Source: Balanoglossus misakiensis | Lineage: Eukaryota > Animalia > Hemichordata | Assembly (NCBI GenBank): GCA_040954595.2 | Contig: CM082588.2 | Coordinates: forward strand, 732,613 to 796,612 | Direction: 5' to 3' | DNA length: 64,000 bases | Part shown: positions 1 to 64,000 of the stretch, in pieces | Numbering within the stretch: position 1 is the stretch's first letter | Layout: every line of letters begins with the position of its first letter | The notes under the pieces: model-generated | What the model saw: only the letters and a program-made list of their open reading frames with translations | Told to the model about the DNA's origin: nothing | Database searches by the model: none | Program-made: the position numbers and the translations under genes

Positions 1-3000
1 CTTCCTTCTGATTCTCCTGCCCCTTCTATCTCTCTTTTCCTTCCTTCCTTCCTTCATTTGCAGACTGCACTATGTGGATCTTCATACAGCGCCTTCCAAC
101 ACAACGACTATCCCAACTACAGAATCCAAGACCGTCAATACTCCCAGTTCAAGAACTACGACCTGACCTTTGCCCATTTTACCAAAACCGGCATCAGTTG
201 ACACGATTCAGTGTCCATGGCAACGATGACTGACAGGTTACCCGATCATATCGACATCTTTATTGACTTTACTGTGTTCCCATGGAAACTGATGAATGGA
301 TGGTGTACTGAAAACACAATTGACGGAATTAGGTGAAAGTGTTTGATGTCATTATCAACAGAGGCTGTCCATTAAAGTCTTGGTACCATTTTTTTTATTT
401 ATGTCCAAGCTTGAGTAAATGTTTTTTTTTATCTCCTTTCTTCTGACAGTCATATCGATTGATATGGAGCTTATCAGATAAGCCGATTGTTGACATCTAT
501 CTGTCTGTCGACACATCAACAATCGACTTCATCTCTTAAACTGGTGTACTGATTGCTTTGAAATTTGATTTAGAGATTGCAAGATTTTTTTTTTAATTAT
601 GCTGAAATTTGAATATCAATTTTTTTTTCTGAAACTGTTTATCCAGTTGCATTATACTTTGACATGCCAGTTTCTATGGTAACCTATGTTAGGTTTGTTC
701 AACTTGTGGTGCCAGAACCTTCTAACTGAAATATACTTTCATGAAAAACTGCTTTACAACAAGACCTTGGTGTACAACCAATGTTGATAATGACATAAAC
801 ATGGAGTTTTCTGATCATGCAGACTTTCTCCATTTCTTTATAACAAAGTTACAGATAATTATACTTAAATGCTTTTCTGCATCAAAGAAATTGTAATTCA
901 GACATTTTTGAGTTGTTTTGTTCCGTGTTGCAATAGTTTCAATTTTCTTGAATTCAATGTGAAATGCTCATTTTTCAGTTTGTCAGCACAGCCTGGATAC
1001 AAGTCACCAACATTATTTTTGTCAAGTTGAACTTTTAAAAGTTAGAATAGCCATGCACAATGGGCATTTGGGGATACCCCACCACCAGATTTCCACGGAA
1101 AAATAACATTTTCAAATGCATATTTAATCATTTATGTCAAAACTATGTTTTATGAGTAATTTGAAGGTCTCTGTTTCCACTGAATCACCTCGTACAAGCT
1201 GACGAGCAAGTTGAATAAAACGAAAGATGTAGTAACTCGTCGTTGATGGCGCAATTGGAAATTGTTACGAGCAAGTGGAGGTATATTTTGTGAAGTCATC
1301 TAGAAATCCAATCTTGATACAACAACAGCATTATTAACTCTTTTTGAGTACTACATATATTAATAATATTATTATTATTATAATCATCATTACATATATT
1401 ATTCAGTGATTATCATGCATGCTGTTATTTCTGAGTGATACAACACTGCTCTTCACTTGATGTAAATCAGGAACCAAAAACTGACGTTTCCATTTTCTCA
1501 ATTTAAGAGCTTTTGGTGTGTTCATATGATAGTGACAAGCTGATAGTTTAAATTGTACCTGGATTGCATTAAGCATTGAAAATGCATATCAATGAATATT
1601 TACTCTGGCTAATTGAACTGTGTGTCTAGTTGACTCTATGATGCATGAAAGTTCATGTGAATATTCATAACTAAGATAATAAAAATATGATTTGGATGCC
1701 AATAGCTGTTCCTCGCACAAAACTTTGTCAGTTTCACATCACTCTGCCTGGTTCAACCTCAATATCAACCATGTGTCCTAGCTCTTAGTCTTGCTGATGT
1801 CCCCTATCTCATTTCCAGTTTGATACACAACTTCGGAAGATGAAGCAAGAAGTATAAAATACAGATACAAAACCACAGAAGACATATCCCTTGGAATCCA
1901 TAGGGGCGCCCTGAGCACGCAGGACCTGCCCGTGATCGATATCCCAAATACACGTACAAAGTAATTGGAACGCAAAGACCTATCCCGAAAACATAAAATG
2001 TTTGTTTAGTACTTTTCCCCCTTTTGTCGGGCGGAGGACGGGGGAGCTTGTTTGAATGGGAATAGTTCTTTTGTCGACGACAATAAATTGGTCTATCATA
2101 ATATAGTAGACGTATTTTTCTGTTGTGGGAGGCAACATGATGACGGGGAGAGCTTACTTAGCCGGTCATGGCAAGAGAGCAAAACTATTGCACAGAAATT
2201 CAAAGTGGCGTCGTTTGTCGACTTGAGATAAGGAGGAGATTGGATTATTTTATCGATGAAAAATGCGCCGAAAGTGGCAGCTACTGGGGCATTAAGGAGA
2301 TATCAAATTGGAACCCTTCTAACTGTTAGTGCAATTATGATTAATATTTCTAAACTTACAGGAACCCCGTGTGAAGTCACAGCTACACAAACCGATTCCG
2401 TTTCAAGAAACTAATAAAAACTCAAGCTTTTGGTGTGAACAGACATTCCTAATCACGTTGATTGTTTGTCTTAAAGTTATTAAATTATGGTTTCAAAGCT
2501 AAGAAGTTTGTTCCTGTCAAAACGATAGCCATTCATACGAAGAGAACATACAATGCTAGGGTCGCGTGTGGTTGAGATGTGCTTGTGTTGCAAATTACTT
2601 AAATAAACATTCAAATAAATCAGTTTCAATTTTGAAAATAAATCAGAAACATGGCTCTATATAGCGACATTGGCAAACACTCGGTAGATTATACAGCAAT
2701 GGCCGAATTGAACGGTTAAACACAACGTTACGGCGAAGTCAATTGTAATCAAACCACAAAAGTGTTTAAAACTGACCGAGTCAAGTCAGAATTTATGATT
2801 GATGTAGTTTAGGACGCTTCAAAGGGTCCCTGGTTTTAGTTAGAATACGCGTTGCTATGGCTGGAGATCGGCCATATTGTGGATAGCGAGCATGTGCGAC
2901 GCGCCCCTCGATCAGAACTCTGTCGCCATCATCTTGTAAGGGGTACGGTCACCCACTTCATCATCGTGTGAAAGTCTCAATGTTGATGGTAAAACTCGTT

Positions 3001-6000
3001 TCTCACGACAAAACGTTGGTGCGGTTTGCGCTTCATTCATATCATGTGACCTAACCTCTCTCCCTGTTGATTTTTCGGTTACGTTTATTCCTGTTTCCAT
3101 ACTTGTTTCCATGGTGACGAAGTTAGCGATGATGGTGGTGGTACGTTCCTATGCACCATCCATCGCAGTCGGAACCCATGACAACCAACTTGTCTGTCTG
3201 TATGCTTGTGTCACCCCTCAAAAATACAACATTGGTAAAAACATCTCGATTTAAACAAATATGAATGAGGGCTTACCTGAGTTTTCTTTACCAACATTTC
3301 AAAGCAGTTTGACAAACGGTTTCCCAGGAGGTTTGTATCCTAAAAGAAAGAAAATACCAAAAGAACCTCATTAAAAATATGAACTTTTAGATCACAGCAC
3401 AAGATGATGATAAAAAGACCACGTGTACCAAAAAAGCGTTTCTTTTGGTATTTTTCACATTGCTTGGTCTATTTGCATACCTCGGCAGCTGTCTGTCAAT
3501 CATGTTTTGAGTGTGCATCACCTACAAGTACCAAGAATGTATTGTATATCTCTATACATTTATGGGGTCAGATTGGGGAGTCTAAAAGCCGGTACCTCCA
3601 AAAGCACTGCGGGAGACACATGGACTGAACGACCGCCATTGTACCGAGCCTTTTGCTTGGGCGCCACTGGTTACCAGGATTGTTGAAAGGATGACCTGAC
3701 CAGCCCTATCAAAAACATACGGTTTCCAGGCGTCATTTACAAGTCCAGGCACTGTATACTGGAGGCTCTATTGGAAATCATACGGTTGTGGGCCTCTCTG
3801 AACCAGTACATGGACCATAATTTGATCACAGAGGGCGTAACGCCGGAATAAAAAAATAGGATCGTTCGAGCTATGAGAAATGAAATAAAAAGTCTACCCT
3901 TGTGGTTAAGATATGGAGTGGGGTATTTTTTTTTGGGGGGGGGTGAAGGCGTGTGTCTTTATATTGCATAATATGATCCTGGCAATACAGGGATAAGAGA
4001 CTTTGAATTGTGTGATATTGGCCATCTGCGGACTGCGACTGTTTTCTCAGTATGCACAGCGTAGTTTCCTTGTTGCAGAAGTCTACTGTTCGCAGTTATC
4101 ACATCATAATTGCATTTTTAGTAAAAAGTCGAAAACTCACTGTACTATTAAAGAGTTTGAAGAAATCATACGTTAACTGTATTTCATGAGTATGACCTAA
4201 CATATCACGGACTGACCACTACCCTCAAGTTAGTGGTCAATCCGTTAACTCAGACGCAAGGTGCGTGTATTTCAAAACTGCGCAGCGCCATGCTGTTGGC
4301 CGGGTAGAACGATTTCCCGACACCATGGCTGGATGTTAGAGCTTTCATGATGGACGTTTATATATGTATCGCTACATGTTTTCCTATAGTCTATGCTTCA
4401 TCACTTTCTACTCTGACTCGTGTGAGGGCAGACCTGCTGATAGTGGTATTGAGTCATCGCAGTCAACAGACTATTATCGATAATGACCGTGTTCAATAGA
4501 AACCGTCCTGAACTGCCAGTTGTCAGAAAGTAGAACTGGTCTTCGGAATTCTATTGCGACGTAAAGCAGGCCAAACGTACGATCACCGCTATGACTAGAA
4601 CCGTGCGGTCGCAGTCATTTTGGTGTTTGTATATGCGAATTCAGTGTTAAGAAAACATCACTCTTGTATTCGTCGTGGTAATTGGCAAATTTTCCCTAAT
4701 TGTGCAAAGTGTCGCTGTTAAATCGCAGCCTTGAATTGGCCATCTGACATAGTTCTTCCGGGGGAACCACTCTCAAGACTCATTTGTAAGCTGGGCGAAC
4801 TTCCTTTGCCCTTATATGGTCAATGGTGCCAAAACCGTGAGCAGACGGCAAGTGAAAGCCACCATAAGATCTTAAAGCAGAATATTGAAGTTCAGTGACC
4901 CAGGCAGCACAGGGTTTTGTTCAATATATACCTCCAAAAGACTCAATTCTAATTTCATTCGGACAAATCACAACAGAGAGTCTTCACCCATTGTACTGTT
5001 TATTACCGCCCGTCGGGGAAAACGATACCCGTATTGTCGGGTACAAAGGAAGGCTCCGTGGCAAATGCTACAACCAAGAGAACCATCACACATGGCCGCG
5101 TTCTAAGTCAGAATTGCCTTAAGGGAAGGAACAAAACTTGCGAGCAAAAGTCGCCGTCCACTTGCGCTTTCTTTGCTTTCTAGCTTGACTTCTTGTACGA
5201 ACGTGCTTGTGGGAATTCGACAATTTGAATACGGCTGATCGAAAAGATACGGCCGACGGGTTGACATTGCATTGACGCATTGTTGGTCGAAATTGACAGT
5301 TTTCGACGGTGCTTCCGTTGTGAGTGAGGACTTCGGTGGACTGCTTGAGTGGGTTCCGTTTGTTGTGTGAGTGTGGGAATTTTCAGCACTCCGAGCACAT
5401 GTCGTCGCATTTGAATAATAATAAGAAAACAAAGGCGTTTTTTATCCCTCACATACAGCACAGAGAGTGCAGAATTTGTCGGACTGCTCCTCGCCCGTCA
5501 CAACGAACTTCAGGACGAAGTTCTCGCGTCAATTTGCTAATATTTTTTTTACTAATAATTGAACAGTATTGATTTTGTGGGGCGAAATACTTGTCAATAT
5601 GCTATTAATATATCCTTTATGCAATTATCAGCCGAGGAGTGAAGAGAGACGCGCGTGTCTGCCGCGTGGCCGCAATTACGCGACAATCATTTATTGTGCT
5701 ATGAACAACAAAGGAAGCACCTGTTTGGATATCAAAGTGGGGATTAGGTTTGGCTCGTGGGAGGTGGTTTCCAGTCCCCACTGTTGCCACAGGTGTTATA
5801 TGAAACTTTTTGGGGGGAAGCGAGTTGCAAATACAACGCGAGGGAATAACTTTTGCTTGATAAACAAACTCTGGACTTGGTGGCTGTCCCAAGAAACCGA
5901 AGTCTGACATGTAGAATGGTGACCCGCTTGGACGCTCTGCCACTATGGCCACTGATACAGCAAATAAAAACGCCCGGTATTCATATACTCTACTTGAACT

Positions 6001-8900
6001 GATTTGGATTTCAATTCATCGCAGACTCTTTTGTTTGCAATGCGATTAATTGCTTGCCAGATCGAGACTAAGTATTGAGGACGAATTCTCGGGATCACCG
6101 GTGTTATTGGCAACCGGTATCAACAGACATGGACAGGGCAGTACATACAACCAGTTTTCGTCACAACGTCTTACAAACTCGCACATGCGCATCACTACGT
6201 CCGTCCGTCCGTCCTTACATATAGATACATGTACAGACAGACAGATAGACAGACAGACGGACAATCTGACACACAGAGAGATGCCCACTCAAGTCGTCTG
6301 ATTTGCGTTGGACCAAGGTGATGTGTGCAGAGTCGTTATCCCTCTACTCATTGTCGTCGGAGTAAATAACGTCAACTAACCAACCATCTTATCTGATCTT
6401 ACGCCCAATTCGAAAATGCGCAAGATATTGATTGCCCAATCATGACCCCACCGATTAAACAAGACGTTCGTATTAAACTATAACTTCTGTGTTACTTTCG
6501 CGTAGGTTCGGAGTCCACTATGCGTGGGGTGTAAAGTAATGCGAGACATCCGACCTTCCAGGAGGAACCTTTTCGCTAAAAAAAAGTAATTTTTCATGTC
6601 TCTCATTTCTGTCGTCCGTTGCGCTATTTCTAACTTCCGGAGAACATGATCAATTTGAGTGTAATCATTATATGACTATTATGAAGTACTCTCATTGTAA
6701 ACATACACAGCGGCAGTGTGCAAGTCAAGCGAAGACGGATAAAAGCGAGAAAAAATATATGAATAAGTTTTGATGTTGTTAGCTGATTTTAATTTAAATT
6801 TGCCATCATTTTTCATAAAGTAAAAGAAGATATATCATTTCACTTTCTCCCTGAGTCTGTGAACATTCTCTTCAGAATTTGTACAGCAAGACGGGTGGGT
6901 GACGGGTCTACAGCACTGAATACAACCTAGCGTTGCGCAAACCTGTGCCACACGAGGCACGCATGTTCACGCTAGCCCCGGCGAGACAGGTAGCATTTCT
7001 TTAAAAATTACAAGGCCTCCCCGTTCAGTCGGGATTAAGTCAGTTTTTCCGCGTTGCGAAATCTTTGGCAACAAATCGGCTACGTTTCTGTGAGTCTAAA
7101 GCGAGAGATTTTCTGGGGAATCGGGCGAGGGTTGATGACGTCAAGGCAAGTCGAAGTGAATGGGCCACGCGTTGCCAATACCTCGCCCTGTCGGGACCGC
7201 ATGTTGTTGTGTTCTGCTCGAGTGACTGCAGCCAGTTCTTTATCCCAAATAATAATTTACTGTGTAGTTCTCTGTGTGTTTCGCGCACAAGATTTGCATT
7301 AGAAAGGCCGGACAAGATGAGGATAAATTAACACATGAACGGGTCTTGTTGTCAGGTTTATTGAACTCAAAGGAGACAGGATCGCGGAAACATCTCCGGG
7401 GAGAAGGAAAGAGAAATAAGAGAAGCCTAACACCCAGTCAAACAATTAATTAATGAGCGTAAGGAACGAGCAGAAAGATCACTTTCTATTACGTGTGTAA
7501 TTGAGTTTGAAGACAGCGGCAAAGAAATTACAATTCCCAACAGATATTCACCGAACACTATGGAGGGACTCGGAGACGCTCTATATTTAGAATTTTTATA
7601 ACAACAACAGCAACGATATCGATGACGACGACAACAACAACAACAACATGTTTTGTCAATGATCATGATTACTACCAGAATGGAATACATGTACATGTAC
7701 CATCATATAATGCGAGGATACGTTGTGTGCAGATCAAACAAGGACGGGCCAGTGACTCAATCAAAAGCGCGTCAAAAGAATATACTTTTAAAATGATTCA
7801 AAGCTATTGGAAGTCTTTGATTTCAACTTTCCTTTCCAGACATTTTCTTGGAGAATATTGCCGTCTTAGTGGTACGTAGACAGCTACAATTTCCAAACTC
7901 ATGTACAGCTAGTATATTATATCGGATCAACTCTGTCTGTTGCTACCTCTAAATTAAATCTACAGAGACTTTTAAAACATAATTTAAAACCGATGATTGA
8001 AGATCAATTTAACAGCAGAGCTTATATTTGATATGCACTGTAAATTAAAATCTAATGCTGATGGCGAACTTTGTCCTTGTCATGAAATTTTCAAAGTGTA
8101 TCGTGACAAAAGGACAACTCAATAGCACAGTGTAAAATCGACGAGTCCGTCAAAGTCAATATTTTGTGATAAGGACATCCATATATCTATAGTATATAAA
8201 AGACGAATTATAAGCTTATCATCCGCGATCTGTCATGGGATGGTCGCAAATGATGCATTGAGCTGAATTGCTTGCACGATAATATGCAAAACAAAACAAT
8301 TCAATTTAACATGCCGGTATTGATTACTAAATACTAACATAAACAGAAAAATAACAAAAGGAACTGGTTGACAACATGTGATTTTATAAAGTCCGACTGG
8401 TACAAGAGAGAAGGGCAACGGAGATTTCAACCATTATGTCTCATATCGGATAAACAGGGGATGGGCATTTTATGATGGTGTGAAAATTTGATTACGCGCA
8501 TGATAAAAGTAAGCGAACATTTAGCTAGGTTATCAGTGGCAGAAGTAAATCGAACGGCAATTAAAAACTCGTTTTTGAAGTGAAGCTGTAGGGCGAATTT
8601 TGTGTTTGAAAGAGATCCCGATCGAAGCGCTGTTCGTACGCGTTGTCCGCGTTCCGCGCCTGCGCATTGGACCGTACGCGGGTTTTGTCAACGCGCTGTT
8701 GCATGGACAAAAATGGGTGCAAGAAAACCGCTCTTTATTGACGGCTTCATCCACAGCTGTTTTGCAGCCGAAGTGTTCTCACAGTCCATCGTGTATGTTA
8801 CCTAGAAAAACGGTATCCCAGGCAAAATGCAATTCATTCGGCTTTCACCCGTGAATCGCTCACCAACCAAACGGACGAGCAGTACCAGTCCCAACCACCG

Positions 8901-11900
8901 ATGTTCAAAGCTACCGTTTGGAGTCGGCCAGGGGCGGCGGCCAGAGACGCCGAGAGAGACGCTTCCGATATCGAAACAAGCGTGTGGACGTCAACCGAAA
9001 TACCAAACAACATCCAGTTCGGACCATTCGAAGGCGATTTTAAACTCGGGATCAACTTGAAAGATAATCGTGAATCCCCTTTCATGTTAGAGGTAAGTTT
9101 TCTCAAACTTTTCTTGATCGTCTGTGACTTATGCGGCTTTTGTGTAAAAAACATCTATTGTGTCATCACTGCCACTTCTTAATAAAGAGAAAGCACTTAT
9201 TGGGTCATATATTTAGCAAATTAATATGTCAATATGCTCTCTCAATTGTGTCAATTTGAAATCGGTAAGTACGCACCTCTCTTCGATTTTCTGCAGTTAG
9301 TTGTTAATATGCCATCAGCGAAAGTTTATTTTACCATTTGTTGAAATAATCGGTTTTTGTGTATTTTGCGATTTTTCATTCCTGAAAATTCGTCGACTTT
9401 GCAAGATTTCTGCTTCACGACTAGTTTGTTCACTTTCACTAAGCAACTTGTACGGGTCCGAACTGAGAAGACAACATTGCGTCCACACGTCATATCACAT
9501 GTTACATGTGAAGTTAGTAAACCAACAATTTCGTAAAATTTCGGGAAAACCGTAACTAAAACCGCAATGATCCATTTACCAATAGTACAACTGGACACAA
9601 CAAATGGGGCTAAAAGGTGCGAAAATTGCTTACTTATAATTTTGGCTGTAGACAATCGATAAATTACGTGGTACACCAATCAGTTCAGTCGATACACACA
9701 TGCTTGGCATATTTGATTGGCCACCCTTTCCTGTGGAATTCACCATTCGGGTGGAGATTCCTGGATCATGTTCGTAAGCGTAAACTCAGTTGATAATATC
9801 CATCGCTTTCAAGTTACGAGAAGATGGATTGGTGATGTAAAACCTAACTAAATCGCCAACTTTTAGGTTTTACATGCAGATTGAGTTATCGTTTGATCCG
9901 TGTTGAAATAATAGGCGTACTGGTCATTATATACTATACTTGTAGTTAATTACATTGTGATCGACGCTATGGGATGTGACATTTGTTGGGAGCGATGTAT
10001 ACATACTAATTATATCATTGGCAAGCCTGACTGGATTTATGCAGTAATCCCTTGTTTCTGCTTTTTCCGTCACTTGACACCGAGACTGTTTCTTTTGTCC
10101 AAACCAGCTGTAACGTTTATGAGTGCAAGAGTGGCCTTGTCCGGCTGCAGATTGGCCAGACCGATGACCGTGATTGGTCACGTGTCGCTGCCAAGTGTGT
10201 TCACGGCCCTGTAGCGCCCAGTGCGCACACAAATAAAGATATATTAGCCAGTGAAAACTGCCTATAGACGTGGGACACGCAAATACATGACGATATGGCG
10301 CACTTTTATCACACATGACCACAACTGTTGTTTTAATCATTGCGTCAGGTGCGCGTGGCGCGTGCGCAAATGCTTGTGGCGCCCCAGGACTAGGTCCCGG
10401 ACTTAGCGCCGACCAGGGCGACCAATATTGATGGAGCAGAGAACAGGAAACTGCGTTGTTAAGGTTCATTCCGTCTGAGTAAACAGCGTGAGAAAAGCAA
10501 AGGTTTGACTCACTTGCGAGCTGACTTTGGTTATTATGGATTTATTATCCATGCAATCAAAAGGTCGTGATTTTCTTCAATAATTATATAATACGGTACA
10601 AATACATATCGGCCTATATCCATATGACAATAATTATATAGGAAAATATACACATCTGTACAACAGAAAGGAATATTATTTAAGAACCATTTTGGAGACA
10701 CGAAGACTTTTCTGGAGTTATACAATAACTTTAAGTTGTGAAGCGTATTAAAATAATGTCTTTCTCTCGGACGTGCTTGTATAAAGGAACTTCGGCGCCA
10801 GTCGTTCACAGTTTTCAGGATCAGACCTCGAACAACAATCGTCCACCGAAATTTAAGAGCGGTGTACGCCTTAACAGCCGTTGTACAGTGTTCTTGTATT
10901 ATACATTCTATGAACTGAGTCCCCCCTTGATTTTACGATCGCCTTTTCTCAACTTTTACATCTTTTGATTTACACACATCTCAGTCTGTTGCGCCATCGT
11001 TGTCTCTCGGGGCACCAAATTGTAACATGTTTTGAACACACAAAAAGACGTGCGTGTTCATTCAACAATTTTCTTTGCTCTTTCAATCTTTGTAGAACGT
11101 TTGAAAAAACTACCAGAAATATGTGTCCACGCACAACGCCATCATAAAAGCTCTAAGAGACTTATCCACTACTCAATACTTGGTACTTTTTCTTTCCATC
11201 AATTTAAAATGATAAAATTAAAGTTTTTTAAACTTCAAAGTATTTCACACTTTATGTGCGTTTATGTACATATAAACCCACGAATAGACTTCAAAAGAAC
11301 GCTGAATGAATATAAGTATTTCAAATATCAGTTTTGGGAAGTGAGATGGGTTTCAGTACCGGCACAGTCGGTACTTACCGCAACTAGTCCACGGATCGAT
11401 AAATCCAACAAAAAACTCAATCCCGCATTAAAAATCAATTAAAATCCAATCCACGTTAGTGTCAGTTTTTGTTCGGGAAAACATTAGAAAGATATTTGAG
11501 CGAAGAAAAATCGATACGAGGCGTGAGGCGCTGTTAGAAATATAAGTGAGAACGCGCCAGGCATTGCATCGCCGATGTATATACTGCCAAATCGAGTAAC
11601 AAAGGAAAACAGTTCGCTCTATGAATGACGGACACAATAAGTATTTTGCATGTCAAATGTGTTTTTGATATACTGACAACTATTGGTGCAATTATCAATG
11701 TTGAAAAGACCTAATTGAAATTTCTTCGATAAGATGACCTCTGACCTATAGTTACTTTCATTTCCCTATTATCAAGACTGTGTGATTTCTCTCCTGAATA
11801 AAGACATACGCCGTCATGAAAAACTACCGGTTCATTGTCTCGCGTTCCCAGAGAAGTTGGCTTCGAACCACAGCGCCATCACAGGCCGATCCTGGGTTCT

Positions 11901-14900
11901 CCTAAATCATGAAGGCCAAAATACTGGACGTACCGCATAATGGCGCTCTACAAATACGATTTGCAATTGAAACTCCTCTCACATCAACTGTCGGGAATAT
12001 CAACAACAAATGATACATTCAGAGGCCACTGCTGCACATTGCGGTCGCTGCTCATGGACCTGCCAAGCCACAATACATTGCCACAGCAAAACAACAAAGT
12101 TCATTAAACAGACGTCACGATATCTCAAAAGTGGACCCACTTATACCATAATACACAAAATATACAACTTTGCCTTTTTTCGCGATTTTAAGGATCGGAA
12201 TATTACATCTACAAACATTGCAACAGCGATCAATTTTGACATTGACTTATTTCCAAATTTTAGTACAAGTTGACCACCTCGTCTTCTTAGTTTGTTTTGT
12301 TCTGGTTTGTTTATCTTTATGTTTTAGTACATTCTTTGTTGATTCACACAGACCATGTCCTCGATAGGGACGCCGGCAGATGCACAGTAAGGTCAGGTCC
12401 GGAAAAACGGGCAGAAAATTGCCGCCATTTTGGTGAAAGACCCTATACAACATTCACAGTTTAACGAACAAAGTGGATAAAACGAATCAATTTTGATAGC
12501 AATAGGAAGGGTTTATTGTGCGGAGTCATCGCGCTACATTTCAGCTACTATGGCAACGGCAGTCTGCAGGTTGATACATTTCTCAAGGAATGGACGCCGA
12601 TGACAACTTGACAGGGCTATTCCACACAAACAAAATGGTGGCAATAGCGTCCCTAATATACAGCTGGTTTATTTATGACCATTGTATACGCTGCTTTCGA
12701 TATATTAATGAAAAGTCCGGATATATCATTTTTATACCATACACATATCTTTGTTTTTATGCTTGATATAGACAATGTTTACCCCCCATTAATGTTAGTG
12801 ACGAAACTGCGCTAAATTGAATCATATTAGGAATTTATATTGACGTCATCTTCAGTATTCCCCGTTCTCTATACATGCACACTGTTCCATCTCGTTGCTG
12901 CTCTATCTGCCTGCCTCTCCCCTTCTCTGTCTCTCTCCCTCTCTCTCGTTTTTGCACATGTGACAACTGTTTTCATTCCCCTTCATGTATCTGCCTATAG
13001 TATATTCAATACCTAAGGTCTATTGGTCGAGATTTCTTTTCTATCAGTTTAACGAAATTCTTATCCGTCCTATATTTAGAACATGTTCCAACTAAACCAA
13101 CGTGAGAAACAACTGAGCCATTACATTAAAGCACTTAATCAGCATGTTAATGTTTAAGGTTTAGCTCCACTAATACCTTCATTGCCTCTAATTGCCTCAG
13201 GTACTTCTCAGGTATGACGTACAGAGAATTAGACACAATTGCAAGAATGTAATTGATGATTTCGTGTTTGGTGGATTTAAGTTTCACTGAAAGCGAATTA
13301 TTTTGGATGACGGGTTGATACACGAAATCCAAAAAGGATGCATGCATGGAAATGAGTCTTGCGGTTCACTAGTCGATGGTGGCCATTCAAACCCAGATCA
13401 GAGAAAACTTCTATGCACTTTTGAAACATGAAGTTGTTTTGTGGAAACGGACCCATGTCAGTTGACAATCTTGTTAACTTTGCTTTTTTTCCTTCTGCTT
13501 TAAAAAGTTGAATGAAGTCTAGTGTGGCGTCCGCCCAGTATGTGGATTGTATCTAGATTTCCACTCGACGTCCCGTCACCAATGCTTTGCCGCGAACGGT
13601 CGCGGTGGTGTTCAATCATTCCGTTGACAAACCAGCATTGTTCAAACGTGACAGGTTCCAAAAAGCTGCCGTTTTCACTTTCTTTGGGTTCATTTCAGGC
13701 CCATAACCCTCTCCGAGGCGCTGCACGGTAGTAAGGGACAACCATGTCCCACGATTTCTTTGTTCTCGCCAACAAATAATCAAACTAATAGGACGTCGAA
13801 GAAGCCGTATATATCCTCCAGGAGTCTAAATTAGCCTACCCGCTTCACAAAGCGCCTGGTGCCTTTATTTCCTTTTCAAGACAGGGCCATGAGTTTTAAA
13901 CTTGCCTAACAAAGTGCCTTTATAGTGTATGGAATTAGGTTCCTTTGTTTCAAAACCCGTTATTTGAATGTAAAAAGACGTCAGACTTAATCAGCACGAA
14001 ATTATTGGCCTCAGTTTATTTCATGGGATTGTCGCGTCTGTGTTTGTTTTTCGTTTCTCGCAAGAGAAATCCCGGAATGATTTTGTTGTGGGTTTCAGGG
14101 AGAGAGAGAGCATATCTATGTTAAGCACAAACTTTCTAGTAAAACCCGGGATGGGTCCCGGCACCGTGGCTATAGACACACACTGGATTTCCTTTCAGCT
14201 GTGCGTTGTCTCCTGACTAAACTTACACATACCTTAGAAGTATTTCTAAGAACAACTGAATAAGACTTTAAGGTTTGGAGTTCTAAAACAAATGACAACC
14301 TAAATCTACATTTATGAAAATTTAAAAAAACGAGTAACATATACGCGTGAATTCACTATCGAAATCTCAATTTCCCAAGTTTCTGAACCCCCTTCGTTCT
14401 GTGGGATGGTGCACACCATAGGCTAGTTACAACTTGATGGGCGTGGCCGCTTGTCAGATTAAAGCCGGGCTGCTGGTTTCGCTCCATTCGGCCTTTCATT
14501 ATTTCAGCCGGATTAACATAACGACTGTCAATGTCTTTTTGACAGGTGAGATTCAAAGATGGTCGAATGACGAGTGTTAGTGGACCAGACGACGGTTCTA
14601 TGAGATGGACGCGTTTCATTAGCGCCGCACGACACCAGCACGAACAGAACCTGGAAGCACTGAGGAAAGACGACGGACGAGTCTTCTTTCGAACCACCAG
14701 AGGGATTCTCAAAGGAGAAGAGTTACTGGTGTGGTACAGCGAACAATTTGCACATACTATGGGCATTCCCTGTCTGTCTAAAGACAACATACAAGGTAAG
14801 ACTGGAAATTAACTTGGTCTAGTCTTTGTTCTGTTCAGAGAACATCACATATGGACGATTGTAATATCGCCAGACTCCAAACTGGAATCCTTTATAGCGA

Positions 14901-17900
14901 TCTTGAAGATTCACTGTAGACTTCAGTGATTCCTGTTTATTTTAGTCTGCAAATGCTTAAAATTTTAACCGCAAAGTTTATTCCGCTAATCTTTTTGAAA
15001 GGTCAGCATGGGGGCAGATGTGGTGTGAATATAACGGGAGTCTGTTATTGAATCAACGTTGTTTGAAGGTGTGGGCTGGACATCTCGAGATCAACAAGCC
15101 AAAACAAAACCAGTTTCAAAGAGTGAACACAGAAAACATCTCCAGATCGTCTTAGCTTGACGTACTTGTGTAAAGATTATCGAATAAGGCAATATCCGTA
15201 TAATTTGTCAGCTTTCAATGTCAACACAACCCAGTGATATTAACTAATTAAGCCAATTAGAGTCGTTATACCTAGAGAGTATTGAAACAGATTAAACTTA
15301 GTGCCGGTAATACCGTTGAACAACAAAAACGCACATTTTTTATGGCCGAGATCCGAACACGCGTGTAAATGTGAACTTTTTTTTCGGGGAACGGCAGGTG
15401 TTTTTAGTAAAGAAAGTAACGGTCTCGGAACTTGTCTTCCAGTGCTTGGGTAACCCGTCGCACTATTGAGACGGGACAATTAAATTTTAGCGCAACATGT
15501 GGTATTTCTCATGTCGTATGGAATATATACTTTACTGCGTGTTGGAGAAATCGGGTGTATTTGAAATAAGTTTTTTAAATACATATTTATGATAACATCA
15601 TACGATTTAAAAATATACCACTTTCTACCTTTTGATGGAGATATTTTAACTGACCACGGATTTGAAGTTTGTCATTTTCTTATGCGGGTATCATGACAAG
15701 GGTGATCTTTAGAATGTTTGGTCCGCCACCAACCAAGCAATCAAGCAAGCAACTTTACGTAATTTCGTTTTTTGAAATTCTCTCCAACTTGTAAAACTTT
15801 CTATGTCCGAAGTAACCCCCCCAACAAGGACACATTAGACCTATAGATCTCAACAATTGTCTCGTTTTTAGTTTTTATTTCGGGGATTACAGGCACACGC
15901 AGCACCCTAGCCTCCCGAAAACAAATTAACAGGCGAATATAAAACTTGTATATTTCAGTCAATTTGAGATGTCATCCTCACAAACCGTGTAAGTTGCGAG
16001 CACGTGTTTGGGAGAGTACAAGTCTCTTTGTGTCTCTCATTGGACTGCGTGCTTGGCGTGTGACTGCCCCCAGGTCCGTGTGGCCGCTGCGCCAGTTACA
16101 TTGAAGGACCCGTGCAAGCATGATGGACACGTTTTGCGGTTCCCACACTGTTTCTATGTCTGGCTCCTGGCTGTACCGGTTAACTGCTAACCGTTCGCCT
16201 GCTCTCAAGCGAGACACACACGCAATTTGGTAGCCACGGGTATTGCACAGTAAATCACAATTTTGCTTCGGCAGACGGGATTCAAATAGACTCTCATGCT
16301 TCGCGGCAGTGAAGCTGTCAGGGTTGATTGGTTCTAACAGCGGTAACTTGCAATTAAAAACACTATTTGGATTCATTTGCAGTTTCTTGCTGTAAATTTC
16401 ATCTCGAGATCTGATCATCAAGTAGCCGAACACTTGTGTGATTATACTAGAATCATAACGAAAATATTAGATTGAACTACGGGAGTTTTTTTCCGGAGAT
16501 ATTAAGCAACGCGTTACTTAGAAGTAAACACCGTGTATCAAATAATGTTGAATTTGTCCGAAAATGCCTTACTGGTAACAAACACTCCAACCTGTCCATT
16601 ACGATGCCGGTTGAAATATCTTTGAATGAAAAGATCACAAATCTTGAGTGACAGGTCGACTGCAGTTACAATTCTTGACAGACAGACATTCACACAAAGA
16701 TAGATGCAGAAAATGAAACTGACAGAAGTGGAATTCAAGACACAAAGCGCTTTGTCGCTTGCATTTTCATTAAACTGTTCATGGGCAATGTTAGGCGGAA
16801 TCACTGGTTGAGTTTTATTAAGGAGATAAAACGTCCACATGATATCAATGTTGGAGGGGCTGAACGAATCTGGATAAGGCACGAGAGTTCCTTTGTGATT
16901 CTTTCAGTGGGAACAGAATGAGTTGTCTTTGTGGCGTCTATTTCCACACGTGCAGTCAGTTACAGAGAAACAAGAAACAAGAATAGAATTGAACGATCCC
17001 CAAAAGAGACAACGCGGGTACTGAGACAGACGCGATGGAAACAGTCATTGGAGAATCTGCTGCATGTGGAGGTCAAACAAAGAGACAAACGAAAACAAGA
17101 GTAACATTGCTAATGAATTCGTTTCGCCGCATTCCAATGAAATACAGGACTGCGAGCAAACAGAGAACGACTGATAAACTTAACCCTTTCACCCCTGAGA
17201 CAGGAACTTCAGAACATTGAACAAAGCGTACTCAAATTATGACAATGACAACCTACAGGTTGTACCAGATATTCAGAATTTGTACGGTTTTATCAGACTG
17301 TCAATTATTCAGAGAGCACAAGGAAGACTATTCCCCAAACAACTTTGGTTTGAAGTTAATCTAAGCTTAACACCATAAGACACCAGTGTCCATGGTGTTG
17401 CGGGAAGACGTTTGAAACTGCTCTGTGAACAAGTCCCCGGATGTTGTTTAAGACTGGACCACCAGCCGATACAGCAGGTACATCGTCTGGCGTTCTCAGA
17501 TAAGATAAAAACATCTCCGTGCGGGAAACTGTGAAAATTGATTAATAATTAAGGTTGAAGTATAGAGGGTTTCACCCTAATCCCTTGAAAAATCTTAAAC
17601 ATTTAATTTTGAATCGCTGGGTATTTATTATTCATGTGTGTACTGAACAAGTGTTGGAACTTTTGAATTGCGATAGCCGGGCTTTGACAAAAAATCATTA
17701 CGTGAATGGAGGTTCTGTTTTTCTTTTCCTGGGTCAATGTTTGTAGAAGTCTGTTGTAGATTATGGAATAGCGGATACCTGTTCGTGTTCTCTCAGAATT
17801 CCCATACTTTGCATTGTTTGCTATGGGTTCAATTATAGACAAGTACTTCTCTCAAAATCAATACGCCTTTTAGATTGTTTTGTGTGGTTTTCCGGAAGAC

Positions 17901-20900
17901 CTTGTAAATCCATTCTGTATGTCACAGACCCTGGAATCGATTGTTTCACAGGAATTCTGGCGGGGAATTTAGAATCGCGCACAGATAGTAAACGACATAT
18001 GCCAACGACGGGGTTCAAATTGCTAGTCAGTTTAACATCTTGGTGCGATGTCTTGTCACAATGGACATCAAAGGCCTAATTGACTTCGGACGAAACGGCT
18101 TGATTACAATTGCGCCAGTGTATAGATGGAGACAATAAGGAGCGGGTCCATTGACCATTATAGTTTCTTTGACAAAGATGCACACGAACCTCGGAAAAGA
18201 TTACTACATTGGAAACTTGGATTTGGCCGACAACCAGTAATCCGTTTTTGCAAGAAGAACTGGAAACCGAAACAAAGAATGACAAAAAGATAGAAAGAAA
18301 GAAAGAAGAAAACGAGCAACAGGTGTTTGGGAAACTCTAACCGACCAGTAAACTTGGTTGACAAAGATATACAAGACAGTTGCTGGTACATGTACGTGTT
18401 GGCAATGAATTTGGCATGTGCGTTTAGAAATGTTAAAAGACCCAAATTCATCCGAGTCAAAATTTAGATGGGGACGAACGACGGTCAATTGTATCTTGGA
18501 TGTTTTCGCGTGTAATTGAGATTTTTATGGTCGCTTTAAACTAAAGACGTCTTTTTCAAAACCTTCAATTGTACCTAGCTGTTGGTTTTGTTTCATCCTT
18601 GTGCGAGGTTCTTGGAACTTGAACCAAATATGACTCATGTGCCAGCACATATTGTATCGATTTACCGAACCAATGTCCGATTCTACTAGCTGCTCTATTC
18701 AATCTCTTAAACTCTGTTTGCTTTGGCTAAAATTCTATCCGATGAATACATCGAAAACGGACTTTGATGTAAGTACATTGTATTGTTACCCGCTGATCGC
18801 ATAACGGAAAGATAATGAGTCAAATAATGAAGGGGCAATCAAAAGCTATGGTTTAAAATTAACAAGGCATTGTTGATTTGTTTGTTTTTAATAAGGAGTT
18901 GAAAACAGAGCCCACGTGCTGGGTATCAACGCTTTGTTCGATTAATCTTCAATGCTGAGTCCGTGGCTTTCATTCTAGGTTTAGACGGCCAATTATCGCC
19001 CTCACATGAAATAGAAATCGGCCTCATTCACTTAAAGTATACAGAAGACCTTGTATGTAAATGGGATTAAGTTTAGACAATCCTTTTCATTGAATGAAAT
19101 GTCTTGACTTTCTTATCGTTGATTTTCATGAAAGCCAGAACGGGCTTGTTGGTCACAGTTATACATTTGAATCAATCGGGCTTACCTTACGTCAAATCTT
19201 GTAGTTGGCGAAGAAGAAACTGCAGCGCTTTCATCTGGTCTAACCAGTCCGATTGTTTTTTCATCTCTGCAAAACATAATTAGACGCACAGATTTAGGAA
19301 AACAGTGTCATATACATGTCTTTCAGTTTGATGAGCGTTTTCGACTCAAACAATTAAACTGTGAGAAAGGCATTGGACAACAGAGTTAGAGACATAGAAG
19401 AAAGAAAATCGCCAACTGATACGAATGCCAAAGTGACGTACCATAAACACCCTGGTAGTAAAGTTTAGTTAGTAAATTTATTGTATCAGTGTATCTTGTA
19501 AATGCTGGAAAAGACATTGATCTCGTCAGGGCATGTCTTTGTGCGCGTGTTTAGCCCCATTCACTATACCAGCCGAGAGAGTGACGGTTGTTTTTACAAT
19601 ACACGCGAACTGAACTGTGAAGTTGTACTTCTTCTGGAATTTTAAGAATTTTAAGACAATGTTGGCGACATTAGCCGAACAAGTGGCCGAGGTTTCACGT
19701 CAAATGCCGGAACGGGGATAAGAAGGTTCCTAAGAGGTGTTCAAATACCTAGAAATTTAATTAAAAGGCAACCTTCATAGTCTAATGCTGCTTTGAATTG
19801 TGGCAACTAAATAAATTACCTGGATCAATATTTGGACTAAAACGGGCCAGAATTCGTCCAAATAAATCCTAAAAGTTTGATTAATGATTCATTCCCTTGG
19901 TCACGAGTTTTTCGGATACAATCTATTCAAAACTGTGCTATTTCTCTCATTTAGTAAAGAAAACTGCGGTCAATAATTGAGAAATTGGCAATAAACAATG
20001 CATGATTTTTAATTTAAAAATAGTTGTGGCCTGTCGCTTAGGTTGATATAGATTTCTTTCCACACGCCCAATCAAACAGATTCAGCGAATGGGTATATGC
20101 AAATTCCTTGCTGTCACTCAGGACTCAAATAAATCAATGCGCGGGGATTGGAAAGTTTCTATGTGGGAATGGTTGAAATTTCTTTTCTCGGATGGTTAAA
20201 CACATCATGGCGTGGGCAAAAATTGGAGCTAGAAATTCCCTTCTATTATAGTTGCTTGGTTAAACGAAACGGAATGAATTGGTGGTGGAAATTGATACAT
20301 TATTAGTTTGAAGCGGACAAGTGGATGATTACACGCCAGATTTGGAAGTTTCGTTACATCTGTGCGTGTGTGCATGGGCGTTGCCATTGGATGAGAATTG
20401 GTACAGAAAGAGAAGTATTGTTTACTTTGGAGACGAGTATGTTGCAGGGCTGGGCCAACACAGTCGCGGATGGTCCTCAAATCTTCGTGGATATTTATTA
20501 AAGGTAGATTTCCCAGAGAAACGAACAAAGAAAACTATCCACCCCGCGCTTGGTTGCATAGTAACTGCATGCCATGTACCTAGCCAGCCGAACGCTTAAA
20601 CACTTCGCGTTAGGTTGAACGCCGACAAGAATCGGTGGGAAAATACAGCGAAATGAGTCTGGATTGCATTCTCTTGAAAAGAAGACACGGCGCAACCTCT
20701 ATTCAATGCAAATTGTCAATATGCTGAAGTTGAGTTTGCGCACGCTTCACGAAAGAGTGGGAAAATTTCCCAACAAACAAAGAGTTACCGATATCACGGG
20801 GTTTGTCACTAAGTCTCTTAAAAACAGAGCTTTCCCACACCCGGGACCATTTGGGATCAGAGATACCACTGAGGTCGGACTGGCTGAAAAGCGTCGATGT

Positions 20901-23900
20901 ACCAGTGAGTAAAACCTTTCCCTCTTTCGTACCAAACAAGAAATTCACGTTTATTTACAAGTTCTTGTTCCCGCGAGGAAAAAATCTCTATTCTCTGAAA
21001 AAACGGATTAGGTCGACCTCTTGTTCTCAGATGTTTTTATTTAAACTTGCAGCTAACAGAAGTTTGCCGAAGTACAAATGTCTGATATGCCTCAGGGGTA
21101 TGAACTAGCGCGCGCGGGGGGGGGGGTGATTTGCTTCTGGTTCGTCCATCGCCTATCTGTATTTTCCTTCCACCATTTCGGTTTTTGTTGCCTTCAAACT
21201 ATACTTGGATACCGTTGAATTAGAAAGGGCTTCGCGTTTGGTAAGAACCAACGGCGATAGAGTATAAAGGTTGCGCGGTTCTGGTGAAACAGAAAGTCCT
21301 GGACAGAAACATAGTGTTTCGTCACGTCACCGACAGGTGACAGAAACAGCTGATACCATCGCTTCCCCCAAGCGGTTGTTAATTAATTACTTTGTTTTTT
21401 AATACGATGTGGTCGGAATAAGAACAAAAAGTTTTACGTCTAAGCACCCGCCATGGGATTTTTCGGCAAACGAAGAAGCTATATTTACTGTTGTAGGTCC
21501 CGGTAGTTAATGACTGTCGCAACGCTCCCAAGTCGGTCATAAACCTTAATAGAGACAGTAGGCTAGACGAAAAAAGGAATTCCGCCGATCGAGTTTTTAA
21601 ACAGGGCACTGCAAAACAATTTAGAGAGCTGTGTGCATGTGGAGTGATACATAACGACGCTATAGAAAACATACATGGGCGACGGTCTCTCCATCCTTTG
21701 AACGGGACAATTACGTACATTTCTTTCAGTGGCCGGGTGAGTGTCTCAATCATGTGATAAAGGCAACTGCAACCTATAAAATAGAGAGCACTTCACGAGT
21801 ATAACGTTGAACACTCAGGATTTGAAAAAAAGATAAACTATCCAGTTTCCGGATGAGTTTATCGTGCTATTTTGTTCTAGCGAGTTTCGCTTGCAATAAG
21901 ACACAACAGTTCACGATAGCCACAGTCTCTGGGTGGAGGGACTAAGTGAAGGCGAAAAAGAGACAATTATCTTCATTGTTGATGCAGGATTGTTTGCTAG
22001 AACGGGAGGTTTACAGCTTTCCCCCATCGTCTGCTCTAATCTTCAGTTGTGCTTCTTGTTGTACGCTAAGAAATCGCTGTTATCTGCCAGGACTATTCAT
22101 GTGCTAATCTGGGCAAACAATCGCCGCTCGACACAGAAAGTTGTTGTGATTCTTATTCAAGTACCCTGCTTAGCAGTGTTGATGACTACGAACACGAAAA
22201 CCACATTTCAACCTCAGCAATTCGAAAAGCAATCCAAATCGCTATCGATTTAAATCTTAAGAGGTGGGCCACTCGCATTTTTCATCGACGATCAGATTTG
22301 AGTCGATTACGGCTCCTCGAAAGTGACAGTATTTTGGTGAATTGCATTTATCGCAGTAATCGTATTTTGGACCACTCGGAACAATGGAATAAAACTTGGT
22401 ATTACGCTGCAAATACTTTGAAATACAAGGGAATGATCTCAAATCCGTTCGTATCAATTAACAGATCAACCATCATGCGTAATAAAGCAAGGTTTGATAA
22501 ACAACGCCGCGCCGTTTCTCGTTGAGTGTCCATTCACTGGATTGTTTCATTCTACTATATCCAAATTTCAAGTGCATCTTAGCTTTGCAAGCGGGTAGCT
22601 TCTCACTGCATTGTTCGTGAACAGGTGTCCGCAGTTACTCGCTCATCTTGGAAAACAAATGAGCTGAAGGAGAATTCATGTGTCGACTTGCACCATTGTT
22701 TTGACCAATCGATGTCTGGCAAATCCCTTCCCCGAAATGGCGAAAATAACTTTTAACTGACAACGAATGCACAGCTCTCATGCTCGTCTACAGAGGAATC
22801 AAGTTAATAGCCAGTTTTCTACCTTTTTGGAATTTGCAAAAGCGACAGAAAATACTTTTTGTTTTTGGTCAATCATTGTGGCTCTGATGAAACGCCCGAA
22901 GCCCGTGAACTGATGATCATACTACCGTTGTCATTTTAGCGACCCGAAACACTGATAAGAACTCCAATATAATTAGCCAGAGTAAACTGAGATTTTTATG
23001 CTGAAGTCGGCATCTGGTTACGTTCGTTTTGATCATTAGAACTGATTAGAGCAGTTCTGTATCAACACACTCTGGGGGGTGTCCTGCTTCGAACATGTCT
23101 AAAACACATGTGTACACATTTGTAAAGAGATTTTACACAGTGTCAGTTTTGAAGCAGGATGCCCCCTGTGGTACATGTTGATACAGAGCTATGTAATCAG
23201 TTATAATGATCATTGCAAATGTAATCATATGCCGACTTCAGCATAAAAATCTCAGTTTACTCTGGCTAATTATATTGGAGTTCTTATCAGTGTTTCGGGT
23301 CGCTAAAATGACAACGGTAGTATTAGTGACACAACCAGACATGTGTGTTCATTGTTCTGTGGTTCAAATAGAACCATCAGATGCCCCGCTGATAATCTTC
23401 TCAAAGTCCTGAAGTGAAGGTGTTTAAACGTGTTTCCCTGAGATTCTCAGGCAAAGCAACTAATCTGTTCTGTGACGTCACTACAGAGTGTACTATCAGT
23501 GTTGCATCACATACAGGTAATGGCCCAAGGCAGCAGATCACACCGTCTTAATAAAGTCTTCGATCCCCCCACTCTTCCTTTCAAGGGCCTCATTTTCCGC
23601 ATCAGTTATTTCATTCCCTCGTCTATTACAGGACGAATATTGCCCCGGCAGACGAGAGAATGCCTTGTTTTCATCACTGATTCTGTTTTTAACTTACAAA
23701 GTCAGAGCACAATACGGAACCAGAGCCAATTTATTTTGGAAAGCCATTCTGTTTCCGCGACGGTAACAGTTTTAATTGCAGCTTTATTGGACAAATCAAG
23801 TGACTGGTGATGAAGAAAACCTTACAGACAACTAGCAATGTTTATGTATACATGTATATGGGAATGAGTCCATGAGAATGTTTAGGTGTTTGTCTGTATA

Positions 23901-25892
23901 CAACACCATGGTGATTACACCTCTAATGTTCTTATTAAAACCGTGACCACAAATCTGATAGCTCGCTACATTGTATAATGAATGAAATTGCTAAAAGAAA
24001 TTGAGTGTTCGAACAAACACGAATGCAAACAAGCCAGTGATTGCCGTATCCCTGGGCCACAGTTATTACAAAACCATGTATATATACAACTTGAAAACAA
24101 GTGGTTCCGTTTCTGATGCACACCTGGTACCTTTCCACATCTATTCTCACAGTCGAATGATTGGTTTAAAGACCCACTTCAACATTTAAGACAGGATAAA
24201 CGCTAATCGCAAAGTCGTTGATAAAATTATCGTGGAATCCAAACACAATAAGTATTAAAGTGGTTAAGTAGATTTGGCAATTAAGGAAAGCGATAGTCTG
24301 TTAATGTTACATTAAGACAGATCCGTTCAGTTCCTTTACTTCGCCAACTGACCGACTAACTTTTGACCCCAAATATCTACAATCATGTCAGAAGTTGCCA
24401 ACTTTGCACTAATTACTTTAATCCCTTTTGAAACCTAATGGTAATCGCTATTTCTCTGTCTTGTCTTTGCTCGCTAGGTGATCATCGTTACGTGTGTAAA
24501 CATTGCTGGAAGATATTCCGATACCCGAACACCCTGAAGGCTCATATTCGGTTTAAGTGCACCAAGACTGATACCAACGCCGCCCAGAACATCATTCATC
24601 GACCGAGTGAAACTTCAATCCTAACCACGGCGACCCACGACCGAACCAACGGCGTCGCCATGGGAACATCGAGCGGCAGTCACGGGCGAAGAAAAGACGA
24701 CCTGGCGCTGCCTCGTCGCCATAGTAACCCCAAAATCACCCCACACTTCAACCCTTCTTTGTTAAATCCGAATGTCAGATCAGCGTTCAGACCACATGCG
24801 CAGTCTTCTTCAAGTGCGTCCAAAGAAGCGAACCACATGAGAACAGACACTGACAGGGCTATTATAAGGAAAATCGAGCATCATCCGGTAACCATAACAA
24901 CACCGGTGGTTACCAGCTGTTCGTCGCTGACGGGGCATCACCTTGGATCTGGCCTCCATAGCAACGGAGAGATGAAAAAGCTGTTCACAACTCCCGCTTT
25001 CCCAGTTGAGAAATCGATTGCATATTCCAGCGTTGGTTCCTTGCTCCCTTATCACCTCCAAGAAAGACATCTCACACATGCGCCCCACAAACCGTTCGAG
25101 AAGACATGCTGTCCCTTGTACAGCCAGTCAGCTCAACTCCATGGCAACATGTCGTTCACAGGAGCCATGGAAAGAAGTTTGGAGCATGCGCATTACACTG
25201 ACTATCATCCGTCGTATCCCTTTTATCACCAACAGACATATGAGATGCATTCCCAGTCACTTCGGACATACAACTCTATGCTGCCTATGCATAGTGGCGA
25301 GTACCTGACAACCAGTTCACATTACTTGCCCTACAAGATACCATACTCCAACATGTTGAAGTACCCAGAACCACTCAGCTTTGTGGCACCTTCAGAAGAA
25401 TTCTCTCCCTTTAAAATGCCAAATATTGATCGCGAAATCGCCATGCACACACAACCCATGCATATGAACGAACACCAAAGATCGCTCCAGCAGTCACCAA
25501 ACGGCAAGAAGAAAGGACATTTGTGTATTTACTGCGGGAAGCTGTACTCCCGCAAATACGGACTGAAAATTCACCTCCGTACTCACACTGGCTATAAACC
25601 TCTGAAGTGTAAAGTTTGCCTTCGACCCTTCGGAGATCCGAGTAACCTCAACAAACACATCCGACTGCACGCCGAAGGTGACACCCCGTACAGGTGCGAG
25701 TATTGTGGCAAAGTTTTGGTGCGCAGGCGCGATCTGGATCGTCATATCAAGTCAAGACACCCAAACGAAGCCAAAAAGAGAGAAGATGACGAATCGAAAA
25801 AGGCAGAGCGAGACGACGACGACGACATTGAACTTGAAGAGATCGCCTTCAGCAATGATTCAAGTAGCGGATCAGACGAGCAACACGATTAA
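8901..25892 (+). CDS. PRDM13: PR/SET-domain C2H2 zinc-finger transcriptional repressor PRDM13 (3 coding exons, ~618 aa)
   Basis: Exons are 8901-9092 (ETSVWTSTEIPNNIQFGPFEGDFKLG), 14546-14795 (PR/SET core WTRFISAAR..EQNLEA..GEELLVWY) and 24478-25892. The last exon has ZF1 RYVCKHCWKIFRYPNTLKAHIRFKC and the C-terminal triple ZF GHLCIYCGKLYSRKYGLKIHLRTHTGYKPLKCKVCLRPFGDPSNLNKHIRLH..KVLVRRRDLDRHIKSRHP, characteristic of PRDM13. Junctions are GT-AG with phases 0 and 1, 1857 nt in total. Confidence 0.95.
22919..23323. repeat. ~405-bp foldback / MITE-like element in PRDM13 intron 2 with perfect 95-bp outer arms
   Basis: 22919-23013 is the exact reverse complement of 23229-23323. The interior is an imperfect palindrome (e.g. 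23051-23095 vs 23147-23190). The ends read TA-CTACCGTTG...CAACGGTAG-TA, a possible TA target-site duplication. Confidence 0.9.
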
Positions 25893-26074
25893 AAGATCTT
25901 CTTATTGTGGGACATTTATAAAGATTTATACTATCCAGTCGCCAGTACGATATATCTATCAAAGATCAATAGTTTCAGCGATATGATTTTTAAAACGCAT
26001 CTTGTTGACACTTTGAATCAAGGAAACAGAACTTTGATGACGTCATGTGTACAAACTTTTATATCGAACTATGT

Positions 26075-26105
26075 AATAAATAAATGGCCATGTGGTTTGA
26101 ATAAA
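26075..26105 (+). promoter_or_regulatory. Candidate polyadenylation signals of PRDM13
   Basis: Overlapping AATAAA hexamers at 26075-26084 and another at 26100-26105, about 180-210 nt after the stop codon. Confidence 0.45.
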
Positions 26106-26974
26106 AGTTAATTCAACATGCAATGTATTAGGATGTAAAACAATTTTTCAAATGAAATAGTAACTTTTAGAAAGCGACATCTACTCTCGAAGCTTAATTC
26201 TTTTGACTGACTTATAACAAAATGAGACATTTTGACTTCATCATATCCGATTTTAAGTAACCTAACCACGGGATGCATACTCAGATACTTGGCTTTCTGA
26301 AAAGGCATAGTTTGTTTCATACTTTTCTTTAAGAATTATTTAATATTTATTGACGATGATAAAGACGGTGTTAGGCCGGGTAATAATTCGGAGGTCGATG
26401 GCGCGTGCACGCGTTCATTATTATTTATTTCATAGTTTCTTTTTTTCTTCTGACATGTACATAACTCTTCAACATTCTGTACAGGCAGCCATATGTCGTG
26501 GAGTGAACAATTTTAACGATGTAAGTACGTTTTCTGGGGGTGTTAACTTAACGTGTTATCTCTTTTTGCTAATCAGTCATCATGACTAGTTACAATCTCA
26601 GCGTAGTTATAAAGTGACGAAAATAGTTTTTTTTTCGGCCGTTTTCAAGTCAGACTTTTCAGACTTTGTTATGTACGTTGCCATAGTTGGGAGTGGTGAA
26701 TAAATATCAGATATTGTTATAAAAGTACAGGCTTATTGTGGTGACATTTCATGAGTATACAGACACAGTTGTCCCGGTTTTTGAACATAACTGCTCTCCT
26801 TGTTTGTTTGTTTTTTTATTTTGACAATACATACAAAAAATGTTAGTGCTGGATAAGGCCAACAAATCTCTATTATCGTCGTTGAGGGCAGCCAGCGGTA
26901 CGGATCAGACCTGACCTCGCGAAGATCTCGTCTAATTTACGTATCTCGCGTACTGCGAGACCCTCTTAATGTTT

Positions 26975-26989
26975 GTATCTAGGGGCAAC
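26975..26989 (+). promoter_or_regulatory. RFX X-box-like motif upstream of RSPH3
   Basis: GTATCTAGGGGCAAC lies ~420 nt upstream of the RSPH3 ATG in a CpG-richer patch. Motile-cilia genes are typical RFX targets. The match is degenerate. Confidence 0.45.
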
Positions 26990-27403
26990 CATTGCCCTCA
27001 ATATTTACACCACAGCACTCCCTATTCATACACATCCGCTAGAAAAGAAGTGCCAAAATACATGTTACGATCAAACAAAGTAGTAAAATTCTACATGGAA
27101 ATCGTAGCAAAATGCTTTTCTTAACTATTTCTTTTGTAAAACCGTCCGTTAATTGCCATTCTAGGATAGAAGTTGATTTTTTTCAATGAACGCGGAATAA
27201 TCAATGACCCTATATCACCGCAAACAGTCCTCCGTAGTGTAGGGAAACACTCTTCGCCATATTGAAGACAAGCCCAGTGTTTCCGTCAGTTTTTAATCGA
27301 CGGCGCTGATATTTAACCTGAACTACCCTGCGATCGGCACTGGTATAAGACTACAGTTTTATTGATATTTCGATATAGCAGGACATTTGAACATTTTGTC
27401 AAA

Positions 27404-30400
27404 ATGACAACTGTCATTCCACAACAGAAGAGCGGAACGTACACGTTCGCGAGTCAGCCGCGAGCTGTTCCACAGAGAAAGAAATATAGGGATCCGATAG
27501 TACAACAGCAGCAACAACAACAGTAAGTACATGTAACATATCCGGAAAAAAATCACCGATCATAGTCATATTCCTAAATCACACAGTCACAAACCGTTAT
27601 GTATTGGCAGTATGTTTGTAAATTGATAGTGACACTGAAATTGACATGATACTGTCGCACCGGTGATCTTTGTCGAAAGTGCATCGTTTGATATTCAGAA
27701 TCACGAATTTATTCCCAAGTTATTACAAATATATCAGTGACTGGCTATACAGCTATTGTGAAATTTGTTGCAAATACTTGAATCTGCGTCCAAGCCGGAA
27801 GCATCTATGATTTCTCATTGCCACCCCTTATCTCAACACGTAACTACACAAACCTATTCAATGTTTGTTTACAACGGTTTTCCCATAGATTCACACCTCA
27901 TGTTGTCCTTGTACCTGGTTACCCTTCGGTCAAAACCGATCAGTACACACACGTGATGTTGACAACAGAAAGGCGTTTTATATTTAGCAAGAGCGCTAAG
28001 ATTCAGTCGGAAAGAGGCATACATCTTTCGTCAGAAAATGGTTTTGTTGATCAACTTTTGAAAGGTCAACAAACCAAACACATGCATGACATTGATCTTG
28101 AAGAATGAAAGGTCATTCTCTTATGTTGTCTAACAACTGTATCCATTTTTTCTTTTCTCCTCAAAGAACTGATCCCTCACAGCCATATGGCAATATTATG
28201 TACGACAGGCGTATTGTACGTGGTAACACATATGCACAGCACACTCTACCAGCAGTAAGTACTTTGTTTTTACTGAATACAGTAGAAGAAAATTATAAGT
28301 CATATAATAGTCAAACATGATGAACCCCCAGCTCATCGTATACTCAGCTGTACATAAACTATAAAACTCGAATTGTTTTCTCACAGAATGCCCAACCAGA
28401 CCCAATTGAAATCCAGAGACAACAAGAAGCCAGGAGGAGAGCAGTGGCCAGAAAACGTGCCAAGGAACAACTTCGTCCCAGGTCACCAGAACCCGTGGAA
28501 GGTCGCAAACACATTGATGTACAAACAGAACTTTATCTCGAGGAACTTAGCGACAGAGTTGAAGAAGCTGATGTTGAATGCCAAACAGATGCATTTCTTG
28601 ATCGACCACCGACGCCTCTTTTTGTTCCAGCCAAGACTGGTCAAGATGTGGCTACACAAATCTTAGAAGGAGAGGTGAGTCTTGTGCCAGTTCTCACTTT
28701 CATGCTGTCTATTGCCTACTTTTGTTGGTAACTTGAAATGATTACTTTAATGCAGACAAATGATTTTACATTTTTTCCATCCCTGCATTTCAGCTCTTTG
28801 ACTTTGATATTGAAGTCAAGCCCATCCTAGAAGTGTTAGTTGGGAAAACTGTTGAGCAAGCATTGTTAGAAGTTATGGAAGAAGAAGAATTGGCGAACTT
28901 GAGGTCTCAACAACGTGAGTTTGAAGAGCTGCGTAATGCTGAACTTGTCGAAACACAGAGACTTGAAGAACAGGAGAGGAGGCATAGAGAAGAAAAAGTA
29001 AGCAAAATATTTTCTGTCTTTAGAAGTTCACAAGATGCTGAAGAAGACTAACAATTCTGATCAAATTCTCAGCGATAGTAATAGTGTAGGAAGATATGTA
29101 ACTTTCTATGTTTTGTTTTGACTCCTTCAATAGGAACGTAGAATGAAACAACAGAGAGAAGTTCTCAAAAAGGAAAGAGAGACGGCAGAAAAGATTGCAG
29201 CAAGGGCATTCGCTCAAGCATATCTGGCAGACTTGGTGCCTTCAGTGTTTGGCACGCTCAATGACAACGGATACTTCTACGATCCAGTGGAGAGAGATGT
29301 AGAAACAGGATTCATGCCTTGGCTTATGGAAGAAGTTGAGAAGAAGATCGGAAAATCCGTCCTTTCTAGAACTGTTCTGGACTGTAAGTGCATTCTATTT
29401 TGGTGTCAGTAATATTTAGCGAGCAAAAAAGGGAATATTTGATGATTGTGATTGTGTAAGTGAATTAAAGTGAGTTTTGCCATAAACAGGTCAAATAATG
29501 GTATGTCTTGAATGTGTAATCAATCGTGTATTTTCATCTTCCCCACAGCAATCATCAGGGAAGTGGTCAAACAGAGATTTGACGCATACATGGACCACGA
29601 CCAATTGGCACAAGACGCCAACAAAGCAGCAGAGGTTGCCCAGGCTCTAGCAGATCAGCAACTCAAGTCTGATGAACAACCAGCGCCTTCAACAGCAGAG
29701 GGAGACAAACCAGCTGAAGAAACTGAAAAAACTGAGGTAGGTCATTTCATAGCAGAGATTGATTCAAGCTGTTCTCCTCTAAGCTTCCCTGTTGACATAT
29801 CATTGCCATGGAAACAATGGAATGATGTAATACTAATACAGACATAGGAAGCTTAGGGTTGAAGAGAAAGATCTAACATTAAAGTCGTACACCCTGAAAT
29901 GTAAACACAGACTGACTACTGTCTCAACAAGTACACTGTTTGAAGAATATAAAATTTGTAAGGTACACGTTTAGTGTGTTTTACTGTGTCAGGAGTTGAG
30001 ATTACATTTCTGGGTGTGTAGCAATGATTTAACATCTTTCTTGCATACACTTTGAAACTAACCTATGAGTTGTTTCATTAGGATGAAGATGAGACAGAAG
30101 GTGAGGAGGGCGATCGCGAACATGATCACGATCACCCCTCAGATGTTGAGGGCAGAGCACCATCTCAACCTCAAGCAGTGAGTACTAAACCATTGGCCAT
30201 GTCACTCTCACTGTTGACAAATCACTGAGAGAGAGAAAAGATCTCTACTCAAGCACATTCACTGCTGGGTGCGTGTTTTTTTCTGCACAGCTGTTGCCGT
30301 GGTTACACAATCAGTGGCTGGGGGTGGTATGTGCAAAAGTAATCAACGCACATCCATACTGCAAGGCAATTCTTCAGCCATGCCACCCTCCCCCACAGCC

Positions 30401-31195
30401 TTTTCACCCCTCTGTTTCTCCAGTCATAGAATGTTCCACACTGGACCATTCCAAGTAGAGAATTTAGAGGGGTGAAAGATCATTGCTTACTATTATGTTT
30501 TGATTTCTTTAGGATGGACTTTTGGAATCTCTTCTTTGTAGAAGAAATTGTCTCAACCACACACTGCTTTCAAGCATAACATTATTTTCTGTCTCATAAA
30601 TGCTACACACGTTTGATTTTTTTCTTTTCTGTCTTTTTTTCTTCAAACATGATATCTAGATTTGTAGTTATTTTAGAATATTAGCTATATTCAATGCTAC
30701 TACATTGACGATAGTTACTGGGCTTCCAATGTCATGGCTTACACCACATTGTTTATGTTCCACATGTATCTGTTGCGTTAATCAAAAGATTGTGAAACTA
30801 GCTGAGAAAGGTGGCGCAATTGACAAATTGAAGCTTTGAAATCATTATTTCAGTGTGAAATTGGGAGTGGTATGGCATGGCAAGCCTTTGGTGCTCAGTA
30901 AACTATGAAATTAAACCATTTTAATATTGCAGCTGTAACTTATAAGAATAAATTTTGAAATGCTTTCAAATGCCAGTATAATAACTGTGCTGTTAAAATG
31001 TACCATGTCTTTTCATACTGAAGTAAACATCCTTTCTTTACAGCTTATATAAGTCGGGCAAAACGTAAACACACTTTTTTTTTTCTTGTGCTGTTACAGG
31101 CTGAAGGTGGTGCAGATGAAGGAGAGGGTGCTGCTGAGGAGGGGGCAAAGGAGGAAACGGAAGAGCCGGCTGATGCAGAGGGAGAAGAAGAATAA
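27404..31195 (+). CDS. RSPH3: Radial spoke head protein 3 (8 coding exons)
   Basis: Exons are 27404-27522, 28167-28254, 28387-28674, 28794-28997, 29134-29383, 29549-29736, 30082-30177 and 31100-31195, all GT-AG and phase-compatible. Motifs YGNIMYDRRIVRGNTYA, GRKHIDVQTELYLEEL, QTDAFLDRPPTPLFVPAKTGQDVATQI and LFDFDIEVKPILEVLVGKTVEQALLEVMEEEELA are the RSP3 family signature. The C-terminal tail is acidic. Confidence 0.95.
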
Positions 31196-32750
31196 GATGG
31201 AACAGCTTTGCAAAATGCCAATGTTTTATAATATTCACTGTGGAATTTGTATCCTAAGGAACTCTGCTAAAGTTATGCATTCTTCAGGATAACATGGGAT
31301 GGGACCAACGCAAGACTTTGCAAGTCTATATACAGGGAACTCTATTATAGGCCAGAGAATGAATAAACACATTTGACTGCCAGTCAGAGGCCTTTTACTA
31401 CAGAATATTGTATTGTTTCATTTATTTCCCTTATATACTGCATTACTTGTTGAATGAAGGAAGCCCTGATGATGTTAAAATGAATTCTACCACTCATTTT
31501 AGGTGATATTACTTTTGTGTCCATTGAATTGACGCCTACCCAGAAATTAAACATATTGACTCACTATGATTTCATTCTTCAGCACAAATCGGTTTCCTGA
31601 TCGAAATATCAATATGTGTAATATAAGTATTTCTCCAATAAATCTCTGTATATAATTAATTTTCTAGTATATTTAGTGCATAATTGTAGTTGTAATACTT
31701 GATACATTTCTGTCAATACAGAAGTTGTTTTTTAACTTAATATGCAGCCGTCCATCTTAGTCCAAATATTCATCTGTTGCATCTGTTGTATTGATTTGTG
31801 ATCATGGTGCATGTTTTTCTCATTTCCTGGTTCCAACCAATGGACAATTGTCTTTCTCATTGTAAAACCACACAAATAGCCAATCAGCAGATGTTTTACA
31901 TCATGCCTGAGAATCCAATTGAAGTACATGTAACATACATCCTTATTGGTGGATCTGGAACACATATATTATGTTGTCATGACAACCTCATCCCTATTTA
32001 ATAACCAGGAGTCTAAATGTACTTCTTTTTTGATGGTAAAACAGGTTGCACAAATGTGTACATATGTTTGCTTGGAACAAAATTTTGTATGAATTACTTG
32101 TATTAAAGTTGTGACATAAAAATACAAAAGTCTTCTAGTGCCTTTGATTTGATATACATGTACTTAAAGCAGCCACAAGCTCCTGACTTTGGCACTCTGC
32201 TGTGATGTTCATGAAACACTGAATTCACACAGAATTCAGCCATGATAGTGCCTGCCTCGCAAATTTAGACAAAGAAGGTGTGAGCGACTGCTGACAGTCT
32301 AGTAACTCATGCATTCACGTATGTGAACTATCATAGAGTCTATCTCAGTGTGAGTGTGTCTACAGCCATGCCATCAATATCTAACGAATGGTCAGATTGA
32401 TGTGAAATACAGTCCACAGTTGCAGTGGTTGTATGTGTGGCTTGCAATGTAATTATTGATGGAAAACTGAAATGTCCAACTGCTCCACTGGCCAAAAGAC
32501 AAATTGATTGGTGAGCAAGATTGATGAACTTTCACGAGTCAAAAGTGAAATGATAACATGACGGTGCAATATCACCTGACCAAGGAATAGTGCCCTCTGA
32601 CCATAATATTGATGCTGCAATGCTAAAACCAAGCTGAGACAAATTAATAGTGGTGTTTTAGAGTAGTGCAACGCACAGTTGCAAAGTCTGGGCGAGTCAT
32701 AAATAGCGCCCTCAACGACTTACATAAGTTCACCAAAGTTGGAAACAAAC

Positions 32751-34156
32751 ATGGCGTCTCTTTCACAGCACCTCCGTACAAGTGTATGCAGAATATCTCT
32801 TCTTCACGGTCTACGTAACCGTGCCATAGGTTCAACATTTCAGAAATCAGTCACTAGGCGCTTGGGGTGTTCAGCAAACGTTCTTGCGAAAAAGGAAATG
32901 TGAGTGATCTTTTTTTATTCAGAGTACAGACCACACCGGCTCTGACCTGGGCACCGGTTCGTGATTCATTTCATTCACAGTCACTCGGACACAATCACGT
33001 AGGGGTGTTAACTAAAGCATTGAAAGGTCGTTCAGCGATTGTTCAATTTCTGAGTCGTACTGACCTACTTGCTTACTACAGACATGAATGTTACAGTGCA
33101 TGGGTTCCTTGTTCCAGAATCACATGACCCTAACCGTTGTAATAGATATACATTGTCTTTCATATCAGATTAATTATATAATCATTCATATTTGCACATG
33201 TGGTTAGTACATGCACGACTTCAAGAGCTGGGTCTTTTGAGAGCTAAGCATGGACGTACCAGCACGTCTATAGAGTGCCAATGTGACCTTGGATGGATTG
33301 ACCTTGTATGGACAAGGTCATTTGATTATTGTAGTACATATGCTATATCAATTACCAGCGCCTAGCTTGTTCTCATATTTAAAGAACCACTAGTCTATTT
33401 TGTAGTATTTTGTTCTACATCATACATTTCGTGATATTTTCATCGTAAACAATGAAAGTGCTTTTTCTGGAGGTTTCCTTTGTGTCACTCAGTGGACGTC
33501 AGTTTCATAATGAGCGTTTCTTTCCCACAGTGGGTGATCATGTCAGTTCCTGATTCTATTTGAATTCACAGGGTTACTATCAACTACATTCTACCAGACC
33601 AAGAGAAAGTATCGGTGAAAGCTAAGGAAGGCCAGAATCTACTAGACATCGCACTTGATAATGATCTAGACATAGATGGATATGGTAAATGTCATTCTTT
33701 CTCATGTGAATGAAATGTCTTTGTATGGTGTCTGTAAAACTGATTAGAAAGCTTACAATACCTTTCGTTTTGAGTCTTTGTAATCCTGTTTTTTCTTTCA
33801 TCAGGAGCGTGTGAGGGCACCCTAGCCTGTTCTACTTGTCATTTGGTATTCGAGAAGGAGACCTTCGAAAAGTTGCCGGAATCACCTACAGATGAAGAAT
33901 TAGATATGTTAGACTTGGCGTATGGATTAACAGATACGTAAGTGACAACATCATGATCCCACACTCCTACATTCATCATCTGATACACTTTCATTGCTAC
34001 AAACATACTTTCACAAACAGGACTTGACTTGGTTACTAATTCTTTGTGTTGTTGTTTTTCAGATCTAGACTCGGCTGTCAAATATGTGTGACGAAGGAAA
34101 TGGATGGACTCACAGTGTCAGTACCAGAATCAGTCAGTGATGCAAGGACTGTCTAG
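32751..34156 (+). CDS. FDX1: Mitochondrial 2Fe-2S ferredoxin (adrenodoxin), 4 coding exons
   Basis: Exons are 32751-32899 (Arg/Ser-rich presequence [24 protein letters not shown]..), 33572-33684 ([37 protein letters not shown]), 33805-33937 ([34 protein letters not shown]) and 34063-34156 ([30 protein letters not shown]). All four Fe-S cysteines are present. DIDG(F/Y)GACEGTLAC and DLAYGLTD are FDX1-type rather than FDX2-type. Confidence 0.95.
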
Positions 34157-35241
34157 AAGACGTGACAACTTTCTAATTTACAGAAAAACCAATTACACAT
34201 ATGTACACATTTAATGGGAAGACCTGCAACAGTCACTATACTAATCTTTCTCAATTTAGGTTGTCAACATTTTTCTGTAAAATGAAACTTGCTGAATCAC
34301 TCCAGATACATGTAAAATCATGTCAGGAATTATTTATGCTAATATCAAAAGCGTGATTGACCTTTAGTAAACAGATAACAACGAGCGAGTTTCTAATTTA
34401 ACATGTGGTTTAGTTGTCTATTTCTTGTACATGTATATAACCATTCATTTCACAAAATATAAGATTTCATTACATCGTGACTGATTTGAAAATAAGTTTA
34501 TTCCAGACTGGAGTTTGAGGAAAAGACAATTCAAGTTGTACCAAGAAAACATGATCCAAGACAAAGTGTAAATAACAATACATATGTACATGAAAAACAC
34601 AATAAATGACTGCTACTACCACCACCAAAACCTATTGCACCATGCAGAATTTAATTGAAGTTGAACTGTAAACTGAATTAGCAAGTTATATAAATTTCTG
34701 TCTCCAGCTATCACGACTGTTTTAATTTAAAGTTCCTCCAGATATTTGAACAGGTTTTGCACATTAGTGTTTGGATCCAATCGTAACTGTTAACTTTACA
34801 TCTGCTTGTATCTGTAAACTATGTGTTAATAAAGATTACAAATGGGAAAAGCCTTGGGGAGTAAACTATCTTTGGTCACTGTAAGTTTTTATACTTTATG
34901 AATTATAATCAGGACCAAACATGTGGTTATCTTTTAACATATCAATCACTAGCAATGTAATAACTTTGATGATAAATGGATGCAATAAATGGATGGCATC
35001 CTTTCATAGATGCTGCACGTATTTTATATGTGTGTACTACTCCCAGTATGTATAGGTAACTAATTCTATACCCCTCCAGTACTATCCCACAACGCACCAT
35101 GTTTCCAAGATGGCTGTGTTGTGAATATAACCCAGCTAGCAGATGACAAACTCTGACCAACAGAGAGAGGACAGAGGTTGGACGAACCATCTTTGGTTTC
35201 CCTGGCAACGCGATATTTGTCTCTAGTTATCATTCGAGTTC

Positions 35242-37562
35242 TCAAGTCCTTGGTGTGTCTTCAGATACAGGATCTTTCTTCAAGTTTCTTGGTCCGAGAT
35301 ACACAGGCTTTCGTCTGGTATACAACCCATTGAGAATGACTGAAGACGCCTCCACAGGCAGAGTTTCCCTTTTCTCTTGTTTACGACCCACTGCGTCACA
35401 TGTTGCACGACCAGTTTCTGTATTGGCTTTCCTATCTGAAATCGTCAACGAAAGGCAAATGAGTTAACTTCAGCCGTGTGATGCCTTATTATTTGTTAAA
35501 GTCACACCACCGTTCTTGCCTTCCAAAGACGTCGCTGTACGACCGAGACATTTCTAGCAGACTACTGTGTGTACTCAATTTAATCTCCAAAATGCGTTTA
35601 TATGAAACATTAGATCCTAAATAAATAAATTGCTATTTGCACATAGATTAAGAAGGTCGCGAATTTCATCTGTTGTGAGGCGTACGCGAAATCTTTCGTT
35701 TGTAAATGATTATTTAAGTAAACATTCATACAAATACATGCGCAATATTGTCAGTCTATGTTAAACCAAAAGCGAGACCAAGATGATCTCTTACATACCT
35801 TTTTGTCTTTCTTCTCTTCCCGTTACTAACAGTGTCGCATGTCGGTGCTGTGGATAGAGACCGATCTTTTCTCCTCGAATATCGATGTGAATAGTCACTT
35901 TGTTGTCTTTCACGGTGACGGTGCTGCTCGTGGGTTTGATGTGCTTCGAATTCCTGTTCATTTTTTTCGGTTTACATGTTAGAATGTTGGACTGTGTTCA
36001 ACATGCCTGAGAGATTGTCTGGCTTCGAAATCAGTTCATCTGGTTGATTAAGGGACTGACGAATATTTCCAGGTGATCTCAACCACAAAAATTCATCATT
36101 ATTTCGAATATTATGCAAGTGGTCTTCATTACATGCGTTATACATTTCACGTTGGTATATTTTAATACGAATTTCACGTTCCTTTGAAGTTTTAGACACT
36201 GTTAATACGAAGATTCTGTACCCCTTGTGAAATTTATCGCCTGTCCCTACAACGGGGCTACAGGTCATACCAACTAGTCCATCGTTTAACACTACACAAG
36301 TCTATAAATCGATAAATAACCCCAGTCACTGTGTTAGTAAGCCGGCCATTTGGCATGACAACATGTCTGAACCATAGATACACATGTATTAGTGACACCG
36401 TGTGTTTGATTCAGGTGACCTTCGATCCTCTGTTGGACTTTCAGCCCAAGGCATTGTTGTGTTCAATCTATTGACAACACGCATATATTTGTAGGGCGTA
36501 GTTACACGTACAAAAAACTGTTGTCAATTTAAGTCTATTCTTGCGGAAATATTGGAACTACAGGCAACAATCAAACTTCTAAACATGTATTTTATTCCAC
36601 GTTCAAGTATGCAATAATGTCAAGTTGGTTGTATTGCTGTTGTACAGAGTTTTTGTGCTAGTTACTGGTAGTGCGAATAATTATCAGTAGGAAATTTTAA
36701 AATCTTGAACTTTAACGGATATACAAAGACCAAATTTCAGCCTGACCTCGCCATGATGGACATGCTCCTATTATTACTTGACTTGCCTTTTCTCTATCAA
36801 AAGATCTATTGATGTTTCGACCGCAAAAGAGAGTGATTAATTCAAGCAGACATGTCCTAACCTGTCCAGAATACCAAAGTCGCTTCATAACTTGTTTGAC
36901 GAACAGGTGCGTCTGGTCAGAGAAAGCAGTGAACGCCAGAGAAGGTTTAGTTTTAAGGTCATTAAATTTCGCGTCGACGAAGTAGTTTGGGTAAGCCCTC
37001 TGGTGACCACTTCACAGGGAATTTACTTTTTTCTTTCCTTCACTTGTTCTGTTGCGCATTTTCGAGAGTTATTGTTGATGACTGTTACAACACTACACGT
37101 GGCCAGACCTTTTGTTTTTATGGGATATTATCTGGGCTGTGGTCGGCCATCTTTCTCTATCATCTCTACGCTGGGCTCGACCTTTGCTTGGGGTTTCATT
37201 TCTGCCTAGCACACAGTTCCATTTTACGAACTTCCTTGAAGTACCTTGCTGGTATGAAGTAGAAAGTTCCTCATCAATAGAACAACTTTAAATTTACAAG
37301 TTTCAAGAGAAAATGACAGAAAGATGTTACTTACATGATGTGTGCGGTGGGGGCTGCAAGTCGGGAGTAGGCACCTTCAATATTCGTCAAGTCACTTTCC
37401 ACGACTGGTGGAATATGTACATTATCTTAAACGAGTCCACCGAAACCTTGGAAAATCCAGTCCTTATCGACAGAGTCACGACCTTCACTTTCACTTGGCT
37501 GTCAGATAATCCTTCTTCAAGTTGGTGACGAATACGTCGTTGTTGTCACTACTTTCAGCCAT
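35242..37562 (-). pseudogene. Unidentified degraded spliced gene or exon-bearing element on the - strand
   Basis: An exon-like block at ~35788-36301 has an acceptor, a GTATGT donor and a frame open on both sides of a single TAA (35972-35974). Further exon-like blocks at ~37333-37562 (ATGGCTGAAAGTAGTGAC..., GTAAGT donor) and 35242-35448 carry stops or frameshifts. No recognisable domain. Confidence 0.3.
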
Positions 37563-37810
37563 GATGTTCATCCTTCAAAGACTGAGTTTCGAATGATGAA
37601 AGTGGCGCCTCACAGACCATCTGGCAAAGGAACTGACTGACAACTATCCAATCAAAATGTGTCATTCACCAGGTGTATTTTGTGAAGCTTGTGATTGGTT
37701 GATGTGATTGAGAAGTTGATTAGCATACCAAGATCACATATGTTGCCTTAATGCTACGTGTTGTTTACCGGATAATGTACTAGTGTCGTGCAATCGTTCA
37801 GATATCGTTC
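37120..37810. repeat. Triplicated segment, copy 1 (downstream of array gene 1)
   Basis: Shares long blocks such as GTCACTACTTTCAGC..ATGATG, CTATCCAATC..AATGTGTCATTCACCAGGTG..TTTTGTGAAGCTTGTGATTGGTTGATGTGATTGAG and TTAGCATACCAAGATCACA with 51542-51940 and 57925-58565. Confidence 0.85.
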
Positions 37811-38236
37811 AATTTTATTGAATCCTGACATTTGAATATTTCGTATGATTGAGATACAGACACGCATTTATACTTCTTCAAATTTTATTCAATTGGCCAA
37901 AAGGAATGCCACATCTACAACATGCATTACCAATTCCTCTCGCGATGACCATTTTGTCCATAAATTTCTCAAGTGCCACGATAAAATATTAAGTTTTAAA
38001 CGACATATGCATTAAAAATGGTTTGTAGAATTCAAAATTCATAAAATCTTGGCAAGATTCTTGGTCACTTGACCTCAACAGGCACCCGTCATCATTGTAG
38101 AAATGACAGAAACTTGTTGTCTTACTTGAATGGGCTATATCCACGCACGCTAATACCGAACACGTGGAAAACAGTAAAAGTACATGTGAATTTATATTTA
38201 AATATATTTACGGCTACTATAATTATTTCTGGTGTT

Positions 38237-41200
38237 TTATTCCGTTGATTGGAATGTGCTGAGATCCTCGGTTTCGTAGCAGCAGTTGTCAGCCGCTGGT
38301 GGCGCCATTGACGACGAATCTGAAAGAATAAGAAAACCACCTGTTAATCCTGGCCTTTATGGCTGCGAGAAAAATTCAGCTCTGGTTTACTGTGATTATT
38401 AACAAACTGCTCACCAAATTGAAAACTGGCGTGATCTGTCATACTGACTTGATATCTCTCTGCCGTGGAAGAACTCAAAGATTTCCGATTTGATTCTGGA
38501 AAGAAAAACACCAAAATAAGATATCATGCCAAGGCTTGATTAGTTATCTAATTAGTTAATTCCCGTCAACATGCCGGCAACATAAAAAGGAAAATAGATA
38601 CATAGACAGGCAGACAGAGCTCGAGAAATAGAGAATTACTTGCACTTAAAAATAGTCGTAAGAGCGAATGTAGAAACTGAACTCAGGTAGACTTTCAAAC
38701 AGCAAAGAGGCAAGACGGATCACTCACCTGTTGTGTCATATTCCGCCTTGTGACATGCGCAGCGTCTTCTCCATTGCTTCTGCACTTCTTTGTTCAAAAG
38801 ACAATGGAATATAAAGATGAAGAGTCCCTGTAGACTGTTGAATATGGCGAACAGATAACTGAAGAGCAACCGAGCTTCACCAACAGCGAATATGGCGAAC
38901 ACCCACGTCAGACCAAGGAGTACCATCAACCCGAAAGCCGCCCTCAACTGAGCCTTGAGATCGAACCTTTCGTTTATAGTCATCGCCTTGGAGTTGAGCC
39001 CGCATATTTTATAAACAACGATACAGTAGATGAATGTGTTGAAGATGAGAATTAGACACAGAGGAGCCAGGAATGCACCGTAGAATGGGTACCTTGACAA
39101 CCAGCAGCTGAAAAAGGTGGAAATAAACTCAAGTTAAATTACTTCCGTCATCATCATTCGTATTTTCATGCATAGCCGGGGAGAAATTATCGTATTTAAT
39201 CTCTCCGATATCATCAAGGTTCTTAAATAGGATTTTATACATGGGCCGAAATTCTTGGCCACCGCCTTCCACCACCGCGGCCACCATCCCGGGATGTGGG
39301 GGGTTCTGTGAAGTCTATTACTACTTACATTCCAATAATTATTCTTTTTTTGTACTTACAACATGCTGTAGTATCCGTAGTTCTCGGTATCCACGGCAAC
39401 TGTAACCACGGTTACGATAAGAGGTATGCCTGTCGATATAAAATGACCAGAATGAAAGTCCACTCGGTATGAGAGTGAGAGAGCAACTTACTCATTGAAA
39501 CAAAGCTCATAATTTTCAAATTCAAAAGTAACTCACCCCATCCAATGAGACAGAATTTGGTCATAAAATGTGAAATGTACGTCTTGAAAACTTTGATCAG
39601 AAGTAGATACATATGAACTGCTTCTAAAGCCATCCAAACAAAGACAGCCAATGCAAAGTAGTGTAACAAAACAGCCAGGGTCGTACAAAGCTCGGGTATG
39701 ATTGGTGCAAAGTCCACGACGATTGCATTGACCAGGAAAAGCAGTAACGTCATGAATAATGCAAAACACAGGTTTATCATGATCTTCGCTTGTTTTTCTT
39801 TCCTCCTCCTACGAATATAGAAAATACAATATTCTTGAAACGGTACGGAATCTGGGTACTATTTCAAATACATGTATGCAACAGAAAGTATGCGCACAGC
39901 TCTTGGTAGAACGTCAATTGTGTGTCAAACTCATATCGTGATTATACATGTCACCATAGTTACCAGCAAAATATGAAATTGAGGAGCGTCAAGGTCAGGG
40001 CTAGGAGGGAGATTCCACAACCAATGTAGGATATGAATGTTAAAGCCATCTGGTTGGCCTGATCGATGTCGTCACTTCCGCCATATACATCCTGTGGGAA
40101 CAATATGGAGGACAATGTGTGAATGAACCAGTCTTGGGCGACGATATTAATAGAACAAGAAGTCTCATGATAGACAGAATAAACCATTTAAAAAAACAGA
40201 GTCTTACCAGAAGGAGAGCAAAATGTGTCAGATGATCACAATGACAAACGGTGACATTTCCGAAACTCGACTCTTCCATGGACACAGCACAACCACTGCT
40301 TGACCATCCTCCATTGCCTTCTGTCAAATCAAATCAAAAGACATTCTCATTACATTCTGACCCTAACAAGTAAAATCAGATCAAATCCAGCAAAGCCAAA
40401 TTGGACACACATACATACTTTTTATAAAGCAACTTTTGGAATGTGTAAGCTACGAACAGTCAGTATGGTAAGAACCAAGAGGCGACAACGTTAAGAAAAC
40501 GACAAAATCTTACCATTTTGGGAAAAGTCCCAGAAAACACACGAAGGGTCGTCCTGAGGGATCTAAATATTAAAGACAGTGTTCAAGGCTGTGATAATAG
40601 AAACACCGTAAACATATATGCTGGTATTAACAATCGATTAATATGGACAATTTAACAGAAAAGTTGAAACTCTGGAAGAATTGATGTAACTCACAGTACT
40701 AAATGCTTTTTTAAACGTCATTAAAACAGGCTCCGCCAAGTTCTTGATTTCTAAATCACCGATACTGGCAGCGATGACTGGACCACTTAGCCGACTGAAT
40801 GGAAATGAATTATTGTCGTTCTCCGTGCTGTTTGTCGAGAATGAATCCACAATGGCCTGTGTAAAGAAGATCAAAATGAGACGATGCACCATCCATCCAT
40901 CCATCCACACACACACACACAATTTCTCGCTGTAAATTGTGCTGTGTATTCCGAACCAGTGCAATATCAGTAACGATAAGATCCGCAATCACAAATTACA
41001 AATGAAATTTCAGAAGAATCAAGTTTACCTGAAAAAAGGCATTTGAACGATAAGAAATAAACTGCGCAGTCTCAAAACTATTCCCCGAATTCAGGAGCGA
41101 TGCTGGGAGGGATATTTCAGATTCCAAATTCTCCTTCGGTAGTTCTTCACTTCTTGAGAAAGCACTCTGACGATAAAAAAGAGGTTCGTAACAACATATT

Positions 41201-44200
41201 ATTATCACAACTTTCTTGGACAAATATTTTTTACTCCACACACATATATACTTTTTACAGAGGAACTTTTGAACTTCCTATATTCTGCACGAATATGAAA
41301 TATGGGATAGCCAACAGAGAACACAGTTATGAATAGAAAGAGGGCACTGTACCTTGCCTTCTCCATTCTCAGCAGAGTAGACACCGTACTGCAAACCACC
41401 AAAGTCACTACCATTGATAGCCACAACAGTCAGGGAAATATTCCCCGTTACCAAGGTGATAGAGCCGTTACCATTGACTTGGATTCCCTTTGAAACTTGT
41501 TCTACGGCCTTGATTAGTCTGGATAAGAAGTGATTTATGATAATTCATCACTTAATCTGCAGATCATATGAATGCTATTACCAAATGTTTGGTATTGAAC
41601 AAGCTGAACTTGGTGTTAGATGTTTTCGGACAAGACATCACGCGTTCAAAGTATATATATGGTCTCGTCCTTCGGTCACTCACCTTGAGGAGGTGCCATG
41701 TTGCTTGTTACTTTCAGCCAAGACGTCGTTCCCAGCATTCATCAAATTATCTACTATCTGCAGTATATTCTGTGCAACTTCCAAATCTGTTCCGTTGACT
41801 TGACTGTCCAGGATGTTGTCTACAATATCCACCGATGCCGCCACGTCGCCTGCGTCGAAACTTTCAGCTTGGCTTGTGATGGCGCTCATACGTTGCGATA
41901 CCACTCTTGCTTGCTCTTCAAAAAAGGAAAAGTAGTTTTGTTTGTGTTACACAGTAACAATCTAAATGCACTAGAGTATTAAACATTTCATGTGTGATAA
42001 TTATGACGTTATCTTTTACCTGGCAGAATCGTCATATTCACTATTTGGTTGAAGCGGTCTTCGTTTGTTGCTTGTGATTCCGGTAGACATCCACTTGTGT
42101 CCGGGTCATTCCACTTTGATTCAGATGGCGACAGTAGCAGACTAGAAAAAGGGGGTTATTTGAGAGTTTTTCTTTAAAACGTCAGCCCATATATGAAATA
42201 CTAAAACTTTGAAAATGACAAATATAAAGGTGTTGATTCAGATCTATCGTTACATACCACTGTCGCTCAACCATAAATTCATCGTCTCCATCTTGTCGAC
42301 CATGGGGACAGGGACGAAGTATTGTGACATTATCGTCAGCTTCTGTTATTGGCCAATCGATAATTCCTTTGTTGTCTGCGGTGAGTTCAGCATAACAATA
42401 GGGTTTGAACGCTTTCTTGGTCGATGCCACTGGTACAGCTGTCGTTCGCGTTGATCCCATTGTCACCATAGTGGTCCTTGTCGTAGAGGGTGCACCTGTA
42501 GATGTTTCACAATCTTAAATGCAATCCCCATCTGACAGAAATCAGTTCAGTAATGACAGAATTTGATGGGTCTAAAACGGGGCCAGATTCGACAACAATT
42601 TTGACGATTCTACAGTATGAAACACCTACCTGGTGTCGTTGGTAACCTTGGTGACAGTTCCCGAGGCAGGAACATATTACACATGTCACCTTGACAACAC
42701 TGGGTTGCACATGTGCCACTCCGACCACTTGGACATTCCCCCAGTTCGGTTTGGCCTTCATCCGGGCACTCTGACGAACTCGCGCAAAGCTGCTGCAGTT
42801 GGGAATGTCCTTCCGAAACCCTTTCGAAAGTTTTGCATCGATCCTGAAAGAAAGTTACCAAACGATAAAGTTAGTCACAGTCGACAAATCAGTTCTGTCC
42901 TCGATGACAACAAACGTTGATGTTAACCCTTTGAAACACTGGTGTGTTTTTCTGCTATTGTCGTCATTGCATGTTTACACAAGCATTTGGCATTGTCAGC
43001 GCCATAAACGGAACATGGTCAATTAGATCATGCAACTTAAATTGCTTGTCCATAAAAGTAATACAATGCGTGACATACTTGATGCGACAGACATGATATT
43101 GGATGTTGATTGCGACAGTCATTATTACTTGAAAACTCGCACGTGTAGCACCTCATCCCTGTCACTTCTGTAGAAAATGAAACAATGAAAATAATGTCAC
43201 ATCAAAATTAATACGTTGTGTCAGAAATGCTGACATGAACTTGTATCATTCGAATAACTCCCATGAATCAACGGCTGTTAGGGGTATGAATGGGACAAGG
43301 ACAATCGTCCTAGATCTGTAACTAGGAAGTAGCATTCCCTGGTCTTGCAGCTGTAAGTTTTACCCCAAAACTGTCCACTTACCTTCACACATAAAATCAT
43401 CAACTGTCAGACTGGACAATTCTCTGCCTGCAAGTGACTGTGGCGATTGGCAGACAGCACCAGACACATGGAGATTTTCAAACAACTGATATTTGTTCGT
43501 AGCTGTGTAATGGAGCCATCTTAGTTGGCAGTTACACTCCAATGGATTGCCTTGCAGTTTCCTACAATGGAGAATGATGGAGCTGTTATAGGATCCCGAG
43601 TTTCATTCATTCATTCATTCATTCATTCATTCATTCATTCATTCATTCATTCATTCATTCATTCATTCATTCATTCATTCATTCATTCATTCGAGCAGAC
43701 TATCAACTACAGTGTACATGGTAACTAAGTTTCCCTATCTGTCCTTCTGTGAACCCAAGGAACAAACACACATTAGTTAAATACTTACAATTCCCTGAGA
43801 GATGTCATGTCGACAAGGTCTTCAACAAATATTCGTCGAATATCATTGCCTTCCAAGTTTCTGAAACAAAATTGAGCAACCATAGCGGTGTCATAGGCGT
43901 GGCACTGAAGGAAAGTGGATAAAATATCTCAGTGAGCAGTCAATGTCTGTGTCCGTGTACGATTCAAATACATGCATTCGTCTGTCTGCTGCATCGACAG
44001 AACATTACTGTATTATTTGCGGGTGTGAGATCGATCAAATTCTACTTACAGAACTCTGGTGGAAGGTGGCAAGTCTCGCGGGAATTCGCTTATGTTTTGG
44101 TTGGAGAAGTTGACGTAACAATTGTGGGTAGCGCCATTAACGCAATTTGTGTTAACTGCAGTGCAAGTGTCAGCCACAATGCACAGAATTACAAGTAGCG

Positions 44201-44234
44201 GAATTTTCCCACGTCGGAATTCCCGCAGCTGCAT
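38237..44234 (-). CDS. Adhesion GPCR, ADGRG (GPR126/GPR64/GPR112)-like 7TM; signal peptide-LRR-LRRCT-Ly6/uPAR-S/T stalk-HRM-GAIN/GPS-7TM (array gene 1)
   Basis: About 19 exons: 44050-44234 (signal peptide/LRRNT), 43789-43860 (72-nt phase-2 LRR exon LNLEGNDIRRI), 43383-43561 (LRRCT GNPLECNCQLRWL), 43079-43167 plus 42630-42843 (MRCYTC...CCQGDMCN), 42258-42495 plus 42020-42141 (HRM), GAIN exons to 40208-40320 (WSSSGC..CHCDHL|THFALLL), TM1 39964-40091, then TM exons ending in FSYLFAIFNSLQGLFIFIFHC..VQKQWRR, and C-tail exons with the stop at 38237-38239. Confidence 0.88.
43602..43692. repeat. (TTCA)n microsatellite
   Basis: About 22 perfect TTCA units in an intron of array gene 1. Confidence 0.97.
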
Positions 44235-45973
44235 GGTTCTCGTCCTATGAGAATATTTGAAAAGGAGAAAGAATTATTGGTCTCATGTAGTTTCAAAATC
44301 CTATAATCACTTTCAACAGAGAAAGAATTGTAAAGTACGAGACTGCTGCTGTATGAGGTTACAGATTATAGAATGTTGATGTCAGAAGTGTGGTAACAAT
44401 GATAGCACTGTTAAGTCTTGTATGAAACGAAAGGTCGAATTTAGTTCGCGAAGGAATTAACTAAACGCAGTTGTAAGCCAAGAAGTTATGTTGGATGTTA
44501 AACGACTGAGATTCAAAAAAAATGTTTTACAAACATATTAGAAAAGACAGGGACGGCATTGAAAAGTATACTGTAATTTGTCAGAATCAGTCAAGGATTT
44601 CTGATGCACAAATTCACACGAATATACAATTGGACTTCTAATAATAACTTGTGACTGTATTTTAGAGGCCCACGTGGTATTGTTCGAAATGGGTGTTTAC
44701 TAAATTATTGTAGTTCGTGTATGGTTACGCCCGTCTACACAATACAGCGACTGCAATGATCCGCGATAACTGCCTGACCTAGCACAGCCTAGCATTGTCT
44801 TCAGAAAAGCTCCTCTTTCACTAAAAACACTTTTATGTCGAGTGTTCGTTTTTCTCTTGGGGTCAGTTTATCCCTTACTTTCGAGGTTTCCGTGTAAAAC
44901 ATACTAAAACCTTGTGCTAAAACACGATGTCGTCACGGTGTAGAGTCGACTGTATCACAAACAACGCAAATCTTGAATACATATCATCGTTATTCACCCT
45001 CATGACCATTGTAGGATGCCAGAAAGCTTGACTCAAGCCGTGAAGCTCAAGTTCAAGTGAGCTGTAGTCCAAGAATGTGACAGGCATCTTTCCGAGGTCA
45101 AAATTAACAAAAGCGATACACTATCGCAAAGAAAAAGACTTGCCAGTGCTCACCTTAAACGCGGTCAAATCCTGTTGTCATTCAAGCTAACGTTAAGCGA
45201 CTTGCCGTCAGTTTCTGTCGCTGACTGTTTCATAGACCACGAATCTCAGCGAAGAGTCACACAATAGATCATAATTCTCAGTGCAAGGCTCTGTACTTTT
45301 ATGGAAGTAATCGCGACACGAGGTCAAATTGATGTTGGAGCTACATGTAGACATGTCAATGAGGTGTTTTGTTGGTCTACCTTTGTGTGTGTTATAAAGG
45401 TCTGAAAGGTGAACTGGATTGGCTCGTTCTATTGAATAAAATACCAGTTTATAGGGGGCGCTCATGGTGAAAGTGGTAATGTTGATGTTTTGAAATCTCA
45501 AAATCACTGCGAAGTGATGATTCAGTTTGCAGTATTCTGGTTTATTTTCACGTTCCGTTTACAAAAGTTGACCATGTTTAAAACAAAGCTTGTCGGATAC
45601 GTGCAGGAGGAGATTTTAGTTAGACACGAAGAACATCTCCTGATGAAGTTCCAAGCTGCAAGTTTGTATTTCGAACCAAACATGATGGTCACTATTTGCA
45701 TCAGACAAAATATCAAATATATAAAAAGGTATGTATTAAAATTAGACATAAATCCGATAAATATATTTATTCTTATAATGAGAAAGCCGTCTATGCTCCT
45801 TTTGATATCTTCATAATATCGTGCACCGTAAACTATGCCTTCTGTTGCTTTACGTATCCACAGGCACGCATAAGACGGCTCTATGTTGTCTGTATTAGTG
45901 TAAGTAAATGATAGTTAGTGTACATTCTCTTTTGGTGGAGTCTTCACCGTAGAGCAACCATGCACTGAGTTCT

Positions 45974-48900
45974 TTATGTCAGTTTGGAATCTTCATGGGT
46001 CGCTGTAGATAGGAAATCAGACACATCGTTACCTTTCAACATATAGTTGGAACTGTCAACTTAGGATCTTGGTAACAACTATTAAATGAATATGAATGTT
46101 AACAGCTAAGAGCCTGCTAAATCTTTAGAATACATATTTGGATTAAAATAAACATTTTGATGACTTACCAGAGTTGATACTGGTGTTTGTTGTGTCGTCG
46201 GCGTGATATTTGAGGGCACTTGAAGAACTGACGTTTGAAGAGCGAGTACCATCTGTGAAAAAGTAAAAATAAAGTGTATCTTTAGATGGTTCAGAAGAAT
46301 CATTGAATTGAAGATCTGTTTAGCATTTCAAATGCATTGCTTACCTGTTGTTGTATACGGTGTTTCCTTGCCTCTACAGAACGTCTTCTTCCAACCATTT
46401 TGGATATCTTTCTTCCAAGCACAATGGAAAACAAAGATGAACAATCCCTGAAGAGTGTTGAATATAGCAAACAGATAATTAAAGGCAAGGCTGGCGTCAC
46501 CAACAGCGAAAAAGGCGAACACCCACGTCAGGCCGAGTAATACCATTAACCCAATGGCCGCCCTCAACTGTGCCTGAATGTTGAACCTTTCGTTTGAAGT
46601 CATCTTCTTGGAGTTGAGTCTGCATATTTGATGGATGACGAGACAGTAGACGATAGTGTTGAAGACGAGAACCAGGCACAATGGAACCAGGAAAGCACCG
46701 TAGAATGGGTATCTCGTCAACCAACAACTGAGAATAAAATATGCCAAAAACAGATTATCTCACCTCATAATAAAAAAAATTAATCAACCAGTAGTGGTAA
46801 AGCAACAATATCGCCAATAAATTATAACCAAAATCACATTGACAACAAACGAAAAGTAATTGCTTACATAACTGTGCCACCAATTACAAGTGCTTGTTCA
46901 TGGTATCCATAGTTACCGACATCCACTGCAAGAGTAATTATCACGATGATGAGTGGTACACCTACAGGTATAATAATAAAAAACAGTCAGTGCTAAGAAA
47001 TTATCAAACTCTAGCAGTCATAAACAAGTAATATACATGTATACTGCTGTTGTTGTAAGTTGACGGATAAATGAATTTTGTGTCAACAAATAATTCTTTT
47101 TGTGTGACGGGGTTCGAGATATGACGATTTTATAAGTAATTCCTTACCCCAGCCAATCAAAGAAAACTTCACCATGAAATGCCTCATATACGTGTCAAAC
47201 ACCTTGACCAATAGCAGATACAATAGGACGGCTTCCAGAGCCATCCACACCAAAACGGCCAATAGGAAGAAGTGTAGCATGACAGCTATGGCTGTACACA
47301 GCTCTGGTATGCTTTCCGCGAAGTGATTGGCTAACGAACTAATCAGGAACATCAGCAATGCCATGAAGAGCGCGACACACAGACTGATGAGTATTTTGGT
47401 TGCCTTGTCTTTCTTCTTTCTAAAAATAAGAAAACATGCGTAACTTTTATGTATTTTAACAGCTTGTGTCAAATATGTTAAAAGCTGCTGCGACCAAGGC
47501 TCTTCACGATTGGCCATTCGCCAACCCTGGCTTTTTGTTCTTGTGTCCACCCACCCCCTCGTGAAAATACACCTTCCGCTATCTTGAAAACTCCCTTAAA
47601 GGAGGAAAACCACATTAACATTATTGAAGACAAGTTCCTCAGAATACTTACTTGTAAGCCAATACACTGGCAAGTGTCACAGCCAATGCAAGTAAAGATA
47701 AACCAAGGCCAATATACGATATTATAGATAATGCTTTCTTATGATCCTTATCGATACCATCATTGTCGCCATAGACGTCCTAATATGGAACACAGACAAA
47801 ATTGGGAACTTTAGTATACAGTATAGGACTATAAAATATGATCGATTGGACCATTTTGACGACTGAATGAGTGACGTTGCGATTCAGGTACGTCTTACTC
47901 ACCACAAGAAGTGCAAAGTTTGTCAAATGGTTGCATTCACACACTGTGGTGTCATTATCACCATCATCGGTCGATGAAACCATACAGCCTTCGTGAGACC
48001 AGGCACCGTCGCCATCTACAGGAAGTAAAGTAGAGCATATGTCGTTATTGAAACATCCTTGCGTTGGCTACATAAACTTTACGTTCCGCAGGTTATGCAA
48101 ATGTGTCTCACCTTTTAAATCGAAGTCCCAGAATCCACAGCTGATGTTAAGCCTGCTTGTATTTGTATGCTGAAATTGGTCAAATTTACATATTTTACTT
48201 TCAATGGTAAATTAACACGCAATCGAAGCAAAGCAGTGATGAGAAGCCCAAACAGCCTTAGAAGACATTTTGCAGTCACGTATATTATAAACGACAGAAA
48301 ATGTATATTTACCGTAGTTTGATGCGGCAATCTGATCTTGACCTTCTCTGTCAAATTAGTGATTCTTAATTTCCCGATGCTTGCAGCGACAACTGGAGTG
48401 AAACCAGCCCTTGTTGAGTTGTCAACAGCCTGGAAACGATTGTGTATATATTGTCAGTCATTTGGTTGGGTCTTTGATGATGGTAGTTGTAAGCAAAAAT
48501 TCAAATAGTCTATCGATTCAGTCGTTAGGTCCATCAACTGAAAATTTTCACAAGTCCAATAACACAAGCCACATTAAAAGGTAGATTACACCATGACAAG
48601 ACAGTATATTTATTCAGAATGTTCTTGGGTGACTTGGTGCCTACCTTGAAGAACATGTTCGAGTTGTGTCCCACAAACTGTGCCCTTCTGACCTCTGACC
48701 TTTCCGATTCATCCAATCCATCAAGTAATGACTTTGGAAGTTCAATTGAAGTTCCATTGTTTTCCATCGGTTCGTCTGAATCTGTTTTCCTCGACAGTTT
48801 GCTCTGGGTTGAAAAATCGAATAGAGAAGTTTAAAAATAGTTGATTGGTCACGATCTAATGATAAATCCGTGCTTTGTATTTTCCTTCCGCTTATACATG

Positions 48901-50458
48901 TCAAAACATGATAGGCAAATGTAGTTATTCATTTCATTAAAAATACTATATTGTTCCTTGTCTTACCTTTCCTAGTGACAACTGAAAGTTGAATCCATTA
49001 AACGAATCGGAGTCAATTTCTGCCACTATCATGGCAATGTTGGGCGTTTCTATGGTTACAGTTTGGTTGTCAGAGACAGCGGAGTCATTGCCAAGACTTA
49101 CAAGCAAAGAGAGTCTTTCTACAGCTTCGATGAGTCTGAAAGTAAAAAGTCACTTTTGAGCAAGGCATTTCGAATAGTGGCAATTTTTATGAGAGAACAT
49201 CCTCACCAAAAAAAGCTTGACTTGAATTAACTGGCTAGCAACCCGTTGCTACGGTAACTACCCAAGTCTCGCGAGATCTTGCAATGAGCAAAAAATCGTC
49301 TATTACTGTGATACAAATCATTGGGTTCACCTTGTGGCGGCCTTTTCATTTTTCTGACTGGCGACCAACACTCCAGGGTTGACTCTTAGCAGATTGTCCA
49401 CACTTTGTAGAACATCCTCCGCCACGTCGATTTCTGTGCCGTTCTCTCCGCTTTCCAAAAGATTTCCGACAACGTCGACGGAAAGCGTCAAGTCGGTTTC
49501 CTCGAAGCTTTCAGCTTCGGAGGTGAGGTTGGCAAGCTGCTGGGAAATTTTCTTGGCTTGCCCTGTCAGAACATAAATGCATATGAGAAAAACAAACTTC
49601 GGTTGCTGCATCAGCTGCAATAGTCACGGGATCAGTGGCTAGTATTTCCATTGTTATTTAACTTACCCGGTGGAATAGTAGTAATATTTGCCAAGTGGTT
49701 AAGACGACGTCCTCGACCGATTTCTCTCTCTGAGGTACAGTTTGACGTGTCAGCGTCCAACCACTCTCCTGTTGACGAACTTTAAAGTGAAATAAACAAT
49801 AACGCTATAAAACTCTTCGTAATGAAAGTTACAATTAATATTAGACAGGTGATAAAACTGAGTCATCAACACCGAGACACAAACTTGCTTTCCTATTATA
49901 TTAAATAAAAGTGAAACAATTCGACATAATAGACCGTCGTTGTGTGAAAACAGCAACCGTTGGAAAGATTTCCTTACCACTCTCTCCGTGCTTTTGCATT
50001 ATTTCCCTGAGAAAAAGGACATTTCCTCTCGACTATTCCACCCGCTTCCTTATTGGGCCAATTAATTATGCCCTTGTCGTCGGAGGTAACATCTGCTGAA
50101 CATCTTAGCGGTTTCTGGGGTGATCCCATATCTTCCGAATTTGAGCAGTTATTCAATTCGAGTACATGTGCTGCATTAGCTACAAATATAGTCAAAATTA
50201 CAAATCATTCAGATACAAATATTATTCTACTGGTATTGAAGAAACTGTAATCCGCTGTATGCGGCGAACGGCAAATCACAGTCTTGCCAATGATCCACTT
50301 GCATTCTCAACTAGACTGGGTATGTAAATTTGAAATATACGTCACATGCTCCCAAACTTACCGTTACAGTTAGGCCTATTGTTGTCTCCACGACCAGGGT
50401 TTGTTATTGCTACAGGTATGGTAATGAACAGAATCAGGAATCGTAGAAACACTGCCAT
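45974..50458 (-). CDS. Adhesion GPCR, ADGRG-like; signal peptide-HRM-GAIN/GPS-7TM with no distal adhesion domain (array gene 2)
   Basis: Signal-peptide exon 50362-50458 (MAVFLRFLILFITIPVAIT..) is followed by HRM exons ~49978-50180 and ~49667-49779, GAIN exons, GPS exon 47903-48016 (WSHEGC..CECNHL|TNFALLV), TM1 exon 47652-47779 and TM exons (LHFFLLAVLVWMALEA; LLGLTWVFAFF..FNYLFAIFNTLQGLFIFVFHC). The tail ends ATHEDSKLT* at 45974-45976. Confidence 0.88.
49238..49297. repeat. ~60-bp dispersed element with TCTCGCGAGA palindrome and X-box (copy A)
   Basis: Its reverse complement matches 52961-53016 closely. It contains GTTGCTACGGTAAC (49245-49258) and TCTCGCGAGA (49267-49276). Confidence 0.7.
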
Positions 50459-51541
50459 TTCAACTGAAATGAGAAGAGTAGGAGTCCGTTTAATTCCGGA
50501 GCCAGTAGCCCACGCTCCTGCAGCGCTGCCAGGTATATTATATATCACGTGAGAAACCTTGCTTAGCACGTGATGCATCACCCAGCACCGACAACACTCA
50601 ATTTTACGCACCGTATGCTCTTCTAGTGTATGTCAATATTTTGGTTGTGTACCACGATTTAGAACTCTAAGTAAAACCCACCACACCCAAGGACTACATT
50701 GTTCCCTCTATTTATAAATAGTGTATCAAGTACTCAGACATTCCTGATTGGCTGGACACTAAACAGTAATTGTCACATGTTTTTCATGTAGGGTCATAAA
50801 AGTTAAGACTGTAAAGTATCGTACTTGGTTTATATGGGCACGAGTCTGTGTGGGTATTAGTGTCAGAAGCAGGCGGAAATAAAACATTTTCAAATGTAGC
50901 TCGTTCATTATGTGTCCCTTCAACTTCCTCATTATTGTGATCAACTATACATTCAGGTCAGACAACCACAGCAAATGTCATCTGTGGCATTGACTTTCCG
51001 TCGAAGTCAAATGATTCACGTTCTCCCGAAGTTGGCGATTTCACCTCGTAGCAATAAAGCCAGTGGAATATAAAAGAAATGTAAAAAATTCAACCGAAGT
51101 CCAAGGTCGTTCACGTATCACTCACCTGCCGTTCTAGTCACCACTTTCGACGACAAAACCGACGATACTTCCGTCTTCTTCTCAACGCCTTGCCAATTCT
51201 ATAAGACAGTCTTGTCAGATCTTACAATTTACGAAGATTTGCCGGTGGTGTGATCCTGCGTACGCGCAACTCTATGGCGAACTCCACTAAACTAGCGGAA
51301 GACAAACCAATGTTGACAAGCCCTGATCATAAACCTGCGAAATGTTTTTATGACTCTGGGTTCGCGCTGATTTACATGTCAATAGTTCCATTATTGTGTA
51401 GCCTGGTCGTGACAAGTCAACAACACGGGTCAGCTAGCAGCATTTTTGTACAGCCAAGTTCCTATTTCCACGGAGTGCGATAAAACTGTCTATACATGTA
51501 AATTTTAATACGTTTCGCCTGAAAGTTTCATTTTTTTCCAC

Positions 51542-51940
51542 GAACCAGAACTTCATTGAAGTTAGTTTCTGGCGTACAATTAAAAATTTCACCAAAAATG
51601 CTTCGAGATAAAATGTTACTTACAGTAGAGGATGTGCGCAATTGGGCCGCAAGCCAGGAGAAAAGGCACCCTCGATTTTCGTCAAGTCACTTTCCGCGAC
51701 CGATAATTGTTGTCACTACTTTCAGCCATGATGTTTGCACGCCAAAGATTGAGTCTCGAATGATGGAAACGTGGTCCCTCACTAGTGCATTGATCATGTG
51801 ACAAATGAACTGGCTGACAACTATCCAATCGAAATGGGTCATTCAGCAGGTGCTTTTATGAAGCTTGTCATTGGTTGCTGCGATTGAAGTTGATTAGCAT
51901 ACCAAGATCACAGATGTTGCCGTAATGCTATCGTTCAGAT
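51542..51940. repeat. Triplicated segment, copy 2 (internally deleted; downstream of array gene 3)
   Basis: TACTTACAGTAGAGGATGTGCGCA, GTCACTACTTTCAGCCATGATG, CTATCCAATCGAAATG and TTAGCATACCAAGATCACAGATGTTGCC are shared with the other copies. About 110 nt of the interior is missing. Confidence 0.85.
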
Positions 51941-52600
51941 CTTCAAGATCTAACAGTTAAACTGCATTATCCCAGACATAAAAATGATATACATGGATTT
52001 TAATTACACTCCCATACGCCATAAACCTGAATGGCAGAAAGTTAAGTCAGTTTAATAACTCATCATGTATCTCTTAACCGTTTTTATTTATTGTCACAAG
52101 AATGTGAAATCACATGTAAAATAATCACTCTCACACAAATCCTATTAGTACTGCATCGCTATTTAACATAAGATAAATGTAACACATTTAGAGAAAATAC
52201 CAGTTTGCCAGAAATAGGCATTCGTCATTAAAACAACTCATTGGTGTGAAGGGAGGTCTAAAATATTAAATGTGAAAGGATACATTAATTAACGCAATGT
52301 TGTAATAAGCGCCCTGCCTTTACACAAAGTGGTGATTAATATTGGCTCACACAAACATCACAAACTGCAACAAACCATTGGTCGACCACGTTCCTCAAAT
52401 GTAAGGATATGGAAGACCATAAACTAATATTATCTAAGCAATACAACTTGGAATACGTTGTCATCTTCATAGATATTATACATTTAGAATATTTAAGATC
52501 ATTTACACTTCAGTGATACAAACTAAGAACTACAGCAAAGTATGTAAATCATTTCAAAGAAAACAAAAGTATGTAAATCATTTGTGGGACGGAGACACCA

Positions 52601-54646
52601 CTATCCAGACATCAAAGCCAAGACCAGCAAGGCTATTCCGTACACCAGATACACAGGCATGCAGAACACTTTCTGAGTGGCTGAATTCATCCGGCCAATA
52701 TCCTAATACACAATATGAAAATAATTTGTGAGTAATCAATAAATGGTTGATTGCATATTTAGCACCGATAATTCAATGGTAATTTTCAAATGAGAATTCA
52801 CAGATATTGAAAATATTACTTACATCGATAAGAGCGAAGTTGGTCAGGTGATCGCATTCGCACACAGTAGCGTTACTGTCACGTGGTCTTTGGGGTGAAG
52901 GGACGCAACCTTGGGTTGACCAACCACCATCGCCATCTGCATTGATAGGATGACGATTAGGATTTTCTGTCCATTGCGAGATCTCGCGAGACTTGGTTGA
53001 TTACAGTAGCAATGGGGGGGGGGGGGGGCAGGCGAGTATTGCAAGTGTCAGGCTTTGTATCAGTGAAACATGGAAGTATTACTACTATACAACACTGCTT
53101 ATATAAATGCACTAAAACACCACTTACCTTTCAATTCGAAATCCCAGAAGACACAGCCGACTTGGTCTGGACGCATATCATCATCCTGTCAAAGAGATTC
53201 GAGATTTTTAGAACTAGAGAACATCAATGTAACCACCGTACAGAACTGGTTTCGATAAGGAGAATCTTAACAAACCAGTTACATGTAGTATAGATGCATA
53301 CCTGTTTGAGGTGCTCCAATGTGATCTTGACTTTATCCTTCAAGTTGGTGATTCTGATCTCCCCAATACTTGCAGAGATGACCATACTGAATCCAGGAGA
53401 TGTCGAACCATCAATTGCCTGACAAAAGTAAAAGAAACGACCCATTTTACGGCAACAGCGATTGCATTGTCAGAAGAGGCCAAAACGGAGCTGGCCAATC
53501 AGAACGTGCATCTCATAAAATAGGGGAGATATGCCACTGCGTTTCCATAGCTACACATCACCTACCTCGAAGAAACTGCTCGAATTGTGCACCGTAAACT
53601 GTGCACTTCTGACCCGAGAACGTTCTTCTGGGTCTAATCCATCCAGCAATGATCTCGGTAACGCGATGGAGGTCCCACCCTCCTCATCTATCTGCTCGTC
53701 TGACTCGGAATCCGTGGAAAGTTTGCTCTTGGACCAAAATAGAATGAGAAATCAATCGATCAAACAAATAATCTCATCGACAATCTTTCGAGAAACTAAA
53801 TGATACGCCATCATAATCATCACTTTCGGTAAGAAATTTATACAGAATTTTCTTGAAGATATTTTACTTCTCTTACCTCTCCAGAAGAGATCTTAAAATT
53901 GAGTCCAGAAAACGTATCGGGGTCTACCCCAATCACTGCCATAATGATACTCGGAGTTTCTATGGTTACTGAGTTGTTGACGCCACCAGTTCCTTCATCA
54001 TCCAATGCAATGGTGGATGAAAGTTTATCAATGGCTTTGATGAGTCTAAGCGAATAAAAAACAACAAGGGTTGAGGGGCCATTGCCAAAACACAACACAG
54101 AAAACCCCAAGAAATGACAATATTCACCTAGATACCGCGTTTCCGTTCTTCTGACTCGATCTTAGAACGCGACGACCAACTCTCGCTAATTTATTCATGC
54201 TCTTCAGAACGTCTCTAGCAACTTCCACCTCTGTACCATTCTCGCCGCTGTCAACAATGTTATCAACAACATCAACAGAAAGCATCATGTCGTCTTCCTC
54301 AAAGTTCTCCGCCTCTGAAGTGAGGTCGTCCAGTTGTTTCGAAATCTTCCTTGCTTGTCCTACAACACAACAAAAATATAATACTAAGTCTGTGGATGAT
54401 ATGCCTAGAAAAACCACAAGAAATATATCTACATCATCAGAAGTTCCCTTTAGGTAAATATGAGAAAAGGTATGGTTTGTTTAGCACCTACCTCGAGGAA
54501 TGGTCGTATTGGCTAAATGGTTAAGACGTTCCCCTCGAGTGACTTGATTCTGAGGGGTACATTCTGAAGTGTCAGCCTCTCCCCATTCTGGTCTACCATC
54601 AGCTGTCATCATGCTGAGGGTAGAAGAAAAACATCATTTTTTATTT

Positions 54647-54717
<71 letters not shown>

Positions 54718-55992
54718 GCCTGCCTGCCTGCCTGCCTGTTTGTCTGTCTGTCGCACATGGAATTCATTACATGATCAATTACCATTCTCTCTTTGCTGTT
54801 TTCTTGCCTTTGCGCGAGAATGGACATCTTCTTTCAAATGTCCGATCACCCCTTATACCCGGCCATTGTATGATGCCCTTATCGTCTTCGGTGATATCAG
54901 GTTGGCATTTCGGCTGCCTTATGTCAGAAAGAGAAACACACTTCTCCTGACCGATTACATCTTCGTCGTCGGCTGTAGAACAACAATATACATGTTTTCA
55001 GAAAATTACACAAATACCATGTTAACATGTTCAAGAACTGAAATCAATACACAAACCATGGAACTAGATTTTCTGCATGGAAATAAAAGACAGGGAATCA
55101 ACTCACGAAATTGGCAGATAATATTCAGATATTTGGAGCAACATGCGTCATTCATCTTGAACCTATCCTCCACATTATGTGTAGTTTTCCTGTAACGAAT
55201 CAGAAAACAGAATACGATTCCTGACTAAAAAACATTTCAATGGAAGCGAAAATGTATGAAAATATTCGAGCGAAAACATTCAGAGCTCCAGACTGACGTG
55301 TGCACTGAAATAAAGTGTGAATCTCAAGTTAATTCAATCGCTTGCATCATCTTGGCATACGCACCTTAATTGGCAACATCCTTCCGTTCCTATGGCAACA
55401 GTGGGAGATTCCTCAGTCAGGTTTTCAGAAGAGCTGCAATCCGATTCGTCTGGTTGCCCAACCGCCCACATCGGATTGTTGTCCCCAACAACTGTACCGT
55501 CAAGCCACGAGAAACCATTTCCTTCTGTTTTATTACAACCTATCCAATATCCCTTGATCATTTGTCGCTTGAATCTGTCACGTGACATCAAGTGGTCCCT
55601 CACGGCGTCAAATTGGGAAGAGTTGGAAAACTCAGCCAGGTGGCCGCTGATTCCCAAGCTTTCTTGGTGAACATTCCCGCAAAAATCTTTGGCGTCATTC
55701 CAGTTTTCTTTGGAGAAGTGTTCGAGAAATATCTGGAACGTGTCGCTGCCAACCCTCACCAGATCTGAAAGGACATATCTTTATCAATCATAACATCAGA
55801 GGAATTCCCAAATAAAATGACATTTGTAGAATAGATTGTGAATTAAAAATTCCAATTCAATTAATTAAATATAGCCTTACGTTCACAGATTATAACTCTT
55901 TCTCCTTCTGGGAGTAGTCGTCTTGCTTCAATCGTTGTCAGATGAAACAGAATGATGAAAACAGTCACACTACCAGAGAGTAGTTTCGTCAT
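52601..55992 (-). CDS. 7TM-less adhesion-GPCR-derived protein: signal peptide-C-type lectin-HRM-GAIN/GPS-hydrophobic (GPI-signal-like) C-terminus, 619 aa (array gene 3)
   Basis: 12 exons: 55881-55992, 55365-55764, 55107-55189, 54783-54972, 54492-54613, 54128-54359, 53877-54045, 53566-53727, 53302-53418, 53128-53185, 52824-52936, 52601-52702. All are GT-AG with closing phases (1860 nt) and no internal stop. The lectin reads WNDAKDFC..YWIG..W..GQPD..CC..MNDACC..IICQF, the GPS reads CECDHL|TNFALID, and the last exon reads DIGRMNSATQKVFCMPVYLVYGIALLVLALMSG*. Confidence 0.88.
52961..53016. repeat. ~60-bp dispersed element with TCTCGCGAGA palindrome (copy B, inverted relative to copy A)
   Basis: GATTTTCTGTCCATTGCGAGATCTCGCGAGACTTGGTTGATTACAGTAGCAATGGG matches the reverse complement of 49238-49297. 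Confidence 0.7.
54647..54752. repeat. (TCTG)n/(CCTG)n microsatellite
   Basis: Tetranucleotide run in an intron of array gene 3. It explains the spurious LSVC/DRQT ORFs. Confidence 0.97.
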
Positions 55993-57078
55993 TTCGACTA
56001 AAAATGTAAACAATATCAAGAATTAAAGAACTCGTCGAAGGATGAAATACATCATGTACTGCGCCATCAACGTTACATTGTCACAGAAAAAACAGTTTAT
56101 CTGCGCAAATATTGACTGCCATAGAAACAGCAAGACTTTAATTTCAACGCCGATAACAAGCAACACGTTAAGCCTCTTACAGAAAAATCCCAATCGGTGA
56201 AATTCTTTAATAAACGAGAGCAAAGGTTAAGAATAACCACGAGGTAATGCACATGAATACAAAGACAAGATTAGAGGCGAGATACTTGAAGAACTGTGAA
56301 CTGTCCCAAAGCAAGAACGGATTAAGTCACCCTACTTTCCCGTACGAACTGTTTCGTGTTATGCCGTGAGGGGTCCTTAATTTACGTCATAACAAAATAC
56401 ATCGCTTAACCAGTAATTGACCTCGTGTGAAACAAATCGGCAAGTTGATATGGCAAGAAAGCAGTGCTGGAGACGTCATCGCCATCAAATATTGTGCTGT
56501 CGCCAAGGTAACGTAAGCAAGCGTCCGAAGAATGAAATTCTCACTTTGAACAAAGCGTCGAACTTGAAGGTACTCGATTGGAAATAAGTACGTTCCCTAA
56601 CTACAAGCTCAAGTCCTGCCTATCATACTCGTAGAGTTAACCTGAAACCCTTCAGAAAAATTTCCACCAAAGTTGCGTAAGAATAAAGCAAGTATGTGTT
56701 CACTCAACGTTATGGTGGGGGTGTAAGTTTGCGTCTTTTTCATATTCGAACTACGTGTGTTGAAAATATACAATTTTGTGTATTTTGACAGGATTTTTGA
56801 GACGAAATTACTTAAAGACATAAAGCATTCCTCTGATCTTCACAAAACGTGTTCATTCGCCGTTAATTTATACTTACCGTTTTAGTGAGGTGCTTCTGCT
56901 GCCTCTTCCTCCGATGTTACGTTCGGATTTGTTTTACCAAGCCAACAGACTTTGCCGTCTCGTGACTGTGTCTGTCTGTCTGTCTTCTAAACTGACACTA
57001 TGGTGGTGTTGAATCCGCGTCTAGTTTATATAGACGTCCCAACAAATGCAGAGCAAAATTTGAGACGGTTCAAACATA

Positions 57079-57650
57079 AAGGTAGTACCCGCCTCGAGGA
57101 CAGATTTCCAGAAAAATGATAGTCCTCCAAACAAAATTCTCTGCACCGTCTTATTTTCATGAAACTCAATACCTAAAATGTTCTGCACAGATTAACACAG
57201 AGGTTGGCGGCCATTTTAGATTGTCGAATTTGAGACACAATTTTGATTTCTTATTCAAACTTGTGAACGGTGCAGTGTGACCCCCCCCCCCATTTTTATT
57301 TTCAATTTTAAGAGAGATACGATAAAGTTTTCCTGTCAAGAAAACACTACTCCTTAGTGAATACAAATATTGAATTTCTCCCTGAGGCGACCACATGCAA
57401 CAATCTGTGTGCACTTTAAGAAGGATTAATTATCACCATTCGGGTTCAGTTAACTGTTAAAGGTAATATGTACCTCAGGGGCAGATTTTCAGAAAAAAAT
57501 ATAGTCCTCCCAACCATTCAGTTCTTTGTCATATCAAAATGTGTGAGAACTCTTTTTGGAAACAAAGAAATCGAATCGAAATACCTTCAGAAATAAATGA
57601 AAAAAAATTGCCCCTAAAGACGAACACTTACTGCTAATGGAGAGATTATA
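57079..57650. mobile_element. Two adjacent decayed copies of a non-autonomous DNA-transposon (MITE-like) family
   Basis: The same terminus occurs twice: AAGGTAGTACCCGCCTCGAGGACAGATTTCCAGAAAAATGATAGTCCTCC (57079) and AAGGTAATATGTACCTCAGGGGCAGATTTTCAGAAAAAAATATAGTCCTCC (57460). There is an internal GGCGGCCATTTT motif and a degenerate inverted end (GAGGCG..) near 57385. The family assignment is an inference. Confidence 0.5.
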
Positions 57651-57924
57651 ACACGTATTTTAACTGATCCAGGGCAATGATCCATGATGTGACCTTTGAC
57701 CCATGAACGTGATCAAAATCCTAAAGGAAACCAGTATATCACACAATTCGTGAGAAATCTATTAAAACGTGCAACACTGCACGTACCCACAGTCTTTGTT
57801 CTCTTGGGACATTATCTTCATGTGCCGTTGCATTTTGTCTGAACACATGATAACAATTGTTCATTGTTTATTTTGAAAGAGATGCTACCTCCTCCCGAAA
57901 GAATTTCTTTCGGATGCGTAGACT

Positions 57925-58565
57925 TGGTTCGGCCATCTTTCTCTGTAGTCTCTGCGCTGGGCTCGACCATTGGTTGGGGTTTCATTTCTACCTCGCACAG
58001 TTTCGCCTGAGTTGCAGAACCAGAACTTCATTGAATTACCTTGCTGACGTACAATTCCTTGTTTATAGAATTTACATTTACATGTTTTCGAGAGAAAAAT
58101 ACAGAAAACTTACTTACAGTAGAGGATGTGCGCAGTGGGGACTGCAAGCCAGGAGAAAGGGCCTTGATTTCCTTCAAGTCAACTTTCCATGACCGCTGGT
58201 TTATGTACATTATCTTCAACGAGGCTACCAAAATCTTGGAATATCCAGTCCATATCGTCACACTCACGACCTCCACTTGGTTGTCGGAAATTGCTCTGGG
58301 TAATGAATTGTCGTTTTTGTCACTACTTTCAGCGTGATGTTTGCACGACAAAGATTGAGTCTCGAATGATGGAAACGTGGTACCTCAATGATCATCTGAC
58401 AAATGAACTGGGTGACGACTATCCAATCGAAATGTGTCATTCACCAGGTGCATTTTGTGAAGCTTGTGATTGGTTGATGTGATTGAGAAATCGTTTAGCA
58501 TACCAAGATCACAGATGTTGCCTTAACAGGATCATGTACTCGTGTCGTGCAATCGTTCAGATATT
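57925..58565. repeat. Triplicated segment, copy 3 (downstream of array gene 4)
   Basis: Colinear with 37120-37810 over ~650 nt, including two exon-like blocks and the CCAAT-rich region. Confidence 0.85.
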
Positions 58566-59636
58566 GAACTCCATGCGGCTCTCATATCGTTCAATATCGC
58601 GTTCATTATACATACCACACAGTGTTGAAAGATCGAATTCAGAAACACTTTATATGGGTAGGGAACATATCACCATTTATTCAGGAAATCACAGAAAATC
58701 ACAATCTTGCTAGAGATGAACATATCATCAAAAGCTCGGAAACAATCCTTCAAAATGCCTTGCATTACCGGCACTAACACCGCAGATGATAAACCAGTAA
58801 ACGTTTCCACATACCCGTTTGTATAACTATATAAAGGCTTTGTGATAGAAGTCAAGCAATTTCCAAAACGAATGACTGTGTAAACATCTATACCAAAGTA
58901 CAAAATTTACCTAAAATGTTTGATGTGAAAACTATTTATGATTGATTTCTAAATGCAAGTATTCGTAAATAGCAAAGCAGTAAACCAATTCATTGTCGTT
59001 TTCACTTAATTTTTGCTACCCGAATTACGCAGTGTTCGACATTAAGGATGAAATCAATTAACTAAAACCCAGTCATTTAGGCAATTTTCTCCAGATCTGC
59101 CCTCGTGGGTTTGATAGAACAAAAACCGTTAAATCACATCTACACTTCTTCACCAATTGTAAATGCACGTCTTCAGAAAGATCAAATTCACAAAGTCAAG
59201 GTGTACAAGAAATTCTTTGATAAAGTTACAAATACTATAGTGAGATCCTTTGTTACATATGGATACATCGACAACCTCAGGTCTGTTATGTTTTATCGTC
59301 GTATAGTGCTAATAGAGCTTGTTAAAATATATGCTAATGGATGAGTACTCATGCAAAATATAACTATCATCTGAATTTTCTTTATGGTAAGGCACAAACA
59401 TCTAGTAATGAATTTGAAATCGCTCTTCAAGCATAAGTACTTTTTCATTAGTGGCAAGATTACATGCAAACTTGTGACTCAGTGGCAATGTATACGCTTA
59501 CTCAGCTACTGGTGTTACTCTCTCAAACAACTAATGGTTGAAAAATGAAGGTAGATCGTATTGAGTACCCTGCAGAATGTGTGACGTATTCTTCATATTG
59601 AGAATCCGATCCGTCATTAGAAGGATGAAGTAGCCA

Positions 59637-60948
59637 CTAACCGGACATCAAAGACCATGCCAGAAGAGACATACCGAACGCCAGGTAAACTGTTAAAGAC
59701 GCCATGTTCTGATTGGCCGAGTTGATCTTGTTGATATCCTGTTTGAAAGAAAATGCAAATTAAGTTAAATGACCAACTTCGTGTGTAGACTCATTCAGAT
59801 GACCCTTCCCCTTTAAAGCTCGAGCTCCTTGAATATTTGATTAGATTAGGTCTTATAAGTCATGCACAGAGATATGAATAGAAAGAGTAATATCACTCAC
59901 ATCAATGACTGCAAAGTTGGTAAGATGGTTACACTCGCACACGGTCACATTATTGGTTGCCTCGGCAACTAATTGGACGCATCCTTCTGATGACCAACCG
60001 CCCTCACCGTCTGAAATGAAAGATATCACCATTTTATTGAGTCAATAATTGTACTATCTTGTTGGTCCTTTTTGTGTCTTCAAATACTGGATATACGGAT
60101 ATACTTTTCTGACCAGTATATTTGAAATATGTACAATTATGTATGAAAAGTTTCACTTACCTTTCAGCTCGAAATCCCAGAAAACACAGCCAACATTTGG
60201 AGGACGCTCGTCACCATCCTATTAAAAATATTTGAGTTGTTAGAAGAGGTGACAGAAACAATTTATTAGACAATTTATTAGACAATTCACCTTGTGATTC
60301 TAGGGTCATATCATCGACTTAGAAAGCGAAGATCACCATCGAAGATAACAATGACAGTGTATACCTGTTCTTGATGTTCCAGTCGGAGCTTGACTTTATC
60401 CTTTAATCCAGTGATTCGGATATCTCCAATACTTGCAGAGATAACGCCACTGAGCCCGACAGCTGCGGTTTCATCAATTGCCTAAAACATGAAATGAAAC
60501 ACGTGATGTAACACAACGTGTCATGAAACAAAGTAGGTATGTATTGAACTTGTCCATTTTCTTCATTAGCCAATGTCATGGTGGTGATATAAACTTGTCA
60601 TGCAAATCTTGTGACTTTTTCACCTACCTCAAAGAAGGCGGTATCCTTGTAAGCTAGAAATTGCACCCTGTCGACCTTTTCCAACATTTCGGCGTCTAAA
60701 TCATCAAGCAGGGACATCGGTAGTTCAATTGAGGATCCATCTTCTTCATCATCTGATTCTGATTCCGATTCTGTTGACAGTTTTGTCTAAGTCAAATGAC
60801 AGGAATAAACTTTAGACACATTCTCATTTAAATGCTATTCACTTTGAATCTTTCGTTCGTCCATCTATTCACCAATCTACACACACACACCCATCCATCC
60901 ATCCAACAGTCCGTCTACTTATCTCCTACTTAAATACCTGTCTGTCTA

Positions 60949-60999
<51 letters not shown>

Positions 61000-63612
61000 G
61001 AAATGAACTTTAATTTGCCTTACTTTTCCAGCTGAAGACTTGAATTTAAATCCGGAAAACACTTCACGATCTATCTTTGCTACCGTCATGGCAACATTTG
61101 GAGTTTCTATGGTTACGGTATCGTTACCCATGTCCCCTTCCTCCAAGGCAACAGTCAAAGAAAGTTTCTCGATGACTTTGATGAGCCTGAAAGAGAATTA
61201 AAACAACTAACATTTGAATATATACCTCTAGTAGCATTGTGGAAAACTTTTTGTGTATAAACGATGCCGGGCCACTTGATACAACTGTTTGTTGAAGAAA
61301 CGTCTTAGCCTTATGTCATTTACTCATTAAGGAATTCGGTAGCCATATTGAACTACAGAACAACAACATTGCAGTAGTTATTCACCTTGATGCAGCATTG
61401 TCATTTTTCTGACTTGCTTTCAACACTCCACGACCGACTTTGGCCAAATTATCCACGCTTCTGAGAACATCTTTGGCCACCTCCACCTCTGTACCGTTCT
61501 CGCCACTGCTGTCCACAATATTCCCGGCAATGTCAACAGAATTTTCCATGTCGCTTTCCTCGAAGTTTTCTGCTCCTGCGGTTAGCTCGTTCAATTGCCT
61601 AGAAACTTTCTTGGCTTGCCCTGTCAAAAAAAGACAAAATATAATGCTCATTAAAATGTATGAAACAGTCAACCGCTCGATAATCTGCAAATGTCACATT
61701 TCCCACTCTTGCATGATGAGTTCAAGCAAAATGAAAATGAAAATTGAAAAGTTTAGAGGAGTATCGTTCTTCTAAAAAATCTGTTCCCAAGGCGCACACT
61801 ACTTTAACAAGGCTCATACCTCGTGGAATAGTTGTGTTGGCCAAATGATTGAGACGATTCCCGCGACTGACTTGACTCTGTGGAGTGCATTCTGAGGTAT
61901 CAGCGTCTCCCCATTCCACTCTGCCCCCAGCTGTTGTCAAACTGAGAGGAAAGGAGAGTTAATTATCATAATTATGCCTCAATTCATTAAAAGAACATCC
62001 TTTAGGGTATAAGCCTACAGTGTGAGTAAAATTAACAATGTCATCCACCATTAAAGGTACGTAAACGTTTTTGTACTGGTTAATTTGCAAACATTCAAAT
62101 ATTTACATCTTCGGACTTGATTTTCCGCTATCAGAATACATGTATAATGCTTGTGGATTGGCCAAGACAAAGAGCTGACCGACATAAGCTAAAATCTGCA
62201 ACCAATAGGCATCATCTTACCATTCCCTCGTTGCTTGCTTAGCGTTTCCCTGGGAAAATGGACACTTTCTTTGAACAAATTGACCACTTCTTGAAGACGG
62301 CCACTGTATGATCCCTTTATCGTCATCGGTCAGGTCAGAAGGGCATCTTGGTCCTCTTGGATCATTAACACAGGTGTCAGGACCGATCTGATCTCGTCCA
62401 CCAGCTTTCAACAAAATTGTAAAGATGTACGCGTCACCACAGTTGGTCTTGCTGTGATCACAGTCATGCATTTTTCGTCCTTTTCTCAATCTACAACATC
62501 CATTGCTTTAGATCATAACTGAAACAGTTTTTCCTTTGAACTTGTAAATCACAAACATAAGATTTTATGATTTTACTCACGAAATTGACAGATGAACTGC
62601 ATCTTCTGCGCGCAACAGGCGTCATCCATCTTAAACTGGTCATCATCATTCTGGTTATCATTCCTATCAACAAAAAGAAGGGACCAGTGTTCAATGCCAC
62701 CCCTCTCGAAAAGTTGAGAATAGAATATTCCAAAAGAATTGGCCCTGATTTTCGAGATGCTAACATTACACTTATAGCAGTTACACATCTAGTAAAGCAT
62801 ATTATATTAGCTCATAGTTTCAGGTCTGGTGACTCAGACTGGTGGCTATAATATGTACATACCATAAGCGACAGCATCCTTCGGTTGTCATAGTATCAGC
62901 GGTCGTTTGCTCCTCAGATGTATCGGAGCTGTTGCACACCGCATTATCTGGCTGTCCGTCTAACCATAACGAGTCGCCATCAGCAGTTGCGCCCCCAATC
63001 CACGCGAAGCCACTTCCGTCCGCCATTTTGTCGCAGCCAACCCAGAACCCTTTGACACTGCTGTGACTGAACCTATCGCTGTCTTTCAAGTGGTCTCGCA
63101 CGGCACTTGCGATCGTGGAGTTGGAAAGAACGGCCAAATTACCATCGAGACTAAATCGGTCTTGGTGCACCGTCTCACAAAACGCCTTAGCGTCACCCCA
63201 TCTTTCCTTCTGGAAACTTTCTGTGAATATTTGAAACGTGTCTTCTCCAATCCAGACCAGGTCTAAAAAGGCAATAATATCAAAATTTAGCAACAAATAA
63301 TTATAATAACTAAACGCAACTTATTCACGGATAATAATGACCACATTTGTCGGTGTGACGTCACTTGGATTCTTCTATGGTATAGAGAAGCTTGCCTGGT
63401 TTGACTATAAAAGTCATTCCGTTCATATCCTCACCTTGACAAAATATTTCATCCCTTGGAGGTGGACCTCCTCCTCTTCCTCCTCTTGGGGGAGGACCCT
63501 GGCCGCCAGATCCCCCTCCACTTGGGGGCGGGCCTTGTCCGCTCACTTCCAGCACTGTGACAAGAAGCAGTGCAATCAAGATAGCCACACCTGGGTACAG
63601 GAATTTCGCCAT
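59637..63612 (-). CDS. 7TM-less adhesion-GPCR-derived protein: signal peptide-Gly/Pro/Arg arm-C-type lectin-HRM-GAIN/GPS-hydrophobic (GPI-signal-like) C-terminus, 636 aa (array gene 4)
   Basis: 12 exons: 63435-63612, 62863-63262, 62581-62663, 62221-62404, 61820-61941, 61386-61620, 61024-61186, 60628-60786, 60365-60481, 60161-60218, 59901-60010, 59637-59738. Phases are identical to gene 3 (1911 nt) with no internal stop. The GPS reads CECNHL|TNFAVID and the last exon reads DINKINSANQNMASLTVYLAFGMSLLAWSLMSG*. Confidence 0.88.
60938..61000. repeat. (TCTG)n microsatellite
   Basis: Tetranucleotide run in an intron of array gene 4. Confidence 0.95.
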
Positions 63613-64000
63613 TTTATTCTAAAATCAAAATAACCCAGAAAATTTCACAAGGTTAGGTCGCAGTTTAGTTTATAATGAAACAACAGTGATCTCTTCGAAA
63701 CATTTCTTCTGAGATCCAACACGCGTCAAAGTAATACCACAGCCATAACCCGTGTGTCACTCCGGTATTTCGTTGGTATGAGTTGACCAAAGTTTAAACT
63801 CTGGGGCAGTCAATCATATTAAAGCAATGATTATATACGAGCAGGGATTCCCTCGATAAAGCCCCAATAGCTGTCACTTTTACCATATTTTATTGATAAA
63901 ATATTTTAACTTTCTCCTTAACTTGACTCTATTTTGACTTGTGGGGACTTTATTACCCGTGTGCTCAAACCATGAATGTACTCTTGCAATAGGCGCGCAA

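Follow-up and report, generated by a model that had tools for sequence, protein, structure and literature searches.

The 64,000-nucleotide stretch of Balanoglossus misakiensis DNA analysed here (contig CM082588.2; the window, numbered from its first letter) carries a cluster of genes of the adhesion GPCR type, in which two adjoining members, genes 3 and 4, combine a lectin, an HRM and a GAIN domain with a stop codon inside the exon that corresponds to the first transmembrane helix (TM1). The genes of the cluster are listed below; all are on the reverse strand.

63612..59637 (-): gene 4, 12 coding exons, 636 aa (signal peptide, Gly/Pro linker, CTLD, HRM, GAIN, hydrophobic tail)
63612-63435, 63262-62863, 62663-62581, 62404-62221, 61941-61820, 61620-61386 (-): gene 4 exons 1-6
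61186-61024, 60786-60628, 60481-60365, 60218-60161, 60010-59901, 59738-59637 (-): gene 4 exons 7-12
55992..52601 (-): gene 3, 12 coding exons, 619 aa, layout as in gene 4
55992-55881, 55764-55365, 55189-55107, 54972-54783, 54613-54492, 54359-54128 (-): gene 3 exons 1-6
54045-53877, 53727-53566, 53418-53302, 53185-53128, 52936-52824, 52702-52601 (-): gene 3 exons 7-12
45974..50458 (-): gene 2, HRM-GAIN-7TM adhesion GPCR paralogue without a lectin (first 10 exons checked, 3' end read by eye)
38237..44234 (-): gene 1, HRM-GAIN-7TM paralogue with LRR-like and Cys-rich N-terminal exons (9 exons checked, ends and N-terminal domains read by eye)

Integrity and domain content of genes 3 and 4

The 12 phase-consistent exons free of disabling lesions that the preliminary description had assigned to each gene were recovered when both models were rebuilt, with zero internal stops, GT-AG boundaries at 22 of 22 introns, and identical intron phases in the two genes at 11 of 11 positions. 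The same description had found the introns unalignable by eye, which is correct for 10 of the 11, since these align no better than shuffles, but not for intron 8 (z=2.7, 5 of 200 shuffles). The comparison of dN/dS between the two genes that it had proposed gives 0.17 (bootstrap 0.11-0.24; 575 codons) at a dS of 1.77, which indicates purifying selection, and within exon 12 dN is 0.36 against a dS of 1.23, a ratio of about 0.29. The two acceptor sites of exon 12 have scores of 10.7 and 9.3 (range 4.1-16.6), and the first AATAAA past each stop provides a candidate polyadenylation signal; an Rfam search of positions 36000-64000 returned 0 hits.

58676..58681 (-): candidate polyA signal of gene 4, 956 nt downstream of the stop
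52087..52092 (-): candidate polyA signal of gene 3, 509 nt downstream of the stop

These results support the view that genes 3 and 4 are dedicated, intact genes under purifying selection which are derived from ADGRG-like receptors, and it is very likely that they are real genes lacking a seven-transmembrane domain.

The lectin occupies exons 2 and 3 of each gene.

62581..63262 (-): gene 4 C-type lectin-like domain, QPD at 62954-62946; Lectin_C 19.0 bits, below cut-off
55107..55764 (-): gene 3 C-type lectin-like domain, QPD at 55456-55448; Lectin_C 25.3 bits, above cut-off

The Pfam Lectin_C cut-off is 22.6 bits, and both scores come from exon 2. QPD is a galactose-type motif, and the usual WND position reads MDD or MND; sugar binding, which would be Ca-dependent, is likely. 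The best PDB sequence match of the lectin is the macrophage mannose receptor CRD (E 0.0057), the gene 4 lectin is 41% identical to that of the 7TM receptor P0010, and the lectin exon used alone as a query found no homologue among 254 candidates.

The shortened TM1 exon and the GPS site

Exon 12 of genes 3 and 4 is not a new exon but a shortened homologue of the TM1 exon in the adjoining 7TM paralogues.

59637..59738 (-): gene 4 exon 12, truncated TM1 exon; predicted omega site N609 at 59723-59715, 27 residues before the end
52601..52702 (-): gene 3 exon 12, truncated TM1 exon; predicted omega site N592 at 52687-52679, 27 residues before the end
47779-47652 (-): gene 2 TM1 exon, homologue of exon 12
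40091-39964 (-): gene 1 TM1 exon
59901..60010 (-): gene 4 GPS exon, HL|T at 59927-59919; Stachel strand ends in Asp at +7; Pfam GPS E 7.8e-14
52824..52936 (-): gene 3 GPS exon, HL|T at 52850-52842; Asp at +7; Pfam GPS E 9.1e-12

Both genes had been said to stop at the same codon of a last exon of equal length, 102 nt; both do end at LMSG-TAG, 102 coding nt into exon 12, but this figure describes the coding part of the exon only. The reported absence of TM2-7 exon remnants downstream is borne out by a search of two spacers with 11 7TM queries, which gave matches at E>=0.26 only, while the same 11 queries match genes 1 and 2 at E down to 1e-56. The seven-transmembrane domain is thus absent from both genes: the stop lies in the TM1 exon, and hydropathy reveals only two hydrophobic segments, one at the N-terminus, which on this basis resembles a signal peptide in both proteins, and a single one at the C-terminus. 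The products cannot by themselves signal through G proteins. Readthrough of the stop codon was considered and is not supported: 15 of 24 nt past the stop match between the genes, compared with 58 identical four-fold sites of 134, and the resulting p of 0.046 belongs to an interval picked post hoc.

Upstream of the truncation, the complete GAIN domain with an HL|T site described for both genes is present, with Pfam GPS scores of 52.4 bits (gene 4) and 45.7 bits (gene 3) over a cut-off of 22.5 in a search run on 13 single-exon pieces. Matches to Pfam HRM, GAIN and GPR128_GAIN_subdomA fall below cut-off, and the HRM exon of gene 3 has no Pfam match. The GAIN domain is 55% identical to that of gene 2. 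Structure modelling covered a relative of the spliced gene 3 and 4 proteins, P0011, whose AF2 model (mean pLDDT 79.3) matches HormR-GAIN structures, the best being 6v55, GPR126 (E 2.9e-21). From the sequence of the site, self-cleavage at the GPS of genes 3 and 4 is predicted with considerable confidence. Cleaved GAIN halves are described as normally remaining tightly associated (PMC3321182), and a membrane tether is described as promoting GAIN cleavage, with single-TM truncations reaching the surface (PMC12488864).

The tethered agonist is altered in a specific manner. Its consensus core is given as TxFxxLM (PMC13197933); genes 3 and 4 retain the T and the F and have Asp at the final position. 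At +7, the six HL|T-bearing 7TM-less proteins (genes 3 and 4 and four of their database relatives) have D, D, E, P, P and S, while one of these residues occurs there in 1 of 132 long-tailed GPS proteins. All six have lost the last hydrophobic residue of the agonist.

Relatives without a seven-transmembrane domain

The preliminary description had suggested that related genomes be searched for proteins with GAIN and lectin domains and no 7TM domain. Five of the 166 database proteins examined end 36-41 residues past the GPS site in a hydrophobic tail without K or R: P0004 and P0026 (Ptychodera flava), P0011 (Glandiceps talaboti, three RefSeq accessions), P0027 (Saccoglossus kowalevskii) and P0028. 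The 7TM-less layout recurs in three named hemichordate genera; the lectin is absent from four of the five proteins and present only in P0026, whose GPS site reads RL|S and which, on that sequence, may be uncleaved. The tails of P0004 and P0026 end in acidic residues. P0028 is a single intronless 424-aa ORF on an mRNA-like contig (L001) which continues for 2.67 kb after the ORF, with AATAAA at position 3945 of 3976; a search of these 2.67 kb for TM2-7 gave no match (best E 0.034).

The 7TM-less relatives are not independent samples, and the number of their origins was examined on a tree of 21 of the 29 rows (LG+G4; the eight omitted were P0002, P0006, P0016, P0034, P0041, P0046 and two N-terminal halves of fused models). 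The hypothesis that all 7TM-less proteins share one origin is rejected (AU p=0.028) in a test that was set up after a preliminary tree had been seen, although the 7TM-less label is independent of the tree. One origin that leaves out the Saccoglossus protein is not rejected (p=0.212 and 0.299), nor is the grouping of genes 3 and 4 with gene 2 (AU p=0.156); in raw identity genes 3 and 4 stand at 55% to the 7TM gene 2 versus 49-50% to P0004. At least two separate origins are suggested by these comparisons.

Probable anchoring of the tail and proposed release of the lectin

The tail had been described as having the layout of a GPI signal, marked by a shared NSA triplet. The published pattern specifies a small omega residue, a non-Pro omega+1 and a small omega+2, preceded by about 10 polar unstructured residues (PMC10491789). 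Further criteria are a hydrophilic spacer of 8-12 residues past omega+2 and, at the C-terminus, 15-20 hydrophobic residues that are not followed by a cytosolic tail. In both genes NSA fits the omega rule 27 residues from the end, and the hydrophobic stretch without a cytosolic tail is present. In gene 4 the spacer is about 6 residues long and mostly polar; in gene 3 it is partly hydrophobic, with the tail turning hydrophobic 3 residues past the triplet. Across all 7TM-less tails (7 of 7) a small-residue triplet lies 24-29 residues from the end and no K or R follows the hydrophobic window, where 20 of 20 full-length long-tailed rows have 1-6. The triplet itself is less telling than had been claimed, since triplets resembling DSA were present in TM1 exons to begin with: of 22 long-tailed relatives, 4 have three small residues at the NSA column, and 7 qualify under a looser published rule. 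The NSA-like triplet is thus partly an inheritance from TM1. The linker between the last GAIN strand and the omega site is also short, at about 6 residues, and the +7 change could lengthen it. Marginal hydrophobicity was tried as a marker of GPI signals and discarded, as it does not separate 7TM-less tails from TM1: the KD values are 2.45 for the gene 3 tail, 1.55 for that of gene 4 and 1.80-2.81 for true TM1 of long-tailed rows. Short linker aside, the tail resembles the published pattern, and a GPI signal is its probable reading, in preference to a retained tail or secretion.

The proposed explanation starts from a signal-peptide-like N-terminus, a CTLD, an HRM, a full GAIN domain with HL|T, and a single hydrophobic segment at the C-terminus that no basic residue follows. 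An ancestral lectin-HRM-GAIN-7TM gene would have been duplicated and a stop would have arisen inside the TM1 exon, the shortened TM1 likely acting as a GPI-attachment signal, so that the products are predicted to be lipid-anchored, self-cleaved surface lectins. GPI transamidase would replace the tail at Asn609 (gene 4) or Asn592 (gene 3), and at rest a polypeptide fragment of about 62 kDa would stay attached to the GPI-linked strand. Shear on a bound ligand, or a GPI phospholipase, might then, more speculatively, release lectin and ligand together, so that the protein would act as a trap or decoy. The reading as a whole, in which genes 3 and 4 arose by duplication of a lectin-HRM-GAIN-7TM gene and remain intact, and in which their GPI-anchored, self-cleaved products hold the lectin on a 13-residue strand from which force can release it, is given a probability of roughly 0.6. 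We infer release by force or ligand, against which the tight association of cleaved GAIN halves speaks; that force release is the physiological use of the proteins is doubtful.

The tail could instead be kept as a single membrane helix with almost no cytosolic part, or be too weak to hold the protein, which would be secreted; genes 3 and 4 would then be a gene-encoded equivalent of single-TM isoforms. The tail is TM1 by descent, its hydrophobicity in gene 3 is on a par with true TM1, the linker ahead of omega is short, and E2-1TM truncations are described as being cleaved and reaching the surface (PMC12488864), but the tail of gene 4 is weak as a stable helix, and the uniform absence of basic residues and the placement of the small triplet in all seven tails, across at least two origins, make this alternative rather improbable. 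Much less probable still is an artefact in which splicing carries the 5' exons on to 7TM exons, or in which the genes are truncated duplicates undergoing decay. Exon 11 and the gene 2 TM1 exon are both phase 0 and could be joined, one GT site inside gene 4 exon 12 scores 5.4, at the low end of 41 real donors (5.1-12.8), and among the database proteins P0005 (Ptychodera) is apparently frameshifted and seven further short-tailed matches look like fragments. Against this, neither gene has acquired a lesion at a dS of 1.77, exon 12 is itself constrained, the GT site is in phase 1 where the ancestral phase is 2 and has no gene 3 counterpart, the layout recurs in the three named genera, and the L001 contig has no introns and extends far beyond its ORF as non-coding 3' sequence.

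A further possibility, compatible with GPI anchoring, is that the proteins are not shed but mainly pair with the 7TM paralogues of the cluster as co-receptors or lectin donors. Drosophila Cirl 1TM is described as binding Cirl 7TM via the N-terminal fragment, as being required for mechanosensing, and as having a parallel in interacting GPR126 isoforms (bioRxiv 10.1101/2023.01.11.521585). The adjoining gene 2 encodes an HRM-GAIN-7TM receptor without a lectin and with a GAIN domain 55% identical to those of genes 3 and 4. The lost +7 residue speaks against trans-activation by the strand itself, and lectin donation cannot be general, since P0026 alone among the five 7TM-less database proteins has a lectin to donate; pairing as the main role is considered unlikely, though less so than a retained helix.

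Sea-urchin REJ proteins keep membrane-spanning helices and belong to a family different from that of genes 3 and 4, and the same holds for Polycystin-1. Both resemble genes 3 and 4 in having GAIN/GPS outside a canonical 7TM receptor, as described in PMC13197933. The closest relatives in architecture are ADGRG-type receptors (GPR126/ADGRG6, ADGRG2) and the hemichordate CTLD-HRM-GAIN-7TM protein P0010 (XP_070567747.1), which share the signal peptide, adhesion domain, HRM and GAIN with HL|T, and in P0010 the same lectin family (38-41% identity); genes 3 and 4 differ from all of these in lacking TM2-7 and the cytosolic tail, in the shortened TM1 and in Asp at +7. The single-TM forms of Drosophila Cirl and GPR126 also present a surface ectodomain without a 7TM domain, but are described as splice isoforms with a retained helix (bioRxiv 10.1101/2023.01.11.521585), whereas genes 3 and 4 are separate genes whose chains end in a tail resembling a GPI signal. 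In the CEACAMs, stop codons in TM exons repeatedly created GPI signals, the route proposed here, and pathogen trapping and shedding have been suggested (PMC2832619); these are Ig-family proteins with no GAIN domain or self-cleavage, and their anchoring is established while that of genes 3 and 4 is predicted. Bacterial and archaeal MAIN proteins, as described in bioRxiv 10.64898/2026.05.12.724683, combine a signal peptide, an adhesion domain and a self-cleaving GAIN-like domain beside a covalent surface anchor added by transamidation, with shear release proposed and no signalling part; they are prokaryotic, sortase/wall anchored and little similar to animal GAIN, while genes 3 and 4 descend from 7TM receptors.

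A broader and more tentative proposal is that in acorn worms adhesion GPCR genes became, on at least two and perhaps three or four occasions, release devices that are held by GPI and cleave themselves, in which a stop makes TM1 a GPI signal, the last position of the agonist decays, and GAIN serves purely as a force-gated latch shedding lectins or other adhesion domains. If so, the acorn-worm proteins would be an animal counterpart of the sortase-anchored MAIN proteins and natural cases of GAIN acting with no receptor below it, the latch and release role would be separable from tethered-agonist signalling, which is difficult in 7TM receptors, and the CEACAM-type route from TM to GPI would extend to GPCRs. 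The repeated loss at +7 with the rest of the strand kept helps to tell the Stachel positions needed for the 7TM pocket from those needed for the GAIN fold. Such proteins are publicly annotated as 'adhesion G-protein coupled receptor G6-like', although a GPCR function is impossible for them, and because of this misnaming more of them may hide in other invertebrate genomes.

Gene models, selection and the truncated transmembrane segment

Genes 3 and 4 were rebuilt from sequence as the following models:

63612-59637, minus strand: gene 4, 636 aa, 12 coding exons
55992-52601, minus strand: gene 3, 619 aa, 12 coding exons

The preliminary description of two intact, phase-consistent 12-exon genes is borne out by these models, in which 22/22 introns are GT-AG, intron phase is identical at 11/11 positions and there are no internal stops. 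When Pfam was run on 13 single-exon pieces of the two genes, GPS passed the cut-off in both, Lectin_C scored above it in gene 3 and below it in gene 4, and the HRM and GAIN-subdomain matches were weak. By hydropathy, each protein has just two hydrophobic segments, one at either terminus. The predicted products are not GPCRs: they have no 7TM domain.

Over 575 aligned codons (exon 1 omitted), dS between the genes is 1.77 and dN 0.31, with a bootstrap median dN/dS of 0.17 (0.11-0.24), which answers the earlier call for this ratio as far as the paralogues go; exon 12 by itself gives dN 0.36 and dS 1.23. Judged from these comparisons, both genes are under selection, and they are unlikely to be decaying fragments, because such far-diverged genes retain all splice sites and an identical stop codon. 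The earlier impression that the introns no longer align holds for 10 of the 11 pairs, which align no better than shuffles.

Genes 2 and 1, which lie downstream, are complete adhesion GPCR genes that include the 7TM part and share the GAIN exons. Their TM1 exons can be aligned to exon 12 of genes 3 and 4, reaching 27% and 36% identity to gene 4, and the gene 3/4 tail is therefore a TM1 that ends early. These tails lack the basic loop found after TM1 in 20/20 full-length long-tailed rows (relatives with a long chain after the GPS), and the claim that no TM2-7 exon remnants lie downstream stands: 11 TM2-7 queries against both spacers gave a best E of 0.26. A splicing or annotation artefact is very improbable. 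The single in-range donor inside exon 12, according to a matrix trained on 41 local donors (scores 5.1-12.8), is in gene 4; it scores 5.4, is in phase 1 where the ancestral phase is 2, and lacks a gene 3 counterpart. Candidate polyA signals (AATAAA) lie 956 nt past the gene 4 stop and 509 nt past the gene 3 stop.

Two side observations concern the same exon. Skipping of exon 11, which encodes the GPS, would bring exon 12 (59637-59738 and 52601-52702, minus strand) into another frame that is open for 40-41 codons, giving hypothetical GPS-less products of 606 and 589 aa. Just past the stops (59613-59636 in gene 4, 52577-52600 in gene 3, minus strand), 15/24 nt are identical, and third positions account for several of the differences; measured against the identity at four-fold sites, this match has p 0.046, for a window picked after inspection.

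Relatives without a 7TM domain

A profile of the four exons encoding GAIN subdomain A retrieved six proteins, all from Ptychodera flava, and searches with one of the relatives (P0004) as query enlarged the set to 166. The GPS pattern matched in 149 of these, of which 139 have more than 140 residues past the cut and 10 have fewer. Five proteins in the set, three from the 10 short-tailed matches and two from the 17 proteins missing the pattern, end 36-41 residues past the site in a hydrophobic tail; the other seven short-tailed matches look by eye like fragments or cut models.

Database relatives lacking the 7TM domain
P0004: XP_070568539.1, P. flava
P0026: XP_070567748.1/749.1, P. flava
P0011: XP_077976981.1-983.1, Glandiceps talaboti
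P0027: XP_006815017.1, Saccoglossus kowalevskii
P0028: contig L001

A 7tm_2 domain was found in 0/5. The proposed search for GAIN proteins with a C-type lectin and without 7tm_2 succeeded for P0026, whose site is RL|S, while the other four have no lectin. P0027 resembles two genes fused into one model. P0028 is an uninterrupted 424-aa ORF, the 2.67 kb after it on L001 are free of TM2-7 matches (best E 0.034), and an AATAAA lies at 3945 of 3976; we infer that L001 is spliced-mRNA-like in layout, and the support for expression that it provides applies to a relative and does not extend to genes 3 and 4. The same lectin occurs in several 7TM relatives (P0010, XP_070567747.1, is 41% identical to gene 4 and 38% to gene 3), so the ancestor was likely a lectin-HRM-GAIN-7TM protein. 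The 7TM-less layout is conserved across three named acorn-worm genera and is a real feature; it is apparently undescribed, and RefSeq models of the relatives already exist under GPCR names.

A careful tree, computed under LG+G4 from 21 rows and 364 columns, places genes 3 and 4 in one clade (99/99) joined by P0004 and P0005 (91/95), pairs P0011 with P0028 (100/100) and sets P0027 apart. By raw identity, gene 2 is nearest to genes 3 and 4 (55%, with P0004 at 49-50%), and grouping them with gene 2 is not rejected by the AU test (p=0.156). A single clade of all 7TM-less rows is rejected (p=0.028) and one without P0027 is not (p=0.212, 0.299), so there are at least two origins, and the core group may hold one or more. 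P0005 (P. flava, XP_070567178.1), which groups with P0004 at 99/97, ends before the GPS with an apparent frameshift and would be a pseudogene or an assembly error. P0025 (G. talaboti, XP_077977818.1) is apparently another fused model, which may conceal one more 7TM-less gene: a quick tree puts the HRM-GAIN of its N-terminal part beside 7TM-less P0011/P0028 and the C-terminal part beside gene 1.

The tethered-agonist consensus given in PMC13197933 is TxFxxLM. At its last position the 7TM-less HL|T proteins (6/6) carry D, D, E, P, P or S; P0026, whose strand is shorter by one residue, was excluded for that reason. For comparison, the 132 GPS proteins that extend over 200 residues past the cut, near-duplicates included, have 126 hydrophobic or aromatic residues, 5 Thr and 1 Asp there, the Asp in a shortened strand. 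The change recurs across separate branches and fits a long-standing absence of a 7TM partner.

Predicted anchoring and release

As outlined in PMC10491789, a GPI signal has about 10 polar unstructured residues upstream of a small omega residue; omega+1 may be anything except Pro, omega+2 is again small, and 8-12 hydrophilic spacer residues then lead to 15-20 hydrophobic ones. The GPI-like layout proposed earlier is upheld in part: NSA lies 27 residues from the end in both genes, a small triplet lies 24-29 residues from the end in 7/7 7TM-less tails, and none of the seven has K/R after the hydrophobic window. Against it, a small triplet also occupies the NSA column in 4/22 long-tailed rows (7/22 by a looser rule), the linker before omega is about 6 residues rather than about 10, the gene 3 spacer becomes hydrophobic early, and tail hydrophobicity overlaps the TM1 range. 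Retention of the tail as a membrane helix, or secretion of the protein, is rather unlikely. An AF2 model of P0011 (mean pLDDT 79.3, pTM 0.76) matches the HormR-GAIN structures of GPR126, BAI2, BAI3 and latrophilin; its final strand spans 401-406, and its tail is modelled with low confidence.

GPI anchoring plus cleavage is the reading we prefer, at a probability of roughly 0.6. According to PMC12488864 and PMC3321182, GAIN cleavage is promoted by membrane tethering, ADGRE2 truncated to 1TM undergoes cleavage and is surface-located (both PMC12488864), and GAIN after cleavage is a tight heterodimer (PMC3321182), so the likeliest product would be a surface lectin of ~62 kDa (polypeptide) held by a 13-residue GPI-linked strand. 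The complex would be stable at rest and released by force or lipase only; anchor and release function are both predictions. A co-receptor role, which fits either anchor type, is possible if doubtful. The QPD motif in both lectins may point to galactose-type binding.

Cirl 1TM isoforms present their ectodomain in a like manner (bioRxiv 10.1101/2023.01.11.521585), GPI-anchored CEACAMs (PMC2832619) share the route of origin with genes 3/4, whose anchor is predicted, and bacterial MAIN proteins are similar in layout (bioRxiv 10.64898/2026.05.12.724683). No GPI-anchored GAIN protein appears in the titles or abstract openings among the matches listed, and genome or GPCR-repertoire papers may mention one; 'GPI' is absent from the first 300,000 of the 412,554 characters of a 2026 review and from the accessible text of PMC12716839 and PMC3321182.

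Other elements in the window

57929-58564, 51542-51930 and 37143-37805, all minus strand: three-copy non-coding element
52961-53016 and 49242-49297, opposite orientations: element of 56 bp shared by an intron of gene 3 and one of gene 2 (84% identity)
22919-23323: 405 bp, 82% match to its own reverse complement, possibly a miniature inverted-repeat element
24432-25889, plus strand: 486-codon open stretch

The three-copy element (up to ~640 bp, 76-86% identical, well above the 58/134 at four-fold sites of genes 3/4) begins just beyond AATAAA/ATTAAA behind genes 4, 3 and 1, with no copy behind gene 2, and has no Rfam match. It contains CCAAT/ATTGG words and a common donor-like GTAAGT, and may be either a promoter together with a first exon that does not code, or a repeat of recent origin. 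On the plus strand, we take the exons at 28324-29844 to resemble radial spoke protein 3, those at ~33500-33900 to be ferredoxin-like, and the motif near the start of the open stretch to be C2H2-like.
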